From contig CBDBDI010000003.1 of NCBI GenBank assembly GCA_965203895.1, forward strand, positions 200,584 through 264,583: a stretch of DNA of 64,000 nt, in the 5' to 3' direction. How positions within the stretch are numbered: position 1 is the stretch's first letter; the number at the start of each line of letters is the position of its first letter. The DNA is from Dehalococcoidia bacterium. GTDB lineage: Bacteria; Chloroflexota; Dehalococcoidia; Lucifugimonadales; JADFKI01. The position numbers and the translations under genes are program-made. Positions 1 through 64,000 of this stretch are shown in pieces. The notes beneath the pieces are model-generated. The model was not told the DNA's origin. It searched no databases and was given only the letters and a program-made list of their open reading frames with translations.

Positions 1-662
1 ATGAGCGCATCATCAAGGCATCGTCCAACCCCGGCGACATCGTGCTAGACCCATTCGCCGGCTGCGCCACAACGCCAATCGCCGCCGAGCGCCTAGGCCG
101 TCAATGGGTGGGCATCGACATATGGGAAGGGGCTTACCAAACCGTGCTGCATCGCCTGCAATCTGAGGGATTAGCCGTCAAAGACGCCGCCGCGGCCCGC
201 AAATCCGACCAGCCCAACTTGCTGACATTCGGAGACGTCCACTATCTCACAGCACCGCCCAAGCGCACGGATTGCGAAGATCCAATGCCCTACTTCCAAA
301 CGCCCACCGCGCAAACGCGCAGGCGCTATCCGCCGCCCCGTCAGCAGCATCAAAGGTTGCTGGACGACGTCGGGGCGTACTGCCAAGGCTGCGGCGCAAA
401 CTACGGCTTTGATCCGCGCGTCTTGGAAGTGGACCACATACGCCCCAAAGCCGACGGCGGCTCCGACGCCTACGACAACTTGACGCTGCTATGCCCGCCC
501 TGCAACAAGGTCAAGCGCGACCGAATGACCTTGACCGGCTTGCAGCAAGACAACCGCAAAGAAGGCTACCTCAAGCCCGAAAACGAACCCAATCTTAGGC
601 ACGGCAACCCCAACCGTCGCCGCGCGGGCGCGCGCCGACGGGCGTCGACGCGACAGCGCTAG
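1..662 (+). CDS. DNA methyltransferase (C-terminal part, motif I) fused to an HNH endonuclease domain; 5' end lies outside the window
   Basis: The reading frame is open from the window edge (..[39 protein letters not shown], a FxGxG-type SAM motif). The C-terminus carries CQGCG...[30 protein letters not shown], a classic HNH/zinc motif. Confidence 0.8.
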
Positions 663-794
663 TCTCGATGCGCGCGCGCTTATGCTCGCATGTGAACGGG
701 CTTGCCGCCCTTGTGTGATAATATCAGCCGCAATGCTGCCGAAGCGTGGGAATGCCGCAGCAGTGGTTTTATTCGCGCATCGGGGGCATAGGGC

Positions 795-1355
795 ATGATG
801 ACTGAAAATTCAAATGACGACGAACAGGTTGACCTGCTGGGCATATCCAAGCGCGAAAAGCGGCTGCACGGCACGGTGTACGCGCTGATAATCCTGGCGT
901 GGAGCGTGATTGCGCTGGCGGACGCGCTTATGGGCGAATGCCGAACAGCGCAGTATCCGCAAACGGGTTGTATAATCGAAGTGGTAAAGTCGATAAGCGC
1001 GGCGGTATTGCCGGCGTTGTTGGCAACAATCGGGCTGGTATGGTTCGGGCGTTCAATCAGAGCAGTGTTCAGGAGGCTGATGATGGTTCTGCCGGTGATA
1101 AGGGACAAGTACGCGGAAAACCTGAAGGAGGCTGAGGCGCGAGGCATCGCAATTGGCGAAGCGCGGGGCGTCGCAATCGGTGAGGAGCGCGGCGTCGAGC
1201 GTGGCGTCGCAATCGGCGAAGCGCGGGGCGAGGAGCGCGGCGTGGCGATTGGCGAAGCCAAGATCAAGGCGGACGCCAAGGCGTGGTATGCCCGCAAGCA
1301 GCGCGCCGAAGACAACGATGAGCCTTTCGACGAGCCGCCGCCGTGGGAGGAGTAG
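795..1355 (+). CDS. Membrane protein with a C-terminal GEARG/GEERG tandem-repeat tract; family unknown
   Basis: Two hydrophobic helices (ALIILAWSVIALADAL, AAVLPALLATIGLVWFG) are followed by EARGIAIGEARGVAIGEERGVERGVAIGEARGEERGVAIGEAK and an acidic tail. Confidence 0.5.
   Translation: MMTENSNDDEQVDLLGISKREKRLHGTVYALIILAWSVIALADALMGECRTAQYPQTGCIIEVVKSISAAVLPALLATIGLVWFGRSIRAVFRRLMMVLPVIRDKYAENLKEAEARGIAIGEARGVAIGEERGVERGVAIGEARGEERGVAIGEAKIKADAKAWYARKQRAEDNDEPFDEPPPWEE
1134..1260 (+). repeat. Imperfect ~24-nt tandem repeats inside the CDS, encoding (V/I)AIGEARG units
   Basis: The unit ggcgtcgcaatcggcgaagcgcgg recurs with variants across this tract. Confidence 0.7.
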
Positions 1356-1480
1356 GAGCGCTCTTACTCCGCCGCGTTCGCGCGCAACGGTCTGGGGAAG
1401 ACATCAATCTGCTCATAAACACATCCGTCGTTTCCCAAATCGGCGCGCGCCGCCAATGCGCCCCAAGCCTTAGGGATTAG

Positions 1481-2731
1481 ATGGAAGGCAACCTTATGCA
1501 AGCCAATGCTCATGCCGCCTATCCGCTGAACCGCAACCTCTTCATTGCGGACAACCTCAGCTTGCTGCGCCATCTCGACAATCAGACCATAGACCTTGTT
1601 TGCATAGATCCGCCCTTCGCCAAGAACCAAACCTTCATCGGCAGTCTGCGTCCGCCCTTAACCGATGATGAACGCAGGCAGTAACTGGAAACTTTGGCGG
1701 CTTGGGGCATCGGAAGCGAGCGCGAGGCGATTGACGCCGGGATAGATTGGCCGGACGCCGAGGACGCCGCCAAGTTCAAGGACATCTGGCGCTGGGAAAA
1801 CGACGTCCACGAAGAGTGGATTGACAGGATAGACGACAACTATCCGGCGCTTGCCAAGGTCATAGACACCGCCCGCTATACGCACAGCGAATCCACCGCC
1901 GCCTACCTGACCTACATGGCTATGCGCCTCATAGAAATACACCGCGTACTCAAGCCAAGCGGCAGCCTCTACCTGCACTGCGACCACAACGCCAACGCAT
2001 ACCTGCGCCTTGCGCTTGACGCCGTGTTCGGGGCGCAAAACTTTCGCAACGATCTGGTATGGAGCTACCGCACCGGCGGCGTCAGCAGGCGATACTGGCC
2101 GCGCAAGCACGATACGATAATGTTCTATGTCAAGTCGGCGGCGTATCGCCACAACCCCGCCCAAGAGCGCGTGTATTATGACAAGCCCTTCTTCACATCC
2201 GCCACCGATGAGGAGGGGCGCTCTTACGCCGATGTGTTCGTGCGCGACGTTTGGGAAGACATCAAGCCGCTCATAAACACATCCGGGGAGCGCACCGGCT
2301 ACCCAACGCAGAAACCGGTCGCCTTAGCCGAGCGCATCATCTTGGCAAGCACGAACCCAGGCGACGTGGTCTTGGACTGCTTCGTCGGATGCGCCTATGT
2401 GCCGGTAGCCGCCGAGCGCAACGGACGCCAGTGGATTGCCTGCGACATATCGCCGCGCGCGCTCACCATTCTGCGGCGGCAGTTCGCCAAGTTTCGCTAC
2501 AGCGTGGACGGCGGCCAGAGCGCCGCCAATGCGCCCGCGCTCATCACCGACGCCGACGTCATCACGCGCTCGCCGTTCGATCTGCCTGAGCGCGCCGACG
2601 AAGATCCGTCAGCGCCCCAAGCCGTCAAAGAGCTTCCGAGCAGACAATTCAAAGTCCCCGCCAGCGTCATCCCCGAAAAAGACATGCTGGAGTTTCTGCT
2701 AGATCTGTCGGGATACACGGCTTGGCGCTGA
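1481..2731 (+). pseudogene. Beta-class DNA methyltransferase (DPPF motif IV) interrupted by an in-frame TAA; paralog of the gene at 1..662
   Basis: LFIADNLSLLRHLDNQTIDLVCIDPPFAKN is followed by TAA at 1682-1684 (..ERRQ*LETLAAWG..). The same frame then resumes with LYLHCDHNANAYL, TGYPTQKPVALAERII and a degenerate motif I (VVLDCFVGCAYVPVAAE). ORFs 1481..1684 and 1694..2731 are in the same frame. Confidence 0.7.
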
Positions 2732-2765
2732 CGGCTTTGCCAATCGTAGAGCCGACGGCAGCATT

Positions 2766-3044
2766 ATGCGGACGACCAATAATTTCCATTTGGACCACAT
2801 AGCGCCCAAATCCAAAGACGGCTCCAACCAAATCACTAATCGCGCGCCGCTATGCCCAACGCATAACATCCGAAAGAGCAATCGCCAAATCTCGCTTGAC
2901 GAATATCGGCAGGAAATCGCCGACGCCGGCGAAATGCTGGTGGCCACCACTGCCGACCTGGTCAACTTGGCGGAAGCGTATCAGAAAGCGCTAGACCGCT
3001 ATGCTCAGGAGATTGTCAGAAGAGAGACGCGCTCAGCGCATTGA
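2766..3044 (+). pseudogene. Detached, degenerate HNH-like domain (remnant of an MTase-HNH fusion)
   Basis: FHLDHIAPKSKDGSNQITNRAPLCPTHNIRKSNR aligns with the HNH of the first copy ([22 protein letters not shown]). The upstream CxxC is lost, CPPCN has become CPTHN, and the frame differs from the methylase, which ends at 2731. Confidence 0.5.
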
Positions 3045-3330
3045 CAGCGCATCGACGCGGCGGCGTGCTAACGCGGCGGCTAATCCCGACGACTTCAGCC
3101 ACCCGCTTACTCGCGCTTGTCTTTGTTGCGTCGCGCCTGTCGATATGTGAACATCTCGGCGCAGGTCGACGCAATCGTATTGCGCGCGCCGCCTTTCGCA
3201 TATCTCCCGCTTTGCGCTGTTGCGCTGGGAATGCCTTGTGAGCGCGGCGGGCAGTGCGCGCGCTAATCTGGTATGTTATGGCTTGCGGGTGAACGTACGC
3301 ATAACCGAAACATCTAAGGAGCGCATAGCA

Positions 3331-3729
3331 ATGGCATACGCTATCAACCATGTTCACATAAGATCGGCGGATCCGCGCGCATCGGCGGCGTGGTATGAGT
3401 GCCACTTCGGCGCAAAGACGCTGTCCGAAAGAGAGGTGATGCCCGGAACGATAACAATCAGCATGGACGCCGGCGGGCCGGTTCGGCTCAACATATCGTC
3501 CAAGCCGCAGGGTTCGTCGGATGAGCGGGCGGTCGCCGAACTGAATCGGCTCGGCTTGGAACACTTCGGCTTCGACGTGGATGACATAGACGCCGATATA
3601 GCGCGGCTGCAGGCGGCGGGAGTGCGCGTGGCGCTGCCGATAACCGAGGTGGCGGGCGGGACGAGATTGGCGTACATCGAGGGCCCGGATGATGTGCTGA
3701 TCGAGCTTGTGCAGCCGGCGAACAGGTAG
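3331..3729 (+). CDS. VOC family protein (glyoxalase/bleomycin-resistance/dioxygenase fold)
   Basis: MAYAINHVHIRSADPRASAAWYECHFGAK...LGLEHFGFDVDDIDADIARLQAAGVRV. The ATG at 3331 is preceded by aagga. The longer ORF starting at 3220 has no support. Confidence 0.75.
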   Translation: MAYAINHVHIRSADPRASAAWYECHFGAKTLSEREVMPGTITISMDAGGPVRLNISSKPQGSSDERAVAELNRLGLEHFGFDVDDIDADIARLQAAGVRVALPITEVAGGTRLAYIEGPDDVLIELVQPANR

Positions 3730-3820
3730 GCGGCATTCGCGCGCGCGGGCATACTCATGCCCGGCGTGTCTTTTCGCGATACCGATCCAGGCGGCATTCG
3801 CGCGCGCGGGCATACTTATG
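3728..3820 (+). repeat. Two copies of a 32-nt direct repeat, 61 bp apart
   Basis: aggcggcattcgcgcgcgcgggcatactcatg (3728-3759) and aggcggcattcgcgcgcgcgggcatacttatg (3789-3820). The first copy includes the small hairpin gggcat-actc-atgccc. Confidence 0.85.
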
Positions 3821-3840
3821 GGCATCCCAAGATGGATGGC

Positions 3841-3866
3841 TTTAGCGCAAAGGCGCAGAGATGAAC
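3841..3866 (+). repeat. Short variant of the dispersed repeat
   Basis: tttagcgcaaaggcgcagagatgaac shares both ends with the 7183 copy (..aaagatgaac) but lacks one octamer. Confidence 0.7.
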
Positions 3867-3886
3867 TTGAACGCGGGGAGGCAGAT

Positions 3887-4207
3887 ATGAGCGATGAGGT
3901 TGTGCGCTGGCCGGAGGTGCGGCAAATCCTGTCCGATATTATGCAGCGCTGGGAGCGACGCGAAAAGCGGCGGGGACTGCCGGGCATACACGGCTACTAC
4001 TGGGACACGCCGCAGGAGCTTGCGGACGATTCCGCTATGGGTATGAAGTTCATCGAGGCGGGCGTGCCGGCGTCCGAAACGGCGCTGGTGGTATCGCTGC
4101 GGCGCGGGCTTGGCAGCATACCCAAGATGCCTATGGGCGGGCCGTTCCTCACTGAAGAGGATATTCGCAAGATTGAAGACTGGATCGACAACGGAATGCC
4201 TGAGTGA
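3887..4207 (+). CDS. Hypothetical protein (106 aa)
   Basis: The ATG at 3887 follows ggggag. The protein-like sequence is MSDEVVRWPEVRQILSDIMQRWERRE..GYYWDTPQELA..MGGPFLTEEDIRKIEDWIDNGMPE. No family recognised. Confidence 0.55.
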   Translation: MSDEVVRWPEVRQILSDIMQRWERREKRRGLPGIHGYYWDTPQELADDSAMGMKFIEAGVPASETALVVSLRRGLGSIPKMPMGGPFLTEEDIRKIEDWIDNGMPE

Positions 4208-4246
4208 GAGCGTCGTCGCGTTCGGCGTTACAAGAGAGGTTCGGCG

Positions 4247-4681
4247 ATGGCGGAAAGACCTACAAGCAGCGTGCAGGTGGAATGGCAAGGCGGCTTCAGG
4301 TTCGCGGCGCAGGACGCGCATGGGCATAGCGTAACCGTGGACGCGCCGCAAAGCGATGGGGACGCATTCGCGGGAATGATGCCCGGCGATCTGCTGCTGA
4401 CAAGCCTTGCGGGATGCAGCGGGATCGATGTGGTGAACATACTGCGGCGGCAGCGGCAGGCTGTGCGCGGCCTCAGCGTCGACGTGCGCGGCGAGCAGCT
4501 TCCGGATGCGCCCTGGACTTGGGTTGCGGTTCGGTTGGAGTACACGATACGAGGGCGAGGGTTGAGCGAGGCGGCGGTGCGGCGCGCGATAGATCTTTCG
4601 GAGCGCAAATACTGCTCCATCGGGGCAACGCTCGCCGGGCGCACAACCATAACTAGCGGCTATACCATCGTGGAGGAATAA
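4247..4681 (+). CDS. OsmC family peroxiredoxin-like protein
   Basis: GMMPGDLLLTSLAGCSGIDVVNILRRQR ... ERKYCSIGATL show the two conserved Cys contexts typical of OsmC/Ohr. Confidence 0.8.
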   Translation: MAERPTSSVQVEWQGGFRFAAQDAHGHSVTVDAPQSDGDAFAGMMPGDLLLTSLAGCSGIDVVNILRRQRQAVRGLSVDVRGEQLPDAPWTWVAVRLEYTIRGRGLSEAAVRRAIDLSERKYCSIGATLAGRTTITSGYTIVEE

Positions 4682-4701
4682 CGGCGCGCGCGGCGGGGCG
4701 G

Positions 4702-4728
4702 TTTTAACGCAAAGGCGCAAAAGGGGGG
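4702..4728 (+). repeat. Short variant of the dispersed repeat
   Basis: ttttaacgcaaaggcgcaaaagggggg, 21 nt after the OsmC stop. It is preceded by ggcggggcgg, as at 7171. Confidence 0.75.
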
Positions 4729-4793
4729 CGGTGTGTGGTATTATCTTGAGGTATTGCCGCCGGCGGTGAAGCGGCTAGGAAAGGATTTTCGCG

Positions 4794-5027
4794 ATGTCGA
4801 CCGAAACGCGGGAACGGACTGATGCCGACGTCGACGCCCCCGACGCCAAGGCAAAATGGGCGACTAAGGCGGATGTCGACGTAGTGTTGTCGAAGGTCGC
4901 TGAACAGAGCGTAGAAGTTGGCAAGACTCACACCACGCTGAAGTGGATTGCGTGGATACTCGGCGGGCTGTTCCTGATGGTAGCGGCGCTGGTGTTCTTG
5001 TTGCTTGCCATTGCGTTGCGCCTTTAG
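4794..5027 (+). CDS. Small tail-anchored membrane protein, copy 1 of a tandem pair
   Basis: 77 aa: an acidic N-terminus, KWATKADVDVVLSKVAEQSVEVGKTHTTLKWIAW, then the TM helix ILGGLFLMVAALVFLLLAIALRL. RBS aggaaagga. Confidence 0.65.
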   Translation: MSTETRERTDADVDAPDAKAKWATKADVDVVLSKVAEQSVEVGKTHTTLKWIAWILGGLFLMVAALVFLLLAIALRL

Positions 5028-5080
5028 CGGGCGGCGAGCGAAAGGTTGCGCAGGCAAGCGGCTAGGGAAGGATTTTCGCT

Positions 5081-5311
5081 ATGGCAACTGAAACGCAAGA
5101 ACGGGCTGACACCGACGTCGACGACATCGACAAGATGAAATGGGCGACGAAGGCGGATGTCGACGCCGTGTTGGCGAAGGTCGCTGAACAGAGCGTCGAA
5201 GTCGGCAAGACTCACACCACGCTGAAGTGGATTGCGTGGATACTTGGCGGGCTGTTCCTGATGGTGGCGGCGCTGGTGTTTTTGCTGCTCGCCATTGCGC
5301 TGCGCCTTTAG
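5081..5311 (+). CDS. Small tail-anchored membrane protein, copy 2 of a tandem pair
   Basis: 76 aa, near-identical to copy 1 from KWATKADVD to the C-terminus. It lies on a 287-bp tandem duplication that includes the RBS and the post-stop sequence tagcgggcggcg. Confidence 0.65.
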   Translation: MATETQERADTDVDDIDKMKWATKADVDAVLAKVAEQSVEVGKTHTTLKWIAWILGGLFLMVAALVFLLLAIALRL

Positions 5312-5471
5312 CGGGCGGCGCGCGAAAGACTATTGCAGTCTGACAGTGCAAAGCCTAATCCGCTTATCGCATCCAAGCCTATGCCAATACGCTAAACGAA
5401 CTATACGCCGAACCCAAACGAAAGCACACACAAACACACCCATATCACTATCACCCTAAGGAGGCGCTTCA

Positions 5472-6164
5472 TTGCCAAACCTGACTCCGGAGCAGCTGGA
5501 AACTCTGCGGCAGATTCCGTCCTGCTCTATCGCCAACGCCATCGAGACTTTCGATGTGATGCCGCGCACTGAGGGCTTTATGCTGCCCGCCATCAAGTCC
5601 ATATTCCCGGATATGGAGCATATGATTGGCTATGCGGTTACCGCCGTCATATCCGCCGATATGCCGCCAAGCGCTCATATGAATGTGTCCCGCCTCGACT
5701 GGGTGGACGCGATACTGCAGGTTCCGGAGCCGCGCGTGCTGGTGCTGAAGGACATCGACTATCCCAACGTCATAGGCTCGTTTTGGGGCGAAGTGCAGGC
5801 GAACATTCACAAGGCGCTCGGCTGCGTGGGGACAGTTACGGACGGCGGCGTGCGCGATCTGGACGAAATGCGCGAGCTGGGCTTCAACGCCTTCGCCTCC
5901 GATGTGCTGGTGTCCCACGCCTATGTGCATCTGGTAGAGGTTGGAACGCCGGTTGCCGTCGGCGGGCTTGATGTGCGAATGGGCGACATCATCATGGGCG
6001 ATAAGCACGGCGTCATCAAAGTGCCGCACGACATCGCCGCCGCCGTCCCCGCCGCCGTCAAGCGCGTGGAAGACAGGGAGCGAGAGATGATTAGCCTCTG
6101 CCAAGCGCCCGATTTCAGCGTGGACAAGCTCAAGGCGCAGCTCCGCAAGATGTACGGCGGGTAA
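5472..6164 (+). CDS. RraA family protein (RNase E regulator / HMG-aldolase-like fold)
   Basis: GSFWGEVQANIHKALGCVGTVTDGGVRDLDEMRELGF. A TTG start follows the strong RBS aaggagg. Confidence 0.75.
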   Translation: MPNLTPEQLETLRQIPSCSIANAIETFDVMPRTEGFMLPAIKSIFPDMEHMIGYAVTAVISADMPPSAHMNVSRLDWVDAILQVPEPRVLVLKDIDYPNVIGSFWGEVQANIHKALGCVGTVTDGGVRDLDEMRELGFNAFASDVLVSHAYVHLVEVGTPVAVGGLDVRMGDIIMGDKHGVIKVPHDIAAAVPAAVKRVEDREREMISLCQAPDFSVDKLKAQLRKMYGG

Positions 6165-6194
6165 CGGGCAAACGGATAACAAGAGGTGTGCGCT

Positions 6195-7166
6195 ATGTCG
6201 GCAAAGGTGGTGTTTCTACACGGGCTGCGGCCTGAGATTGTGGATGTAATCACGGGACACACGCCGCAGGGTTGGACGACGACCGCGGTTCACCGCGACG
6301 AGCCGCTCGATCGTCAGACGGCGCTGGCGCGCGGCGCCGATTTCCTGATGGTGTATGCCGCGCCGCTGCCCGACGAAGTTCTGCGCGCCGCGGACAAAAC
6401 TCGCCTAGTGCAGCTTCTGGCGGCGGGCTACGATAGGATGAACCTGCCCCTGATGAGCGCGCTGGAAGTCCCCTGCGCCAACAACGGCGGCGCGAATTCA
6501 TGGGCGGTGGCAGACCATACATTGCTGCTGATGCTGGCGGTCTATCGGCGGCAGACGCACGCCGATCCCGCAACGCGCGCCGGCCGCTGGAGCGCGCCCA
6601 TAAGCGGCACGAACACCTTCGAGATGGCGAACAAACTCGTGGGCGTACTCGGTATGGGCAACATCGGGCGGCAGGTGGCGCGCCGCGTTCAGGGCTTTGA
6701 CGCGCAGGTTCAGTATTACGATATGTATCCGCTGCCGGAAGAGCGCGAGCGTGAGCTAAATGTGCGGCGGGTTTCGCTCGATACGCTGTTTCGCGCGTCG
6801 GACATTCTCACCTGCCACACGCCGCTTACGCCCGATACGCATCACATCGTCAACCGCGAGCGCCTGGCGCTGATGAAGCCCACGGCGGTTGTCATCAACA
6901 CAAGCCGCGGCCCCGTGGTGGATGAAGCGGCGCTGATAGAGGCGCTGCGGCAGGGCAGGATTGCGGGCGCAGGCTTGGATGTGTTTGAGCGAGAGCCGGT
7001 GGATCCCGCCAACCCGCTGCTTGCGATGGACAATGTGGTGGTAACGCCGCACAGCGCCGGGACTACTTGGGACACCTGGTTTCGGCGCGCCGAATTCGCG
7101 TATGAGAATATGATGCGCGTTTGGAACGGCGAAGCGCCGCTTGCCATAGCGCGGGAATTCGACTAG
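6195..7166 (+). CDS. D-isomer-specific 2-hydroxyacid dehydrogenase family (NAD-binding)
   Basis: VGVLGMGNIGRQVARRV (Rossmann motif), INTSRGPVVDEAALIEAL, GAGLDVFEREP, TPHSAG. The ATG at 6195 lies 8 nt after aagagg. Confidence 0.85.
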   Translation: MSAKVVFLHGLRPEIVDVITGHTPQGWTTTAVHRDEPLDRQTALARGADFLMVYAAPLPDEVLRAADKTRLVQLLAAGYDRMNLPLMSALEVPCANNGGANSWAVADHTLLLMLAVYRRQTHADPATRAGRWSAPISGTNTFEMANKLVGVLGMGNIGRQVARRVQGFDAQVQYYDMYPLPEERERELNVRRVSLDTLFRASDILTCHTPLTPDTHHIVNRERLALMKPTAVVINTSRGPVVDEAALIEALRQGRIAGAGLDVFEREPVDPANPLLAMDNVVVTPHSAGTTWDTWFRRAEFAYENMMRVWNGEAPLAIAREFD

Positions 7167-7182
7167 CGGCGGCGGTAGGCGG

Positions 7183-7216
7183 TTTTAACGCAAAGGCGCA
7201 GGGACGCAAAGATGAA
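7183..7216 (+). repeat. Dispersed octamer-periodic repeat, full copy
   Basis: ttttaacgcaaaggcgcagggacgcaaagatgaac, 17 nt after the 2-hydroxyacid dehydrogenase stop. Confidence 0.85.
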
Positions 7217-7249
7217 CGGATACGATAATAAAGATAACGGGAGGGCGAT

Positions 7250-7561
7250 TTGGAACCGGTCATAAAGAACTATGAAGGCGAAGCCAATCCGATTTTGGGG
7301 CCGCAGGACGGCGTTCCCAACTATGTGATGCTGTATGTGCAGCATCCGCCGGGCGGCGCAAGCCCGGGACACATACACGCTTGGGAGCATCAGGCGTTCA
7401 TCACGGAAGGGGCGGGTGTGCTGTGGGTTGAAGGCAAAGAGTATCCCATCAAGCGGGGGGACGCCGTGCTTGTGCCGCCCAATGTGGAGCATCAGTTTCG
7501 CAATACGGGCGATGTTACGCTGAGCCGCGTAACCGTGAACCCGCTCAGTTCGGTGGAGTAG
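7250..7561 (+). CDS. Cupin domain protein
   Basis: GGASPGHIHAWEHQAFITEGAG...GDAVLVPPNVEHQFRNTG (cupin motifs 1 and 2). A TTG start follows gggagg. Confidence 0.8.
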   Translation: MEPVIKNYEGEANPILGPQDGVPNYVMLYVQHPPGGASPGHIHAWEHQAFITEGAGVLWVEGKEYPIKRGDAVLVPPNVEHQFRNTGDVTLSRVTVNPLSSVE

Positions 7562-7628
7562 CGCGGCAAGTCTGCCTATAAGCCAAGCGTTTCACTAAGG
7601 ACGGACTGGTGCGGTTAGTTGCGCGCCC

Positions 7629-10538
7629 CTACACCACCAGCCGCGCCCCCGCCGGCCGCCGCTTGCCCCCATGCACCGACGGCTCCGCGCACCACTTGGC
7701 GGCGAGCATCCGCACGCCCTCATACACAGTGTCGTCGAAGCCCAGCATATCGCAGACCACACGCCGATCCAGCAGCGCGCGGTTGGCGTCGGCGTCCGCA
7801 AGATACGCCGGCTGCAGCTCCAGTTCTCGGAACTCGTCGAAGATTTCCTGCGCCGTCGCAAGTTGCGCGTCGGTGAGGGCGCGCAGGTCTAGGGTGGGTA
7901 GATTATCCATGCCGCTGACTGTGATGTCTCCACGCCCGGCTTGTTGACGGCTTGAATGCCACCAATAACATAGCAAGCCAAGAGAGCTGTTGCCCCAAAT
8001 TGTGAAAGCGTAGTCAAAACGCCGATCTTCAAATTTCACATTGGGCCAAGCGCGCCCGCCTAGGCTTATTTGCTCTGTGTATGCTACCGAAAGCGGTTGT
8101 GCGGTGAAACGAAAACCGCGGCTTATATGCGCGCGACTCGCCATTGCCCATATCTCGGCGACTCTCGGCCTCATGCCTCGCCTTGCCCGCAGCTGCGAAT
8201 CGGGGACGCAGACCATTCGGGTTTCGTTTCGGGCGTTGTGGTTCCATAGCGCGGGATAGGTGGCGGTAGGGGACGGCGGGTGTTTGGTGAAAGGCGCATT
8301 GTGCGCGGCGCTTATCACCATTTGCGAGTCCAGTCCCCGCTGTCCGACTTCGCTTAATCGCGCGATAGGCAGTTCATGCGTTTCGGCGGCTACGGGAAGC
8401 CACAACTTGCCTTCGGATAGCGAATGCGCCGCTTGCGCCAGCGATGCGTCGTTCATGCGCGCAGCACCCCAGCCGGTCGCGTAGTTATCTATCGGAGCGT
8501 CCAACGCTTCCCCTACAAGATCCGCGCCGCAGTAGATCGGGACGCCGCCGTATGGACCGTCCTCAAGCCGATTCAACTCAGCGTCGGCGGCAATGCCGCG
8601 CGCGAACTCTCTCGACTCCACAAATCCCCCCGGCCTGTGCGTCAGCGATACGAACTCCGCGCGCTGACGCGGCTCCTCTTCAGGCTCCAGTTTGCGCGCC
8701 ACTATCAGGCATTCCGCTATTCCAGTATCCGACGAAAACGCCATATCCCTGCCAATGGATGCGATGCTCACAATCGTGGCATCCGTATATTGAGTGGCGA
8801 TGAGCTCCCTGAACTTCGCCCACGCAGCGCCGTTAATCGCGGTGAGCGGCAGCACCAGCGCCACTACGCCGCCTGGACGAACCTTTTTGTCTGCTATGGA
8901 CGCAAACGCCGAACCCAAACCCGCATGTCCGTGATAGTGAGAGCCGCGCGCTAATTGAATCAGCAACGTCGCCATATCATCCTGGTCTGCGATAGGCGCG
9001 CCGAAGGCGGCAAAGGCGGCGTTTAGTATGTTGCCATCCGCGTCCCTGTGCTTGGTGTTGCTGGTGAACGGGGGGTTCATTATCACGATGTCGAAGCCGT
9101 CGTCCAGTATGTCGACCGCGATTTGGGCGGCGGTCTCTTCGCCTATGCTGCCGGTTCGCAACGCAGGATCGCTTGTGTTGAACAGCGTCATAACAGACGA
9201 AGTTTGCAGCAGATCCAGCGATCCGATTTTCACGCTGCCGTCCGCTTGCCGTCCGTAGGGCATTGTGTACAAGCGTGAATTTTCGTAGCCGATGTTGGGT
9301 TGAATGCCGGACAGCGTTGCCCCGGTGATGTGAACGGCGGATGGCATTACATCGCAACCGTATAGCGCGTCTTCCATCATCGCCTTGTGCAGCGAAGCTG
9401 CGCTGCCGCCGGCGTGTTCGTGGCGTATGGAGAACTGCTCATACACGGCGGACAGCAGCGCCCCTGTGCCGCATGCGAAATCGCCCACGCGGAGCTTGCC
9501 GATGGCGTTTGCGTCTGCCCAGTCCACGTCTTTCAACTTGGCTACTGCTATGCGCGCGAGCAGCGCCGATGACGCCGGCAGCGTGTAGAAGGTGGCGAGA
9601 TACTTGCGGTCGGCTATGAGCCGCTGGAATATGCGCCCGGTGAGGTCGTGCGCGAATATGGCGCCGCCTGAGCTAATGCGCTGAGCGGTGTCCCGCAGTC
9701 GGTCGATGATTTGCGCCGCGTCATGCGCCGGAAGCTGATTCACGATGTCGCGCGCTATGGCGAATATCGCCCAGTAGTTGATTTGCAGGACGTCGTCCCA
9801 CGCCGCGTTTAGTTTGTCCCGCGGGTTGTCTTCGGCGGATGTCCAGAGCAAGTTAAGCGGCTTGACTTCGGCGTGCATCCCCGCGATGCGCTCATGGAAT
9901 ATGAGCGCGTTTGCGATGATGGCGCACGCCATTCTGCGGGTGGGCGGCAGGTCATCCATGCCCAGCAGGCGCGCGATTTCCTGATTTATGGCGGGGCGCA
10001 GCTTGCCCATATTGTCCAGGACGGCGACGGCGCGCTCGATGCCCTGCTCCAACACATCGGTGGCGGCGTCAACCGCGCGCTCCGACACGGACACCAATCG
10101 TATCAGGTCGGCAAGGTCTGACACGCCGCCCTGTAGCCAGCCTGATGCAGGAAAGCGCGCTTCGTCTTCTTCATAGAATACGGCGTATTCCAAGCGCGCC
10201 GATCGAATTGCGCCATCCAGGTCTGGAGCATTAGCAACATCCGACGGATAGCGCAACGCGATTGCGGATTCGATACGCTTGCCGCCGTCTGCCAGTTGCA
10301 AGCCAAGCCGCGCCTTTGCCTCATCCTCGGCGGTGTAGGCGGGAAGGTACTCGGCTTCAACTACGACGGGAGCGCGGTCGATTGCCGTAATCAGAATGTC
10401 GGGCTGCAAACCGGGATGGTCGCTGATAGCGCGCGTGGTTTCGGAGTGAACCGCGCAACTAGGCAACATGCGGCGCAGGATAGCGCCAAGTGCGTTGTTT
10501 GCGCTTGGCTCGGTTTGGCGCAGGGTAGTCATGGGCAA
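7629..10538 (-). CDS. Large (969 aa) gamma-class N6-adenine DNA methyltransferase-domain protein with unassigned N- and C-terminal regions (Type IIG-like or orphan defence methylase)
   Basis: Motif I VGDFACGTGALLSAV is followed by motif IV IVIMNPPFTSNTKH. The ~330-aa N-terminal region contains QPDILITAIDRAPVVVEAEY, a PD..ExE segment that lacks the canonical Lys. The ~400-aa C-terminal region is unassigned. Confidence 0.7.
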   Translation of the reverse strand: MPMTTLRQTEPSANNALGAILRRMLPSCAVHSETTRAISDHPGLQPDILITAIDRAPVVVEAEYLPAYTAEDEAKARLGLQLADGGKRIESAIALRYPSDVANAPDLDGAIRSARLEYAVFYEEDEARFPASGWLQGGVSDLADLIRLVSVSERAVDAATDVLEQGIERAVAVLDNMGKLRPAINQEIARLLGMDDLPPTRRMACAIIANALIFHERIAGMHAEVKPLNLLWTSAEDNPRDKLNAAWDDVLQINYWAIFAIARDIVNQLPAHDAAQIIDRLRDTAQRISSGGAIFAHDLTGRIFQRLIADRKYLATFYTLPASSALLARIAVAKLKDVDWADANAIGKLRVGDFACGTGALLSAVYEQFSIRHEHAGGSAASLHKAMMEDALYGCDVMPSAVHITGATLSGIQPNIGYENSRLYTMPYGRQADGSVKIGSLDLLQTSSVMTLFNTSDPALRTGSIGEETAAQIAVDILDDGFDIVIMNPPFTSNTKHRDADGNILNAAFAAFGAPIADQDDMATLLIQLARGSHYHGHAGLGSAFASIADKKVRPGGVVALVLPLTAINGAAWAKFRELIATQYTDATIVSIASIGRDMAFSSDTGIAECLIVARKLEPEEEPRQRAEFVSLTHRPGGFVESREFARGIAADAELNRLEDGPYGGVPIYCGADLVGEALDAPIDNYATGWGAARMNDASLAQAAHSLSEGKLWLPVAAETHELPIARLSEVGQRGLDSQMVISAAHNAPFTKHPPSPTATYPALWNHNARNETRMVCVPDSQLRARRGMRPRVAEIWAMASRAHISRGFRFTAQPLSVAYTEQISLGGRAWPNVKFEDRRFDYAFTIWGNSSLGLLCYWWHSSRQQAGRGDITVSGMDNLPTLDLRALTDAQLATAQEIFDEFRELELQPAYLADADANRALLDRRVVCDMLGFDDTVYEGVRMLAAKWCAEPSVHGGKRRPAGARLVV

Positions 10539-10914
10539 TATCCGCCGTAGGGTTATGCTTGTGAGACGCTGACTATTATAGGGGCGTTTGTTCTATGGCG
10601 CAAGCGGTAAAGGTATCCAAATTCCGACGCGTTAGACTGGTTTGGCAAGCGCGGCTGTTCGGAGTAGTGGTCGGCGCGGACGCTCCATACGCCGCGAATG
10701 ATGTCGGCGTGTTGGGGCGGCTGTTCGCTTTGGGGCGTTACGCTCTTGCCAAGGTGGTTACCAGATTATACACTAATCAACCGTCGACCGGGGCGCTTTC
10801 TATGGCGCGCGCCAATCCTGATGAAGACGGCGTAAGACCGCATCGCTACTCGACGGCAGCGGGTTGGGAATATGATGCCGCCGTTTCAGGTAGCGGGGTA
10901 GGGATCAGTAGGCT

Positions 10915-11808
10915 TTGATTGATATGGACGCCGTTATGTCAGTGGACAACGCTCAATGGGTGAACTCCATTATCCAAGGCGACGCGCTGGAAACGCTTCG
11001 GCGGCTTCCGGGCGCATCGGTCAATTGCGTCGTTACAAGCCCGCCCTACTATATGCAGCGCGATTACAGCGCCCCGCATCAGATTGGCAATGAGCAATCG
11101 CCGTCCGAGTATGTACAAAAGCTTCAAGGCGTGTTTTCGGAATGCCGACGCGTATTGAAAGATAACGGCGCTTTGTGGCTTAACTTGGGCGATAAATACC
11201 AAGACGGGGCGTTGCTGGGAATGCCTTGGCGGGTCGCATTCGCTCTGAAAGACGACGGCTGGCTGCTCCGCTCAGACATCATTTGGCGCAAACCCAATGC
11301 GATGCCGTCGTCCGTGAAGAATAGACCCACGACAGACCATGAGTATGTTTTTCTGTTCGCAAAAACCCAGAACTACTATTACGACGTTGACGCGGTGAGA
11401 GAACCGCACGTCACTTTCACGGACAAAAGCCGAATGAAGGGCGGGCGCAACCATTTCGGCAAGCGGCAAGGCACCCCCGAAAGCGGCAAGAACGGCGGCA
11501 ACGCCAATCTGCATAACGGCAGGTGGGATCAAGCGTTTCATCCGAAAGGCAGAAACCGCCGAACCGTATGGGATATTCCGCTGTCTAAGTTTCGCGGGGT
11601 TCACTTCGCGGTTTTCCCCGAAAGGCTGGTCGAACTCTGCATATCGGCCGGATGTCCCGAAAACGGAATAGTTCTAGATCCTTTCGTCGGCAGCGGAACA
11701 ACGGCGGTTGTCGCCAAGCGCCTCAATAGGAAGTATGTGGGCATTGACAGCAACGCAGAGTATTGCGAAATGGCGCTGGACAGGCTCTATCAGGGCAGTC
11801 TGCTTTAG
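10915..11808 (+). CDS. Beta-class DNA methyltransferase, SPPY type (probably N4-cytosine)
   Basis: CVVTSPPYYMQRDY (motif IV), DHEYVFLFAK, VLDPFVGSGTTAVVAKRLNRKYVGID (motif I). The start is uncertain: TTG 10915, ATG 10924 or ATG 10936. Confidence 0.85.
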   Translation: MIDMDAVMSVDNAQWVNSIIQGDALETLRRLPGASVNCVVTSPPYYMQRDYSAPHQIGNEQSPSEYVQKLQGVFSECRRVLKDNGALWLNLGDKYQDGALLGMPWRVAFALKDDGWLLRSDIIWRKPNAMPSSVKNRPTTDHEYVFLFAKTQNYYYDVDAVREPHVTFTDKSRMKGGRNHFGKRQGTPESGKNGGNANLHNGRWDQAFHPKGRNRRTVWDIPLSKFRGVHFAVFPERLVELCISAGCPENGIVLDPFVGSGTTAVVAKRLNRKYVGIDSNAEYCEMALDRLYQGSLL

Positions 11809-12692
11809 TTCGCGGCGATGTCTCTGAGCATCGGCAGCAGGTCGTCTTCCAGTTTCTGCGCCAACAGCGGCTCAATGGAAACTATCTGATTAGGGTTCGC
11901 TTGAATGTAGATGTAGAGTTCGGATTCGAGCGCGTCCAAATCGCCCGTCCACGATTCTGCGATAACGATGGGAACGCAGGTATAGCCGTTTTCGGTGGCT
12001 ACCAGAATTGACTTGTAAATATCCCTAGTGAATAGCAGTGAGTGGCCGCCGCCCATAGTTTCGCGCGTCTTGACGGGAATGAGAATTGAGGTAGTTTCGC
12101 CTATGACCTGGACGTCATAGGTTTCGTCGGCTATTCGGACTTGCGCCCTGCTGACTTGCAGCGCCAATTCGTGGCGCTTAATCAGGTTTTCAAGTATCCG
12201 TCTCACAAGCCCCTCGAAAAGGGTTCCCTTGAGCGCGCGTCTGCTGCCCTCAAGTCTTGAAAGCATAATTTCGGATACGGCGTGCCATTCCCAGCTTTCT
12301 GCGTCGGGAAACAACGGCGCAACGAACTTGCGAACTTCATTCAGCAGATAAGCGCGCCGATCTGCCAAAGTATCGCCCGGCGCGGTTTTGAGAAGCGGCT
12401 GCAGGCGTTGCGTCGCCGCATCGCGAAGCAGCCAAGCCAGAAAATACCACTTGGCCCTGGAGTTGGAATAGGGCCGCAACAGACCATCGTATAGTCGGAC
12501 ATCGCCCGGACGATCGAAGTAGCGATTTATCGTGTTTATCGCTCTGTCATCCGACGCTTCCTGAACGAAATCCAGGACGGAGCCGTATCCGTCTTCCGCA
12601 AGAAAATCTACGAAATCTTGATAGAAGCTCCGATTTTCTTGGACTATTGCGACCAATTCTCTCAACCGCAGGTTGTGTAGAACGAAGTCCAT
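11805..12692 (-). CDS. Putative Type II restriction endonuclease, cognate to the SPPY methylase
   Basis: It is convergent with the methylase and the 3' ends overlap by 4 bp. The protein is 295 aa from ATG 12692 (MDFVLHNLRLRELV..). No family recognised; a possible catalytic stretch is YDVQVIGETTSILIPVKTRE. Assignment is by context only. Confidence 0.5.
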   Translation of the reverse strand: MDFVLHNLRLRELVAIVQENRSFYQDFVDFLAEDGYGSVLDFVQEASDDRAINTINRYFDRPGDVRLYDGLLRPYSNSRAKWYFLAWLLRDAATQRLQPLLKTAPGDTLADRRAYLLNEVRKFVAPLFPDAESWEWHAVSEIMLSRLEGSRRALKGTLFEGLVRRILENLIKRHELALQVSRAQVRIADETYDVQVIGETTSILIPVKTRETMGGGHSLLFTRDIYKSILVATENGYTCVPIVIAESWTGDLDALESELYIYIQANPNQIVSIEPLLAQKLEDDLLPMLRDIAAN

Positions 12693-12712
12693 AATGTAGG
12701 GCTTACGCGGCG

Positions 12713-14419
12713 CTAAAACGCGTCCTCTTCCTCTGCCATTCGGGCGAAGTCGGCGTGGGTGTAGCTGGCCAGGCTGCGGAAGTCGAGCTCGGTGTAGTTC
12801 TTTATCCAGCGCAGCGAGACTTTGTATGCCTTGTGGTAACGCGCCGCCTGCTCTTGGTATTGCGCTTGGGCGTCCGCGTCGTCGGCGGGCAGCGCCGCCT
12901 TGCGATGCTTGAGGATGTCCGCCGTCTCTTCTTGCAGCAGGCGCTTGGCGAGCGCGAAGTCGTGGCGCTGTTCGGTGTCTTCGGCTATCGCGCCGTGTAG
13001 GATGCGCTGCGCCGTCTGCGCCACGGATATGCGCCCGGTGGCGAGGTCTTCCATCAGCGCAGGGTGAGCGCCGGGCTGCCCTTCTAGGCTGTCTATGCCC
13101 TTTGCGCCGCGCCCGGCGAGCCATCCCTCAACATATTCGATTATCATTCGGGCGTTGCGGCGGGTGCCTTCGGCGGTGATTGGGCCTTCGGGGCGCTCTA
13201 TGCTGACGGGGTAGTTGGCAGGATCGTCCATGCCTCCGGCAGGCTGCCAGTCGGCGGTGATATGCTCTTTGAACGGATCGCTTGCGGTCTTCATATGGAA
13301 GATGTGCGCCACCCAGCCGCGCAGAAAGCCCTGCTGCGCTTCCCATACCTTGTCGGCGCGGATGGATGCGGCGGCTATCTTGTTGATTTCGTCGTCGCGG
13401 CTTGGCAGCGCGGTCGCCATGCCGCCGATGGGGACGGCGCCGCGCTTGAGGCATACGGCTACCAGACGGCGGAATATGTTCGCCATAAAATCGGTGGTCT
13501 TGATGTCCACGCCAAAGCGGTCGGGCCATACCATATTCGGGTCGGCCATAATGTACTCCAGGATGCTTGCCTTCAAGTCCCAGCGCGCGGCGTTCAACCC
13601 GGCGGCGTAGGGTCCGAGTTCGTGAAGCAGATCCTCCATTATGTACACGGCGGGCAGCGATTCCACTAGGAATATGGCGCGTATGACGGCGTCGGCGGGG
13701 TAGCCCAGCCGCTCTTTGCTGAAGTCGAAGAAGTCGCGGTAGAACGCCGCCTCTTCAATCACTTCGACTTTGGGCAGGTAGAAGTACAAGCCCTGCCCGC
13801 GCTCCACCTGCGCCCTGCCGCCGTATGCGAATGTGAGCGCCATGCCGAGTATGGTGGCGGGTATCGGGCTGCCGTCAACGGCGAAGTCGTGTTCGTCTAG
13901 GTGCAGCGCTCGCTCGCGGTGCATAAAGAAGGGCGTATCGCCGTCTGCGATGGCGTAGGTGCGGTTGCGCGCGGGGTTGTGGAATGACAGTGTGCGCTCG
14001 GTGATGCCCAGCCGATTGCGGGCGGCGTTCAGCGTGTCCGCAAGGTTATGGCCGCCGGAGTCTTCGTCGTCGTCGAGGTAGCCCACGGCGCGCTCGCCTT
14101 CGGGGCCGGGGTTGACGGCGTTGATTGCCATATTGACGATGGACACGGGGCCAGAAATCTCTATGCCGGGGATGCGCAAGTCGTCGGGGACGGGCGGCGT
14201 CTGCCAATCGCCGGCCGCGGCGGATTCGGCTGGGAAGCCGGGCATAACGCCGTCGTGGAGCGCGCGGCGCAACTGAGCGGCGCGCTTGTTTCGCACATCT
14301 TGGACGCGGTCGGCGAACTTGTCATACGCTTCGGTAACATAGTCTAAGAATTCGGGAGTGAACAGGTCTTCAGTGCCTTCTACGTTAGTCCAGCAGACCC
14401 TGCTTGCGGTTGTTGACAT
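12713..14419 (-). CDS. aceB: Malate synthase (A-type family)
   Basis: GLYFYLPKVE, IRAIFLVESLPAVYIMEDLLHELGPYAAGLNAARWDLKASILEY and IEISGPVSIVNMAINAVN match malate synthase A blocks. Length 568 aa. Confidence 0.8.
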   Translation of the reverse strand: MSTTASRVCWTNVEGTEDLFTPEFLDYVTEAYDKFADRVQDVRNKRAAQLRRALHDGVMPGFPAESAAAGDWQTPPVPDDLRIPGIEISGPVSIVNMAINAVNPGPEGERAVGYLDDDEDSGGHNLADTLNAARNRLGITERTLSFHNPARNRTYAIADGDTPFFMHRERALHLDEHDFAVDGSPIPATILGMALTFAYGGRAQVERGQGLYFYLPKVEVIEEAAFYRDFFDFSKERLGYPADAVIRAIFLVESLPAVYIMEDLLHELGPYAAGLNAARWDLKASILEYIMADPNMVWPDRFGVDIKTTDFMANIFRRLVAVCLKRGAVPIGGMATALPSRDDEINKIAAASIRADKVWEAQQGFLRGWVAHIFHMKTASDPFKEHITADWQPAGGMDDPANYPVSIERPEGPITAEGTRRNARMIIEYVEGWLAGRGAKGIDSLEGQPGAHPALMEDLATGRISVAQTAQRILHGAIAEDTEQRHDFALAKRLLQEETADILKHRKAALPADDADAQAQYQEQAARYHKAYKVSLRWIKNYTELDFRSLASYTHADFARMAEEEDAF

Positions 14420-14584
14420 TGATTGTTTCTCCTAAGAAATGGCTAGTGATTGAGATGCGTGTGTGAGCGTCAAAGCGGTTTCGGTGATACAGACGTCGTC
14501 GACCGCTTTGGCGGCAGCAAGCAGGTTAAGTTTATTCTGCTATGCCGATGTTAGTCAAATTGCGATTGGGCGCGCACGCAAGCG

Positions 14585-14616
14585 CTCAACGCAAAGGCGC
14601 AGCGGCGCAAAGTGGG
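14585..14616 (+). repeat. Dispersed octamer-periodic intergenic repeat, full copy
   Basis: ctcaacgcaaaggcgcagcggcgcaaagtggg. Confidence 0.8.
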
Positions 14617-14805
14617 AGGCAAGTGGCTTGGCGCAGGCGGCGTCAGAATATCGCGATGGGATTGACGGGGCTGCCGGTTACATTTCGCAGAATCAACGGG
14701 CCCATGCTGAGCATGAATTCGTAGCGGTTGCGGCGTTTGCATTCGGCGGCGATGCGCTCTAGGTTGGCGTTGTCGATGAGCCATAACCCCAGAGTTACTT
14801 GGAAA

Positions 14806-14836
14806 TTTCAACGCAAAGGCGCAGAGACGCAAAGCG
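14806..14836 (+). repeat. Dispersed octamer-periodic intergenic repeat, full copy
   Basis: tttcaacgcaaaggcgcagagacgcaaagcg. Confidence 0.85.
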
Positions 14837-14895
14837 TTTCCCTATGGGATGAGTTTGCGCGCGGGAATGGCGGCGACTATCGGGGGTGCCTTACC

Positions 14896-15384
14896 TTACA
14901 TAGAAAGCCCTTCGACGAATTGAGCGCCAGGGATTTTGGCGATGGCGTCGGGCGCAACCTTTATCTTTGATGAGCGGCTGCCGGAGCCTAAGATGACATA
15001 GTCTAGCGCGCGCAGTTTGGCGTCGGCGTACACGGGCAGATCCGGCGGCAGCGCAAACGCCGTAACGCCGCCTATCATCATTCCTGTGAGCTGCATCGTC
15101 TCATCGGCGGACGCAAACGATGCGCGCGAAACGCCCATGAGCCGCTTCACCGTCTTGTTGACATCCAGGCGCGCGGAGCCTTGCACGATGCAGGCGCAGT
15201 ATTTCTTTGCGCCGCGCTTGGACGCCACAATGATGGTGTTGCCGCTGCTCTCAAGCGTGTAGCCGTACTTTTCGCAGAACTCGGCGGTGTCTGCGTATTC
15301 AGGATCGATTTGGATAAGCTCATGCGGAATAGCGAGGCTTTGCAGCGTAGAAACCACCTGCGCCTCAATGTCCGTAGATGTCAT
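14896..15384 (-). CDS. YbaK/ProX-type aminoacyl-tRNA editing (deacylase) domain protein
   Basis: NTIIVASKRGAKKYCACIVQGSARLDVNKTVKRLMGVSRASFASADETMQLTGMMIGGVTAFAL. Confidence 0.75.
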   Translation of the reverse strand: MTSTDIEAQVVSTLQSLAIPHELIQIDPEYADTAEFCEKYGYTLESSGNTIIVASKRGAKKYCACIVQGSARLDVNKTVKRLMGVSRASFASADETMQLTGMMIGGVTAFALPPDLPVYADAKLRALDYVILGSGSRSSKIKVAPDAIAKIPGAQFVEGLSM

Positions 15385-15499
15385 ATGCAGCGATACCTCT
15401 GTTGCATGATGTTTAGTTTGATGTGTGGCAATGGAGTTGCGCCAATGATATGGGGGGGATGCAGTCCGCTAACTAACAAGGGGGCTTTGTTCGAACTTG

Positions 15500-16312
15500 C
15501 TACTCGCCGCGCAGACGGCGCAGTTCGGCTTCCATTTCGGCTATGCGGGCTTCGGCGGCCAATCGCGCGTTGCGCTGATATTCTGCGCTCTCTTCGGCCG
15601 CCAATCGCGCGTTGCGCTGATATTCTGCGCTCTCTTCAGCCGCCAATCGCGCGTTGCGTTGCAATTCAGCATCCTCTTCGGCGTCTAGCCGCGCCTGCTC
15701 CAACTCCCTAGCGTTGAGCAGAAACTCGCCGCTCACGGGGTCGCGAAAGCGCAACTCGCCATCGTCCCACCACAACTCCAGCCCCAGAACCGCGCTGTAT
15801 CCCCACAGGCGGGCGGCGGGATCACGCGCTATCGTCAGCGGCTCATACTCGCCGTTCGCCAGCATATCGCCCGCAAGCGGGGCGTCGTGAAACCGGCCGC
15901 CCGTGCGGTCAAACCGCCAGTATTCGCTCACTCCGTAGCCGGCGTAGCCCGCGCGCTTGACCGTGTAGTCGCGTACGCCGGTGCTTTTGGACTCGACCTC
16001 TAGCACGAAATCGGGCGGCTTGCCCACTTCGCTTATCACATAGCCGTTTCGCGCTATGATGGCGTCGGGGTTGACGCCGAATGCAACCACCAAGTCGGGC
16101 GCAAGGCGCTCGGATTCGTTGGTAGCGTCGTGTCTGAGATAGCCTTCGCCGCTAATCAGCGCATCGCTGCGGTTCGCAAAGTGCGCCTGCAATGCTGCGC
16201 CGGCGGTGAGTAGGCTGTCTAGTTGCTGCATATCGTAGTTTCGCGGTGGGTCTGGTAGCGGCTCTAAGTGGGAGTAATCGTAGATATGGGGCAGTGCGCT
16301 TTTGGTGGTCAT
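15500..16312 (-). CDS. Uma2 family (DUF820) putative endonuclease with a C-terminal coiled-coil repeat extension
   Basis: APDLVVAFG..PDFVLEVESKSTGVRDYTVKRAGYAGYGVSEYWRFD is the Uma2 signature. The C-terminal tail is AEESAEYQRNARLA x3. Confidence 0.8.
   Translation of the reverse strand: MTTKSALPHIYDYSHLEPLPDPPRNYDMQQLDSLLTAGAALQAHFANRSDALISGEGYLRHDATNESERLAPDLVVAFGVNPDAIIARNGYVISEVGKPPDFVLEVESKSTGVRDYTVKRAGYAGYGVSEYWRFDRTGGRFHDAPLAGDMLANGEYEPLTIARDPAARLWGYSAVLGLELWWDDGELRFRDPVSGEFLLNARELEQARLDAEEDAELQRNARLAAEESAEYQRNARLAAEESAEYQRNARLAAEARIAEMEAELRRLRGE
15550..15675 (-). repeat. Three tandem 42-nt repeats inside the Uma2 CDS
   Basis: cttcggc(g/c)gccaatcgcgcgttgcgctgatattctgcgctct occurs at 15550, 15592 and 15634. 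The third copy is diverged. Confidence 0.85.
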
Positions 16313-16570
16313 AGTTGGACACTCCGATATGCAGTAGGCGGTGCAATCTACATCGGGGTTTGGGTTTGTTGGTTATGGCATGATTATAGCATTGTTGGGG
16401 GACAAGCGGCGTTGCTTGCGATAGCGGTAGCGCAATGTCAACGGCGTGGGCAACGCGCGCGCTGCCGTGCCGCTATTCACCGCGTAAACGGCGTAGTTCG
16501 GCTTTCATTTCGACTATGCGGACTTCGGTCAAGCGCGCTGGCCGCAACTCGCGCGGCCAGCGATGCGCGG

Positions 16571-16963
16571 CTAGACTACGACTTCGCTGCCTACGATGGC
16601 TTCGGCGCTTGCGCGGTCTTCGGCGCTGATCGCGATTGTGGCGTAGCCGCCGTAGTGGTTGATTATGTGCAGGCTTTGTATGTTGACGCCGGCGTCTTTG
16701 AAGCGGCCTGCCACTTTCGCAAGCGCGCCCGGCTCGTCGCGCAGCCGAAACACTAGGAAGTCGTCGATTACCGCCTTAAAGCCGGCGTCCGCCAGCGCCA
16801 CAAGGCTGTTGTCGGGGTCGTCGGTTTCCAGCGTGATTATGCCGGTGTCTTCGGTGGTTTGGGCGTTGATGCGCTCGATGTTGATATGGCGGTCGGCGAG
16901 CGCCTTGCTGATGTCCGCCACAACGCCCACTTCGTTCTTGACTGTGATGATGATTCGGCTCAC
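16571..16963 (-). CDS. ACT domain-containing protein (two ACT-like halves)
   Basis: RIIITVKNEVGVVADISKALADRHINIERINAQ and LVFRLRDEPGALAKVAGRFKDAGVNIQSLHII. It lies 24 bp downstream of hdc on the same strand. Confidence 0.7.
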   Translation of the reverse strand: MSRIIITVKNEVGVVADISKALADRHINIERINAQTTEDTGIITLETDDPDNSLVALADAGFKAVIDDFLVFRLRDEPGALAKVAGRFKDAGVNIQSLHIINHYGGYATIAISAEDRASAEAIVGSEVVV

Positions 16964-16986
16964 GAAAATCCTCCCTAACTAAGCCA

Positions 16987-18126
16987 CTAAGCCGTCTGCG
17001 CGAGGCTGTGATTTAGGCAGTCTTGCGCGATTTGGTGTATGGTGTCTTTGGTGATGTGCTGCATAGCGATGATGTGCGCTATGTCTTCGTATGATGCGAG
17101 TTGCCACTTCGCCACGATTTCGGGCGCGGGCTTGGGGAATACCACGGTGACCGAGTTCTTGTTGCGCCAGGCGGGGATGCCGAGTTCGTTGAAGTGGTCG
17201 ACGGCGTATTGGGCGGTGTCCAGCATATCGGCGACGATTTCGCGGTAGCCTTCTACGCCGTAGCGCTGCAGCCCAAGCCAGATGATGAGCGGGGCGATTG
17301 CGCTGCGGGAGCCGGACAGGGTGGTGTCCATCACGCCGACGTACTCGATTGAGCGAGAGATGCGCGCAACATAGTCGTTCTTGGTTACCACCACGCCGCA
17401 GGGCAGCGGCGATCCGATGAGCTTGTGGCCGCTGATGGATACGCTGTCGAAGCCTTCGTGGAAGCCGTAGGGCTGCGGGTCATCCACGAATGGCAGTATC
17501 ATCCCGCTGAGCGCGGCGTCGCCGTGGATGTAGTATTGGGACACCGCCAAGTCTTTCAGGATGCGGCGCACGGCGTCCACATCGTCCACAGCGCCCTTCA
17601 TCGTTGTGCCGATGTTCGCCATAAAGATCATGGGGGCGTCGCGGTTGATGCGGATGGTTTCGTAGAGGTCTTCGTAGTCTATTTCGCCGTTGGGCTGGCT
17701 CTTAATCATAATGCTGCGGGTTTTGAGGACGCGCATGATTTTGACCACGCTGTAGTGAGTGTCTTCTGAGAAATAGACTACGCCGTCGGGGAAGAGTTCG
17801 CGCGCCAGGAACAGCCCGTACATGTTGCCTTCGGTGCCGCCGGATGTGACGTAGCCCCAGGCGCGCGCTTCGGGCAGATGCAGCATGCGCGCGAATGCGT
17901 GTATGACTTCGCGCTCAATGTCGTGGGTGTTGCTTGCGAAGTTGGTGCCGTGAAAGGGATCGCCCACATTGTTGGCGACGTAGTTGAGGAACGGCGTCAG
18001 CGCGGCGTAGTCGAAGTCTTGGTTGCAGGGGTAGCCGGCGAAAAGCCTACCTAGATCCTCGAACCTATGCAGCGCTTCGTCAAGGCGAGATTGGACTTCG
18101 GGCGGCGGCGTGTAGTTCGCATACAT
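16987..18126 (-). CDS. hdc: PLP-dependent histidine decarboxylase (Gram-negative type)
   Basis: 379 aa. WGYVTSGGTEGNMYGLFLARELFPDG, YFSEDTHYSVVKI, HGDAALSGMILPFVDDPQPYGF and SISGHKLIGSPLPCGVVV (PLP lysine) are closely collinear with enterobacterial HDC as I remember it. Confidence 0.85.
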   Translation of the reverse strand: MYANYTPPPEVQSRLDEALHRFEDLGRLFAGYPCNQDFDYAALTPFLNYVANNVGDPFHGTNFASNTHDIEREVIHAFARMLHLPEARAWGYVTSGGTEGNMYGLFLARELFPDGVVYFSEDTHYSVVKIMRVLKTRSIMIKSQPNGEIDYEDLYETIRINRDAPMIFMANIGTTMKGAVDDVDAVRRILKDLAVSQYYIHGDAALSGMILPFVDDPQPYGFHEGFDSVSISGHKLIGSPLPCGVVVTKNDYVARISRSIEYVGVMDTTLSGSRSAIAPLIIWLGLQRYGVEGYREIVADMLDTAQYAVDHFNELGIPAWRNKNSVTVVFPKPAPEIVAKWQLASYEDIAHIIAMQHITKDTIHQIAQDCLNHSLAQTA

Positions 18127-18279
18127 ACGGCGTCTCCTTTCGCTTGCACTCCACAGCTATGCACACTAAAGCGTAACATAGTTGGGGGCGTTCTGCATTG
18201 GGATTGGCGGGCAGATGGGGTTTGACGCCGGGGCGTGTTTGGGAAAGTAATCGACGCATCGTCGCCATAACCCAAATTA

Positions 18280-18308
18280 TTTTGCGTCCCTACGCCTCTG
18301 CGTTAAAC
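18280..18308 (-). repeat. Dispersed octamer-periodic repeat, inverted orientation
   Basis: ttttgcgtccctacgcctctgcgttaaac is the reverse complement of gtttaacgcagaggcgtagggacgcaaaa. Confidence 0.75.
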
Positions 18309-18384
18309 CCCGTCAGTCCAAGCGCTTTGCGCCATACCATTGACCGCCGCCCTAACGCTCAATAATAATAGATGTATCAGCGGC

Positions 18385-18470
18385 GCCGAAGTGGCGGAAT
18401 GGAAGACGCGACGGTCTCAAAAACCGTTGGGAGCGATCCCGTGTCGGTTCGAATCCGACCTTCGGCACCA
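18385..18470 (+). tRNA. tRNA-Leu (anticodon CAA)
   Basis: Acceptor GCCGAAG/CTTCGGC, anticodon arm ACGGT-CTCAAAA-ACCGT, long variable arm, T-loop GGTTCGAATCC, encoded CCA. Confidence 0.9.
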
Positions 18471-18828
18471 CGCCCCCCACGCCTCCCCTATCGCGTTACC
18501 GCGCGCCCACGCCCGCTTGCGCCGCCAACCTAACGGCGTAGGCGCAGCCGGGTGGCGTGAGCATAGCGCGCGCATCCCGCCCATATAGTCGCTTACGCAC
18601 GGCCGCGGCGCAATAGTGATATACTTTGCCGTGTGTTCCCGCCTAGGGCATTGGGCTGCCAGCGTCAGCGCGAATGCCCAAATAACTTGGGTTGTCCCGC
18701 CTTGCCCGGAGCATCCGCCAAACGGCTTATATCACGGAGACTCGCCGCCATATGCGCCATATGAAGCTTGCCGCCATCGCCGCCGCCCGCCGTTGCCGCG
18801 CGCCGTCCGCCGTGGGTCAGCGCGCCGC

Positions 18829-20121
18829 ATGAACCGCTCCGAACCGATAGCGGGGCAGCCTTCGGCCGCGCGCAGCTTCCGCATACCGCGCCTGCAGACA
18901 TTCGATTCGCTGCGCGCCTATCCCGATTTTCGGCTGCTGTGGGTGGGCAACTTCTGCTCCAACAACGCGCTGTGGCTGCAGATGCTCACCGCCGGCTGGC
19001 TTATGCGAAGCCTGACCGAAAACTCGCCCTACTCCACCTTCTTTGTGGTAACCGTGGGCGGTATGGCGATGCTGCCGGGGCTTGCCATGGCGCCCATAGC
19101 GGGGACGCTGGGCGATAGGGTGGATAGGCGCAAACTGGTCATTGGCATACAGAGCTTTATGGCGGTGTTCGCATTCCTGTTCGCGGTGATGGTGGGAATG
19201 CGGATGGCGTCGTTTGTCCATGTCTATGCCTATGTGTTCATAAGCGGCATCTGCTTGGCGATTACGCAGACCAACCGAATGGCGCTGATAGCCAACACCG
19301 TGCCGCGCGAGGCTATGAGCAACGCCTTCGCCACCAATGTGCTGACCATCCCCGGCACGCGGATGATAGGCCCGTTCGTGGGCGGCATTCTGATAACCAC
19401 GCTGGGCTTCTTTTGGAACTTCACGCTTGAGGCGCTTCTGTATCTGGGCACCGTGCTGGCGTATCTGCCGATGAACACGCCCTACACGCAGCGGAAGACG
19501 GCGGCGGCAAACGAATCGTTTCTGTCTGACCTGGTGGCGGGCTTCACATATGTATGGCGGGACAAGCGCGTGTTGCTCTACATAACGCTGCTGGGCTTCA
19601 TCCCCAACACGATATTGGAGCCGGCGATGTTTCTGCTGCCGGTGTTCACCGACGAGGTGCTGAAGCAGGGCGCCGATGTGGGCGGCTACTTGGTTGCCAT
19701 AAACGGCTTCGGCGGGCTTATGATGGCGCTGTTCATCGCGTCTTTCGGCTTCATATTCCGAAAGGGAATGATAGTGCTGGTGTGCGCCATAGTCAGCTCA
19801 GTGGTGATACTGCTATTCTCGCAGGCGTTCATACTGCCGTTGGCGTTTGTGCTGATAATGGTGTTCGCGCCAAGCCAAACGGCGTTCAGAACCGCCACGG
19901 TAACGCTTATGACGCTGATTGCGCCGGATGAGATGCGCGGGCGCGTGATGAGCATGCAGCGCTACAGCATGGGCGGCGTGGTGCTGTTCACGCTTGTGGT
20001 GGGCTGGTTCGCGGGCTTCACATCGGTGTCCATAGCGCTTGCGGCTATCGGCGTGATAGGCGCGGCGCTGGGCGCGCTCTTCTACATATTCGGGCGGCAG
20101 ATACGCGAGCTGGACGCATAG
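18829..20121 (+). CDS. MFS transporter (12-TM), copy 1 of a tandem pair
   Basis: From ATG 18829 (MNRSEPIAG..): FRLLWVGNFCSNNALWLQMLTAGWLM, IAGTLGDRVDRRKLV, and multiple hydrophobic helices. The upstream part of ORF 18616 is not protein-like. Confidence 0.8.
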   Translation: MNRSEPIAGQPSAARSFRIPRLQTFDSLRAYPDFRLLWVGNFCSNNALWLQMLTAGWLMRSLTENSPYSTFFVVTVGGMAMLPGLAMAPIAGTLGDRVDRRKLVIGIQSFMAVFAFLFAVMVGMRMASFVHVYAYVFISGICLAITQTNRMALIANTVPREAMSNAFATNVLTIPGTRMIGPFVGGILITTLGFFWNFTLEALLYLGTVLAYLPMNTPYTQRKTAAANESFLSDLVAGFTYVWRDKRVLLYITLLGFIPNTILEPAMFLLPVFTDEVLKQGADVGGYLVAINGFGGLMMALFIASFGFIFRKGMIVLVCAIVSSVVILLFSQAFILPLAFVLIMVFAPSQTAFRTATVTLMTLIAPDEMRGRVMSMQRYSMGGVVLFTLVVGWFAGFTSVSIALAAIGVIGAALGALFYIFGRQIRELDA

Positions 20122-20124
20122 GCA

Positions 20125-21441
20125 ATGGAGAGATCGGACGCCGCAAAGGGGCGCTCAAGCAGACCGCGCGCCAATCCACGGCGGTCGTCGAACGGCAGGA
20201 TGCGGCTGCCGCGCCTGCGGACTTTCGACTCATTCGCATACCCCGATTATCGGCTGTTGTGGATGGGCAACTTCTTTTCCAACAGCGCGCAGTGGTTGCA
20301 GCTGCTCACGGTGGGCTGGCTGATGCGCGGGTTGACGGCGGGCTCTTCCTCATCCACGCTGTTCGTGATAACCGTGGGCGGGATGAGCCTGCTGCCGGGG
20401 CTGCTAATGGCGCCAATCGCGGGGACGCTGGGCGATAGGCTTGACCGGCGCAAACTGGTCATCGGCATACAAGCGTTTATGGCGGCGTTTTCGTTTCTGT
20501 TCGCGGTGATGGTGGGGCAGCAGCTGGTTACCACTTGGCACGCATACATCTATGTGTTCGTGAGCGGCGTGTGCGTGTCCATCAGCCAGAACAGCCGCAT
20601 GGCGCTGGTGGCGAACACGGTGCCGCGGGAGGCGCTGGCGCACGCCTTCGCCACGAATGTGCTGACCATCCCCGGCACGCGGATGATAGGCCCGTTCATA
20701 GGCGGCATTCTGATAACTACGCTGGGCTTCTTTTGGAACTTCACGCTTGAGGCGCTGCTGTATCTGGGGACAATCCTGACCTTTCTGCCGATGAAGACGC
20801 CCTATCAGCAGCGGCGGCGGGCGTCGGCAAACGAATCGTTTATGAGCGATCTGCTGGCGGGGTTCACCTACATTTGGCGGGACAAGCGGGTGCTGCTCTA
20901 CCTGACGCTGCTGGGGTTCATACCGAACACGATACTGCAGCCGGTGATGTTTCTGCTGCCGGTGTTCACGGATGAGATATTGCGGCGCGGCGCCGATGTG
21001 GGCGGGTATTTCCTGGCGATAAACGGCTTGGGCGGGCTGCTGATGGCGCTGTTCATAGCGTCTTTCGGGTTCGTGTTTCGCAAGGGAATGATTGTGCTGG
21101 TAACCGCGATCGCGAGCTCGGTGATAATCCTGCTGTTTTCGCATGCGTTCATACCGCCGCTGGCGTTTGCGCTGATAATGTTGTTCGCGTCCAGCCAATC
21201 GGCGTTCAGAACTACCAACGGCACGCTGATGCAGCTGCTGGTGTCGGACGATATGCGGAGCCGGGTTACCAGCCTGCAGCGGTACAGCATGGGCGGGGTT
21301 ATCGTGTCTAGCTTCGTTATCGGGTGGTTCGCGCAACTGACTTCGGTGTCCATAGCGCTGGCGGCGATGGGCGTTTTGGGCGCGGCGCTTGGGCTTGCGT
21401 TCTGGTTTATGGCGCGCCAGCTGCATGAGTTGGACGCATAG
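20125..21441 (+). CDS. MFS transporter, copy 2 of a tandem pair
   Basis: Collinear paralog of the preceding gene (YRLLWMGNFFSNSAQWLQLLTVGWLM, IAGTLGDRLDRRKLV). It starts 4 nt after the previous stop. Confidence 0.8.
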   Translation: MERSDAAKGRSSRPRANPRRSSNGRMRLPRLRTFDSFAYPDYRLLWMGNFFSNSAQWLQLLTVGWLMRGLTAGSSSSTLFVITVGGMSLLPGLLMAPIAGTLGDRLDRRKLVIGIQAFMAAFSFLFAVMVGQQLVTTWHAYIYVFVSGVCVSISQNSRMALVANTVPREALAHAFATNVLTIPGTRMIGPFIGGILITTLGFFWNFTLEALLYLGTILTFLPMKTPYQQRRRASANESFMSDLLAGFTYIWRDKRVLLYLTLLGFIPNTILQPVMFLLPVFTDEILRRGADVGGYFLAINGLGGLLMALFIASFGFVFRKGMIVLVTAIASSVIILLFSHAFIPPLAFALIMLFASSQSAFRTTNGTLMQLLVSDDMRSRVTSLQRYSMGGVIVSSFVIGWFAQLTSVSIALAAMGVLGAALGLAFWFMARQLHELDA

Positions 21442-21472
21442 CGGCAGCGCGAAACCGGGCGTAATGCGGGCG

Positions 21473-22423
21473 CTAGGCGTACTCGACGATGTGTCCGAAT
21501 AGGCGCTTGAGGCGGGCGGCGTGGGCGGCGGGCAGACGCGGGTTTCGCAGCGCGGCGATGTTGGCTTCCAGGTGGGCGGCGCTTGATGTGCCGGTGATGA
21601 CGCTTGCCACGGCGGGATGGTCGGCGGCGAACTTGTAGGCGGCGCTTATCACAGAGTCCACGTCGTCGCGAACAAGCCAACCCAGCGGATCGCGCGGCGG
21701 CAGGCTGTCGGCGCTGATGTAGCCTTTGCGCTTCCAATCGTCTATGAGTTCCTCCAGCAGCGTAGGATTGGGAAGCTTGACGCGCACGGACGCCATATTG
21801 AGAACGCCGATTTGGTGGCGCAGCGCGAGGGGCAGCGCCTCTTTGGCGGCATGCTGATTGAGGATGCCGTATTTGAGCATCACAACATCCCACATATCGG
21901 GGTGAGCGCCCAGCGCTAGGGGCAGGATTTCTTGGGCGGGATCGGCTATGTAGCGCGTGCTGAAGCCTTTGAAACGGATTTTGCCCTGCGCTTGCAGGCG
22001 CTCCATAGCGGGGATGAAGCGCTCGACGACGGCGGCGTAGTCGGGCGCTAGGATGCCGTGGATCATCATCACGTCGATATGGTCGGTTCGCAGTCGAGTT
22101 AGGCTGCGCTCGACGGACGCTTGGAGGGCGGCGGCGTCCGGGATTGCGCCGTCTGCGCCGCCGCGGTGGTATGCCCATTTGGTTACAAGATGGTGGGCGT
22201 CTCTGGGGACGCCGCTTAGTGCGCTGCCTAGGATGCGCTCGCTGTCGCCGTAGGCTTCGTGGGTGTCGAACAGGTTGACGCCGAGTTCCAGGCAGCGGCG
22301 CACAAGGGCGGTCTGCTCGCGCTGGGGCAAGCCTTTATGCTGGCCGAATTGGCTGGGTCCGCCGGTGCCGAATGCGGCTAGGGACGCTTTTAGGCCGGTT
22401 TTGCCTAGCAGTCGGTATTGCAT
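21473..22423 (-). CDS. Aldo/keto reductase
   Basis: MQYRLLGKTGLKASLAAFGTGG..LFDTHEAYGDSE..IDVMMIHG. Confidence 0.8.
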   Translation of the reverse strand: MQYRLLGKTGLKASLAAFGTGGPSQFGQHKGLPQREQTALVRRCLELGVNLFDTHEAYGDSERILGSALSGVPRDAHHLVTKWAYHRGGADGAIPDAAALQASVERSLTRLRTDHIDVMMIHGILAPDYAAVVERFIPAMERLQAQGKIRFKGFSTRYIADPAQEILPLALGAHPDMWDVVMLKYGILNQHAAKEALPLALRHQIGVLNMASVRVKLPNPTLLEELIDDWKRKGYISADSLPPRDPLGWLVRDDVDSVISAAYKFAADHPAVASVITGTSSAAHLEANIAALRNPRLPAAHAARLKRLFGHIVEYA

Positions 22424-22462
22424 ATGCGGGGGCTTTCGTTTGGCGCTGGGCGGGCGTGGGCG

Positions 22463-23548
22463 CTAGAGCATGACTACTGAGCGCAGCACTTCGCCGCGTT
22501 CCATTTTGTGGAAGGCTTCCTCTACTTCGTCGAGCGCGATGGTTTCGGATACGAAGCGGTCGAGGTCTAGGCGGCCTTGCATGTATAGGTCGATGAACAT
22601 CGGGAAGTCGCGGGTGGGCAGGCAGTCGCCGTACCATGATGATTTGAGCGCGCCGCCTCTGCCGAAGATTTCGATTAGGGGCAGCTCGATTTTCATTCGC
22701 GGGTCGGGGACGCCGACTAGCACCACCGTGCCGGCGAGGTCGCGGGCGTAGAATGCCTGCTCGTAGGTGATGGGGTTGCCGACGGCTTCGATGGCGACGT
22801 CGACGCCGTTGCCGTCGGTGAGTTCGCGTATTCGCTCTACGGGATCGGTTTGGGCGGCGTCGATGGTGTGGGTAGCGCCGAACTCGGTTGCCCATTCAAG
22901 CTTGCGGGCGTCTATGTCGACGGCGATGATGGTATGAGCGCCTGCGAGGCTTGCGCCTGCGATGGCGGCATCGCCTACGCCGCCGCATCCGAATACCGCA
23001 ACGGAGTCGCCGCGGGATACGCCGCCGGTGTTGACGGCAGCGCCCAGCCCCGCCATTACGCCGCATCCGACGAGTCCGGCGGCGGCGGGGGATGCGTCGG
23101 GGTCGATTTTGACGGCTTGGCCGGCGTCGACCAGGGTGAGTTCGGCGAAGGCGCCGATGCCGAGCGCGGGGGATAGCGGGCTGCCGTCGGCGCGCGTCAT
23201 GGGCTGGGCGGCGTTGCGGCTGTCGAAGCAGTACCAGGGGCGGCCGCGCAGGCAGGAGCGGCAGTTACTGCAGGGGGCGCGCCATGCGATTATGACGAAG
23301 TCGCCGGGGGCTATGGCGGTTACGCCGTCGCCGACGGCTTCCACCGTGCCGGACGCTTCGTGTCCGAGCAGGAAGGGGAAGTCGTCGTTGATAGCGCCTT
23401 CGCGGTAGTGGAGGTCGGTGTGGCAGACGCCGCACGCCTGCACTCGGATGAGCGCTTCGCCGGGGCCGGGATCGGGGACGATGACGGTTTCGACAGAGAC
23501 GGGTTCGCCTTTGCCCGCCGAGATAACGCCTTTGACCTGATTAACCAT
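22463..23548 (-). CDS. Zinc-dependent alcohol dehydrogenase (class III / formaldehyde dehydrogenase-like)
   Basis: [44 protein letters not shown] aggagg. Confidence 0.85.
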
Positions 23549-23624
23549 AATCTTGCCTCCTGCGTATTGGATAGTATGGAGGGCAAGTGTATCAGATTGC
23601 GGCGGGGCGTGTTTGGGCTAATAT

Positions 23625-23643
23625 TTTTGGCGCAAAGGGGGGG
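23625..23643 (+). repeat. Half-copy of the dispersed repeat (3' part)
   Basis: ttttggcgcaaaggggggg matches the ggcgcaaaggggg end of the copy at 42481. Confidence 0.5.
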
Positions 23644-23645
23644 TG

Positions 23646-23680
23646 TTGACATAAGGGCGGTGTGTGTAGAAAATTGGCGT
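23646..23680 (+). promoter_or_regulatory. Possible promoter for the 528-aa orphan gene
   Basis: A consensus -35 TTGACA at 23646-23651 is followed 15-17 nt later by tagaaaat, a weak -10. Confidence 0.35.
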
Positions 23681-23724
23681 TGATTTAGGATTGTTGGCGT
23701 ATTGAGTTAGGGCGGTACGGGCCA

Positions 23725-25311
23725 ATGGCAGAGTATTACAGGACAAGATTTACGATTGAAGGCGCAGTCGAAGACTCTGAATTGCGCGGCGTGGCACTGC
23801 TTGAGGCGGCGGCGGGCGTGGCGCACGAATGGGCGGAAGATCGGTTTGGCGAACCGCTTGGGGATGTTGCGGGCAACTATAAGGCTGACAACGGCGCTGC
23901 GGTACATATCGACAGGGAGCGATTGGAAGACTCGGGGTTTTGGGGTTTGACGCTGGAGCATCCTGACAGGGATACGGACGGCGTTAGGTGGCGCAGCGAT
24001 TTTCGGCTTGCTACGGAAGGCGATAGGGTTGACGCCGAAATAGATGTGAGCTTGCGAAGGGCAGGCAACGCGCCTGATTCGTCTAATTCGCTTGGGAACG
24101 CAAGTTATCCTAACGCTTTGGCGGCTTTGTTCAGGAAGTTTGTCTGCAAGTCGGCGGGCGAAGCGCTCACGATTAGGGCGAAGCGGGTTGCCGCAAGCGA
24201 TGCGGCGGCGTTTGTGGATGACGCGATTTTCGGCTCCGAAAGGCTGATGCCGTTGGTGGTGGTGTCTGAACGGTGGGGAAGGGTTCTTGTGGACCCGGAT
24301 TACTTGCAGTGGCGGCTTTTGGGTCTGGCGACAGTGGCTACCTACGATGATGAGGCGGCGCGGGCGGCGCGCGAACGGTTGGGAAATTCTCCGATAGGAT
24401 GCTGGGGCGGGTATATTCGGGCGTACAGGCCCGGGTGTTTGCCGGACGATGATTTGCCGGGGACGCCATGGCGAAACAGATACTGGACTTGGCAAGAGAT
24501 GATCAACATCATGCGGCAGAATCCCGAGGATCTGCTGCGCGATATTGGGGATGAGTGTCTGGGGCTTGCGCTGCCTCAGCCGCGGCCGCGCTTGTATGAA
24601 GAGGTATCTTCACGGATTCGGCGGGTGCGATATGAGCGGCTGTTGGAGAGGGCTGAGGGCGCATCGGCAGACGTCGCCGAAAATAAGGCTCTTTGGGAAC
24701 TTGCTGATGGCGCGACGCGTGAGAATGGTGAGTTGCGCGAACAGATTGACGAACTAAATTCTCAGATTTCGGTCAAAGACTCCGTCATTAAGCAGCTCAA
24801 TGTAACCATTGTAGCCCTTCAGCGTTCAGATGCGGATGAGCCGGATGCTGAATTAGGGGATTTGGACGAACTACGGCCTAAGTTCGCATCCGTGTATGCG
24901 ATGGTTGAGTACGCCGACGGTAAGTTGACGCATTTGCGGTTTGTGCCTAATGCGTTTAAGACTGCGAAGTCCGACTATACGAAAGGGTTCGACAACCGAG
25001 CTGATGCGATATTCAGGGCGTTGGAAACGCTGAATGAGTGCGCTCGGCAGCGTGCGCGTCCCGAATCACTGCAGGGGAAGAGTGTGGAGCTGTGGCTTAA
25101 AGAGTATGGCGTTGAATACTCGGATGAGTCTGAGTCGACGAAAAATCAATTTTCAGATGAGCGCACATTCTTCGACCCCGCCATTTCAGATGATCGTCTT
25201 ATGACACATCACATCAAGATGTTCGGCAACGATATTCGGATTCATTTGTGCTGGAGTCCAGATGAAGGCAAATTCATCGTGGGATATATCCGCGAACATT
25301 TGAAGATCTAG
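23725..25311 (+). CDS. Hypothetical 528-aa protein: N-terminal unknown domain, central coiled coil, C-terminal unknown domain
   Basis: Clean ORF with a coiled-coil segment (ENKALWELADGATRENGELREQIDELNSQISVKDSVIKQLNVTIVALQ). The C-terminus is HHIKMFGNDIRIHLCWSPDEGKFIVGYIREHLKI. No family recognised. Confidence 0.6.
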   Translation: MAEYYRTRFTIEGAVEDSELRGVALLEAAAGVAHEWAEDRFGEPLGDVAGNYKADNGAAVHIDRERLEDSGFWGLTLEHPDRDTDGVRWRSDFRLATEGDRVDAEIDVSLRRAGNAPDSSNSLGNASYPNALAALFRKFVCKSAGEALTIRAKRVAASDAAAFVDDAIFGSERLMPLVVVSERWGRVLVDPDYLQWRLLGLATVATYDDEAARAARERLGNSPIGCWGGYIRAYRPGCLPDDDLPGTPWRNRYWTWQEMINIMRQNPEDLLRDIGDECLGLALPQPRPRLYEEVSSRIRRVRYERLLERAEGASADVAENKALWELADGATRENGELREQIDELNSQISVKDSVIKQLNVTIVALQRSDADEPDAELGDLDELRPKFASVYAMVEYADGKLTHLRFVPNAFKTAKSDYTKGFDNRADAIFRALETLNECARQRARPESLQGKSVELWLKEYGVEYSDESESTKNQFSDERTFFDPAISDDRLMTHHIKMFGNDIRIHLCWSPDEGKFIVGYIREHLKI

Positions 25312-25342
25312 TGACTGGACTTGACTAGAATAGAGGTACTTC

Positions 25343-25368
25343 AAACGCAGGGGTGCAAAGGCATAAAG
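25343..25368 (+). repeat. Degenerate copy of the dispersed octamer-periodic repeat
   Basis: aaacgcaggggtgcaaaggcataaag, i.e. three RYGCARRG-like octamers, 32 nt after the stop of the orphan gene. Confidence 0.45.
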
Positions 25369-25384
25369 CAGAAAGGGCGATGCA

Positions 25385-26140
25385 ATGACACTCGACGGGC
25401 GGGTTGCGATTGTTACGGGGTCGGGGCGCAATATCGGGCGGGCGACGGCGCTGGAGTTGGCGCGGCGTGGCGCGGCGGTTGTGGTGAACGCGCGCGCTAA
25501 TCGGCGGGAGGCCGAAGGCGTGGTCGGCGAAATCGAGGCGCTGGGCGGCAAGGCGGTTGCGGCGGTCGCGGATGTGGGGGATCAAGCGCAGGTTAACGCT
25601 ATGGTGGAACGTGCGCTTGAGGCGTTTGGCAGGGTGGACATTCTGGTCAATAACGCGGGAATGCGGGCGGCGCAGGGCGTTGCGGATATGACGGTCGAGC
25701 AGTGGCGGCAGGTGCTGGCGGTGAATTTGGATGCGCCGTTTTTCTGCGCGCAGGCGGTTGTTCCGGGAATGATGGAGCGCGGTTGGGGACGGATTATCAA
25801 TGTGTCGGGGTTGAACGCTTTCAGCGGCAGAGCGGGATGGGCGCATGTGTGCGCTTCCAAGATGGGCGCGCTGGGGCTGACGCGGGCGCTGGCGGCGGAG
25901 CTTGCGGAGTACAACATCCTGGTGAACCATATCGTGCCGGGGGCGTTCGATACTACGCCTCCGCCGGAGCAGGCGGGCGGGGTAATGCCGCCGGCCGCGG
26001 CGCGCGCCGCGGGGATTCCGCTGGGCAGGCTGGGGATGCCACAAGAGATTGCGACTACCTGCGCGTTTCTGGCGTCGGATGACGCATCGTTCATCACGGG
26101 GCAGACTATCCATGTGAACGGGGGCGCGCTTGCGTACTAG
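25385..26140 (+). CDS. SDR family oxidoreductase (FabG-like)
   Basis: VAIVTGSGRNIGRATALELARRGAAVVV, NNAG, ASKMGALGLTRALA. Confidence 0.85.
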   Translation: MTLDGRVAIVTGSGRNIGRATALELARRGAAVVVNARANRREAEGVVGEIEALGGKAVAAVADVGDQAQVNAMVERALEAFGRVDILVNNAGMRAAQGVADMTVEQWRQVLAVNLDAPFFCAQAVVPGMMERGWGRIINVSGLNAFSGRAGWAHVCASKMGALGLTRALAAELAEYNILVNHIVPGAFDTTPPPEQAGGVMPPAAARAAGIPLGRLGMPQEIATTCAFLASDDASFITGQTIHVNGGALAY

Positions 26141-26216
26141 GGTTGGCGCGGGCGTGGTATAATTGGGCAAGCGAATTGGGGGATGCGAGGCATATAGGCA
26201 TAGGCGTCTTGGTTGC

Positions 26217-26543
26217 GTGCCTGATAGGGATGGCGGTGATGTTTGGGGTAAGAGACAAATATCTTGGGTTGGGAGCGCTGCGCTGCTAGTTAGAGTTAGG
26301 CTTTTTGCGAGCTACAAAGAGAAGGCGGGCAGGTCGGATATTGAGCTGAGCCTGCAGGCGGGCGCGACGGTGCGGGATGCGGTGCGGGAAACGCTGCGGC
26401 TGTATCCGGCAGTTACGCAGGATGGCTCGCGTCTGATGATTGCGGTGAATCAGGAATACCAGGCGCATGATTATGCGCTTTCGGACGGGGACGAAGTGGC
26501 GCTTATTCCGCCTGTGAGCGGCGGGTGTTCGGCGACATTTTGA
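26217..26543 (+). CDS. moaD: MoaD/ThiS-family sulfur carrier with a 5-residue extension after the Gly-Gly
   Basis: VRVRLFASYKEKAGRSDIELSL..GDEVALIPPVSGG followed by CSATF*. The start is uncertain: GTG 26217 is the nearest in-frame start upstream of the domain, and the ORF-track start at 26163 coincides with a -10-like tggtataat. Confidence 0.65.
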   Translation: MPDRDGGDVWGKRQISWVGSAALLVRVRLFASYKEKAGRSDIELSLQAGATVRDAVRETLRLYPAVTQDGSRLMIAVNQEYQAHDYALSDGDEVALIPPVSGGCSATF

Positions 26544-26581
26544 GAACGCAAAGGCGCAAGCGCGCAAAGACTGCAAAGGCG
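26543..26581 (+). repeat. Dispersed octamer-periodic repeat
   Basis: agaacgcaaaggcgcaagcgcgcaaagactgcaaaggcg, beginning at the moaD stop codon. Confidence 0.75.
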
Positions 26582-26589
26582 TTGGGGTT

Positions 26590-27042
26590 ATGATACAGAT
26601 TACATATGAGGCGCTGTGTCCGGATGCGATAACGGCGGGGGTTAGGCGGGACGGCAACGGCGCGGTGGTTACTTTTCTGGGGTCGACGCGCGATTCTACG
26701 GGCGAGCGCAGAGTGCTGCATCTGGAGTATGAGGCGTATCGGCCGATGGCGGACAATCAGTTGGCGCGCATTGCGGCCGAGATACGCGAGCGGTGGGGGA
26801 TAACGGATGCGGCGATAGCGCATCGGCTGGGGCGGCTCGAGATAGGCGATGTGAGTTTAGTGGTGGCGGTGGCGTCGCCGCATCGCAAAGAGGCGTTTGA
26901 GGCGTGCGCCTACGCGATAGACCGCATCAAGCAGATTGTGCCGATATGGAAGAAAGAGTTCTTTGAGGGCGGCGAGGTTTGGGTTGGCAGCCAAGAGGAT
27001 GCGCGCGCCAAGCGGGGCGAGGCGGCGGCGGCGGGGTCGTAG
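26590..27042 (+). CDS. moaE: Molybdopterin synthase catalytic subunit
   Basis: GAVVTFLGSTRD..LEYEAYRPMA..AIAHRLGRLEIGDVSLVVAVASPHRKEAFEACAYAIDRIKQIVPIWKKE. Confidence 0.85.
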   Translation: MIQITYEALCPDAITAGVRRDGNGAVVTFLGSTRDSTGERRVLHLEYEAYRPMADNQLARIAAEIRERWGITDAAIAHRLGRLEIGDVSLVVAVASPHRKEAFEACAYAIDRIKQIVPIWKKEFFEGGEVWVGSQEDARAKRGEAAAAGS

Positions 27043-27105
27043 CGCAATTGCCCCATATCTCGATCGCAGGGGTAGCGGCGCGCGGGCGGTCGACTGCGCC
27101 GCGGG

Positions 27106-27150
27106 CTTGCGCTGCAAATCTGCGTTAATTCGCATATCTTTGCGTTAGAG
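27106..27150 (-). repeat. Degenerate inverted copy of the dispersed repeat
   Basis: cttgcgctgcaaatctgcgttaattcgcatatctttgcgttagag contains ctttgcgtta and ctgcgttaa, the reverse complements of taacgcaaag and ttaacgcag. Confidence 0.4.
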
Positions 27151-27325
27151 TAACGATATTCGTTGCTCTAACGGTCTTTTATGCGCGGAATTCTTTGATA
27201 TGGCGCATACGCTTGTGGGAATCCAAAACATTGTCTTAGATAGTTCCGAAAATCACAATGTTTATGATTGCCAAGTTTGATTGGCGTCTGCTATATTTAT
27301 GTATCAAACTTGGACGGGCGCAGAC

Positions 27326-27417
27326 GGAGGGATCGCATAGAGGTCTAGTGCGGCCGCCTGCTAAGCGGTTAGGGTGCGAAAACGCCCTCATGGGTTCGAA
27401 TCCCATTCCCTCCGCCA
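27326..27417 (+). tRNA. tRNA-Ser (anticodon GCT)
   Basis: Acceptor GGAGGGA/TCCCTCC, anticodon arm GCCGC-CTGCTAA-GCGGT, long variable arm AGGGTGCGAAAACGCCCTC, T-loop GGTTCGAATCC, encoded CCA. Confidence 0.9.
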
Positions 27418-27478
27418 TATTCGCAGTTCACCCGAATTTCACTCCGATTTCACCCTGACATTGAGCGAAGTTTCACAA

Positions 27479-28777
27479 ATGGACGGATACTACATTTGGA
27501 CTGTGGGCTGCCAGATGAACAAGGCGGATTCGGAGCGTCTTGAGAGCGCACTGGGTCAGCTGGGGCTTGCGGCGCGCCAATCGCCGCAGGATGCGGATGT
27601 GGTGGTACTGAATAGCTGCGTTGTGCGGCAGAGCGCCGAGGATAGGGTTGTGGGGATGATGACCAGCCTGAAGCCGCTGAAGCATGGCAGTCCGGACAAG
27701 GTTGTGGCGCTGATGGGCTGCATGGTGGGGCCGCAGACGGCGGCGCTGGAGAAGCGCTTCCCGTATGTGGATGTGTTTATGCGGCCGCAGCAGTATGAGC
27801 CGCTGATCGAGTTGCTGGGCGAGCGAATGGGCGTCGATCCTGAGGGGTGCGTGGGCCCGCTGACGGCGCGCGCCGATGTGGCGACCTATATTCCGATTAT
27901 TCACGGGTGCGACAAATTTTGCACGTTTTGCATCATCCCCTATAGGCGCGGCAGGGAGGTCAGCCGTCCGGTGGGCGAGATTGCGCGCGAGGCGGAGATG
28001 TTGGTTCAGCGCGGCGTGAAAGAGGTTACGCTGCTGGGGCAGAATGTTGATTCGTATGGACACGATTTGCCCGGCGATGTGGATTTGGGCGATCTGCTTA
28101 GGGCGGTGAACGATGTGCGCGGGCTTGAGCGCGTGCGCTTTCTGACTTCGCATCCGAATGATATGAGCGATCATATTATTGATTCTGTGGCGGAGTTGGA
28201 CAAGGTGTGCGAGCATATCAACCTGCCGTTTCAGGCGGGGGACGACGGCGTGCTGGCGGATATGCGGCGGGGCTATACCAACGATGATTATCGGCGCCTA
28301 ATAGATAAGATACGCGCGCGAATTCCGCGGGTGTCGCTGAGCACGGATGTCATCGTGGGCTTCTGCGGCGAAACGGACGCTCAGTTCCGCGAAACGCTTT
28401 CGCTCATTCGGGACATCCGCTTCGACAAGGTGCATGCGGCGGCGTACTCCACGCGCGAGGGGACGATAGCGGCGCGCATGCTGACCGACGATGTGCCGCA
28501 GGACGAAAAGAAGGCGCGCTTGAAAGAGCTTGAGCGTCTGCAAGAGGGGATAGCCGCCGAAATCAACGCGGCGCTTTTGGGGGAAAGCGTTGAGGCGCTG
28601 ATCGAGGGGCGACGGAAGGGCAAGTGGTTCGGGCGCAATCGCAACGATAAGCTTGTGTTCGTCAACGGCGACGGGGTCGACGACGTAGATACGGGGCGGG
28701 ATATGTCGGGCGAACTGGTCAGCGTCAGCGTTGAAAAGACGGGTCCCTGGTCTCTACAGGGCAGGATTATGCCCTGA
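27479..28777 (+). CDS. miaB: tRNA-2-methylthio-N6-dimethylallyladenosine synthase (radical SAM methylthiotransferase)
   Basis: MDGYYIWTVGCQMNKADSE..VVLNSCVVRQSAE, radical-SAM cluster GCDKFCTFCIIPYRRG, C-terminal TRAM-like end. ORF-track codons upstream of ATG 27479 overlap the tRNA. Confidence 0.85.
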   Translation: MDGYYIWTVGCQMNKADSERLESALGQLGLAARQSPQDADVVVLNSCVVRQSAEDRVVGMMTSLKPLKHGSPDKVVALMGCMVGPQTAALEKRFPYVDVFMRPQQYEPLIELLGERMGVDPEGCVGPLTARADVATYIPIIHGCDKFCTFCIIPYRRGREVSRPVGEIAREAEMLVQRGVKEVTLLGQNVDSYGHDLPGDVDLGDLLRAVNDVRGLERVRFLTSHPNDMSDHIIDSVAELDKVCEHINLPFQAGDDGVLADMRRGYTNDDYRRLIDKIRARIPRVSLSTDVIVGFCGETDAQFRETLSLIRDIRFDKVHAAAYSTREGTIAARMLTDDVPQDEKKARLKELERLQEGIAAEINAALLGESVEALIEGRRKGKWFGRNRNDKLVFVNGDGVDDVDTGRDMSGELVSVSVEKTGPWSLQGRIMP

Positions 28778-28813
28778 CGCCCAACGGCGATAGGCGCATC
28801 AACGGAGGGAGTT

Positions 28814-30022
28814 ATGGTTGTTAAAGAACGAACACCGACCATACCTATTACCGAAATCGAGCAGTCGGCGTTCTGCCGTACTGACGATGAGCTTAGCGCC
28901 AAATCGCTTGAGGATGAATTCAACGCCGGCGTGCGCTGGCAGCGGCTGCCGGTGAGTTATATGCGAATGTCCCCGGCGGAGCTGGACGAGCGCATCGCGG
29001 CGGCTAGGGCGAAGTTAGGCGATAGCGCGGTGGTGCTGGGGCATCATTATCAGCGCGATGAGATAATAAAGTACGCCGATTACCGAGGGGATTCGTTCAA
29101 CCTGTCGCAGTTCGCCGCATCGCAAGCCGCCGCCGAGTATATTATCTTCTGCGGCGTTCACTTTATGGCGGAAACGGCTGACATCCTCAGTGCCGCCAAT
29201 CAGCAAGTCATACTGCCGAATCTCACCGCGGGCTGCTCTATGGCGGATATGGCGCGTATCGACGATGTGTTGGACTGCTGGGACGATCTGCAGGATACGC
29301 TGGGGGACGACGGCGCTATCATTCCCATCACATATATGAACTCCACGGCGGCAATCAAGGCGCACTGCGGGCGCAACGGCGGGATAGTCTGCACATCGTC
29401 TAACGCCCCCGCCACATTCCGCTGGGCGCTGGAGCGGGGCAAGCGCATACTGTTTCTGCCGGACCAGCATCTAGGCAGAAACACTGGCCTGCGAATGGGC
29501 ATCGGCTTGGAAGAGATGGTCGTGTGGAACCCTTTCAAGCCGCTGGGGGGGAACACAGAGGCGGACTTGCGGCGGGCGCGCCTGATTTTGTGGCAGGGAC
29601 ACTGCTCGGTTCACACGCGCTTCACCACGCAGCAGATCGAGCAAGCGCGGCAGGCGTATCCGAATGTCCACGTGGTAGTCCATCCCGAATGTACGATGGA
29701 CGTGGTGCAGGCGGCGGACTCCAACGGCTCTACCGAATACATCAAGAAACTGGTGAACGATGCGGCGGCGGGCAGCGTGATAGCGGTGGGGACTGAGATT
29801 AGCATGGTGAATCGGCTGGCGGCCGAAAACCCGAACAAGCGGATATTCTGCTTGGATTCGGTGGTGTGTCCATGCTCTACGATGTATCGGATACACCCGG
29901 CGTACTTGAGCTGGGTATTGGACGGGCTCAACGAAGGCGTGGTGGTGAACCGCATAAGCGTCGACGCGGACACGGCGGAGCAGGCGCGGGTTTCGCTGGA
30001 TAGGATGCTGGCGGTGGTGTAG
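28814..30022 (+). CDS. nadA: Quinolinate synthase
   Basis: VVLGHHYQRDEIIKYADYRGDSFNLSQ..FCGVHFMAETADIL..CSMADM..HPEC..CPCSTMY. Confidence 0.85.
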   Translation: MVVKERTPTIPITEIEQSAFCRTDDELSAKSLEDEFNAGVRWQRLPVSYMRMSPAELDERIAAARAKLGDSAVVLGHHYQRDEIIKYADYRGDSFNLSQFAASQAAAEYIIFCGVHFMAETADILSAANQQVILPNLTAGCSMADMARIDDVLDCWDDLQDTLGDDGAIIPITYMNSTAAIKAHCGRNGGIVCTSSNAPATFRWALERGKRILFLPDQHLGRNTGLRMGIGLEEMVVWNPFKPLGGNTEADLRRARLILWQGHCSVHTRFTTQQIEQARQAYPNVHVVVHPECTMDVVQAADSNGSTEYIKKLVNDAAAGSVIAVGTEISMVNRLAAENPNKRIFCLDSVVCPCSTMYRIHPAYLSWVLDGLNEGVVVNRISVDADTAEQARVSLDRMLAVV

Positions 30023-30119
30023 CGCGAATGACTGCGCCGCTATTCTCGACTTATGCGCCGGGCGAAAATCGCGTTGCCGCCACGTTGCTTGCCGTCTTGG
30101 AACGGCTACGGAGTCGTCG

Positions 30120-30980
30120 ATGTTCCATATGACCCCCGACGCCGAAGCGCTGATAGACAGGGCGCTGTCCGAAGATCTGTCTATCGGCGATCCCACCACG
30201 GACATCCTGATACCCGATGATATGCGGGGACAAGCGGACTTTGTGGCAAAGGAAGCGGGGGCGCTCGCGGGCGTCGATGTGGCGCTTGCGGTGTGCATAC
30301 GGGTGGACGGCTCGCTGGCGGTCGATGCGTTTATGCGGGACGGCGGTGCGCTGAATCCTGGCGATGTCATCGCGCGCGTATCGGGGCGAATGGCGTCCAT
30401 ACTGAAGGCGGAACGCACGGCGCTGAACTTCATTCGGCGGCTGTCGGGCATAGCCACAGTTACGGCGGCGTATGTGAGCGCCGTAGAGGGCTATCCCACG
30501 CGCATTGTGGACACGCGCAAGACTACGCCGGGGCTGCGCGCATTGGAAAAGTACGCCGTCAGAATGGGCGGCGGGCATAACCATCGACAGAACCTGGGCG
30601 ACGGCATTCTGATTAAAGACAATCATATTCAGGCGCTTGCGGGGCTTGGAATGAGCCTTGGGGATGTGGTGCGAAAGGCGAACAGCGAAAAATCGCACAC
30701 CATTAACGTCGAGGTGGAAGTGGAGGATATGGCGCAGGTTGAAGAGGCGCTTGATGCGGGCGCTCGGCTCATTCTGCTGGACAATATGGATGCTGAAGAG
30801 ATGGCGGCGGCGGTTGCGGTTGCACGCGGCAGAGCGGTTACGGAAGCGTCCGGGAATATCACGCTAAAGACGGTGCGCGCGGCGGCGGCGGCGGGCGTTG
30901 ACATCATCTCGGTGGGCGCGCTGACGCACTCGTCGGGCGCTTTGGACATAAGCCTTGACCTTGCGCGCGTGAACGATTGA
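30120..30980 (+). CDS. nadC: Nicotinate-nucleotide pyrophosphorylase (carboxylating)
   Basis: ALSEDLSIGDPTT, ERTALNFIRRLSGIAT, DTRKTTPGLRALEKYAVRMGGGHNHR, LLDNM. Confidence 0.85.
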   Translation: MFHMTPDAEALIDRALSEDLSIGDPTTDILIPDDMRGQADFVAKEAGALAGVDVALAVCIRVDGSLAVDAFMRDGGALNPGDVIARVSGRMASILKAERTALNFIRRLSGIATVTAAYVSAVEGYPTRIVDTRKTTPGLRALEKYAVRMGGGHNHRQNLGDGILIKDNHIQALAGLGMSLGDVVRKANSEKSHTINVEVEVEDMAQVEEALDAGARLILLDNMDAEEMAAAVAVARGRAVTEASGNITLKTVRAAAAAGVDIISVGALTHSSGALDISLDLARVND

Positions 30981-32275
30981 AGGGCGCAAGGCTGCTCATC
31001 GGCATAGTGGCGCTTGTTCTGCCGCTTGCCGCTTCATATGTTATAGCCGATGTTCGCCCGCGCGCCGCGCCTGCGGTGAACCTCATTGCCTTTGTGGACG
31101 CCGACGGCGCGGTAAAGACGATGCTGCCCGACGGTTCGGGCGTCAGACGGATAAGCCCATCGGTCGAGGGTTTCTTCACATGGCCCACCTGGTCGCCGGA
31201 CGCGCGGACGCTGGCGTATTCGGGCGTGGTGAACGCCGACGGCGCGGCGCAGCTGAACTTGTACGCCGCCGAACTAGATAGCAGCGGCGACGATGGCGGC
31301 GAGCTGCATAAGGTAATCTATGCGGCGGAGCCGGGCGATGTGGGCTTGCTGGCGCAGGGCGTCATACACTATCCGCTGTGGTCGCCGGACGGGACGCATT
31401 TAGCGTTCATCGCCGCATCGTCGGACGGACTGAGCCTGTACATCGACGACCTTAGCGACGACCCCGGCGCGCTTCATCTGCTCGACGACGGGCCGCTATG
31501 GATGTCGTGGTCTGACGACGGCGCTGCGCTTGCGGTTCACCGCGGTTCCGATCACTTTCTGGTGGACGCGCGGGACGGGTTTCGGGTAAGCGAGTTGGAT
31601 ATTGCGGCGCAAGGGTATCGCGTTCCGGCGTGGAAGCCGTCTGCCAACGCTATCACGGTGTTGGCGGGGGACGGCGTGTCGACGGTGAATGTGTCCGCCG
31701 ATGGAGTGGCGGAAGCGCCCACGCCGCTGAGGGACGCGCGCGGCGATGCGGCGTTTCTGTGGTCGCCTTCGGGGGCGCATCTTGCGGTTTCGGACGCCGC
31801 GCGGCGCTTCTTGTATCGGGGCGCCGTTATGTCGGCGTATCGGCGGCTTGCGATAGCGTCGGAGTCTGCGCCTCATAGCGCGGATGAGATCCGTCAGCCG
31901 ATACTTGCGTTCTTTTGGTCGCCGGACGGTTCGCGCTTGGCGTACATTACGCTGTCCGATACGGAAGGGGCGCTGCGCTGTATCGTGGTGGATATGGACA
32001 GCCGCGAGCGCCGCTCCGCATTGGACTTCGTGCCGTCGCCGGAGCAGCAGACCTTGTTTCAGTTCTTCGATCAATACGCCTACTCGCATAGCGTCTGGTC
32101 GCCGGACAGCGCGAACCTGGTGTTTGCCGGCAACGTCGTGGGGAATGCGGCGACGGCGTCGGGCCGGGCGCATCCGGGGCATCGTGGGTTTCATATCATC
32201 GTGGCGGATGCAGATGGCGCATCTACGCCGCAGCTTGTGGGCGAAGGGATTATGGGGTTTTGGTCGCCGCGCTAG
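30977..32275 (+). CDS. PD40/TolB-like beta-propeller repeat protein with an N-terminal signal/anchor
   Basis: Repeated WSPD motifs (WSPDARTLAY, WSPDGTHLAF, WSPSGAHLAV, WSPDGSRLAY, WSPDSANLVF). The TTG start overlaps the nadC stop (TTGA). Confidence 0.7.
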   Translation: MKGARLLIGIVALVLPLAASYVIADVRPRAAPAVNLIAFVDADGAVKTMLPDGSGVRRISPSVEGFFTWPTWSPDARTLAYSGVVNADGAAQLNLYAAELDSSGDDGGELHKVIYAAEPGDVGLLAQGVIHYPLWSPDGTHLAFIAASSDGLSLYIDDLSDDPGALHLLDDGPLWMSWSDDGAALAVHRGSDHFLVDARDGFRVSELDIAAQGYRVPAWKPSANAITVLAGDGVSTVNVSADGVAEAPTPLRDARGDAAFLWSPSGAHLAVSDAARRFLYRGAVMSAYRRLAIASESAPHSADEIRQPILAFFWSPDGSRLAYITLSDTEGALRCIVVDMDSRERRSALDFVPSPEQQTLFQFFDQYAYSHSVWSPDSANLVFAGNVVGNAATASGRAHPGHRGFHIIVADADGASTPQLVGEGIMGFWSPR

Positions 32276-32331
32276 ACGCTTTCTAACGCCTTTTCGCGCA
32301 CAGGCTCTAGGGGCGAAAAGCGCGAGGGATT

Positions 32332-32351
32332 GGGCGCAAAGGCGCAAGGCG
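32332..32351 (+). repeat. Partial copy of the dispersed repeat
   Basis: gggcgcaaaggcgcaaggcg. Confidence 0.4.
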
Positions 32352-32381
32352 TGATAGAATAGGGTTAGGGAGGTTGCGCGT

Positions 32382-33845
32382 ATGAGCAGCAGGATGCGCG
32401 TGCGATTTGCGCCAAGTCCGACGGGCGAGCCGCATGTGGGCAATATACGCACGGCGATATTCGATTGGCTTTTGGCGCGGCGGCACGGCGGCGATTTCAT
32501 TGTTCGCATAGAAGACACGGATCAGAAGCGCGCCGTAGATGGCACGTCTGAGGTCATCCTAGAGGCGCTGAAGTGGTTGGGCATAGATTGGGATGAAGGT
32601 CCGGGCGTGGGCGGGCCGCACGCCCCCTATCGGCAGTCGCGGCGGCTAGAACTCTACCAAGACGCCGCCGATAAACTGCTGCGGGAAGGGTTCGCCTACA
32701 AGTGCTACTGCAGCGTCGAGCGCCTGGATGTTGCGCGAAAAGCGCGTTCGAAAGGCGAAAGCGGCTATGACTGCCACTGCCGCAATCTGATTGACGCTGA
32801 GCGGCAGGCGCTTGCGGCGAATGGGGACGCGACGGCGGTGCGCTTCAAGATGCCTACGGACGGAACCACGACGGTGAACGACCTGATACGGGGGGATGTT
32901 ACCTTCGAGAATCGGCTTGTGGATGACTTCGTGATGCTGAAGTCGGACGGCTTCCCGACGTATCATCTGGCGCATATGATTGACGACCGCGCAATGGGGA
33001 TAACGCATGTGCTGCGCGGCGAAGAGTGGCTGCCAAGCGCGCCGCGCCATCTGCGCTTGTATGAGGCGATGGGATGGCAACCGCCGCTGTTCGCGCATCT
33101 GCCCATCATACTTGCGTCGGATCGCTCCAAGCTCAGCAAGCGGCACGGCGCAACATCGCTGCTAGACTATCGGCGGATGGGCTATCTGCCGCATGCCTTG
33201 CTCAATTTCCTTACGCTTATCGGCTGGTCTTTGGACGATAAGACTGAGCTTTTCACGAGGGACGAACTGATAACGAACTTCTCCATAGAGCGCATATCCA
33301 AGGCGAGCGCGATATTCAACACGGACAAGCTTGACTGGATGAACGGCCACTACATTCGCGAGATGAGCGCGGCCGATCTGGCGGATGAGCTGCTCGACTT
33401 CTGGGCTGCCTACCCGCCGCCGGAGATAGCCGAGTTGCCTGAGCGCGGCTTGGCGCTGCAGATAGCGCCGCTGGTACAGGAACGGCTCAAGACTTTGCGG
33501 GACGCCGCGCCACTGGTGGCGTTTCTGTTCAAGGACGAAATCGAGTATGACGCCGCGGATCTGGTTCAGCGCGGGATGGACGCCGCGGGGACGCGCCAAA
33601 GCCTTGCGGCGGCGCGCGACGGATTGGCGGCGCTGCCGGCGTTCACGGCGGATCCGATAGAAGCGCTGCTGCGCGGTATGGCTAAGCAGCGCGGTATGAA
33701 AGCGGGGCAGCTTTTTGGGGCGCTGCGCGTGGCGACCACGGGACAGAGAGTAGCGCCGCCGTTGTTCCAATCGATGGAAGTGCAGGGCAGAGAGCGTAGC
33801 CTCAGTCTGATAGACGCGGCGATTGAACGGCTTGTGAGTGTGTGA
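32382..33845 (+). CDS. gltX: Glutamate--tRNA ligase
   Basis: RVRFAPSPTGEPHVGNIRTA (HIGH motif), IVRIEDTDQKR, SKLSKRHG (KMSKS motif). Confidence 0.9.
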   Translation: MSSRMRVRFAPSPTGEPHVGNIRTAIFDWLLARRHGGDFIVRIEDTDQKRAVDGTSEVILEALKWLGIDWDEGPGVGGPHAPYRQSRRLELYQDAADKLLREGFAYKCYCSVERLDVARKARSKGESGYDCHCRNLIDAERQALAANGDATAVRFKMPTDGTTTVNDLIRGDVTFENRLVDDFVMLKSDGFPTYHLAHMIDDRAMGITHVLRGEEWLPSAPRHLRLYEAMGWQPPLFAHLPIILASDRSKLSKRHGATSLLDYRRMGYLPHALLNFLTLIGWSLDDKTELFTRDELITNFSIERISKASAIFNTDKLDWMNGHYIREMSAADLADELLDFWAAYPPPEIAELPERGLALQIAPLVQERLKTLRDAAPLVAFLFKDEIEYDAADLVQRGMDAAGTRQSLAAARDGLAALPAFTADPIEALLRGMAKQRGMKAGQLFGALRVATTGQRVAPPLFQSMEVQGRERSLSLIDAAIERLVSV

Positions 33846-33913
33846 TTAACCCGTAACCCGCCGCCCCGCTTTGCTTGAATGCAAGCGGGGCAGGCGCAGT
33901 TAGGTGCGACGCT

Positions 33914-34366
33914 ATGACACTGAAAGACAGACTGAACGATGACCTAAAAGACGCGATGCGTAGCCGCGATACGCTTAAGCGCAACACCATACGCCTGCTG
34001 CTGTCCGCGATAGGCTATGAAGAGATAGCGCGGAAGCAGGGGGACTTGGACGATGACGCAATTACGCAGGTGCTGACCAAGCAGGCGCAGCAGCGGCGGG
34101 ACAGCATAGAGGCTTATGCAAAGGGCGGACGCGCGGACCTTGTGGCGCAGGAAAAGGCTGAGCTTGCGATAGTTTCGGCGTATCTGCCGTCGCCGCTGTC
34201 CGCCGAAGAGATAGGCGCAATCGTGGATGCGGCGATAGCGGACGCCGGGGCAAGCGGCCCGCAGGATATGGGCAAAGTGATGGGCAGGATTATGCCGCAG
34301 GTCAGAGGGCGCGCCGACGGACGGCAGGTGAGCGCGCTGGTGAATCAGCGGCTTCGCGGGGCGTGA
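33914..34366 (+). CDS. GatB/YqeY domain-containing protein
   Basis: [33 protein letters not shown]...[25 protein letters not shown]. Confidence 0.8.
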
Positions 34367-34370
34367 GCGA

Positions 34371-35096
34371 ATGAAGTTCGGCGTTGTGGTGTTCCCCGGC
34401 ACATGGAGCGATGTGGACTGCTTCGATGCGCTGCGGGACGCGCTTGGGCAGCCGGTAGGGTATGTGTGGCACAAAGACGCGGATCTTTCGGGATATGATT
34501 GCGTCGTACTGCCGGGCGGCTTCTCATACGGCGATTATCTGCGCCCCGGGGCGATAGCGCGCTTTTCGCCGGCGATGCGCGCGGTAGCCGATTTCGCGGC
34601 GCAGGGCAAGCCGGTTATCGGCATATGCAACGGCTTTCAGATCTTGTGCGAAGCGGGACTGCTGCCGGGCGCGCTGCTGCCCAACGCCCACCTGCAGTTT
34701 CGCTGCCAATGGACGACGCTGCGTGTGGAAAACGCCGATACGCCGTTCACGAATGCCGCCGCCGCGGAACAGACTTTGCGGGTTCCCATATCGCACGGCG
34801 AAGGCAACTACTTCGCGGACGCCGCTACGATCGAGGCGCTTGAGGCGAACAACCGCATCGCCTTCCGCTACTGCGCGCCCGATGGGGCGGTAACCGCGGA
34901 CGCCAACCCCAACGGCTCGATTAGAAACATCGCGGGCGTGCTGAACGAAAGCGGCAATGTGCTGGGAATGATGCCGCACCCTGAGCGCTGCTGCGATGCG
35001 CTGCTGGGCGGCGAAGACGGCAAGGTGATATTTCAGTCCATCATAGACGCATTAAGCGCGCCGGGGGCTAAGCGCGTCAACGGAGTGAGCGGCTGA
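34371..35096 (+). CDS. purQ: Phosphoribosylformylglycinamidine synthase, glutaminase subunit
   Basis: [52 protein letters not shown]. Confidence 0.9.
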
Positions 35097-35518
35097 TGCT
35101 GGGCGCGGCGCTGGCGTTGGCGGCGGCGCTTGGGTTCGGCGCAAGCGCGGTGTTCGCGCGCATCGGGCTGCAGCATATGCGCCCCACCACCGGGGCGTTC
35201 ATATCGCTGCTAGTGGGCATCGCGGTTACGCTGACGATTGCGCTTGTGTTTCACTTGGACGACATTCTGGCGCTTGGCGGGATAGCGTTTGCGTGGTTCT
35301 TGCTGTCCGGCACGCTGAACTTCCCGCTTGGGCGGCTGCTAAACTTCACAAGCGTGAACAAGATAGGCGTTGCGCGCAGCGCCCCGATAGTGGGGGCGTC
35401 GCCGCTGTTCGCCGCGATACTGGCGGTAACGCTGGGCGGCGAAAGCATGAACCTGTACATATTCGCCGGCACGCTGGTAATCATCGGCGGCATTGCGCTG
35501 ATTGTTGGGCAGAAATGA
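35096..35518 (+). CDS. EamA-domain (DMT superfamily) half-size transporter subunit
   Basis: 140 aa with about 4-5 TM helices (GFGASAVFARIGLQHM...ARSAPIVGASPLFAAILAV). The start overlaps the purQ stop. Confidence 0.7.
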   Translation: MLGAALALAAALGFGASAVFARIGLQHMRPTTGAFISLLVGIAVTLTIALVFHLDDILALGGIAFAWFLLSGTLNFPLGRLLNFTSVNKIGVARSAPIVGASPLFAAILAVTLGGESMNLYIFAGTLVIIGGIALIVGQK

Positions 35519-35982
35519 CGATAGGCGGCATCGCAAAGCGCGAGGCGATCATCGGCTACGGCGCCGCCATCGGCGCGGCGGCGTGCTACGGCACTCTGGC
35601 GGTGCTTGGGCGCAAAATCGTCAGCGATGTCGCGCCGCCGCTGGTAGCCAATTCGTTCTCAATGATACTGGGAACGCTGGTGCTGGTAATCGTCTTTCAA
35701 GGGCAGATACGCGCCGATTACCGGGTGCGCCCGTCGTGGAAGGGATGGCTTTTCGTGGCGCTTGCGGGCGGCGCATCCACTTGGGGCGTTACATTCTGGT
35801 TCCTGGCGCTGGGCGAAGCGCCCGCCATTCTGGTAGCGCCGCTCGCCGCGACGCATCCGCTATTCTCCGTGCTGCTGACGCTGGCGTTTCTGCGCGGAAT
35901 GGAGCGCGTAACCGCAAGAACGTTGATAGGCGCGCTGCTTGTAGTGGGCGGCGTGGCGCTGATAACACTGGGCATAGAATAG
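35515..35982 (+). CDS. EamA-domain (DMT superfamily) half-size transporter subunit
   Basis: 155 aa from ATG 35515 (ATGA overlap with the previous stop): AIGAAACYGTLAVLGRKIV...ILVAPLAATHPLFSVLLT. Confidence 0.7.
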   Translation: MTIGGIAKREAIIGYGAAIGAAACYGTLAVLGRKIVSDVAPPLVANSFSMILGTLVLVIVFQGQIRADYRVRPSWKGWLFVALAGGASTWGVTFWFLALGEAPAILVAPLAATHPLFSVLLTLAFLRGMERVTARTLIGALLVVGGVALITLGIE

Positions 35983-36000
35983 GTCAGGATTAGCGAAACG

Positions 36001-38214
36001 ATGGCTGTGTCAAAGCAAACGCTGGACGAACTCGCGCTCACAGAGGCGGAGTATGAGGCGATAGTTGAGCGGCTGGGCAGGGAACCCAATCACTTGGAAC
36101 TAGGGCTTTTCGGTTCGCTGTGGAGCGAGCATTGCGGCTACAAGCACTCCAAGCCGCTGCTGCGAATGCTGCCCGGCGACAGCCCCCGCCTGCTGATTGG
36201 GGCGGGCAGCGAGAACGCCGGCGCGGTGGACATCGGCGGCGGGCTTGCGGTGGTGATGAAGATCGAATCGCACAATCACCCGTCGGCGATAGAGCCGTAT
36301 CAGGGCGCGGCCACGGGCGTGGGCGGCATCGTGCGGGACATATTCGCTATGGGCGCAAGACCGATAGCGCTGCTGAACTCGCTGCGCTTCGGTTCGCTAT
36401 CGGACGGGCGCAACCGCTATCTGTTCGACGGCGTGGTCAGCGGCATATCCGGCTACGGCAACTGCATCGGCGTTCCGAATGTGGGCGGCGAAGTCTGCTT
36501 CTCCGATTCGTACTCCGGCAACCCGCTTGTGAACGCAATGTGCGTGGGCATACTGAGAACGGACGGGCTTGCGCGCGCCACCACGGGCGGGGCGGGCAAC
36601 CTGCTGATGCTGGTCGGCTCGGACACGGGGCGCGACGGCATTCACGGCGCTTCGGGCTTGGCGTCCCGCACGTTCGAGGAAGAGCGCGAGCTGCGTCCTA
36701 CGGTTCAGGTGGGCAACCCGTTTATGGAGAAATCGCTCATCGAAGCTTGCCTAGAAGCGGCGCAAACTGACCATATCGTAGGGATGCAGGATTTGGGCGC
36801 TGCCGGTCTGACGAGCGCAAGCGTGGAGGCGGCGTCCAACGGCGGCAGCGGCATTCGGATTGACGTCGCCAAAGCGCCGCGCCGCGAAACCGATATGACG
36901 CCGTATGAGGTGATGCTGTCCGAATCGCAAGAGCGCATGCTCATAATCGTCAAAGACGGACATCAGGATGCGGTGAAAGCGATATTCGACAAGTGGGACT
37001 TGCAGTCAACGCTGATTGGGCGCTCAACCGACGACGGACTGGCGCGCATATTCGACGGCGATGAGCTTGTGGGCGAACCGCCGGTGAGCATACTGACGGA
37101 TGCGCCGCAGTACCGCTTGCAGGGCGTCAAACCCGAGTGGCTGCCCGCGCTGCAAGCCTATGACCTGGAGAGTCTGCCAATGCCCGACGCTTCGCCAAGC
37201 GAAACGCTACTTCGACTGCTGGCGTCCCCAAATATCGCAAGCAAAGAGTGGGTATATCGGCAGTATGACCACCAGGTTCAGACGAACACGGTGCAGCCGC
37301 CGGGCGGCGATGCGGCGGTTCTGCGCATCAAGGGGACGGGCAAGGGCCTCGCGCTTGCCACTGACGGCAATGGGCGCTTGTGCTATCTCGACCCTTTTGT
37401 GGGCGGGATGATTGCGGTGGCGGAAGCTTGCCGCAATGTTGCCTGTGTGGGGGCTGAGCCAATCGCATTGACCGACTGCCTGAACTTCGGCAATCCTGAG
37501 AAAGCGGAAATCTATTACCAACTCGAAGAGTGCGTCAAGGGTATGGCGGCGGCATGCGCGGCGCTGGCGGCGCCGGTCATCAGCGGCAATGTCAGCCTAT
37601 ACAATGAAACGCAAGGGCAAGGCATATACCCCACGCCCATCATCGGCTGCCTTGGACTGCTTGAGGATGTGAGCGCCAATGTGAGCTTGGGCTTTCGGCG
37701 CGCGGGCGATGCGGTGGTATTGCTGGGCGCGTCCGAAGTGAGCGCTAATGCGGCGTCGCTTGCGGGCAGCGAATACCTTGAAGCGATGCACGGACTTGTG
37801 GCGGGAATGCCGTCGATCGACATTGACGCGGAAGCCGCATTGCAGCGCGCATGCTGTCGATTGATTAGCGAGCGCGTCATAGTTTCGGCGCACGACTGCT
37901 CCGACGGCGGGCTTGCGGTGGCGCTCGCGGAGTGCTGCATAGCGGGCGGGCGCGGCGTGGAGTGCGCCGGCATAGACGGCGGCGGCCGCTGGGACGCCGC
38001 GCTATTCGGCGAAACGCAGTCGAGCATCGTGGCGTCGCTGCCGCCGGATCAGCTCAGCGCGCTGGCGGCTATCTGCGACTCAGAGGGCGTTCCATGGACT
38101 ACGCTGGGCTATGTGAGCGATGCAGGCTTCAGGATTGGCGGGCTGATCGACACGCCGCTGTCTGAGCTGACGGACGCATGGCGCAACGGACTGCAACGCG
38201 CGCTGGATGGGTAA
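36001..38214 (+). CDS. purL: Phosphoribosylformylglycinamidine synthase subunit PurL
   Basis: ELGLFGSLWSEHCGYKHSK, KIESHNHPSAIEPYQGAATGVGGIVRDI, GRDGIHGAS. Length 737 aa. Confidence 0.9.
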   Translation: MAVSKQTLDELALTEAEYEAIVERLGREPNHLELGLFGSLWSEHCGYKHSKPLLRMLPGDSPRLLIGAGSENAGAVDIGGGLAVVMKIESHNHPSAIEPYQGAATGVGGIVRDIFAMGARPIALLNSLRFGSLSDGRNRYLFDGVVSGISGYGNCIGVPNVGGEVCFSDSYSGNPLVNAMCVGILRTDGLARATTGGAGNLLMLVGSDTGRDGIHGASGLASRTFEEERELRPTVQVGNPFMEKSLIEACLEAAQTDHIVGMQDLGAAGLTSASVEAASNGGSGIRIDVAKAPRRETDMTPYEVMLSESQERMLIIVKDGHQDAVKAIFDKWDLQSTLIGRSTDDGLARIFDGDELVGEPPVSILTDAPQYRLQGVKPEWLPALQAYDLESLPMPDASPSETLLRLLASPNIASKEWVYRQYDHQVQTNTVQPPGGDAAVLRIKGTGKGLALATDGNGRLCYLDPFVGGMIAVAEACRNVACVGAEPIALTDCLNFGNPEKAEIYYQLEECVKGMAAACAALAAPVISGNVSLYNETQGQGIYPTPIIGCLGLLEDVSANVSLGFRRAGDAVVLLGASEVSANAASLAGSEYLEAMHGLVAGMPSIDIDAEAALQRACCRLISERVIVSAHDCSDGGLAVALAECCIAGGRGVECAGIDGGGRWDAALFGETQSSIVASLPPDQLSALAAICDSEGVPWTTLGYVSDAGFRIGGLIDTPLSELTDAWRNGLQRALDG

Positions 38215-38286
38215 GCGCTGAGCAATCGTGTCTTAATGCAAGCATACGATTGCAAGCGCATAACCGAGGCGCGCATCAAGAAGTTG

Positions 38287-38338
38287 AGAGGCGCAGCGCG
38301 CTCTAAATGCGGGGCGAAAGCGCGCAAAGAGCGCAGCG
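38287..38338 (+). repeat. Degenerate region related to the dispersed repeat
   Basis: gagaggcgcagcgcgc...ggggcgaaagcgcgcaaagagcgcagcg. The octamer-like GCGCAAAG and GCGCAGCG units are present but order and spacing are not conserved. Confidence 0.3.
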
Positions 38339-38437
38339 TCATTTGATTTGACAGCGTTTTAGCGTAATGCTACATTAGTAGGCGTTGGCGCTCGCGGCTT
38401 GGCGCTGCCAACGATGGATGTGATTGGAGTGTCTATA

Positions 38438-38752
38438 TTGCCTGCCTACGATTACAAATGCAACGCTTGCGGTCATCGTTTTGAAGAGCGGCAGAGTTTC
38501 TATGCCGACCCTGTTGCCGCCTGCCCGCTGTGCGAAAGCGCGGCGAGCCGCCAGTTCGTGGCGGTGCCCATCGTGTTCAAGGGCAGCGGCTTCTATGTGA
38601 ACGACTACGGCAAGAGCAGCAGCTACACCAGCGCCAAATCCGAATCCAACGGCGCATCGTCCGATTCCGGCGAGAAGGCGGAAACCGCCGCAAAGACGGA
38701 TGGCAAGGCGAAGTCCAAAGCCAAATCGGGTTCCGCAAACGCGGACGAGTAA
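38438..38752 (+). CDS. FmdB-family zinc-ribbon protein (CxxC...CxxC) with a Ser/Lys-rich tail
   Basis: The TTG at 38438 follows GGAG. (M)PAYDYKCNACGHRFEERQSFYADPVAACPLCES...FKGSGFYVNDYGK. Confidence 0.75.
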   Translation: MPAYDYKCNACGHRFEERQSFYADPVAACPLCESAASRQFVAVPIVFKGSGFYVNDYGKSSSYTSAKSESNGASSDSGEKAETAAKTDGKAKSKAKSGSANADE

Positions 38753-38755
38753 GCG

Positions 38756-39220
38756 TTGCGCGCGCTAGTGCAACGTGTTTCGCATGCGTCCGTCAGCGTG
38801 GACGGCGCTACGCTCGGCAGCATAGGCGCAGGGCTTGTCCTGCTAATCGGCATCTGCCGCGACGACGATACGGATGATGCCGATTACATCGTTGGCAAGG
38901 CGGTGAACCTCCGCATTTTCAGCGACGAACAGGGTAGATTTAACCGCTCGGCTCTCGACATCGGGGCCGAGCTTTTGGTTATAAGCCAGTTCACGCTCTA
39001 CGCCGATACTAGGCGCGGCCGACGCCCTAGCTTCTCAGATGCTGCGCCCCCCAAATATGCTGCATCCCTGTTTCAACGCACGCTAGAGCGCTTTGAACAG
39101 ACGGGGTTGAAAGTTGAAACAGGGATGTTTCAGGCGCATATGGCGGTGTCCATTCACAACGACGGCCCCGTTACCATAATGCTTGACTCCGCCGATAGAC
39201 ATCGCGCTAGAAGGGGATGA
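38756..39220 (+). CDS. dtd: D-aminoacyl-tRNA deacylase
   Basis: MRALVQRVSHASVSVDG..GLVLLIGI..LVISQFTLYADTRRGRRPSF..NDGPVTI. Confidence 0.85.
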   Translation: MRALVQRVSHASVSVDGATLGSIGAGLVLLIGICRDDDTDDADYIVGKAVNLRIFSDEQGRFNRSALDIGAELLVISQFTLYADTRRGRRPSFSDAAPPKYAASLFQRTLERFEQTGLKVETGMFQAHMAVSIHNDGPVTIMLDSADRHRARRG

Positions 39221-39250
39221 CCACGGCGCGCGCGAAACGCCGGGGTTGCC

Positions 39251-39283
39251 GAAACGCAAATGCCGCGGGGACGCAAAGTAGGG
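39251..39283 (+). repeat. Variant copy of the dispersed repeat
   Basis: gaaacgcaaatgccgcggggacgcaaagtaggg, lying between the convergent dtd and rluD stops. Confidence 0.6.
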
Positions 39284-40183
39284 TTAGGGCGTGATGGACT
39301 GCAGGAATGCCTGCAGTTCGGGGGGCAGGGGCGCGCTGAACTCGCGGTATTCGTCGTTGGCGGGATGGCGAAAGCCTAGCGTCGATGCGTGCAGGAATTG
39401 GCGGTTGAGGCGCGGGTGAGGCTTGCCGTAGGTGGCATCGCCCACAAGCGGATAGCCCAGCGATGCGAAGTGAACGCGGATCTGGTGCGTGCGTCCGGTT
39501 GCGGGGCGCGCTTCCACAAGAGTATGCGCCGAAAAGCGCCGCATTACGCGGTAGCGAGTTGCGGCGTTGCGGCCTCCCTGTACTATCGCCATTCGCTTGC
39601 GGTCGGAGTTCGCCCTGCCGATGGGCGCGTCTATGACGGCTTCGTCAGGCGATACGCTGCCGTGAACCAGCGCTGTGTACACCTTGGTGAATGCGCGCCG
39701 CTTGAGCTGCTCCGCAAGCCGTTTGTGCGCGCCCTCTTTCTTTGCCACCACCATAAGCCCGGATGTGTCCTTGTCAAGCCGATGAACGATGCCGGGGCGG
39801 ATGCTGCCGCCAATGCCCTGCAGGTCGGGGCAGAGCGCAAGCACGGCGTTGACTAGCGTGTTGTCCGGGTGGCCGGGCGCCGGATGCACGGTTAGGCCGG
39901 CGGGCTTGTCCACCACAAGCAGATGCGCGTCTTCGTAGGCGATGTTCAGGGGGATGCGCTGCGGCGTTAGCCCGCTTGGGAGGGGTTCGGGGATGCGCAA
40001 CTCGACTATCTGCCGCTGCCGCAGTTTCGTAGATGGCTTGGCGGCGTTTCCGTCGACCGTAGCACATCCCTGCGCTATGAGCGCCTGCAGCCGTGAGCGC
40101 GATAGATCGGGGCAATGCCTGTCGAGAAACTTGTCGAGCCGCTCCCCGCTTGCATCCACATTGAAGGTTTGCGCGGCGCTCAA
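39284..40183 (-). CDS. rluD: 23S rRNA pseudouridine synthase, RluA/RluD family
   Basis: S4 domain (ERLDKFLDRHCPDLSRSRLQALI) and the catalytic motif HRLDKDTSGLMVVAK. The TTG start at 40183 overlaps the lspA stop (TTGA). The rest of the 531-aa track ORF is out-of-frame overlap with lspA. Confidence 0.8.
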   Translation of the reverse strand: MSAAQTFNVDASGERLDKFLDRHCPDLSRSRLQALIAQGCATVDGNAAKPSTKLRQRQIVELRIPEPLPSGLTPQRIPLNIAYEDAHLLVVDKPAGLTVHPAPGHPDNTLVNAVLALCPDLQGIGGSIRPGIVHRLDKDTSGLMVVAKKEGAHKRLAEQLKRRAFTKVYTALVHGSVSPDEAVIDAPIGRANSDRKRMAIVQGGRNAATRYRVMRRFSAHTLVEARPATGRTHQIRVHFASLGYPLVGDATYGKPHPRLNRQFLHASTLGFRHPANDEYREFSAPLPPELQAFLQSITP

Positions 40184-40800
40184 TTTGGGTCTTTCGCGTC
40201 GGGTTCTGCCGCCGCTTGCGCCTTCGGGGTTCTGTCGAAGAGTATCACTACTATCGCAAGCGTCGCCATACCCACGCATATGGACGAATCTGCGATGTTG
40301 AAGATGGGCCACCAACCGACGTGAATGAAATCGGTTACCGCGCCAAAGGCTATGCGGTCGAACAGGTTGCCGAAAGCGCCGCCCAGCTGCAAGCCGATGG
40401 CGAAGCGCAGGATGGGCTTGGGCAGGGCGTATGCGCGGTAGAAATACACCAGAAAGCCGATGGCTATCAGCGATGCGAATATGAGAAAGAGCGTCTGATT
40501 TGGGAACAGCCCGAATGCGGTGCCGGTGTTCGTGCCGTGCGTTATCCGCACAAGCCCTTCGCCCGGCCACGATTCGCCAATACGCATATTGGACTTGATG
40601 ATGAACTTGGTGATCTGATCGGCGGCGAACACCGCCGCAATCGTGAGCAGCAACAGGCGATCCGCGCTCAGTGAACGGCATGCGGTGCCGATGCTTGTCC
40701 CCAAAGCCACAATCGTGGGCAGCAGGCGGTCTCTGCGCCAGACGCGGCGGGGCTTGGCGTCCGCCGGGGTTTGGGTTTCTAGCGCGGTGCGTTCTTCCAT
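40180..40800 (-). CDS. lspA: Lipoprotein signal peptidase (signal peptidase II)
   Basis: DQITKFII, ITHGTNTGTAFGLF, VTDFIHVGWWPIFNIADSSICVG. Confidence 0.85.
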   Translation of the reverse strand: MEERTALETQTPADAKPRRVWRRDRLLPTIVALGTSIGTACRSLSADRLLLLTIAAVFAADQITKFIIKSNMRIGESWPGEGLVRITHGTNTGTAFGLFPNQTLFLIFASLIAIGFLVYFYRAYALPKPILRFAIGLQLGGAFGNLFDRIAFGAVTDFIHVGWWPIFNIADSSICVGMATLAIVVILFDRTPKAQAAAEPDAKDPN

Positions 40801-40930
40801 ATCGTCCTTGATTGCGCGGGATTGAATGCGATTGTATTGGGCTATGCGGCGGCGCTAATGCAGATGCGCGCGTTGCCAATCGGGGCGTGTGCTACGCCTA
40901 TTAGATAGGATAGCATACTGCGCTCCGCGC

Positions 40931-42370
40931 TTACACCAACCCAGTGCGCAGCCAGTTGCCTTTGAAGTAGTACCAGGTGAATGCCACTAGGCGCAGGGAC
41001 ATTCCGCCTACGATTGCCGCCGGTATGCCGAACTGCCCCAATGGAGTGAAGTTCGCCAGAATGAATGTCAGCGGTATCTCGAATGCCCACATTGTGGCCA
41101 CCGTGATGACCATCGGGGCGAAGGTGGAGCCGGATGTGTTGAACGCCTGCGTGAATATCTGCACCGGGCTCATTGATATGTATCCGATGGCGGCGATTAT
41201 CAGCCATTGGGACGCTGTGGATATGAAGTCTGGATCGGCGTTGAAGAAGCCCGCCGTTGCGTCGGAAAAGACAATCAGCAGCGCAATGAATGGGCCGGTG
41301 AGGCTTAATCCGAACAGCATTGCCCATCGGACGGCGCTGCGCGCGCGTTGGGTATTGCCTGCGCCTAGGTTTTGTCCCGCCAATGCGCCGGCCGCCCGTC
41401 CCATTCCACGCGCGCTCTGATTGACCACATTCTCGGCGCGCCTTGCCAGCGCAAACGCCGCCAGCGCAATGTCCCCGAACTGCGCCGCCACGCCCACCAC
41501 TACGAGTTGGGACACGCCGCGCTGCATGTTCGTAATGGACGCGGGGACACCCTGCCGCACAAGTCCCCATATGAGCGGCAGGTCAATCTTGTATTCGCTG
41601 AATCTGAGTCTAAGGCGCGATCGGTCGCCGCGCGCGAGCGCCCAGTATGTCATTGCCGTGCCAAGAATTTCGGCGGCGAGGCGGGCATACGCCGCGCCGA
41701 CAAGCCCAAGCGCGGGCAGTCCAAGCCAGCCGAATATGAGCAGCGGGCTGAGCGCGATATGTATGGCGCGCGACGCCAACGCCGCTTTGAGCGGTGTTAT
41801 GCTGTCCCCGGACGCCTGCAGCGCACCGCCGAATAGGCGGTGGTAGCTTAGGCACGCCATAGCCACAAGCTGAACGCGCATATATCCGACGCCCTGCTCG
41901 ATAGCGGCGTCGCTTAGCCCGATGACTCGCAGCAGCGGTTCGGTGAGCAACACGCCGACCGTTATCATCAGCAGCGCGAGGGCGGATGTGAGGGTGAGGG
42001 ATTGCAGCAAGACGTGGTTGGCGTATGAGATGCGGCGCGCGCCGATTGCGCGGGCGATCATGGAGCGCATGCTGGAGTCCAACCCCATGCGCGCCATCAT
42101 AATGGTGCTGAGATAAGCCTGCGCCGCGCCGAGTCCTGCGATAGCGTGAAAGCCGAGCCGTCCCGCCCAAACAAGGTCGGCTACTTGGTCTATGACGCCT
42201 AGGAAGCCCTCCGCCACTTGGGGCCACCCTAGATACCAGATGTGGCCGCGAATGCCGCCTTGCGTAAGATCGCGCCCGGATCGGGTTGCGCGGCGACGCG
42301 GCGCGGCGGGTTGTGGTTGGCGCATGCGCGGCGGCGGGGATGGCTGCGTTGGCGGTTCGTCCTCTTGCAT
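40931..42370 (-). CDS. MATE family efflux transporter
   Basis: 479 aa, 12-TM pattern. WYLGWPQVAEGFLGVIDQVADLVWAGRLG. Pro/Arg-rich N-terminal tail. Confidence 0.8.
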   Translation of the reverse strand: MQEDEPPTQPSPPPRMRQPQPAAPRRRATRSGRDLTQGGIRGHIWYLGWPQVAEGFLGVIDQVADLVWAGRLGFHAIAGLGAAQAYLSTIMMARMGLDSSMRSMIARAIGARRISYANHVLLQSLTLTSALALLMITVGVLLTEPLLRVIGLSDAAIEQGVGYMRVQLVAMACLSYHRLFGGALQASGDSITPLKAALASRAIHIALSPLLIFGWLGLPALGLVGAAYARLAAEILGTAMTYWALARGDRSRLRLRFSEYKIDLPLIWGLVRQGVPASITNMQRGVSQLVVVGVAAQFGDIALAAFALARRAENVVNQSARGMGRAAGALAGQNLGAGNTQRARSAVRWAMLFGLSLTGPFIALLIVFSDATAGFFNADPDFISTASQWLIIAAIGYISMSPVQIFTQAFNTSGSTFAPMVITVATMWAFEIPLTFILANFTPLGQFGIPAAIVGGMSLRLVAFTWYYFKGNWLRTGLV

Positions 42371-42480
42371 TCAAGCCTTTCGGGTTGGCGCGCGGCTTGA
42401 CATTCGGCGTTGCCGCGCTTTCGGTGTGCGCTCAACAATAGGCTAACGGGGCGCATTCAGTCAAATTGCGTTAAAGGCGT

Positions 42481-42512
42481 CTAAACGCAAAGGCGCAGAG
42501 GCGCAAAGGGGG
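42481..42512 (+). repeat. Dispersed octamer-periodic repeat, full copy
   Basis: ctaaacgcaaaggcgcagaggcgcaaaggggg, at the left edge of the AT-rich RHH/pVip cassette. Confidence 0.85.
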
Positions 42513-42560
42513 ATTTTTGTTTGGCGGAAATCGCAAGTTTATGGATTTCCAAATTAGGGC

Positions 42561-42589
42561 TTGCATAGATGATTGAATGTAAGTATAAT
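42561..42589 (+). promoter_or_regulatory. Near-consensus sigma70-type promoter
   Basis: -35 TTGCAT (42561-42566), an exact 17-nt spacer, and -10 TATAAT (42584-42589), in an AT-rich tract upstream of the RHH gene. Confidence 0.65.
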
Positions 42590-42625
42590 TATGCGTAATA
42601 TGTAATTCACATATGGAATTATGCG
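42587..42625 (+). promoter_or_regulatory. Operator-like repeat set overlapping the -10 and predicted transcription start
   Basis: The direct repeat AATTATGCG (42587-42595 and 42617-42625, 30 bp apart) flanks the palindrome ATATGT-aattc-ACATAT (42598-42614). Confidence 0.5.
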
Positions 42626-42654
42626 AAATAAGCAAACGGACAAGAGGCGACGAT

Positions 42655-43326
42655 ATGACTGACAAGCGTACTGAAGAGCAGAACGGGGACGCCAACGGCA
42701 ATGCGGGCGCTAACGACGGCGTGGGCGCAGACAGGGACAAGCGCAGGCTGTCGGACAACGTGGAGGGGCTTGTGGATGATGTGAACAAGGTGGTGAAGGT
42801 GGCGATCGAGCGAGGGACGGATGCCGCGGAGTCGCTGGGCGAAAACATTCGGGACACATTCCAAGGCATACGCTCCAACCGCGACAATGTGGTGATGGTG
42901 CGAGTTGACGCCGAAAGCCTCGCGCGGTTGGATGAGCTGGTGGACGCCGGCATAATGGGCAGCCGCTCCGAGGCGGCGGCGTTCCTGATAAGCGAAGGCA
43001 TCAAGGGGCGTCAGCCGCTGTTCGACAGGATCGCGGAGAAGGTTCAGGAGATACGCCGGGTGAAGGACGAGCTCCGCAACTTGGTGGATATAGAAGGAGA
43101 GGATATGCCAAAGGAAAAAACGCACGTGCAGTACAACTATGGAAAGGCTAGGGATGAGTGGGGCCCGTCGGTGGCTGACGCCATCTGGGATAAGTTCCCA
43201 AGCGTCAAAACTCAAGCCAGGGCGACGCTTGCAGAAGACGAGCGCCTCAAAAGAGAGCCTAAGGCAGCGTCCGTGCGGTCTGTGATTGACGAAATCGTCA
43301 ATAGGTCGCTGGGGCGTGGGGATTAG
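42655..43326 (+). CDS. Ribbon-helix-helix (CopG-like) domain protein with long flanking regions
   Basis: The ATG at 42655 follows aagagg. The RHH core is NVVMVRVDAESLARLDELVDAGIMGSRSEAAAFLISEGIK. It has a low-complexity acidic N-terminus and an unassigned ~100-aa C-terminal region. Confidence 0.65.
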   Translation: MTDKRTEEQNGDANGNAGANDGVGADRDKRRLSDNVEGLVDDVNKVVKVAIERGTDAAESLGENIRDTFQGIRSNRDNVVMVRVDAESLARLDELVDAGIMGSRSEAAAFLISEGIKGRQPLFDRIAEKVQEIRRVKDELRNLVDIEGEDMPKEKTHVQYNYGKARDEWGPSVADAIWDKFPSVKTQARATLAEDERLKREPKAASVRSVIDEIVNRSLGRGD

Positions 43327-43338
43327 GGTTAAGCGAAT

Positions 43339-43369
43339 ATGTAGGGACGGGCGCTATCCGTCTCTACAT
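43339..43369 (+). promoter_or_regulatory. Intercistronic hairpin between the RHH gene and pVip
   Basis: atgtagggacgg-gcgctat-ccgtctctacat forms a 12-bp stem with one mismatch. There is no U-tract after it. Confidence 0.5.
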
Positions 43370-43405
43370 TATCGAATGTCATTCTGAACAAAGCGCTGAT
43401 AATCA

Positions 43406-44305
43406 GTGAACAACGAACAAAGGATGGTTGAGACTATGCCTATATCAACCGAAGTTCCATCGGTCAATTACCACCTGTGGAAGTTCTGCAATATGAGTTG
43501 CGACTTCTGCTTCGCCACATTTCAGGATGTAGAGCAAGATACGCTGCCGAAAGGCCACTTATCGCGAGAGGATAGCCTTCTTCTTATAGATATGCTGGCT
43601 CAGTGGGGGTTTGAGAAAATCAATTTCGCGGGCGGCGAGCCGACGCTCTGCCCGTGGTTGTCCGAACTGATTGCGCTGGCAAAAGAGCGCGGGATGGTTA
43701 CATCCATAGTTACCAACGGCTCGCGAATTACCTCCGAGTGGTTGGATGGACTGAATGGCAATCTTGATTGGATTGCGCTGAGCATAGACACCGTTGACCC
43801 GGAAAAGCTGAAGCGATCGGGACGGGCGGTTCAAAACAAGCCTATATCCCGGGAGGGCTACCTACAAATCATCGGCAGGATAAAGCGGAGTGGGATACGC
43901 CTGAAAATCAACACCGTTGTAACTTCCGCAACATGGGAAGAGGACTTTGCCGACTTCATAAGGGCGGCGAACCCTGAACGCTGGAAGATACTGCAAGCGC
44001 TTGCCGTCGACGGACAGAATGACGGGCGCATCGATAAGTACGCAGTCGACGCAGCGCGGTTTGAACGATATGTCGAGTGCAATCGATCCGTTGAAAGCGA
44101 AGGCATAGTCGTGGTGCCGGAGAACAACGAAATGATGACGGGGAGTTACATTATGGTTGACCCCGCCGGCCGCTTCTTCGACAACACTCAAGGCGCTCAC
44201 ACTTACAGCAGCCCTATTCTTGAGGTGGGAATTGCGGATGCGCTGAAGGAAGTATCCGTAAATGCCGAGCGTTTTCGCCAAAGGGGCGGGCGATACGCTT
44301 GGTGA
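43406..44305 (+). CDS. Prokaryotic viperin (pVip), radical-SAM nucleotide dehydratase
   Basis: NYHLWKFCNMSCDFCF (CxxxCxxC), EKINFAGGEPTL, SIVTNGS, LDWIALSIDTVD, LKINTVV, RWKILQAL, VPENNEMMTGSYIMVD and the C-terminal FRQRGGRYAW are collinear with animal and prokaryotic viperins. The likely true start is ATG 43424 or 43436. Confidence 0.9.
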   Translation: MNNEQRMVETMPISTEVPSVNYHLWKFCNMSCDFCFATFQDVEQDTLPKGHLSREDSLLLIDMLAQWGFEKINFAGGEPTLCPWLSELIALAKERGMVTSIVTNGSRITSEWLDGLNGNLDWIALSIDTVDPEKLKRSGRAVQNKPISREGYLQIIGRIKRSGIRLKINTVVTSATWEEDFADFIRAANPERWKILQALAVDGQNDGRIDKYAVDAARFERYVECNRSVESEGIVVVPENNEMMTGSYIMVDPAGRFFDNTQGAHTYSSPILEVGIADALKEVSVNAERFRQRGGRYAW

Positions 44306-44324
44306 ATTAGGCAAGCGGCAAGGA

Positions 44325-44360
44325 TCTTAACGCAAAGGCGCGGGGGCGCAAAGGGTATGG
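44325..44360 (+). repeat. Dispersed octamer-periodic repeat, full copy
   Basis: tcttaacgcaaaggcgcgggggcgcaaagggtatgg, 20 nt after the pVip stop. Confidence 0.85.
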
Positions 44361-44381
44361 TTAGTAGAAAGGAGGGCAAGT

Positions 44382-44582
44382 ATGGCGCGCAGGCAACGCT
44401 TTAACTATATGGAGCCGATACAACCGGAGTGGTGCGCGGCGGACAACAAGTATATCTACCTGAATAAGGTTGAGGCGGAGCGCGCTGCCGGACGCGCATT
44501 CGCGGAACGGGGGGACGAAGTTCGGGTGTATCAAGGTACCCATTGCGGACATTGGCATCTGACCAAATCGGCGCAGTGGTGA
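44382..44582 (+). CDS. Small (66 aa) protein with a C-terminal HCGHWHLT motif
   Basis: MARRQRFNYMEPIQPEWCAADNKYIYLNKVEAERAAGRAFAERGDEVRVYQGTHCGHWHLTKSAQW. RBS aaggaggg. Flanked on both sides by the dispersed repeat. Confidence 0.5.
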   Translation: MARRQRFNYMEPIQPEWCAADNKYIYLNKVEAERAAGRAFAERGDEVRVYQGTHCGHWHLTKSAQW

Positions 44583-44617
44583 GCGGCAGGGCGGTTTGCG
44601 CCGCTGTCGAGGATTGG

Positions 44618-44653
44618 GTTTAACGCAAAGGCGCAGGGACGCAAAGGGGATGG
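44618..44653 (+). repeat. Dispersed octamer-periodic repeat, full copy
   Basis: gtttaacgcaaaggcgcagggacgcaaaggggatgg. Confidence 0.85.
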
Positions 44654-44742
44654 GTAACAGGGAATGTGTATAGGCTATGCGCCTGCTGCTTGGCAAGCTC
44701 TGCTCACGCCGTTTTCACATATCCGAAACTTTCGTGTATAAT

Positions 44743-44776
44743 ACGCCGCAGCGAATAATGATTATTCCTGCGGCGT
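44743..44776 (+). other. Long near-perfect hairpin in the acyl-CoA synthetase upstream region
   Basis: acgccgcag-c-gaataat-g-attattc-ctgcggcgt forms about 16 bp with one bulge. It is preceded by tgtataat and followed by atgcttttggg. Confidence 0.6.
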
Positions 44777-44888
44777 ATGCTTTTGGGCGCGCAAGGGCGC
44801 ATATGCGCGCTGCAGGTTCGCATCCGAATAACTGACTGGCGGCGGCACAGATTGCCGATTGCCGCTATTGAACTATGGAGGCAAGACG

Positions 44889-46649
44889 ATGACGACTTCT
44901 TCTTCCTTTCCCACTATCACCAAGCCGGCTATCGAGGATATGGCGGTGAAGCCTAACCTCGACTATGACAAGACGCGCGGCAACTTCGATTGGCAGCAGA
45001 TGTACGATGAGCTGGACTGGCTGCCGGGCGGCGGGCTCAACAAGGCGCACGAAGCCATCGACCGCCACGCCAACGGGCGCGACCGCGATAAGATAGCGAT
45101 GATTTGGGAAGGGAAGAACGGCGAAAAAGAAACCTACACCTTCGGGCAGATGAAGGAACAGACCAACAAGTTCGCCAATGTGCTGAAAAGCCTCGGCATA
45201 GAGAAGGGCGACCGCGTGTTCATCTACATGGAGCGCCTGCCCGAACTCTACATCGCCTTCTTCGGCATACTGAAGGCGGGCGCAATCGCGGGGCCGCTGT
45301 TCTCGGCGTTCGGGCCGGATCCGGTCAAAGACAGGATGCAGGACAGCGCCGCCAAGGTGCTGGTTACGCAGCCGGATTTGCGGCGCAAGATTACGGGCAT
45401 CATCCCCGAACTCTTTGAGCTGCAGCATATGCTCATCGTCAACAAGAACAACCGCGATCCCGTGCCGCTGATGTCGGGCGATCTGAGCTACGAAGAAGAG
45501 ATGGGAAAGGCTACCGCCAACTTCGAAACGGTGGTTACAAGCCAGTACGACTACTCCATTATGCACTACACATCGGGGACGACGGGCAAGCCCAAGGGCG
45601 CGGCGCATCGACATCAGGCGGTAGTTCAGCAGTACGCCACCGGCAAGTGGGCGCTTGACCTGCAATCGGACGACGTGTATTTCTGCACGGCGGATCCGGG
45701 CTGGGTCACCGGCACATCCTACGGGATGCTCGCCCCGTGGACTAACGGCGTTACGCAGCTCATATATGAGGGCGGCTTCCGCGCAAGCAAGTGGTATCAA
45801 CTGATACAGGATTACAAAGTAACGGTGTGGTACACCGCGCCCACGGCTATCCGAATGCTGATGAAGGCGGGGGACGATATTCCCAAGCGTTACGATATGT
45901 CATCGCTGCGCTTCATCGCGAGCGTGGGCGAACCGCTGAACCCTGAGGCGGTGGTATGGAGCGATGCGGTGTTCGGCATGCCGTTCCACGACAACTGGTG
46001 GCAGACCGAAACGGGCGCTATCCTGTGCGCCAACTACGCCTGCCAAGATGTGAAGCCCGGCTCTATGGGCAGGCCAATTCCGGGCGTGGAGCTCGGCATC
46101 GTGGACGATGAGTACAAGCCCGTGCCTGTGGGCGAAGACGGCAATCTGGTTGTGCGCCCGAACTGGCCGTCTATGTTCCATACCTATTGGAACAACACCG
46201 AAATGTACAACTCGCGCTTCCGTCAAGGATGGTACATCACCGGAGACCGCGCCCGTGTGGACGAAGACGGCTACTACTGGTTCGTGGGGCGCGCCGACGA
46301 CGTCATCAACACGGCGGGGCATCTGGTCGGGCCGTTTGAGGTGGAAAGCGCGCTGATAGAGCATCCGGCGGTCGCCGAAGCGGGCGTCATCGGCAAGCCG
46401 GATCCGATAGCGATGGAGGTGGTGAAGGCGTTTGTGTCGCTGAAGGACGGGTATGAGGAAACGCCCGAACTTCGGCGGGACATAATGCGCTTCAGTCGGC
46501 AGAAGCTGGCGGCGGCGGTTGCGCCGCGCGAGCTGGACTTCGTGCCGACGCTGCCCAAGACGCGCAGCGGCAAGATTATGCGACGGCTGCTGAAGGCGCG
46601 CGAGCTGGGGCTGCCTGAGGGGGACATCAGCACGCTCGAAGACGATTAG
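44889..46649 (+). CDS. AMP-forming acyl-CoA synthetase (acetyl/propionyl-CoA synthetase-like)
   Basis: MHYTSGTTGKPKGAAHRH (AMP-binding motif), WWQTETG, YITGDRARVDEDGYYWFVGRADDVINTAGH, PKTRSGKIMRR. Confidence 0.85.
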   Translation: MTTSSSFPTITKPAIEDMAVKPNLDYDKTRGNFDWQQMYDELDWLPGGGLNKAHEAIDRHANGRDRDKIAMIWEGKNGEKETYTFGQMKEQTNKFANVLKSLGIEKGDRVFIYMERLPELYIAFFGILKAGAIAGPLFSAFGPDPVKDRMQDSAAKVLVTQPDLRRKITGIIPELFELQHMLIVNKNNRDPVPLMSGDLSYEEEMGKATANFETVVTSQYDYSIMHYTSGTTGKPKGAAHRHQAVVQQYATGKWALDLQSDDVYFCTADPGWVTGTSYGMLAPWTNGVTQLIYEGGFRASKWYQLIQDYKVTVWYTAPTAIRMLMKAGDDIPKRYDMSSLRFIASVGEPLNPEAVVWSDAVFGMPFHDNWWQTETGAILCANYACQDVKPGSMGRPIPGVELGIVDDEYKPVPVGEDGNLVVRPNWPSMFHTYWNNTEMYNSRFRQGWYITGDRARVDEDGYYWFVGRADDVINTAGHLVGPFEVESALIEHPAVAEAGVIGKPDPIAMEVVKAFVSLKDGYEETPELRRDIMRFSRQKLAAAVAPRELDFVPTLPKTRSGKIMRRLLKARELGLPEGDISTLEDD

Positions 46650-46659
46650 GGAATGCGCT

Positions 46660-47070
46660 ATGACGCTTAAAGAACAGCCCATAGAGAGCCACGAAATCCA
46701 CAGTCGGCGTCTGTTGGCGCACGCCGAAGAGTGGCTTGAGAAAGGCGATCGCCTGCAGGCTTCCGAGAAGGCATGGGGTGCTGTGGCTCACTACTTCAAA
46801 GTCATCGCGGATCGGCGCGGGTGGGAGTACGAAACGCACGCCGACGCCTTTGAGGTGGCGCGCAGTTTCGCCGTTGAGCAGGATAACCCGACGATAAGAA
46901 CGCTGTTCGATGTGGCGCATGGGATGCGCATAAACTATTACAAGGACGCCAAGACGCTTGATTACATCAGAAGGCAACTCGACGATGTGAAGGCGCTGCT
47001 TGACATACTGCAGCGCGCGGAGCCGCCCGTTGCGCCTGAAGGCGGCGATGGCGCTCTCAAAGACAACTAA
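46660..47070 (+). CDS. PaREP1-like (HEPN-fold-like) protein, copy 1
   Basis: HSRRLLAHAEEWLEKGDRLQASEKAWGAVAHYFKVIADRRGWEYETH resembles the PaREP1 signature as I recall it. Family assignment is from memory, not from a search. Confidence 0.55.
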   Translation: MTLKEQPIESHEIHSRRLLAHAEEWLEKGDRLQASEKAWGAVAHYFKVIADRRGWEYETHADAFEVARSFAVEQDNPTIRTLFDVAHGMRINYYKDAKTLDYIRRQLDDVKALLDILQRAEPPVAPEGGDGALKDN

Positions 47071-47082
47071 AAGCGCTGTGGG

Positions 47083-47358
47083 ATGCCCAAAAGCCAAGCA
47101 ACCGGGAAAGTGAAAGACATGCAGCGTGAACGGATACGCCTGTGGTGGGACGGCGAAGGCGATTTTCTGTATGTCGCTTTCGCGGATGGGGATGGCGATA
47201 TGGTTCGCACGCAGGACGGCAAGGCGATGGTCAAGGTTGACGATAACGGCAATGTTCTGGGCTTTCAACTGCTTGGCGTGTCCAAGCGCGGCAATGGGCG
47301 CAAGCCGCTGAGTGTAACGCTAACGCCTGAGACCGATGCTGACGAATTCGCACCTTAG
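47083..47358 (+). CDS. DUF2283-like small protein
   Basis: IRLWWDGEGDFLYVAFADGDGDMVRTQDGKAMVKVDDNGNVLGFQLLGVSK fits the YD-x-E-x-D-x-LY...G-x-(I/V)-x-G-(I/F)-E pattern of DUF2283. An alternative start is ATG 47119. Confidence 0.6.
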   Translation: MPKSQATGKVKDMQRERIRLWWDGEGDFLYVAFADGDGDMVRTQDGKAMVKVDDNGNVLGFQLLGVSKRGNGRKPLSVTLTPETDADEFAP

Positions 47359-47424
47359 TCCTGTAAGGTAATATAGCCCAAGTCCTGAATCTTTAGCGCG
47401 CCAAACCCAACGGGGGATGTTTCA

Positions 47425-47796
47425 ATGACAATCAGAGAGCGGCCGATAGAAAGCCATTTGGTACACAGCCGGCGTCTGTTGGCGCACGCCGAAGAGTGGC
47501 TCGATAAGGGGGACCGACTGCAAACATCCGAGAAGGCGTGGGGTGCTGTTGCCCACTACTTCAAAATCATCGCGGATAGTCGCGGCTGGGAATATGAGAC
47601 GCACACGGACGCGTTTCAGGTGGCGCATAATATCGCCATTGAGCAGGACAATCCACTCATAAGACAATACTTCTCCATAGCCTATGGTATGCACGTCAAC
47701 TTTTACGGGGACGCTAATCCACTGGAATTCCTTCGCGACGAGCTTGAGAATGTGAAGGAACTGATGGATATTCTGGAGCGCATAGACATAGAATAA
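47425..47796 (+). CDS. PaREP1-like (HEPN-fold-like) protein, copy 2
   Basis: Paralog of 46660..47070: HSRRLLAHAEEWLDKGDRLQTSEKAWGAVAHYFKIIADSRGWEYETH. Confidence 0.55.
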   Translation: MTIRERPIESHLVHSRRLLAHAEEWLDKGDRLQTSEKAWGAVAHYFKIIADSRGWEYETHTDAFQVAHNIAIEQDNPLIRQYFSIAYGMHVNFYGDANPLEFLRDELENVKELMDILERIDIE

Positions 47797-47854
47797 GCCG
47801 GTTCGGCGTTCCATCGAAATGCGGAGTTAACACAAACAGACAGAGAGGTTTTCA

Positions 47855-49087
47855 ATGAAGATAAGTTGGTTCCACCTGATGCCCTATCGCTTCCTGCCGA
47901 AAGACTTCGAGGACAAGTATCGCAGCGTCTGGGTGGATGTCCCCAGCCATCTGTTTGAGGCGAACAAGGCGCATCAGCTCTACAACGAGTATCTGGATGA
48001 GCTCGAGTTCGCCGACGAAGTGGGGTTCGATGGCATCTGCGTGAACGAACACCACAACAACGCCTACGGGATTATGCCATCGCCGAACATCACGGCGGCG
48101 ACGCTGACGCGGCGCACATCCAACGCCGCCATCATCGTGCTGGGCAACAGCCTCGCGCTGTACAATCCGCCGTTGCGCGTGGCCGAAGAGTTCGCGATGC
48201 TGGACTGCATCAGCGGCGGCCGGCTTGTGGCAGGCTTCCCGGTGGGCACCTCGATGGACACGAACTTCGCGTATGGGCTCAATCCGGCGACGCTACGCGA
48301 GAAATACTATGAGGCGCACGACCTCGTGATGAAGGCGTGGACGGAGCCGGAGCCGTTTGCGTTCAACGGCAAGTACAACCAGGTGCGCTACGCCAACATC
48401 TGGCCGCGCCCGCTGCAAAAGCCGCATCCGCCGGTGTGGATTCCGGGCGGCGGCAGCGTGGAAACCTGGGAGTGGACCAGCCGCATGAACTATGTGTACT
48501 GCTACCTGAGCTACTCCGGCTACATGCGCGGCATACAGGTCATGGACGGCTTCTGGAAAGAGATGGAGCGGCTGGGCGTTGACGATAACCCGTACCGCGC
48601 GGGCTTCCTGCAACTGGTGTGCGTCGCCGAAACGGATGAAAAGGCGAAAGAGCTCTACGCCGAGCATGTGGAGTATTTCTACAAGAAGTGCCTGCATGTG
48701 TATGAAGGGTTCGCGGACGCGCCGGGCTATCGCACGGTTCGCACGCTGAAGGCGGGCGCGGTGGCTCAGCTTGGGGCGGCCGCCAACAAGAAGCGGCAGT
48801 CGATGACCTGGGACGACTTCGTGGAGCAGGGATATGTGATCGCGGGCAGTCCCAAGACGGTCATAGAAAACCTGCGCAAGGCGGTCAACGGGCTGCGCGT
48901 GGGGCATCTGATGGTGCTGCTGCAGATCGGCAGTATGCCCAAAGACCTCACTATGAAGAACACCGAGTTGTTCGCAACCGAAGTGTTCCCCGAAGTGCAG
49001 GGGATGTGGGACGAATACGAAGACTACTGGTGGCCTGAGCCGATCGAAGAGCGCGAGGTTGCAGGCGCGGCATCGGCAGGCGCCTAG
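47855..49087 (+). CDS. LLM-class flavin-dependent oxidoreductase (luciferase-like)
   Basis: MKISWFHLMPY..ADEVGFDGICVNEHHNNAYG..LGNSLALYNPPLRVAEEFAMLD. Confidence 0.8.
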   Translation: MKISWFHLMPYRFLPKDFEDKYRSVWVDVPSHLFEANKAHQLYNEYLDELEFADEVGFDGICVNEHHNNAYGIMPSPNITAATLTRRTSNAAIIVLGNSLALYNPPLRVAEEFAMLDCISGGRLVAGFPVGTSMDTNFAYGLNPATLREKYYEAHDLVMKAWTEPEPFAFNGKYNQVRYANIWPRPLQKPHPPVWIPGGGSVETWEWTSRMNYVYCYLSYSGYMRGIQVMDGFWKEMERLGVDDNPYRAGFLQLVCVAETDEKAKELYAEHVEYFYKKCLHVYEGFADAPGYRTVRTLKAGAVAQLGAAANKKRQSMTWDDFVEQGYVIAGSPKTVIENLRKAVNGLRVGHLMVLLQIGSMPKDLTMKNTELFATEVFPEVQGMWDEYEDYWWPEPIEEREVAGAASAGA

Positions 49088-49131
49088 AACCGCTAATTCA
49101 CCGAACAACACACAAAAGAGGTAAATCGCAA

Positions 49132-49923
49132 ATGTCCAATCGGCAGGAAGACATAACGCTGAAGGTGGGCGGACTAGAGGCGCGGGTTGCCGCGAAAGGC
49201 GGCGGCGAGCCGCTAGTCTATCTGCACGGCGCATTCGGCTATCAGGCTTGGTATCCCTTTCTCGACAGGCTTGCGGCGAACTTCAGGGTGTACGCGCCGC
49301 TGTATCCCGGCTTCGCCGAGAACGCTGCGGTCGACGAGATAGACGACGTGCTTGACTTGGCGCTGTATCACTACGACTTGCTGGATGCGCTGGGCTTGGA
49401 TACGCCAAGCGTGGTTGGGCATTTCATCGGCGGCATGATAGCGGCTGAGATGGCGGCGATACGGCCGGGCAGCGTGCGCAAGCTTGCGCTGGCGGCGCCG
49501 GCAGGCATATGGCGGGACGACGCGCCGGGCGTGGACTACTTTGCGACTCCGATGGACGAACTGCGCGGCGTTCTGTTCGCCGACGCCAACTCCGACGCCG
49601 CCAAGGCGCTACTGCCGGAGCCGCAGAACGACCTTGAACGCGGCACGCAAATCATAGAACGCGCGCGGTCGTTGGCGACGGTGGGCAAGTTTCTATGGCC
49701 CATACCGGACAAAGGCATCAAAAAGCGGCTTGGGCGCATCACGGCGCCGACGCTGGTGATGGTGGGCGGCGAAGACAAGGTTGTGCCGCCCGCATACGGC
49801 GACGAGTTCGCCGCGCGCATAAGCGGCGCATCCCTGCAACGCTTCGACGGAGCGGGGCATATGCTGATGCTGGAGCAACCGCACAAGTTCGCGGATGCGG
49901 TAACCGAATTCCTGCAAGCGTAA
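49132..49923 (+). CDS. Alpha/beta hydrolase fold protein with an atypical nucleophile elbow (GHFIG)
   Basis: EPLVYLHGAFGY, VVGHFIGGMIAAE, LVMVGGEDKVVP, GAGHMLMLEQP. Asp and His are in place, but Phe (TTC) sits where the nucleophilic Ser is expected. Confidence 0.75.
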   Translation: MSNRQEDITLKVGGLEARVAAKGGGEPLVYLHGAFGYQAWYPFLDRLAANFRVYAPLYPGFAENAAVDEIDDVLDLALYHYDLLDALGLDTPSVVGHFIGGMIAAEMAAIRPGSVRKLALAAPAGIWRDDAPGVDYFATPMDELRGVLFADANSDAAKALLPEPQNDLERGTQIIERARSLATVGKFLWPIPDKGIKKRLGRITAPTLVMVGGEDKVVPPAYGDEFAARISGASLQRFDGAGHMLMLEQPHKFADAVTEFLQA

Positions 49924-49993
49924 CGGTAGCGCTTATCCGCTGACGGCAGCGGCGCATATTTGCAGATGGCGCAAGAGCATTGGCAGAATAGAT

Positions 49994-50040
49994 AAGAGCG
50001 GCGGACGCTTGAATTGCGTTCCGCCGCTCTTAGTTTTGTT
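49994..50040. terminator. Bidirectional intrinsic terminator between convergent genes
   Basis: aagagcggcgga-(14 nt)-tccgccgctctt forms a perfect 12-bp stem and is followed by agttttgttt. Confidence 0.75.
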
Positions 50041-50087
50041 TCGGATGTCGTCTTGCCGTCCTTGGGTTTGCGGCGGCGCGCCGGGGG

Positions 50088-50894
50088 TTAGCGATTCGCT
50101 TCAAGTTCGTAGTATTGGATTTCGCCGGCGTCTATGGCTTCGCGGGTTTCGTTGTCCACGCGGACGCCTGCGATTATGGGATATGCGGGCTTGCCGCTGA
50201 AGCGGGACAACAGCCCGGCCGAGCGGATGGCGCGCGTGGTCTCTCTGCCGTTCGCGGTGTACGATGCCTCCACCACTACATAGCACGGCGCGTCGTCGTC
50301 CGGCTCGACCGCCTCTGCGATGATGTCCGCCCCGCGGTAGCTTCGTAGGTGGCCTCTGGGAATGCCTTGTATGTTGGCGGCGCGTTCCAATGCGTAGATT
50401 TCTTCGCGGTCAAGGTTGCGAACCCAGATCTTGCCCAAATCTTCTACGATGTTGGCGATTTCACGCGCGGCCTTTCGCTCGGCGCTGTCCCCTTTGATGT
50501 CGGAGTTATCTCTTTCCATTCGGTCGAAACGCGCATCGATGTTGTCGAGTCGCCTGTTAGCAGCCTTGGCGAATGCGCGCATCTCTTCGGCGAATGCGCG
50601 CATTTCCGTTGTGAATGCGGCCAATTCGGCAGTGAGGGCATCCACCCTGACGGTGAGGGCATCCACCCTAGCAGTGAGCGCGTCCATTCTAGCGGTGAGT
50701 ATGGCGACTTCAGCGGTGAGCGCATCCACCCTGGCGGTGAGCGTGGCGACATTATCGGCAAGCGTCGCGTGCTTTTCGGGGAGTTCCAAGAGTTCTTTGG
50801 TTAGGATTTTGGCGCGCAGGGCTTCCAGCCATTCGGGATTTTCGTCCAGAATGCGAAAGAGGTCTTGCACGGTGTCGATGTTTGTTGTTGTCAT
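50088..50894 (-). CDS. Coiled-coil protein with a C-terminal PD-(D/E)xK-like module (unassigned family)
   Basis: Heptad tract LTARVDALTAEVAILTARMDALTARVDALTVRVDALTAEL. C-terminal GADIIAEAVEPDDDAPCYVVVEASYTANGRETTRAIRSAGLL. Confidence 0.55.
   Translation of the reverse strand: MTTTNIDTVQDLFRILDENPEWLEALRAKILTKELLELPEKHATLADNVATLTARVDALTAEVAILTARMDALTARVDALTVRVDALTAELAAFTTEMRAFAEEMRAFAKAANRRLDNIDARFDRMERDNSDIKGDSAERKAAREIANIVEDLGKIWVRNLDREEIYALERAANIQGIPRGHLRSYRGADIIAEAVEPDDDAPCYVVVEASYTANGRETTRAIRSAGLLSRFSGKPAYPIIAGVRVDNETREAIDAGEIQYYELEANR
50566..50753 (-). repeat. About nine tandem 21-nt (heptad) repeats inside the coiled-coil CDS
   Basis: Units such as gacggtgagggcatccaccct, agcggtgagcgcatccaccct and ggcgaatgcgcgcatctcttc recur with a 21-nt period. 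Confidence 0.8.
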
Positions 50895-50991
50895 TTTGTT
50901 GTCCGCTTTGGGAGCGATTAGTTAACGGGTATGCGATTGGCGTATGCCATTGTAGCATAGATAGCATAGGCAGCCGGGCTATCTCATTCCG

Positions 50992-53589
50992 CTATCCCAC
51001 GAACCACTGCGCCAGCTCGTCGCGGTTGCGCTCCAGCCAAGCGTGGTTTAGGCGGATGCGCTCCAAGGATTGGCGGACGGTGCGTTCTGCGCCGGGGACG
51101 GGGTTGTCGGTGAAGAAGCGCTCCACATCCTCGCGCATTTCCAGCGTGGTGAAGCCGGATGTTACGCCTACAAGCCGCATTATGGCGAAGCCGCCTTCGC
51201 CGTAGCGCCTGTCCAGCTCCGCCCAGTTGTCTTTCATGAACTGCCAGGCAAGGGAACGCCCCTGCCGATTAGCCGCCACTAGGGTTAGCACGGATACGGT
51301 GTCGTGGACGCGCACCTCGTCGCCCAGCGATCGCTCTAGCGTTTCCGTCAGCAGTTCGGGCTGCTCGAAACCGCTCAGTCCGTATAGGAAGCGCATCTTC
51401 TCTTCGGGCAGGGTCGCGGCGGCGCGGAGCTGCCACATCCGGTCGTACATCGCGCGCCCGCCGCGCTTAGCCGCCAAGCCGAACACGATGCCGCGGATGT
51501 CGGGGTTGACGGCGGCGGGGTCGTCGGCGTATGCGGCGAAACGGGCGGCGGCTTCGCGCAGGGTGGCATCGTCGTCGGCCGCGCCCATATGGCTCAGCAG
51601 CGTGCTGCGGAGCAGGGCGTCGGTGTGCGATTCGCCTTCGCGCGCGTCCCAGCCTACTTGCTGCGCTTCGTCGCGGAATATGCCGCGCGAGAACGCCTGA
51701 AAGCCGCCGTAGAAGGCTTCGTTCCAAAGCAGGTTGTCCAATCCGCCAAGGTTGGCGGACAGATCGGCGCAGACGGGGGCGCTGTCTTCGTTCTTGTACG
51801 CCTCTGCGATGGTGAGAAAGTCGGTTGCGGGTATGAGTCCGGCTCTGCACAGCGCGAAAGCGTCGTTCTGAATGCCGAGTCTGTCGGGCGCTGACAGCGT
51901 CTTGGCGCTGATGGGCGCGGCTAGGCGGCGCAGGTCTTCGTGGGCGTATTTGACGCGATAGAAGCCAACCTGTTCGGGATTGAGCTTAGTCCACGCCGCG
52001 TCGTCTGCGCCGTCGTCGGGGACATCCCAGGCAAGCAGGCGCGAGTCCATCAGCATTGTCGACTTGTCTGCGCCGCCGCTAGTGTACACGCCGATGGGCA
52101 GCTTCCAAAGGGTTTCGTCGGCGTCGGCGCTCTCTGTGATGGCGTCGTACAGAAAGCGGCGCTGCATCATATGCAGGTTGATATTGCCGCCGCTGCGCTC
52201 AATGCCAACATCCAGCACGGGATAGCCGGTTTGCATAACCCAGGTGTCCATAATATCGGCTACGGGCTGTCCGGAGACTTCGCCGAGCGCGTCCCAAAGA
52301 TCGCGCCTCACGGCGTTGGCGTACTGGTGCTTGGTGAGATAGGCGTTCAAGCCCTGCCGAAATGTCTCTTCGCCTAGGAAGCTTTCCAGCATACGCAGCA
52401 CGGACGCGCCCTTGCTGTAGCTGATGGCGTCGAAGAGTTCGCCGATTTCGGCCGGGTTGTGAACTTCTTGCTCGATGGGGTGTGAGTTGCGCAGGCCGTC
52501 TAGGCTGAGGGCGCGGTTGGTGTCGCTGGATACGAACTGCGTCCAAACTTCCCAATCTGGGAAGAGGTTAGCGGTGGCTTTATCGCCCATCCAGGAGGCG
52601 AAGCTTTCGTTGAGCCAGAGGTCGTCCCACCACGCCATAGTTACCAGATCGCCGAACCACATATGCGCCATTTCGTGGGCGATGATGCCGGCGACGAGTT
52701 GGCGGGTGCCGGCGGATGTGTTCTGCGGATCGACTAGCAGCGCGGTTTCGCGGTAGGTGATAGCGCCCCAGTTTTCCATAGCGCCGGCGGCGAAATCGGG
52801 TATGGCGAAGTGGTCGAGCTTGGGGAGCGGGTAAGGAATGCCAAAGTAGTCGTTGAAGTATTTGAGCAGGCGGGTGGCGGTTTCTAGCGCGAACTGCGCC
52901 TGCTCTTCACGCCCGTGCGTGGTGAAGACGCGAATCAGCGTGCCGTTATCGCCAACCTGCTCAATGTGCGTCAGTTCGCCGATGATGAAGGCGAGCAGGT
53001 AGGTGGACATAACGGGGGTTTCGGCGTAGGTGATGGACTTGACGCCGGGGCGCGCTTGGGTTTCGCTGACGGCGGGCATATTGGACACGGCGGTCAACTC
53101 CGAGGGAACGACGAGAGTGAGTTCGAAGGTTGCCTTGAGTTCGGGTTCGTCCCAGCAGGGGAAGGCGCGGCGGGCGTCGGTGGCCTCCATCTGCGTGGTA
53201 GCCATAATGCGCTCGCTGCCGTCGATATCGGTGTATGTACTGCGGTAGAAGCCGCGCAGTTTATCGTTCAGAATGCCGGTGAACTCTATGTCGAGAGACG
53301 CTTCGCCCACCGCAAGTTCAGCGCTGAACTCGAAGGTGGCCGTTTCCGACTCTTCGTCGTAGGATATGCTTTGCGCGGGCATTGGCGCGCCGCCGTCGGG
53401 CGTAAGCGCGCAGGATTGTATCTCAATCTCAATGGAGTTCAGCGTGATGGACGATGTGGGGGACATCACCTGTATCCGAATCGTCTCGCTGCCCTTGAAG
53501 GTGAAGGCTGTGAGGTCGGGTTCCAGGGTGATGGCGTACTTGAGCGGCTCGACGGTTGTGGGTATCAAAACTGCGGTGTATTCGTGCAT
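50992..53589 (-). CDS. pepN: Aminopeptidase N (M1 family zinc metallopeptidase)
   Basis: GAMENWG, HEMAHMWFGDLVTMAWWDDLWLNESFA (HExxH-18-E). The ATG at 53589 follows gaggaa. Confidence 0.9.
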   Translation of the reverse strand: MHEYTAVLIPTTVEPLKYAITLEPDLTAFTFKGSETIRIQVMSPTSSITLNSIEIEIQSCALTPDGGAPMPAQSISYDEESETATFEFSAELAVGEASLDIEFTGILNDKLRGFYRSTYTDIDGSERIMATTQMEATDARRAFPCWDEPELKATFELTLVVPSELTAVSNMPAVSETQARPGVKSITYAETPVMSTYLLAFIIGELTHIEQVGDNGTLIRVFTTHGREEQAQFALETATRLLKYFNDYFGIPYPLPKLDHFAIPDFAAGAMENWGAITYRETALLVDPQNTSAGTRQLVAGIIAHEMAHMWFGDLVTMAWWDDLWLNESFASWMGDKATANLFPDWEVWTQFVSSDTNRALSLDGLRNSHPIEQEVHNPAEIGELFDAISYSKGASVLRMLESFLGEETFRQGLNAYLTKHQYANAVRRDLWDALGEVSGQPVADIMDTWVMQTGYPVLDVGIERSGGNINLHMMQRRFLYDAITESADADETLWKLPIGVYTSGGADKSTMLMDSRLLAWDVPDDGADDAAWTKLNPEQVGFYRVKYAHEDLRRLAAPISAKTLSAPDRLGIQNDAFALCRAGLIPATDFLTIAEAYKNEDSAPVCADLSANLGGLDNLLWNEAFYGGFQAFSRGIFRDEAQQVGWDAREGESHTDALLRSTLLSHMGAADDDATLREAAARFAAYADDPAAVNPDIRGIVFGLAAKRGGRAMYDRMWQLRAAATLPEEKMRFLYGLSGFEQPELLTETLERSLGDEVRVHDTVSVLTLVAANRQGRSLAWQFMKDNWAELDRRYGEGGFAIMRLVGVTSGFTTLEMREDVERFFTDNPVPGAERTVRQSLERIRLNHAWLERNRDELAQWFVG

Positions 53590-53697
53590 AGTTCCTCTCG
53601 GCGCTTGGTGTCTTGGCGCTGTATCAGTGTTATCGGATGAAGGCGGGGACGGCGTATAGCGCAAGGTTAGGGGTTGGCGAGCACTGTCCGCCGTTTG

Positions 53698-54477
53698 TTA
53701 GCTTGCGGTCCAGTTGGGCTTGCGTTTTTCGGCGAAAGCCTTGGGGCCTTCAACGAAGTCGTCGGATACGGACGCCTTGACCTGTTCGCTGAATGTGCGG
53801 TTAAGGGATACATCCAGCGGCCAGTCCAGCCCCTGCGTAGCCATCTGCTTGCTTGCGCGCGCGGATAGGGGGGCTACTTCTAGAATTTCGTTAGCCCAGC
53901 GCTCGGCGGTGGGCATAAGGTCTGCGAGCGGCACTACTTCGTTGACCAACCCTAGGCGGTAGGCTTCTTGCACCGATATGCGGCGGGCGGTGAGCATCAT
54001 TCCCATCGCGATTTTGAAGGGAATGTGGCGGGGCAGGCGATGGACGCCGCCGGCGCCGGCTATGAGTCCTACGCGCGGTTCGGGCAAGCCTACTTGTGCG
54101 TGGTCGGCGGCGATGATGATGTCGCAGGCGAGCGCGAGCTCGAGTCCGCCGCCGAGCGCGTAGCCGTTGACGGCGGCGATGATGGGCTTCCAGCATTCGA
54201 AGTTGGATGTGATGCCGCCGAAGCGCGCGATTTCGCGGGATCGGTCGCGTCGGCCGCGCTCGGCGGTGTACTTGAGGTCGTTGCCGGCGCTGAAGGCGCG
54301 CTCGCCCGTGCCGGTGATTATCGCCACCCACGCGTCGGGGTCGTCGCGAAATGCACTGAAGGCGTGGTAGAGTTCGGCGTTGGCGGGCGGATGCAGCGCG
54401 TTGAGGCGCTCCGGGCGGTTGATGGTTACATAGGCGATGCGCTCTTTCTTTTCGTAGGTGATGAATTCGTATGACAT
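53698..54477 (-). CDS. Enoyl-CoA hydratase/isomerase (crotonase) family
   Basis: ITGTGERAFSAGNDLK, AAVNGYALGGGLELALACDIIIAA. Confidence 0.85.
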   Translation of the reverse strand: MSYEFITYEKKERIAYVTINRPERLNALHPPANAELYHAFSAFRDDPDAWVAIITGTGERAFSAGNDLKYTAERGRRDRSREIARFGGITSNFECWKPIIAAVNGYALGGGLELALACDIIIAADHAQVGLPEPRVGLIAGAGGVHRLPRHIPFKIAMGMMLTARRISVQEAYRLGLVNEVVPLADLMPTAERWANEILEVAPLSARASKQMATQGLDWPLDVSLNRTFSEQVKASVSDDFVEGPKAFAEKRKPNWTAS

Positions 54478-54685
54478 AGGGCGCTCCTTGCTTTGCTGCG
54501 CCGGTTGTGGGCGCGTAATGTTGCAGGCGAGATTATATCAGGTTTGATTTGGCTGAACACGATGGCATTCGCAGGGGCGGGATGGCAGACGGATTGTGCG
54601 GTTAAGGGATAGGATAGGTTGCCCTGAAGGGGACTATCGCTTTCGCTGCGCGGCGATTTCGGATGCCGATTGCCGCCGATTGCGG

Positions 54686-55435
54686 CTAGTAGGTTGCTCT
54701 GCCGCCGCTGATGTCGAATACGCCGCCGGTGCTGAAAGAGCATTCGGGGGATGCGAGCCATGCGGCGAGCGCGGCGATTTCGGCTATTTCGCCGGTGCGC
54801 CCAATCGGAATGCGCTCAACCATGTACTGCACTTGTTTGGGGGTGAGTTCGTCTAGGATGCGGGTATGGACTACGGCGGGCGTAACGCAGTTGACGCGGA
54901 CGCCGCTTTTGGCGAGCTCTTTGCCGACGGATTTGGTCAAGCCGATGACCGCCGCTTTCGTGGCGGAGTAAGGCACCATTCGGGGGTTGCCTTCTTTGCC
55001 GGCGATCGATGCGATGTTGACGATGCGTCCGTAGTCGCGCTGCAGCATATAGGGTATGACGGCGTGGCAGAATGCGAATACGCCGCGCAGGTTTATGCGA
55101 TATACCCTGTCCATCTCATCAAGCGGAAGCTCCCAAATGCTGCCGTCGATGCCGGTGATGCCGGCGTTGTTGACGAGTATGTCGATGCGCCCCCATTCGT
55201 CTTGGGCGGCGGCGGCGGCTTGCTCGGCGGTGGTTTGCTCAGACACATCGCCTACTATTAGCTTAGTTTGCGCGCCACGCGCCGAAAGTTCGCTTGCGGA
55301 CTGCTCGCCGAGATCGCCGTCGATGTCGACCATCACAAGGCGCGCGCCTTCGCTCGCGAGCCGCCGCGCTATGCCGTATCCGATGCCGGTAGCGGCTCCG
55401 GTTACTATCGCAACCTGTTCGTCAAATCTTGCCAT
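54686..55435 (-). CDS. SDR family oxidoreductase
   Basis: VAIVTGAATGIGYGIARRLASEGARLV, NNAGI, YSATKAAVIGLTKSVGKE. Confidence 0.85.
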   Translation of the reverse strand: MARFDEQVAIVTGAATGIGYGIARRLASEGARLVMVDIDGDLGEQSASELSARGAQTKLIVGDVSEQTTAEQAAAAAQDEWGRIDILVNNAGITGIDGSIWELPLDEMDRVYRINLRGVFAFCHAVIPYMLQRDYGRIVNIASIAGKEGNPRMVPYSATKAAVIGLTKSVGKELAKSGVRVNCVTPAVVHTRILDELTPKQVQYMVERIPIGRTGEIAEIAALAAWLASPECSFSTGGVFDISGGRATY

Positions 55436-55672
55436 AAGGCTCTCCGTATCGGTTATATCGGGTTTTTGCGCTCGCCGTCGACGCGCTTCAATGCGTTTGG
55501 ATGGCGGTTGATTGCCCGTATTATATGCTCAAAGCGGGTTAGGTCAAGTGGGCGTTGCGGCGGGCGTGACGGCGCGGCGTTCTTGTATCTGACGCCCGTT
55601 GCTGTTACCATCGTTTTGACTCGAAGGGGTTGCGCTTTGAGGCGGATACGATATGCGACGGAGGAAAGCGAT

Positions 55673-56629
55673 ATGGTCTTGCTGGGTTCGGGCGAATACA
55701 GGTATGAGGTATCGGGCGATAACTGGGGCAGTCTGCCTGAAGGCGCTGTGTATAGAGAGGCGACGGCGGTGGATGTGAGCGCCGATGACAGCGTGTATGT
55801 GTTCAATCGCGGCACGCATCCGATGGTGGTGTTCAATACGGAGGGCGAGGTTATTCGCACTTGGGGACACGGGATATTCACCAATCCGCACGGCGTAACG
55901 GTAGCGCCCGACGGCACGATTTGGTGCGTGGACAACGGCGATCACACGGTGCGGCAGTTCACGCCCGACGGCGAGCTGCTGAACACCATCGGGCGGCCGG
56001 GCATACCCGCCGAGTCTATGAGCGGCAAGCCGTTCAGCGCGCCCACGCATGTGGCGTTTGACACGCGCAACGGCGATTTCTATGTGGCAGACGGCTACAG
56101 CAACGCGCATGTGCATAAGTATTCCCCGGACGGCAAGCATCTGTTCTCTTGGGGCGCCTCAGGCACGGGCGAAGGGCAGTTCAACATCGTCCACTATGTT
56201 GGGGTTGACCCTGACGGCTGGGTGTATATCGCCGACCGCGAGAATCACCGCATACAGATATTCAGCCCGGAGGGCAAGTTCGAGACGCAGTGGGTCAACC
56301 TGTCGCGCGCCGCATGCCTGTACATCAACAGCAAGGGCGATGGGCTGGTGTATATCGGCGAATACTACGGCGGCATCGGCTCAAACTATGTCGGCACGGA
56401 TCTGGGTCCGCGGGTGTCCATACTGAACACCGAGGGCAAGGTGCTGGCGCGGCTGGGACGGGAATCGTACGGCGACGAGCCGGGGCGGTTCTATTCGCCG
56501 CACGCCATCGCGGTGGACTCCAAGGGGGACATCTATGTGGCTGAGGTGTCTTGGAGCGATTACGGCAGCAAGCTCTATCCGCCCAAGGAGCTGCGCTCGA
56601 TGCAGAAGCTGGTGAAGCAGAACGGCTAA
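55673..56629 (+). CDS. NHL-repeat six-bladed beta-propeller protein (peptidyl-hydroxyglycine lyase-like)
   Basis: Repeated blades: PHGVTVAPDGTIWCVDNGDHTVRQF, PTHVAFDTRNGDFYVADGY, VGVDPDGWVYIADRENHRIQIF, PHAIAVDSKGDIYVAEV. The ATG at 55673 follows gaggaaag. Confidence 0.75.
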   Translation: MVLLGSGEYRYEVSGDNWGSLPEGAVYREATAVDVSADDSVYVFNRGTHPMVVFNTEGEVIRTWGHGIFTNPHGVTVAPDGTIWCVDNGDHTVRQFTPDGELLNTIGRPGIPAESMSGKPFSAPTHVAFDTRNGDFYVADGYSNAHVHKYSPDGKHLFSWGASGTGEGQFNIVHYVGVDPDGWVYIADRENHRIQIFSPEGKFETQWVNLSRAACLYINSKGDGLVYIGEYYGGIGSNYVGTDLGPRVSILNTEGKVLARLGRESYGDEPGRFYSPHAIAVDSKGDIYVAEVSWSDYGSKLYPPKELRSMQKLVKQNG

Positions 56630-56688
56630 CGGCTTGGGATGCGGCGGCTATCCGGTTGGATGGCGTGAAAACAAGGCAAGGGCATCGG

Positions 56689-57030
56689 ATGACAACACCG
56701 CTGGGCGTCGACAGCGTTGAGCTGACGGAAGAGGGCGTGACTATCGCGTGGAGCGATGGGCATTCCAGCTTCTACGGCTCCAAGTATCTGCGTATCAACT
56801 GCGGCTGCGCCGAGTGCGTGGAGGAATGGACGAACCGCAGGCTGCTGGATCCGGCGACGGTCGACGCGGACATCCAAGCGGTGGACTATCTGCCGATTGG
56901 CAAGTATGCGCTGCAGTTCTTGTGGAGCGATACGCACTACACGGGCATATATCCGTTTGAGATGCTGCGGATGCTTTGCCCGTGCGACGAGTGCAAGGCG
57001 GCGCAGGGGCAGCGAATAGCGCCCGAATAG
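56689..57030 (+). CDS. DUF971 (gamma-butyrobetaine hydroxylase-like N-terminal domain) protein
   Basis: YLRINCGCAECVEEWTNRRLLD...LQFLWSDTHYTGIYPFEMLRMLCPCDEC. Confidence 0.7.
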   Translation: MTTPLGVDSVELTEEGVTIAWSDGHSSFYGSKYLRINCGCAECVEEWTNRRLLDPATVDADIQAVDYLPIGKYALQFLWSDTHYTGIYPFEMLRMLCPCDECKAAQGQRIAPE

Positions 57031-57054
57031 CAAGGGCATCCGCCATAACGCAAT

Positions 57055-57088
57055 AAAGGGGCCGGCGTTTTTAGCGCGCGGCCCCTTT
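57055..57088. terminator. Bidirectional intrinsic terminator between convergent genes
   Basis: aaaggggccg-(14 nt, containing ttttt)-cggccccttt forms a 10-bp stem flanked by A/T runs on both sides. Confidence 0.7.
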
Positions 57089-57115
57089 GTTATGTGCGCA
57101 TGAGACGGGTTTGGG

Positions 57116-57532
57116 TTAGACGGGCTTGAACTTGAGCAGCGCGATGTCGTCGGTGACGTGATCGAACACTACCTCAAGGGGCATGCCGATGATGAGGTTT
57201 TCGGGCGTGGGGTCGTCGATGACGATGTTGGTGGGCATGATGGGGCCCTCTTCGAGTTCCACCAAGGCGGTAACGAAGGGGACGTCGCCCACGAAGCCGG
57301 GGTGCGGCGCGCGGTGGACGATGGCGTAGGTGTAGAGCGTCGCCCTGCCGCTTGCCTTAATCCAAGTGGTGTCCTTGGAGAAGCAGTAGGGGGAGATGTC
57401 TCTGGGGTAGAAGTACGCCTTGCCGGTGGTGTTGCAGAATCGCAGATGGAGTTCGCCTTCCTTCGCCTTCTGCCAGTACACATCCGACTCCACCTGCGGC
57501 ACGGGGAGCGGCTTGTTGTATGCCTGTGTCAT
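57116..57532 (-). CDS. Zn-ribbon/OB-fold protein (DUF35), thiolase partner
   Basis: YWQKAKEGELHLRFCNTTGKAYFYPRDISPYC..ASGRATLYTYAIVHR..VALVELEEG. The ATG at 57532 follows aggag. Confidence 0.75.
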   Translation of the reverse strand: MTQAYNKPLPVPQVESDVYWQKAKEGELHLRFCNTTGKAYFYPRDISPYCFSKDTTWIKASGRATLYTYAIVHRAPHPGFVGDVPFVTALVELEEGPIMPTNIVIDDPTPENLIIGMPLEVVFDHVTDDIALLKFKPV

Positions 57533-57623
57533 TTGCGTTTCTCCTGATGATTGTTTGAGATTGCTTGACGGGCGCAAGCGCGGCTATGCGCCTATCGCGG
57601 CGCCCGTCTGCGCTTGGACGGGG

Positions 57624-58766
57624 TTAGTCGACGCCTAGCACGACGGTGCCGGTCGACGACAGGGAGCCGCCGGTGCCGTTGATGAGGCAGAGGCGTGGGT
57701 CGTCGAGTTGGCGCTCGCCGGTTTCGCCGCGGAGCTGCCGGACGGCTTCCAGCACAAGGAACATGCCGTACATGCCGGAGTGGGTGTAAGAGAGTCCGCC
57801 GCCGCTGGTGTTCATAGCGAAATCGCCGCCGGGCGCAGTGCGCTGGTTGGCGACAAAGTCGGGGCCTTCGCCCGGTTCGCAGTAGCCGAGGCTTTCCAGC
57901 GTGGCAAGCACGGTGTAGGTGAACGAGTCGTATATCATCGCCAGGTCGATGTCGTCGTGGGTAACGCCCGCCATTTGGAGCGCGGCGGGGCCGGAGTAGC
58001 GCGCCCAGGTGCGGGTGAGGTTTTTCATTTGGCTGATGATGCCGTGGTCGTGGCCTTCGGCTGCGCCGAGCACCCATACGGGCTTTTTGGCGAGGCTGCG
58101 TGCGCGTTCAGGCGTGGTGACCACATACGCGCCGCCGGCGTCGGTTACGAGGCAGCAGTCGAATAGGTGGAAGGGCCATGCGATCCAGCGCGAGTTGTGG
58201 TAGTCGTCGAAGCTCATGGGCTGGTCTTTCATGTACGCCTTGGGGTTGAGCTGCGCCCACTTGCGGGTTGCGACGGCTACTTCTGCCATGCCTTGCCGGA
58301 CGCGCCTTTCGCCGTACATGTGCATATAGCGGCGGGCTGCCATAGCGTAGTTGATGGGGGCGCCGATGAAGCCGTAGGGCGTCTCGAACTGGGCGCCGGG
58401 GTCGGATGCGTTGCCGCTGGCGCGCGATCGGGCGCTTCTGCCCGCTTCGCCGTGCGTAACCAGCACAGTATCGCAATAGCCGGCGTTGATGGCGGCTAGG
58501 GCGTGCGCGATGTGGATGATGAACGACGAGCCGCCCACGGCGGTGGTGTCGGTGAAGGTGGGATTGACGCCTAGGTATTCGCCTAGGTTGATGGTGGAAG
58601 TCCCCGCGGTCATAAGCCCGTTGACGTCGGACATTTTGAGGCCGGCGTCTTCGAGGGCGTTGTACGCCGCTTCTGCGTGGAGCTGCAGGTTGGACTTTTC
58701 TACTCTTCCGATTTCGTCGGATTCCGCCACTCCAACGATGGCGGCCGACTTACGCAAATCTGCCAT
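57624..58766 (-). CDS. Thiolase-fold protein (SCP-x / lipid-transfer-type, non-condensing partner of DUF35)
   Basis: 380 aa. AIVGVAESDEIGR.., GGSSFIIHIAHALAAINAGYCDTVLV, NTSGGGLSYTHSGMYG. Confidence 0.8.
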   Translation of the reverse strand: MADLRKSAAIVGVAESDEIGRVEKSNLQLHAEAAYNALEDAGLKMSDVNGLMTAGTSTINLGEYLGVNPTFTDTTAVGGSSFIIHIAHALAAINAGYCDTVLVTHGEAGRSARSRASGNASDPGAQFETPYGFIGAPINYAMAARRYMHMYGERRVRQGMAEVAVATRKWAQLNPKAYMKDQPMSFDDYHNSRWIAWPFHLFDCCLVTDAGGAYVVTTPERARSLAKKPVWVLGAAEGHDHGIISQMKNLTRTWARYSGPAALQMAGVTHDDIDLAMIYDSFTYTVLATLESLGYCEPGEGPDFVANQRTAPGGDFAMNTSGGGLSYTHSGMYGMFLVLEAVRQLRGETGERQLDDPRLCLINGTGGSLSSTGTVVLGVD

Positions 58767-58868
58767 TCTTAATAGCGCCTCCCGTGAATGATTTGGATGA
58801 TAGATTGCAAGTGTGTGCGAAAATGCTGGGGCGCAAGCGCGCCGATGCCGATAGCCGTAAGAGCGCGC

Positions 58869-58921
58869 AACGCCTATGCCGCTGAGCAGGGGGCGTAGAA
58901 ACGCCTATGCCGCCGAATAGG
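58869..58921 (+). repeat. Two ~22-nt direct repeats carrying CGCCTATGCC
   Basis: aacgcctatgccgctgagcagg (58869-58890) and aacgcctatgccgccgaatagg (58900-58921). The same 10-mer recurs at 61199-61208. Confidence 0.8.
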
Positions 58922-58970
58922 ATATACCTTGCGGGGGGTAAAAGTCAAAAGGGGATGCCAGGAAGGGGGA

Positions 58971-59456
58971 TTATTGCTTCAACGCTTTGGTCAACGGCGA
59001 GCCGCATCGAACCAATCTAATAGATTCCTTATGATTACGAAATTGAACTTGATTCGCGGGTTTCAAAAAGTTAACTCGCTCGATACGTCGGAGTTCACCG
59101 CCATAAACTGCGGTGGGGCGAAACCTGACCGCAACCCTAGATGGGATGAGCTTATCGGCAATGGATGCGCCCGCCTTCAATTGAGGAAGAAATTTGCTAA
59201 CCCGCGCTGCGCTCGCCGTTAGTTCTATCGGCATTACCCATGAGGTTCCGTCCCCATCGTCGCCGGCGACGAATAGGTAGTCGCAACGGGGTTCCCCTTG
59301 CTGAACGGGCGATGCTTGATGTTCCAAAGAAACCAGCACATAGGGTTGAGGCGCTCCGTTCAATGATAGCGAGCATCCTCCGTCGCGACATGCCGTCGCG
59401 TGACATTCCGGGTCGGTTCTGCCTTTGACCGCGTCGACTACGCTAGACGGCATCAT
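58971..59456 (-). CDS. Hypothetical 161-aa protein translationally coupled to the upstream ATPase
   Basis: The ATG at 59456 overlaps the ATPase stop (ATGA). Sequence features include DPECHATACRDGGCS and CDYLFVAGDDGDGTSWVMPIELTASAARVSKFLPQLKAG, a D...ExT nuclease-like pattern without Lys. No family recognised. Confidence 0.6.
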   Translation of the reverse strand: MMPSSVVDAVKGRTDPECHATACRDGGCSLSLNGAPQPYVLVSLEHQASPVQQGEPRCDYLFVAGDDGDGTSWVMPIELTASAARVSKFLPQLKAGASIADKLIPSRVAVRFRPTAVYGGELRRIERVNFLKPANQVQFRNHKESIRLVRCGSPLTKALKQ

Positions 59457-61036
59457 CCTTCCTCTATGCGGCTGGAGATTTCCGCCCATCGGTTGTACAG
59501 ATCTTCGGTTACCAAACCAAACCCAGACGGGAATGTTCCAGCGTCAGCCTCTAGATTGATTTCCTTGACGATAGAACCTTTTCGCTCGGCATCGTGTTCG
59601 AACAGCCAAGCGCCTACTTGGGCGGGAGTGAGCGCAATATCGGGGTCGTCGAGACCTTGCCGGCGTTCAGGCGGGAGTTCGGACAGCCTGACAAGGTTTG
59701 CCAGCTCTTCCAATACCCATTCGCTGTGAGTTGTGATGAGAATGCGGACGCCCGCCTGAACCGCAGATGCAAGCAGGCGCGTGAACTCTACTTGCATCTG
59801 CGGGTGAAGGTGCGCTTCGGGTTCTTCGATGATGAGCAGATCGCCAGGCTGAACCACATGGCGCAAGTACAGCGCGACCGGCGCCAATTCGGACACCATA
59901 GAGGAAACGTTCGTCAGCGGCAGGTTGCGCTCCTCCCATCCGTCGGGGTGATAGACAAACGAAGGGTATGAGATTTGCCTTTGCTCGACTCGCACTTCAC
60001 CGCGCATTATCTGGCGTTCCAAGTCTGACGCGAGATGATCGTATGCTGAATTTCTTTCGCGGAAGTAGAATTGCGGTTGATCCACCAACTCAACAAGTTG
60101 ACTCAGGAAATCGCCAAGAACCCCGGATAGCGTGGGCCTCTGAGGTTCAGGGCGCAATGCGATGCGCGAGGCTCTATCTATGATACCGCGCACTGCTATT
60201 TGATGGGCGTGCATTACTCCGGCTCGGTCGGCAGGGAGGTAGTGAACAGGGGCGCCAAGATGTCCAACAATATCGGAAACGACCGACATAGCAAGGTAGT
60301 TGAGCATTGGGATTGCTAAGACGTTCGCGCTGTCTCGCTCTTCTTCTATGTCGAATATGTCATTCCATAGTAAGAAGGTGGGGTATGCCAGAGCAACCTG
60401 TTGTGGCATATATGGAATAGAAGCGCGTATTTCGAATCCCTGTTCTGTTGCCGTGAATTTATACTTGCAGGGATTGTTTGCGGTGCTGATGGACAAAGCG
60501 ACTTTGGATTTTGAACTCTGATAGCGAAGCAAAGTTTCAGCATCGGCTATCCCAAAGCATCTGATTATCTCACCCGTTATGGTTTCGTCTAAGTGCGAAA
60601 CATCGTTCAGCATTGTCGACAATATATCCACAACCGATTCTGGTATATCAACTGATTCACTTCCAGGAATGGACGGGGCAACCAGTCTTCCTTCGCGTGT
60701 AGTCGAAGATTTCTTCGCCATATCAATCAATTCTTTCGCCCAGTCTGAAAGAATTTTTACATCATTTTCTGACAGAGCGAGATCATCTCTAAGTGTAGGA
60801 GATGGTTGCAACGTAAGCTCGGGAATTAACCCAAACCTGCGATGATTAAGCGCAGAGTACACCCCGAAGAAACGATGCAACGCATATGTCAGAATGGCGA
60901 GGTAGGATTTGCCGGTGTTGCTGGGTCCTACGAACACGGTCATAGGGCGCAACTCAACGCGCCCCTCTGCGATGGGGCCGAAATCGGAGACCGTCAGCTC
61001 AAGGGATTTTGTTTTCGTGGCCGGCGATGCAACCAT
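59453..61036 (-). CDS. ABC/SMC-like AAA_15/AAA_21-type ATPase (OLD/AbiL/Septu/PARIS-class ATPase architecture, no fused nuclease)
   Basis: Walker A VFVGPSNTGKSY. Walker B and D-loop region GDLLIIEEPEAHLHPQMQ, then ILITTHSEWVLEEL. The ATG at 61036 (MVASPATKTKSLELTVSDFGPI) follows aggaaaca. Confidence 0.75.
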   Translation of the reverse strand: MVASPATKTKSLELTVSDFGPIAEGRVELRPMTVFVGPSNTGKSYLAILTYALHRFFGVYSALNHRRFGLIPELTLQPSPTLRDDLALSENDVKILSDWAKELIDMAKKSSTTREGRLVAPSIPGSESVDIPESVVDILSTMLNDVSHLDETITGEIIRCFGIADAETLLRYQSSKSKVALSISTANNPCKYKFTATEQGFEIRASIPYMPQQVALAYPTFLLWNDIFDIEEERDSANVLAIPMLNYLAMSVVSDIVGHLGAPVHYLPADRAGVMHAHQIAVRGIIDRASRIALRPEPQRPTLSGVLGDFLSQLVELVDQPQFYFRERNSAYDHLASDLERQIMRGEVRVEQRQISYPSFVYHPDGWEERNLPLTNVSSMVSELAPVALYLRHVVQPGDLLIIEEPEAHLHPQMQVEFTRLLASAVQAGVRILITTHSEWVLEELANLVRLSELPPERRQGLDDPDIALTPAQVGAWLFEHDAERKGSIVKEINLEADAGTFPSGFGLVTEDLYNRWAEISSRIEEG

Positions 61037-61198
61037 GGCAGGTTGTTTCCTGTTCGGGTAGGTCTTGGTGTGCGGCGCGATATGCCCCGCACACACAGTA
61101 GCATAGCGCATATCCCTAGCGGATGTCTAATCCTAACTTCTGTTGATAGCCGTTCTCTTGAGAACATCCGAGGGCGGTAGGGCAGCACTGAGGGACAG

Positions 61199-61208
61199 CG
61201 CCTATGCC
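61199..61208 (+). repeat. Third copy of CGCCTATGCC, upstream of the ATPase cassette
   Basis: The context is cagcgcctatgcctaagg. With the copies at 58871 and 58902 it brackets the two-gene cassette. Confidence 0.6.
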
Positions 61209-61283
61209 TAAGGCTAAACCCGCGGCGGCGCTCAATGTCTATGCGCCGTGCCGCGGGCTTGGGGTTGCTGCGCGGGCGCGGCG

Positions 61284-61610
61284 CTACTGCAGCGGCGAGT
61301 AGTCCGTGGGGGTTAGCGTGGTGTTGAAGACGCGCTTGACGATGAGGCCGTCGGCTTCGGATTCGGCGCGCACTTTCGCCCATTCGGGGTCGTTGCGGAA
61401 GGCGTTCCATGCGCGCTCGCGATGGGCGGCGTCCTCGAATGCGATGATGTAGATGAGGCGGTCGCTGTAGTCGCCCACGTCGGCGGTGAAGTAGCCGATG
61501 TTCTTGATGCCGTGCTTCTCGAATATCTTCATGGTGTGGTCTCGGAAGCGGGCGTTGATGTTGGGCAGTCTGCCGGGCAGGGTTTCGTACACGCGGTATT
61601 CGTAGAGCAT
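61284..61610 (-). CDS. NIPSNAP family protein
   Basis: MLYEYRVYETLPGRLPNINARFRDHTMKIFEKHGIKNIGYF...ERAWNAFRNDPEW. The ATG at 61610 follows aggagg. Confidence 0.8.
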   Translation of the reverse strand: MLYEYRVYETLPGRLPNINARFRDHTMKIFEKHGIKNIGYFTADVGDYSDRLIYIIAFEDAAHRERAWNAFRNDPEWAKVRAESEADGLIVKRVFNTTLTPTDYSPLQ

Positions 61611-61848
61611 AGGGGCGGCCTCCTGTGGCGTTGATGGGTTTAGCGTGATGGGTTTGTGGCGCAATTGTCTTTGCGTTGACGGCGTTTGTCAACTGCCTGC
61701 GCATCCAGTCGATGACTAGGTTGAGGGTTGAAGATACGCTTTTCGGCGGCGAATTCCCCCAGCGGCGCAAGTGGCTGGCGCAGCAAGTGCTCGTTGCTAT
61801 AATCGGAGCGGCCGCAGCGCGCCAACAAAGTAGATACGGACGAAGGCT

Positions 61849-62070
61849 ATGAGTTGGGCAAGCAGCGAAATCGTTAGCATATTTGTGTTCCTGTTGCCCG
61901 GATTCGTGGCGGCGGCGGTATTCTATTCGCTAAGTTCGTATCCCAAGCCCAATGAATTCGGACGGGGCATTTAGGCGCTAGTCTTCACGATGATTGGGCA
62001 AATCATCGCCTTGAGCGTCCAACAACTAACAATCAGGACAACAACGCCCATGAAATTTTTGTTATCATAG
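61849..62070 (+). pseudogene. Remnant of a membrane-protein gene with an in-frame TAG
   Basis: MSWASSEIVSIFVFLLPGFVAAAVFYSLSSYPKPNEFGRGI*ALVFTMIGQIIALSVQQLTIRTTTPMKFLLS*. It lies in an AT-rich stretch that has no ORF of 60 aa or more. Confidence 0.4.
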
Positions 62071-62321
62071 TACCTGTGGAAGATGTAAAAATGGTAGAGT
62101 TTATGGAACCGGGCGTTTATGATGATGTTGCGAAGTAGGATATGGTTAGAAAATCGAAACCGTCGTAGCGCAGACTTCGCGAACTTTCAGGAAATAGAGC
62201 GGCTAGGCATATCCGCAAAGCCTGAAAGCATCAGGAAACTGCCGCTATCGCCGCCAAGGCAGAAGTAACGCAGACTGCAGCCGTTGCGTCGGCTAATCGG
62301 TGGTTCGCGCGTCGCAGCAAT

Positions 62322-62406
62322 GGGGAAGTGTCGGAATTGGCAGACGAGCATGACTTAGGATCATGTGCCGCAAGGCGTGGGAGTTCGAGTCTCCCCTTCC
62401 CCACCA
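62322..62406 (+). tRNA. tRNA-Leu (anticodon TAG)
   Basis: Acceptor GGGGAAG/CTTCCCC, anticodon arm CATGA-CTTAGGA-TCATG, long variable arm, T-loop GAGTTCGAGTCTC, encoded CCA. Confidence 0.9.
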
Positions 62407-62578
62407 TCGCCTCTACTTCTTGCCGCAGCCTAACGCGACGCACACTCAGCGGCGTGAGTACCCCTAGAACAGCGCGTTGAGCGCATCCTGCGGGCTAATT
62501 GCGGGTATGGGCGAATGCGTGAAATCCCTTGTAATGATGTACTGAGAACCGCATGCAATAGCCCGCGAAATGCGCCCG

Positions 62579-64000
62579 CTATCCCCCCAGCGCTTGCTTT
62601 GCGGCGGCTTCGCCCGCTATCTTGCCGAACACCGCGCCCGACATCAGCCCTGAGCCGCCCGGATAGTTGTTGTAGAACAGCCCGCCCGTCAGCTCGCCGG
62701 CGGCGTACAAGCCGGGGATGGGCGCGTTCTCGCCGTCTATCACCTGCGCCGATGCGTTTATCTTCAGCCCGCCGAATGTGAATGTCAGCCCGCAGGTTAC
62801 CGCATAGCCCATATACGGCGGCTCATCCAGCGTCAGCGCCCAGTTGGACTTGGGCGGCGCAATGCCTTCGGTGCGCTTGCCGTCCAATGCGGTGGGGTTG
62901 TACTCCCCCGGCTGCACGGCTGCGTTGTATTCGCTGACCGTCCGCGCCAGCGCCGCCGCATCGATGCCAAGCCCGTCCGCAAGCGCCTCAACGCTGTTCG
63001 CCTCCACTACTGACGCCTGCGGTATGAAGTATTCGTCGCGCAGCAGATGCTTTGTCTTTTGATCGAAGAGTTGAAACGCCACGCGCTGCGGTTGCGCTAG
63101 TATCTCTTTGCCGTACTTGGCGTAGGTGTAGTTGCGCAGATCCGCCCCTTCATCAACGAAGCGCCTGCCCTCCACATTCACGATTAGCCCGAATGGATAT
63201 GAGTGCTTCTGAAAGAGATCCGCGATGTTGCGGTCGCCGAACTGCGGGGCGTTCATATCCCAAGCGACGGCGTGGCAGCCGCTCCAATGCCCGTATGACT
63301 GCGCCCCGATGTCCAGCGCCATCCGTATGCCGTCCCCGGTGTTGAACTGCGTCCCGCGCACCTTCGCCAGCTCCCAGCCCGGGCCCAAGTAACGCGTCCG
63401 CATCTCAGCGTTGGACTCGAAGCCGCCGCACGCCAGAACCACCGCTTGCGTCTCGATGTCGCGGTAGCCATCTGCGCCGCGCACCCGCAATCCCGTTATG
63501 CGCCCCCGATTGTCCGTGATAAGACTATCCGCCTTCGTCTGATAAAGTACGGGAACGCCTTTGCGCTGCAAGATGTCGAACTGCTGGTCGACAAGCCCTT
63601 TGCCTGCGCCCACCGCCTCCACAATCAGCCCGCCCCAAAAGCGCAACGCCCCTTCGTGGCGGAACGCCTGCCGCCCGTATGCGAGTATCCAGCGCACGCC
63701 TTGCCGCTGCAGCCACTGCATCGTTGGATAGGACTGCGATACTAGCGTTTGCGCCAGTTCGGGGTCGGACAAGCCTTCGGTAACGCGCATCAGGTCGTCA
63801 TAGAACTGCGCTTGGGTGTAGCGCCCCACGTCGATGCTGCGCCGTTCCTCTTCGCCAATCTCAGGGATGATGTCCACAATCTGGTCTATGCCGTCGTATG
63901 CGAAACGGAACAGCCCGCCGGTGAAGAACGAGTTGCCGCCGCGCAGATACTCAGGCGCGCGCTCCAACACCAGCGCCGACGCCCCCTGTTCGGCGGCCGC
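62579..64000 (-). CDS. FAD-binding dehydrogenase (fumarate reductase flavoprotein / tricarballylate dehydrogenase TcuA-like); 5' end outside the window
   Basis: The frame is open to the window edge (..AAAEQGASALVLERAPEYLRGGNS). VLACGGFESN, and C-terminal GLYAAGELTGGLFYNNYPGGSGLMSGAVFGKIAG. Confidence 0.75.
   Translation of the reverse strand, partial: AAAEQGASALVLERAPEYLRGGNSFFTGGLFRFAYDGIDQIVDIIPEIGEEERRSIDVGRYTQAQFYDDLMRVTEGLSDPELAQTLVSQSYPTMQWLQRQGVRWILAYGRQAFRHEGALRFWGGLIVEAVGAGKGLVDQQFDILQRKGVPVLYQTKADSLITDNRGRITGLRVRGADGYRDIETQAVVLACGGFESNAEMRTRYLGPGWELAKVRGTQFNTGDGIRMALDIGAQSYGHWSGCHAVAWDMNAPQFGDRNIADLFQKHSYPFGLIVNVEGRRFVDEGADLRNYTYAKYGKEILAQPQRVAFQLFDQKTKHLLRDEYFIPQASVVEANSVEALADGLGIDAAALARTVSEYNAAVQPGEYNPTALDGKRTEGIAPPKSNWALTLDEPPYMGYAVTCGLTFTFGGLKINASAQVIDGENAPIPGLYAAGELTGGLFYNNYPGGSGLMSGAVFGKIAGEAAAKQALGG

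Follow-up and report, generated by a model that had tools for sequence, protein, structure and literature searches.

The window analysed here is the whole stretch of 64,000 nucleotides of Dehalococcoidia DNA. The locus of interest within it contains a prokaryotic viperin (pVip) gene, preceded by an ORF of 223 aa (42655..43326), and followed by a small gene, orf66, and an acyl-CoA synthetase (ACS) gene. The 223-aa ORF comprises a core resembling ribbon-helix-helix (RHH) proteins and a 73-aa segment, referred to as small73. The features are listed below, with the main evidence for their assignment given in brackets.

42484..42509, + strand: dispersed motif copy, upstream of the promoter of the RHH-like gene
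42561..42589, + strand: promoter of the RHH-like gene, TTGCAT, 17 nt, TATAAT (sequence; conserved in close relatives)
42589..42628, + strand: operator-like region (family palindrome, repeats, aligned promoters)
42589-42598, in this region: TTATGCGTAA, the family palindrome TTAC-NN-GTAA with one mismatch
42596-42607, in this region: GTAATATGTAAT
42598-42614, in this region: ATATGT..ACATAT palindrome
42617-42628, in this region: second repeat copy, AATTATGCGAAA
42655..43104, + strand: RHH-like core, residues 1-150 of the 223-aa fusion ORF (homologues, synteny, GC3, RHH similarity)
43105..43326, + strand: small73, 73 aa (MPKEKTHVQYNYG...), residues 151-223 of the fusion (stand-alone homologues)
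43339..43369, + strand: 13-bp hairpin, two G-U pairs included, 3' of the fusion stop codon (folding)
43376..43403, + strand: promoter-like ATGTCA, 16 nt, GATAAT in the leader (9/12 consensus matches)
43425..44373, + strand: 949-nt inserted unit, pVip ORF and 3' dispersed motif (empty-site comparison)
43436..44305, + strand: pVip, 289 aa, with the radical-SAM motif CNMSCDFC (profile matches, start codon of relatives)
44329..44354, + strand: dispersed motif copy, 3' end of the pVip unit
44382..44582, + strand: orf66, a 66-aa conserved Cys/His protein (…CGHWHLT…) (PHROG matches)
44622..44647, + strand: dispersed motif copy, between orf66 and the ACS gene

The dispersed intergenic motif has the form AACGCAAAGGCGC-NNN-GGCGCAAAGG, with a conserved core of 26-30 nt only, and occurs in 7 copies in the window, vs 0 expected. 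Copies flanking the cassette, as noted in a preliminary description of this DNA, were found at 42484 and 44329, with a third at 44622. The motif comes after the RHH-like gene (in the relative L001), after pVip, and after orf66. An integron-like cassette boundary was considered because of this placement, and was rejected for a 26-nt motif that is short, non-palindromic, and conserved only in its core.

The viperin gene and its insertion unit

The ORF at 43436..44305 is a clear prokaryotic viperin. It scores 311.3 bits in the NCBIfam profile search with NF038283 (viperin_w_prok; cutoff 180; residues 19-294), and matches the PADLOC pVip models PDLC02903/02904/02905 with E values of about 5e-89 to 5e-104 and Pfam Radical_SAM with an E value of 8.7e-22. 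The translation holds both the CxxxCxxC cluster motif (CNMSCDFC) and the SAM-binding GGE motif (FAGGEP), and solved viperins align with it at full length, across residues 7-289, at a level of similarity of 32-43 bits per 100 aa. The viperin identity earlier proposed for ORF 43406..44305 is borne out, as every quoted motif was found and the cutoffs of the curated models were exceeded. The likely start is at 43436, since relatives begin at this ATG, whereas the one at 43424 lacks conservation. Viperins are radical-SAM enzymes that convert NTPs into chain-terminating 3'-deoxy-3',4'-didehydro-NTPs, by which phage transcription is blocked, and some pVips are accompanied by a nucleotide kinase. By analogy with this family, the window pVip would be expected to carry out the same antiviral chemistry.

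The cassette had also been called AT-rich, which is true to a modest degree only: the GC content of pVip is 0.53 vs 0.60 for the window, and GC3 is 0.61-0.66 for small73, pVip, and orf66 vs 0.73-0.83 for host genes, while the RHH-like core, at 0.78, is host-like. All four ORFs are under purifying selection, with dN/dS values of 0.06-0.21 (RHH-like core), 0.09-0.45 (small73), 0.15-0.28 (pVip), and 0.13-0.31 (orf66).

The boundaries of the insertion are resolved to the base pair. AAAGGA direct repeats (43419-43424 and 44368-44373) bound the 949-nt unit, and the empty-site junction in two relatives, L012 and L009, corresponds to the joined left and right flanks of the window, with one AAAGGA copy. 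The pVip unit landed in the Shine-Dalgarno region of orf66, and thereby inherited the orf66 leader, with its hairpin and weak promoter-like site. The leader of the window's pVip also precedes orf66 in pVip-less relatives, and the hairpin and leader run straight into orf66 in L012 and L009. The gene orf66 itself was found in every relative of the lineage, whether or not a pVip is there, and matches two phage protein families (phrog_15216, E 1.6e-6; phrog_3424, E 8e-5). A phage origin of the cassette was set aside, as IMG/VR gave no relatives of small73 or of the RHH-like gene and one distant relative of orf66.

The hairpin between the two genes, previously given as 12 bp, does exist, with a length of 13 bp when two G-U pairs are included. 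The surrounding 121-nt region (43320-43440) folds with z = -3.2 vs shuffles, and the hairpin is kept in L001, L003, L009, and L012. No U-tract follows it, and the terminator scan called none between the fusion ORF and pVip. As no canonical terminator precedes pVip, read-through from the RHH-like promoter is possible, and which promoter drives pVip is a matter of inference.

The RHH-like gene and its promoter

According to the preliminary description, the 223-aa RHH protein could be an infection-responsive repressor or a second viperin component, with a sensor at its C-terminus. Same-strand adjacency and the operator-like repeats at the promoter speak for such a dedicated partner; its distribution speaks against it. 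The set of related pVips comprised 80 loci (48-68% identity), for 62 of which at least 700 nt upstream were available, and an RHH-like gene beside the pVip was found at 0/80 (tblastn, E <= 0.01). This neighbourhood survey, which the description had itself suggested, shows no conservation of the RHH-like gene next to related pVips, the outcome named there as refuting the proposal. In the closest outgroup pVip (L171, 69% identical), a thymidylate-kinase gene comes next; look-ups of the context of other pVips at 66-70% identity gave no result.

The RHH-like gene is, on the contrary, resident and conserved in two syntenic neighbourhoods across dozens of Dehalococcoidia species that lack pVip, and is not tied to viperin. 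In the first neighbourhood, it lies between a divergently oriented MatE gene and a co-oriented ACS gene, without pVip, in L005, L012-L025, and L030. More than 20 species show the second (MetH..RHH-like..racemase-like), and just one of them has a pVip. Overall, most of about 40 syntenic loci carry the RHH-like gene without pVip. A Dehalococcoidia MAG chromosome (L011) holds a match 95% identical to that of the window. The core has 649 homologues in a widespread family, whose proteins are typically ~135 aa long; proteins of 130-147 aa are 74% identical to the fusion ORF, across residues 1-150 only.

An RHH DNA-binding core, as earlier recognized in this protein, is probable. Pfam RHH_1 matches the whole 223-aa protein below threshold (E 0.0056), with scores of 17-19.9 bits vs a cutoff of 20.5 (19.9 for the domain alone). 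The matches are consistent across the family, with 16 of 22 diverse members matching at E <= 0.1 (best E 1.8e-4), and PHROG 4738, a 'transcriptional repressor', matches the upstream protein with an E value of 1.7e-5. For the fusion, the AF2 monomer model reached a mean pLDDT of only 49.7 and was unusable, and PDB profile searches for solved relatives of the family gave only spurious coiled-coil or helical matches.

The promoter of this gene had been described as near-consensus. It is present, and the wording fits the -10 box (TATAAT, 42584-42589), but not the -35 box (TTGCAT, 42561-42566), which agrees with TTGACA at only 3/6 positions; this is why the promoter is missing from the consensus-scan list. 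Aligned promoter regions of family members show TTGACA-17-TAnnAT at the equivalent position. The direct repeats and the ATATGT/ACATAT palindrome were both located, the repeats as AATTATGCG at 42587 and 42617, spaced 30 nt, so that a promoter with operator-like repeats does precede the gene pair.

These elements belong to the RHH-like family. The exact palindrome TTACNNGTAA (TTAC-NN-GTAA) lies upstream of 65/80 RHH-like genes, at the -10 box or transcription start, and 70 of its 77 exact occurrences within 952 kb fall in RHH-like upstream regions, where it is about 420-fold enriched relative to the other 930 kb of the same loci. In addition, GTAAT-NN-GTAAT occurs at 17/80 RHH-like loci vs about 0.8 expected. 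The motif is family-wide and kept irrespective of pVip, which argues against an operator tied to viperin. Bound to TTAC-NN-GTAA at its -10 box and transcription start, the RHH-like protein would most likely repress its own promoter.

The small73 fusion and the site downstream of RHH-like genes

The 223-aa ORF is a lineage-specific in-frame fusion of the RHH-like gene and small73; the ORF reported earlier stands, but it does not represent a single ancestral protein. It matches 223-aa proteins at 83-97% identity. Stand-alone small73 homologues are 71-75 aa long, with only 19 cluster representatives. In L001, a 160-aa RHH-like gene ends at its stop codon; the dispersed motif comes next, and beyond it lies the small gene on its own, with a Shine-Dalgarno sequence and start of its own (GGGAGAGGAT-GTG). 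The two genes are also separate in L008. GC3 drops from 0.78 to 0.65 exactly at the fusion junction. In the window's lineage alone, a deletion of roughly 65 nt took out the RHH-like stop codon along with the intervening dispersed motif, leaving the two genes in frame.

This result speaks against the proposed C-terminal sensor, a region that forms its own gene in L001 and L008, close relatives which also carry pVip. Moreover, small73 occurs without pVip in L012 (together with orf66) and in L026 (alone, next to ACS). What can still be said for the dedicated regulator is that the fused part is under purifying selection, and that at least 16 protein clusters, with identities as low as 83%, retain the fusion ORF; given this persistence, the fusion may have gained a function. 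With the surveys of pVip loci, synteny, and operator conservation all pointing the other way, an infection-responsive repressor or second viperin component is very improbable.

Another way of reading the locus would make small73 and/or orf66 the true viperin partner, acting, for instance, as a small protein that accompanies pVip and binds DNA or has a modulatory role. Wherever a locus of the lineage bears pVip, small73 is its direct neighbour, lying upstream in the window, L001, L003, and L008, and downstream in L009. It also shares with pVip and orf66 a GC3 lower than that of host genes, orf66 resembles phage families, and in L115 an orf66-like ORF comes after an unrelated pVip. The AF2 model of small73 (pLDDT 86) predicts a repeated beta-alpha-alpha-beta-alpha-alpha layout. 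However, small73 is beside none of the other pVips (0/80 loci), both small genes exist together without pVip in L012, small73 stands alone in L026, and the pVip unit was inserted between the two instead of being inherited with them as a block. Searches with small73 gave no Pfam or PHROG match, and no Foldseek match to its fold in the PDB (best E 2.3). A partnership of this kind is, therefore, improbable. A tandem RHH had been considered for the small73 model; as Pfam, PHROG, and PDB gave no match, it was put aside as a guess.

The spot 3' of the RHH-like gene is variable: the gap up to its conserved downstream neighbour ranges from 98 to 2544 nt and holds heterogeneous cargo. In another explanation, genes inserted 3' of the RHH-like gene, pVip here and in L075 included, would be co-transcribed from a strong autoregulated promoter, with the RHH-like protein setting their basal level, and the locus acting as an expression platform or small hotspot for accessory and defence genes. 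The first cargo ORF is co-oriented with the RHH-like gene at 25/28 loci, and often begins 12-112 nt past its stop codon, an operon-like pattern. Candidate defence matches were obtained with PADLOC in the cargo of L039 (PDC-M09A, E 7e-22) and L016 (Uma2/PDC-S03, E 1e-10). Promoter and operator show strong conservation, and the scan gave no terminator before the window's pVip. In L075, furthermore, an RHH-like paralog is followed 46 nt on by a pVip in the same orientation, which has no sister relationship to the window clade, so that two non-sister pVips lie directly 3' of paralogous RHH-like genes, and incidental co-transcription is possible for this reason.

Nevertheless, L075 has little statistical weight, as a single extra case from a search conditioned on RHH-like genes. 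The window's pVip does not abut the RHH-like gene: it inherited the orf66 leader, and is set apart from the fusion ORF by 109 nt that contain the hairpin and a separate promoter-like site. Since the neighbouring ACS-LLM gap varies just as much (49-1346 nt), a variable gap is not peculiar to the RHH-like gene. Much of the cargo (GIY-YIG, EcsC-like, and membrane proteins) is not related to defence. Such promoter capture is, on balance, a possible but unlikely account of the locus. As a separate observation, L075 hints at a favoured position for pVip after RHH-like genes. A broader speculation, likewise rather unlikely, is that promoter-less accessory genes, and those for defence in particular, could preferentially land and be expressed directly 3' of RHH-like genes in Dehalococcoidia/SAR202-type bacteria, and that the fused small protein of the window's lineage, itself derived from cargo, could couple the promoter to a new signal. 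Candidate landed genes are viperin (twice, independently), a PDC-M09A-like gene, and a Uma2 nuclease.

Interpretation and comparison with known systems

The reading that we consider probable is that of an ordinary viperin in an accessory cassette, next to an RHH-like gene that is resident, probably self-regulating, and not a dedicated partner. A small cassette (small73, pVip, orf66) would have been horizontally acquired at a variable spot between two conserved host genes, for the RHH-like regulator and for ACS, and the window pVip would stand alone, with no need for a dedicated partner. The case warns against over-reading adjacency, since an apparent dedicated regulator is a resident family gene beside which a defence gene was inserted later. 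It yields several by-products: a well-defined, uncharacterised family of RHH-like regulators with a sharply conserved candidate operator (TTAC-NN-GTAA), a clean case of two genes fused by a short deletion, and, from an uncultured Chloroflexota lineage of marine or sponge type, a pVip insertion resolved to the base pair. Promoter capture, if true, would show how promoter-less defence genes gain expression.

With known pVips, the window ORF shares a full-length match above curated cutoffs, the CxxxCxxC and GGEP motifs, and the viperin-specific C-terminal region ending in ...RGGRYAW. Unlike the nearest outgroup L171, it has no adjacent nucleotide kinase gene, although it scores best against the PADLOC 'pVip-kinase' models. 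Its host belongs to an uncultured Dehalococcoidia lineage.

An operator overlapping its own promoter is the classic arrangement for RHH autoregulation. Like CopG/Arc/MetJ-type autorepressors, the window family shows a pattern of a beta-strand and two helices (NVVMVRVD / ESLARLDELVDAG / SRSEAAAFLISEG), and a short palindrome over its own -10 box or transcription start in 65/80 members. It differs from them in reaching no Pfam gathering score, and in its additional parts, a conserved helical region at the N-terminus and a long helix at the C-terminus. Residues 79-136 weakly resemble the C-terminal part of the mycobacterial AbmR profile NF058631 (E 0.0025); membership of that family was rejected (17.4 bits vs a cutoff of 160). 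A type II toxin-antitoxin RHH antitoxin was likewise dropped, because many RHH-like loci have no cargo (gaps of 98-230 nt), and the cargo elsewhere is heterogeneous.

The WYL-type proteins BrxR and CapW are defence regulators encoded next to, and co-varying with, the systems that they control. The window shares with them a small, putatively DNA-binding gene directly upstream of, and co-oriented with, a defence gene. In contrast to them, the regulator here stays in place as a resident gene, and the defence gene is one among many cargos that may occupy the site downstream of it.

Viperin and the fused ORF upstream

All of the motifs on which the ORF at 43406–44305 was first called viperin-like are found in it. 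The start codon conserved in relatives, annotated at 289 aa, is the ATG at 43436. The product matches Pfam Radical_SAM (E 8.7e-22), the PADLOC models for prokaryotic viperins (pVips; E 5e-89 to 5e-104) and NCBIfam viperin_w_prok (311 bits, cutoff 180), solved viperins align with it across residues 7–289, and dN/dS values of 0.15–0.28 indicate purifying selection. At the sequence level, it is a bona fide prokaryotic viperin. The cassette, previously described as AT-rich, does show a lowered GC content, although the decrease is modest (53% for pVip vs. 60% for the window).

The same-strand upstream ORF starts with the ATG at 42655 and codes for 223 aa. Homology searching sorts its homologues into three length classes: proteins of 223–231 aa with 83–97% full-length identity, proteins of 158–175 aa that are ~90% identical and cover only the first two-thirds, and hundreds of proteins of 130–147 aa that are ~74% identical over residues ~28–150. 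The last 73 residues (small73) are, in the alignment, confined to the first class. The ribbon-helix-helix (RHH)-like gene of L001, closely related and likewise with pVip, stops after 160 codons, followed by a dispersed motif copy and a separate small ORF with its own Shine-Dalgarno (GGGAGAGGAT-GTG); small73 homologues also exist as stand-alone proteins of 71–75 aa. As the alignment reads, ~65 nt are missing from the window lineage relative to L001, a loss that took out the motif together with the RHH-like stop and left both genes joined in frame. GC3 drops exactly at the junction, from 0.78 (host-like) to 0.65, and dN/dS points to purifying selection on both halves. The 223-aa protein is thus a fusion of two genes, and the long C-terminal region ascribed to the RHH protein is its fused neighbor, a separate gene in L001.

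The predicted structure of small73, a confident model (pLDDT 86), is beta-alpha-alpha-beta-alpha-alpha; structural and family searches gave no match, and only 19 cluster representatives occur among 1.8 billion proteins. In L012, a locus without pVip, a conserved Trp codon of small73 (6530–6733) is changed from TGG to TGA, indicating a probable pseudogene or a sequencing error.

RHH-like family, promoter, and operator

Promoter of the fusion ORF
42561–42566: TTGCAT, followed by a 17-nt spacer
42584–42589: TATAAT

Both elements of the promoter described as near-consensus are in place, but the -35 element agrees with TTGACA at only 3/6 positions, which is why the pair is absent from the consensus-scan list. 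The reported AATTATGCG direct repeats (42587 and 42617) and ATATGT..ACATAT palindrome (42598–42614) are likewise present. Across the family, the upstream layout is TTGACA, 17 nt, and TAnnAT; the palindrome TTAC-NN-GTAA comes next or overlaps, and an extra GTAAT half-site is frequent. The exact palindrome lies 5' of 65/80 family genes, and 70 of its 77 occurrences in the 952 kb searched fall inside 280-nt windows upstream of these genes (~420-fold enrichment). The window version is TTATGCGTAA at 42589, then GTAATATGTAAT; the direct repeats correspond to the operator's left half and a degenerate second copy, the first being AATTATGTG in most close relatives. pVip itself has no operator copy in front of it. 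Promoter and operator belong to the conserved RHH-like family, which is probably autoregulated. From the family-wide operator, the consistent but sub-threshold RHH_1 matches (16/22 family members), and a match to a PHROG repressor family, we infer that the RHH-like protein is an autorepressing RHH regulator.

Scanning one genome per species returned 112 RHH-like relatives, nearly all from Dehalococcoidia or SAR202 MAGs, with some from Poribacteria and Spirochaetia; the top one, on a Dehalococcoidia chromosome, is 95% identical to that of the window. They form two syntenic classes, MatE <- / -> RHH-like -> acyl-CoA synthetase (the window's class) and MetH .. RHH-like .. racemase-like. Among ~40 anchored loci, those with pVip all come from the lineage of the window, apart from L075, a single class-2 species. 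Neither the RHH-like gene nor small73 was found in any of 80 metagenomic pVip loci (48–68% identical; 62 with at least 700 nt upstream). The preliminary description itself named such an absence next to related pVips as refuting its dedicated RHH–viperin pairing, which is not supported. The RHH-like gene is a resident family gene rather than a partner of viperin.

Downstream of the RHH-like gene in MetH-class loci (L038, L041, L045, L048, L052, L053, L056, L058, and L059, ~6410–6980) there is usually a protein of ~160 aa, Gly/Ser-rich at its N-terminus and bearing a GIY-YIG nuclease motif; the pair recurs.

Insertion of pVip into a variable spot

Dispersed motif and pVip unit
7187, 14588, 14810, 26545, 42484, 44329, and 44622, plus strand: dispersed motif, ~26 nt each
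L001 8487: dispersed motif copy outside the window
43419–43424 and 44368–44373: AAAGGA repeats bounding the pVip unit
43425–44373: inserted unit, pVip ORF and 3' dispersed motif, 949 nt

The hairpin reported between the two genes spans 13 bp (43339–43369), and the surrounding 121-nt region folds with z = -3.2 vs. shuffles. The repeats said to flank the cassette, AACGCAAAGGCGC-NNN-GGCGCAAAGG, are found at 42484 and 44329, and also at 44622; the window holds seven copies vs. 0 expected. This intergenic motif (TTAACGCAAAGGCGC-RGRG-RCGCAAAGG), conserved only over a 26–30-nt core, often lies 5–25 nt 5' of a Shine-Dalgarno (that of orf66, a downstream 66-aa protein gene, and of small73 in L001), and occurs 3' of the RHH-like gene (L001), pVip, and orf66.

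The window's pVip is preceded by a hairpin and leader that, in L012 and L009, lead straight into orf66. Since the window's two flanks plus one AAAGGA copy rebuild this empty junction, the 949-nt unit is an insertion into the Shine-Dalgarno region of orf66. The inserted pVip took over the orf66 leader, including a weak promoter-like ATGTCA-16-GATAAT.

The spot is fluid, as pVip is rearranged in L009 (the unit lies on the opposite side of small73) and truncated in the close relative L006 (cut after 16 codons, with unrelated genes in place). Between the RHH-like stop and the conserved gene downstream lie 98 to 2544 nt, with heterogeneous cargo (Uma2 nuclease, EcsC-like, GIY-YIG, membrane proteins, and PDC-M09A-like paralogs). 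Co-transcription of pVip from the autoregulated RHH-like promoter is a plausible alternative, given that in L075 an RHH-like paralog (132 aa, near-consensus promoter) is followed after 46 nt by a co-oriented pVip that is not sister to the window clade (neighbor-joining tree without support values), that the first cargo ORF is co-oriented with the RHH-like gene in 25/28 loci, many beginning 12–112 nt past its stop codon, and that a scan past the fusion ORF yielded no canonical terminator. Nevertheless, it carries little weight, because the search that yielded L075 started from RHH-like genes, the adjacent intergenic spot between the acyl-CoA synthetase and luciferase-like monooxygenase genes is as variable, and a large part of the cargo has no link to defence.

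Further features were also observed. L075 has its own dispersed repeat, GTGGTTCGACARGCTCACCATGAGCGG (7272–7298 and 8291–8317), one copy lying right after the pVip stop codon, much as a motif copy closes the window unit on its 3' side. In L006 (8331–12093), the place of pVip is taken by a C-terminal fragment of malate synthase, an ORF of 277 aa, a DnaJ-ankyrin-repeat protein of 396 aa, and a protein with a BrnT toxin domain; adjacency to the acyl-CoA synthetase gene is lost. Two tandem paralogs of 331–354 aa, 3' of the RHH-like gene in L039 (6703–8807), hit PDC-M09A, a candidate defence family in PADLOC (E 7e-22 and 1e-17); in L016, L019, and L025 the same spot holds Uma2-type nuclease genes (PDC-S03). 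The conserved orf66 (44382–44582), under purifying selection, carries a ...CGHWHLT... Cys/His motif and has hits to the phage protein families phrog_15216 and phrog_3424, both of unknown function; one distant relative lies on an IMG/VR contig (L172), and an orf66-like ORF lies ~400 nt 3' of an unrelated pVip in L115.

The gap between the acyl-CoA synthetase and luciferase-like monooxygenase genes, a second variable spot adjoining the cassette, is 49–56 nt in 10/21 loci measured; in the window lineage it spans ~1200 nt and contains PaREP1/DUF2283 genes.

Cargo of the second spot
46660–47796: PaREP1 (136 aa), DUF2283 (91 aa), and PaREP1 (123 aa) genes

Kinship of the window pVip

The pVips of the window lineage form a tight clade (at least 87% identity), and the nearest ones beyond it share just 69–70% identity and belong to far larger genomes, a pattern consistent with horizontal acquisition. 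In one of these relatives, P0148, a thymidylate-kinase gene follows pVip. Judged by its sequence and neighborhood, the window pVip is an ordinary stand-alone pVip in an accessory cassette, and a new member from an uncultured Dehalococcoidia lineage.

Follow-up and report, generated by a model that had tools for sequence, protein, structure and literature searches.

The window, a stretch of 64,000 nucleotides from a Dehalococcoidia bacterium, carries two overlapping genes wedged between a NIPSNAP gene on one side and a thiolase gene with its DUF35/ChsH2-type companion on the other (all three by Pfam matches). The first gene encodes an ABC-type ATPase and the second a small partner protein, and the stop codon of the former overlaps the start codon of the latter, so that their translation is coupled (Table 1). 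The GC content is 0.517 for the ATPase gene and 0.537 for the partner gene, as against 0.627 for thiolase plus DUF35, 0.609 for NIPSNAP, and 0.600 for the whole window. The cassette thus has a foreign base composition, and it is a horizontally acquired two-gene module. A tRNA-Leu(tag) gene is found 1286 nt from the ATPase start. An earlier note made from the letters alone had described an ABC ATPase with a Walker A motif and an ITTHS region, its ATGA overlap with the next gene, a pair AT-richer than its neighbors, the metabolic genes on both sides, and a tRNA-Leu about 1.3 kb away, and all of this description holds. For the NIPSNAP protein next to the cassette, an exact look-up returns no recorded match, and an Rfam scan of positions 56000-64000 gives none. 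A longer reading of the ATPase (552 aa, from 61111) was rejected, since the N-termini of its homologs and a promoter-like site favor the start at 61036.

Table 1. Positions of the cassette, its motifs, and neighboring elements in the window.
Feature	Position	Strand	Remarks
Inserted segment	58950..61270		approximate extent, judged against cassette-free L053/54, L056/57, L102, and L055
ABC-type (OLD/PtuA-like) ATPase gene	59453..61036	-	527 aa
Partner gene, predicted PD-(D/E)xK-fold nuclease of the PDC-M47B / PD-T4-4_B / WonB-like group	58971..59456	-	161 aa
ATGA stop/start overlap	59453..59456	-	ATPase to partner, translational coupling
ATPase Walker A, GPSNTGKS	60905-60928		residues 37-44
ATPase variable insert	60251..60901	-	residues 46-262, between Walker A and PADR
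ATPase Walker B, LLIIEEPE	59816-59839		residues 400-407
ATPase H-loop, TTHS	59723-59734		residues 435-438
Promoter-like site, TAGACA-N18-TATGCT	61100..61129	-	upstream of ATPase start; consensus match only
Partner nuclease core (predicted)	58974..59300	-	residues 53-161; swapped in L137/L138
Partner D59	59280-59282
Partner E78-L-T80	59217-59225
Partner R85	59202-59204
31-nt-period repeat, thiolase leader	58840..58921	-	CGCCTATGCC copies at 58871-58880 and 58902-58911, degenerate third at 58840-58849
Native thiolase promoter-like element, TTGACT-N18-TATCCT	58919..58948	-	3' boundary of the insert, outside the cassette
Upstream CGCCTATGCC copy	61199..61208	+	inside the insert, ~65 nt from its 5' boundary
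tRNA-Leu(tag)	62322-62406

Pairing, insertion, and mosaic evolution

The two genes had been expected to co-occur in other genomes, and they are adjacent in every related locus examined. The ATPase gene is directly upstream of the partner gene in 50 of 50 loci and in all six further ones (about 56-60 related loci, no exception), and most of these have TAATG or ATGA junctions between the two. The junction between thiolase and NIPSNAP was likewise supposed to be empty in relatives. This is the case in L056/57, L102, and L055 (L numbers designate related loci), where the spacer measures 190, 72, and 300 bp, respectively, while in L053/54 it holds a different gene. To date, most of the family's occurrences are in uncultured Chloroflexota and Latescibacterota, along with further marine or metagenome-derived bacteria.

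Once in place, the pair evolves faster than its surroundings. In every one of six lineage groups, the ATPases are 55-75% identical and the partners 64-78%, whereas the well-conserved flanking proteins are mostly ~80-97% identical in five of the six; in this comparison, Latescibacterota group B is too small for flanks on both sides. Genomes whose thiolases are more than 99% identical reveal a mosaic. Between the window and L052, the ATPase insert is 65% identical in amino acids and the flanking thiolase 99%. In L137 and L138, residues 1-345 of the ATPase are 100% identical to those of the window, but the partner there has a different allele of the nuclease core, only 49.5% identical. The N-terminal 52 residues of the partner stay with the ATPase allele. 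Together, the divergence of the pair beyond its flanks and these swapped alleles have the look of an arms-race signature.

The ATPase and its small partner

The ATPase has the hallmarks of its class. GPSNTGKS, PADR (residues 268-271), LLIIEEPEAHLHP, and TTHS are invariant across 76 homologs, the ABC signature is deviant (SSMVSE, residues 378-383), and the protein ends in a C-terminal extension (~450-527). In Pfam it matches AAA_15 (3e-22) and AAA_21 (6e-15). The PADLOC comparison that the earlier note had suggested gives PD-T4-4_A as the best match (5.7e-37, 126 bits), followed by PDC-M47A (3.7e-30) and more weakly by AriA (5.7e-22), GajA (3.5e-13), and Old. Its fold model matches the heads of PtuA, SMC, and Rad50 (E 1e-11 to 1e-8), PtuA being the closest solved structure (E 1e-11 to 1e-9). 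The protein belongs to the ABC/OLD-like sensor class of two-gene anti-phage systems. Its variable insert is presumed to serve in sensing or oligomerization.

The partner is harder to place. The earlier note could assign it to no family, which stands for direct profile scans: there is no match at E<=1 in Pfam, PADLOC, NCBIfam, or PHROGs. It does not stand for the profile of its wider family or for its predicted fold. This wider family comprises 1005 representative clusters at 50% identity, with the consensus CDYLF..ELKxG..QLQAGA. Among 141 of its members, 54 match the PADLOC model PDC-M47B at E<=0.01 and two match PD-T4-4_B, the PDC-M47B matches being weak (best 1.7e-7, typically 15-26 bits); the window partner and its clade match no PDC-M47B model. 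When the wider-family profile is aligned by hhalign with 8-12 WonB or “novel REase” sequences, taken for WonB from the supplement of the original study (PMC12137116), the probability is 90-92% (E 5e-7 to 1e-6, over 87 columns), and the CD, ELK, and Q motifs line up. The profile of the window clade by itself reaches just 5-14% against WonB, and HMMER gives only ~10 bits, so that the relatedness to WonB is at the level of the superfamily and not of the family. Against PD-T4-4_B the signal fades further: the clade profile finds no match to a single PD-T4-4_B sequence against which it was aligned by hhalign, and the wider-family profile reaches E 0.021 and a probability of 2% with that of pKPN6. 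Searching PDB sequences with either profile, that of the clade or that of the family, yields nothing meaningful, and a database search with the family alignment, aimed at named members such as Vibrio WonB, retrieves only unnamed metagenomic proteins.

The AlphaFold model of the partner (pLDDT 92.8) points the same way. Almost all of its Foldseek matches have the REase fold (NucS, MspJI, FokI, BspD6I, SgrAI, HamA, Mrr, and UL24), although they are weak (E 0.02-1, TM ~0.3). Cysteines are conserved at positions 18, 28, 58, and 151. Taking profile and model together, the partner is best placed, as an outlying representative, among the small PD-(D/E)xK nucleases of the “novel REase” group, which pairs with such ATPases in PD-T4-4, WonAB, and PDC-M47.

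The putative active site departs from the canonical one in a particular way. D59, E78, and Q92 are invariant or nearly so in the homologs, D59 and E78 lying on predicted strands of the model (60-64 and 72-80). The segment had been described as D...IELT without the lysine, which is both correct and useful: position 80, where the canonical catalytic lysine belongs, is a lysine in 106 of the 141 wider-family sequences but a threonine in the window partner, as it is in all 84 clade members. Where T or S occupies this position, K or R stands at position 84 or 85 in 30 cases out of 32, whereas none of the 106 K80 sequences has K or R at position 84. This covariation argues for a relocation of the lysine and not for its loss. 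In the clade it appears to have been taken over by a basic residue at +4/+5, which here is R85, and migration of the lysine is documented within the PD-(D/E)xK superfamily (PMC3424549). We thus infer a compensating role for R85 from covariation only, and we propose that the nuclease has not been inactivated.

The same threonine could mean that the partner has lost catalysis and serves, as a pseudo-nuclease, either as a nucleic-acid-binding adaptor, a role that the earlier note had allowed for, or as a regulator of the ATPase, with the effector activity elsewhere or absent. The lysine is missing from the whole clade, its equivalent is essential in WonB, and conflict systems are known to include inactive REase domains (one wider-family member weakly matches Pfam NA-iREase3). 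Against this speak the conserved D59, E78, and Q92 and the covarying basic residue, and the nuclease core is the very segment that is swapped between alleles, as expected of an active, selected effector. We consider this explanation unlikely.

Comparison with anti-phage systems

PD-T4-4 is said to have been described by Vassallo et al. in 2022 in E. coli ECOR58 and to occur also on the Klebsiella plasmid pKPN6, while operons combining an “OLD-ABC ATPase + novel REase” were reportedly noted by Krishnan et al. in 2020. PD-T4-4 has been validated against phage T4 (PMC9519451). Like the cassette, it is a two-gene operon in which an ABC ATPase precedes a small PD-(D/E)xK nuclease. PD-T4-4_A of pKPN6 aligns with the window ATPase over nearly its full length (BLASTP 4e-18, 491 columns), and the EEPE.HLHP Walker B recurs in both, as does the TTHS H-loop. 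However, the two are only 21% identical, the window ATPase scores 126 bits with the PD-T4-4_A model where true members score 304-772, and it exceeds PD-T4-4_A in length by 50-70 aa and has another insert. The partners differ as well: that of the window has 161 aa, matches no PD-T4-4_B model, and carries ELT, against 190-210 aa and D/ExK in PD-T4-4_B.

In WonAB of Vibrio cholerae (Adams et al. 2025), function depends on both of the genes as well as on the ATPase motifs and on WonB K71, with K71A being inactive, and the system acts by abortive infection with translation arrest (PMC12137116). Overproduction of WonB is toxic, and this toxicity requires an active ATPase (PMC12137116). WonAB too joins an ABC ATPase with OLD-like motif deviations to a ~16-18 kDa nuclease with the pattern CD(Y/F)L...ELKG...Q(L/I); the gene order is the same, and both ATPases have a C-terminal extension. 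Walker A, PADR, Walker B, and H-loop are common to the window ATPase, WonA, and PD-T4-4_A. Yet what WonA and the window ATPase have in common is limited to the ABC motifs toward the N- and C-termini (BLASTP 1e-7 to 1e-11), the signature is SSGQQE in WonA and SSMVSE in the window, the N-terminal parts of the two small proteins differ, and the catalytic K71 of WonB is a threonine in the window partner. For PDC-M47, a computational candidate in PADLOC, a literature search found no publication. Its A model is matched by the window ATPase and its B model is not matched by the partner or its clade, so PADLOC would not call the system.

The effector complexes of Septu (PtuAB) and retron I-A follow the same logic, as an oligomer of ABC ATPases holds and gates a small nuclease. 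PtuB, however, is an HNH nuclease, unlike the PD-(D/E)xK fold predicted here, and the similarity of PtuA to the window ATPase in sequence is marginal (E ~2e-3). Membership of Septu, PARIS, Gabija, AbiL, or OLD was rejected, since the partner has no PADLOC, Pfam, or NCBIfam match to effectors of the HNH, Toprim, or RloB/AbiLii type; this agrees with the earlier note, which had found nothing of PtuB, AriB, RloB, or DUF4276 in it.

With a probability of about 65%, the cassette is a two-gene anti-phage (conflict) module made of an OLD/PtuA-like ABC ATPase and a small PD-(D/E)xK nuclease, whose characterized relatives are PD-T4-4 and WonAB. It is a distant, so far unrecognized relative of these two and no new kind of system. 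The two-gene defense logic proposed at the outset is therefore borne out as far as a coupled, co-occurring, acquired module with a sensor-class ATPase is concerned, but the supposedly new effector is of a kind already known from PD-T4-4, WonAB, and PDC-M47. By analogy, we infer a defense phenotype, the formation of a complex, and the substrate. Some observations count against the defense reading: the similarity to validated systems is remote, and the pair is surrounded by metabolic genes with no defense island.

A mechanism can be proposed from these relatives and from the anatomy of the cassette. The ATPase would dimerize or oligomerize via composite ATP sites, and its hypervariable insert would sense an infection cue. 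Its C-terminal extension would hold the small nuclease, probably through the Cys-rich N-terminal 50 residues of the latter. Once activated, the nuclease would cleave nucleic acid by means of a D59...E78-L-T80 site whose lysine may have moved to R85. As for the substrate, the proposed target of WonB is RNA belonging to the translation apparatus, and PD-T4-4 is classed as a nuclease-NTPase system. The cleavage would then abort the infection.

A bolder version of the anti-phage module would make the family a distinct fourth branch of the immune systems that combine an ABC ATPase with a mini-REase. Its marks would be a D...E-x-T site with the lysine moved to the following loop or helix, a four-cysteine metal site (C18, C28, C58, and C151), and independent swaps of the ATPase sensor insert and the nuclease core at fixed loci. 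We hold this to be possible but doubtful; if true, it would point to a modular “mix-and-match” evolution of immunity and possibly to a substrate specificity unlike that of PD-T4-4 or WonAB.

Another reading would turn the pair into a housekeeping complex for DNA repair or recombination, in which an SMC/Rad50/RecN-like ATPase works with a dedicated nuclease outside immunity. A single fixed locus is unusual for mobile defense genes. The pair nevertheless occupies one such locus across many species in several lineages, and in L133-L136 recJ is its immediate upstream neighbor; both findings count against defense and, like the resemblance of the ATPase to SMC, Rad50, and RecN heads, favor repair. 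A housekeeping complex should not, on the other hand, be missing from close relatives with the same flanking genes, have a foreign GC content, or evolve much faster than its flanks and show mosaic allele replacement, and the closest characterized homologs are defense systems. A role in repair is thus improbable.

The pair might also be a selfish toxin-antitoxin or addiction module, with a nuclease toxin and an ATPase antitoxin acting in post-segregational killing and no primary antiviral role. The compact, coupled architecture would suit it, the Pfam label of AAA_21 is “putative AbiEii toxin, Type IV TA system,” and overproduced WonB is toxic. We find it hard to credit, as the need of WonAB toxicity for an active ATPase rules out simple sequestration, and the pair sits on chromosomes at fixed loci and not on plasmids or obvious mobile elements.

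Current defense-finding tools would miss the cassette because none of their models fits its B component. Yet the family of this partner is a large one (~1,000 clusters at 50% identity), with thousands of ATPase relatives, and it is spread over several phyla of uncultured bacteria. Its inclusion would carry the PD-T4-4/WonAB class well past the Proteobacteria. The cassette defines no new type of immune mechanism, but the clade, with its apparently relocated catalytic lysine, would offer a natural experiment on how plastic the active site is, and the mosaic alleles in near-identical genomes suggest that ATPase insert and nuclease core are modules under diversifying pressure.

Repeats around the cassette

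The earlier note saw the cassette as bracketed by direct repeats of CGCCTATGCC. The three copies are where it placed them (Table 1), and a fourth occurs on the other strand at 26197; four copies were observed where 0.25 are expected, a number reached in 0 of 100 shuffles. They are not the ends of the cassette, and that part of the claim was rejected. Both downstream copies are situated 3' of a promoter-like element that cassette-free relatives have as well, and hence within the native thiolase leader. There they form part of a repeat with a 31-nt period, of which close relatives have between 1 and 3 copies. L137 and L138, with this cassette at this very locus, lack the upstream copy. In the loci that do not belong to the window's own lineage (L001-L051), CGCCTATGCC is absent around the cassette, with none flanking it in the 46 loci L006-L051 or in L001-L004. 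A tRNA-linked island was rejected too, the native NIPSNAP gene being located between tRNA-Leu and cassette. It is accordingly most improbable that the cassette was inserted beside tRNA-Leu as a discrete mobile element with CGCCTATGCC at its ends, as target-site duplication or att sites, for despite the over-representation of the repeat, with three copies within 2.4 kb around the cassette, these copies behave as just described and no integrase or transposase is present. Among the loci checked, L052, a relative at the same locus, is alone in keeping the upstream copy.

The two genes and their pairing

The stop codon (TGA) of the ATPase gene overlaps the ATG of its small partner in an ATGA junction. 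The ATPase carries a Walker A motif (GPSNTGKS), a Walker B motif (LLIIEEPE followed by AHLHP) and an H-loop (TTHS), and it matches the Pfam families AAA_15 (3e-22) and AAA_21 (6e-15). A 552-aa reading from 61111 was rejected, as the N-termini of 76 homologues do not support the longer start. GC content is 0.517 in the ATPase gene and 0.537 in the partner gene, against 0.627 in thiolase plus DUF35, 0.609 in NIPSNAP and 0.600 in the window. The ORF, motif, GC, tRNA and 10-mer checks bear out what the earlier note had read by eye, namely the ATPase motifs, the overlap, the AT-richness, and the occurrences of tRNA-Leu and of the 10-mer.

Features of the cassette locus, in window positions unless a relative is named
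Feature	Position	Strand	Remarks
ATPase ORF, 527 aa	59453-61036	minus	ORF reading
Partner ORF, 161 aa	58971-59456	minus	ORF reading
Partner C151 codon	59004-59006	minus
Partner C58 codon	59283-59285	minus
Partner C28 codon	59373-59375	minus
Partner C18 codon	59403-59405	minus
Promoter-like TTGACT-N18-TATCCT	58948-58919	minus	conserved with following GGCGGC in cassette-free genomes
31-nt-period repeat containing GGCATAGGCG	58840-58921		thiolase 5' leader, downstream of promoter-like element
tRNA-Leu(tag)	62322-62406		ARAGORN call
K+-channel-like ORF, 207 aa, selectivity filter TVGYGD	L053 6190-6813, also L054		NIPSNAP-thiolase spacer of relatives

The partner is a genuine protein, conserved and in every case paired with the ATPase. 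Its relatives (108 at 90% clustering) are ~160 aa long and 32-89% identical, with no Pfam domain among them. A HMMER scan of 1.84 billion representatives, using the profile of its clade (close relatives with Thr at position 80, or T80), returned 1005 clusters at E<=1e-3 and 606 at E<=1e-10. In all 50 loci of the pairing set (46 species-representative genomes, which are MAGs labelled Latescibacterota, Caldilineaceae or Dehalococcoidia, and 4 metagenome loci), an ATPase homologue 43-54% identical to that of the window ends exactly at the partner start. The junction is usually TAATG or ATGA, with a GGAGG-like sequence before it. The suspected co-occurrence thus holds, and it extends to more distant partners (31-40% identical).

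Scanned directly against Pfam, PADLOC, NCBIfam and PHROGs, the window partner has no match. The earlier statement that it fits no family is right at this level, but it fails once fold, family motif and profile-profile links are used. The AlphaFold2 model is confident (pLDDT 92.8, pTM 0.90); its Foldseek matches in PDB and BFVD are only weak (E 0.02-1, TM ~0.3), and nearly all are PD-(D/E)xK nucleases: NucS, MspJI, FokI, BspD6I, SgrAI, HamA, an Mrr-domain protein and herpesvirus UL24. In an alignment of 141 diverse members, the family consensus reads RCDYLF...WVxPxELKxG...QLQAGA, in which C28 and E78 are invariant and C18, C58, D59, Q92, G96 and C151 nearly so; we read it as a D...ExK...Q nuclease signature. 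When members are scanned singly, 54/141 match PADLOC PDC-M47B (best 1.7e-7) and 2/141 match PD-T4-4_B. In profile-profile comparison with 8-12 "WonB / novel REase" sequences (Supplementary Tables 4-5 of PMC12137116), the wider family aligns over 87 columns with a probability of 90-92% (E 5e-7 to 1e-6), the CD(Y/F)L, ELK and Q elements being in register. Instead of the unrecognisable new effector first proposed, the partner is therefore probably a superfamily-level relative of the small nucleases of REase fold that team up with ABC ATPases. At family level it joins none of the described subgroups. The clade profile alone reaches a probability of just 5-14% against WonB, and even K-type relatives (those with Lys80) score no more than 15-26 bits on PDC-M47B.

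Active site of the partner and relatives of the ATPase

Position 80 is Thr in 84/84 sequences of the clade, and the wider family (n=141) has Lys there in 106 sequences, Thr in 28 and Ser in 4. The loss of lysine is accompanied by new basic residues nearby: K/R at position 84 is found in 0/106 K80 sequences vs ~62% of T/S80 sequences, and K/R at 84 or 85 in 30/32 of the latter. In the window's clade, R/K85 is present in 73/84 and K88 in 81/84. In the PD-(D/E)xK superfamily, cases are documented in which the catalytic lysine has moved to a neighbouring element (PMC3424549). Together with the covariation, this leads us to read the T80 clade as an active-site variant and not a dead enzyme; it also makes it unlikely that the partner is a pseudo-nuclease serving as an adaptor. 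Throughout the partner family four cysteines are kept (C28 in 141 of 141, C58 in 138, C151 in 132, C18 in 124), which suggests a structural Zn or Fe-S site. A Cys beside the catalytic Asp occurs in WonB-type proteins too.

The best PADLOC matches of the ATPase are, in order, PD-T4-4_A (5.7e-37), PDC-M47A (3.7e-30), NsnB and AriA, then GajA and Old. It aligns over 491 columns (E 4e-18, 21% identity) with the A protein of Klebsiella plasmid pKPN6, which encodes a bona fide PD-T4-4 system (A 772 bits, B 309 bits). With WonA-type ATPases it has in common the Walker A block at the N-terminus and the Walker B/H-loop block at the C-terminus (BLASTP 1e-7 to 1e-11). Its AlphaFold2 model (pLDDT 77, pTM 0.84) is closest to PtuA in Septu and retron I-A complexes (E 1e-11 to 1e-9), followed by SMC, Rad50 and RecN heads.

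Proposed function and evolution of the pair

PD-T4-4 ("ATPase, nuclease") has been validated against phage T4 (PMC9519451, Table S1/S2), and is treated as a PD-(D/E)xK nuclease-NTPase system forming higher-order complexes (bioRxiv 10.1101/2025.07.10.664194). In WonAB both genes are required, as are the ATPase motifs and K71 of WonB; the mode of action is lysis-independent abortive infection, accompanied by translation arrest, and WonB is toxic only when active WonA is present (PMC12137116). Docking of WonB on dimerised C-terminal extensions of WonA has been predicted, and a larger uncharacterised family of ABC-ATPase sensors with nucleases, PD-T4-4 included, was already described by the same authors (PMC12137116). 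The architecture and both folds appear to be of a known kind, which has a computational description (Krishnan et al., 2020, as cited in PMC12137116), is listed in PADLOC as PDC-M47, and has been validated twice (PD-T4-4, WonAB). The window pair is a distant branch missed by current models; it adds a catalytic motif that appears re-wired, and its modular recombination is informative. We consider it, with a probability of about two in three, to be a PD-T4-4/WonAB-like abortive or restriction module, in which the ABC ATPase would sense infection and then license the small nuclease.

The pair occupies one fixed locus per lineage (13 Caldilineaceae loci, two Latescibacterota groups, three Dehalococcoidia groups, and one group after recJ). 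Well-conserved flanking proteins are mostly ~80-97% identical in the five of six lineage groups compared (Latescibacterota group B being too small), while across all six groups identities are 55-75% for the ATPase and 64-78% for the partner, so the pair evolves much faster than its neighbours. Lower-scoring flanking ORF clusters look like spurious overlapping reading frames. The pattern is plainest in the window's own lineage, where two same-locus relatives carrying the cassette were compared with the window. In L137, thiolase is 99.5% identical (aa) and ATPase residues 1-345 are 100% identical, and partner residues 53-161 fall to 49.5% (43-65% nt, 59300-59000). In L052, thiolase is 99.2% identical (aa), the ATPase insert (residues 46-262) 65.4% and the partner core 94.5%. 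Otherwise near-identical genomes have thus swapped cassette segments independently. What is swapped is the variable insert of the ATPase and the core of the nuclease, and the partner's first 52 residues move together with the allele of the ATPase. An immune gene under diversifying selection would be expected to combine a fixed position with mosaic, accelerated change, as here, and this pattern argues against a housekeeping role; a DNA-repair complex is accordingly improbable. We give equally little weight to a toxin-antitoxin or addiction module.

The T80 clade is found at 55-70% aa identity across MAGs labelled Latescibacterota, Chloroflexota Caldilineaceae and Dehalococcoidia, which, between different phyla, would imply inter-phylum transfer. 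Some MAG names among these related loci (SB0661_bin, IRC4_bin, within L006-L051) presumably recall sponge-microbiome studies. In one lineage (L133-L136, ~3700-7490) recJ is followed immediately by the pair, and three divergent partner alleles share this context; it may be coincidental or may reflect a functional tie to DNA-end processing. In three others (L002-L004, ~13700-15600) the nuo (NADH dehydrogenase) operon is split between the 49-kDa subunit gene and nuoH by a DUF2442 gene, a PIN-domain gene, a 68-aa ORF and a DUF2971 gene. The operon is unbroken in L001, and the split looks like a TA- or defence-type insertion within a core operon.

Insertion site and repeats

Eighty metagenome contigs yielded the orthologous thiolase locus, and only the eight of them that retain NIPSNAP (L053-L057, L102, L105, L055) are informative on the insertion site. 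None of these eight carries the ATPase or partner genes, so the cassette is an insertion of ~2.3 kb (~58950-61270) in the window's lineage. The empty junction anticipated in the earlier note was found in L055, L056/57 and L102, where NIPSNAP directly adjoins thiolase with spacers of 300, 190 and 72 bp, respectively. In L053/54, whose NIPSNAP and thiolase are each 94% identical (aa) to those of the window, the spacer holds the K+-channel-like ORF. The spacer therefore accepts different cargo.

The 3' boundary of the cassette lies within ~25 nt of the partner stop. The 10-mer CGCCTATGCC, whose copies were thought to bracket the cassette as direct repeats, occurs four times in the window vs 0.25 expected. 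Its two downstream copies belong to 31-nt units in the thiolase leader, 3' of the conserved promoter-like element. The upstream copy (61199) sits inside the insert, is missing from L137 and L138, which have the same cassette at the same site, and is kept only in L052. No 10-mer flanks the cassette outside the window's own lineage (L001-L051). The repeats were consequently rejected as cassette ends, and a repeat-bounded mobile element is the least probable reading, at a very low level. Among near-identical genomes the copy number of the 31-nt repeat spans 1 to 3 (three in L137, two perfect and one degenerate in the window, two in L138, one degenerate in L052), and it may serve as an operator array or be a regulatory region prone to slippage.

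An Rfam scan of 56000-64000 at gathering thresholds returned no family, tRNA included. Between NIPSNAP and the tRNA-Leu(tag) called by ARAGORN, the segment 61665-62321 is poor in GC (0.50-0.56) and lacks any long ORF, the longest being 62 aa. Synteny with the window stops at 61700 in L137/L138 and at 61433 in L052, where NIPSNAP is truncated, and these ends would mark a second rearrangement junction beside tRNA-Leu.
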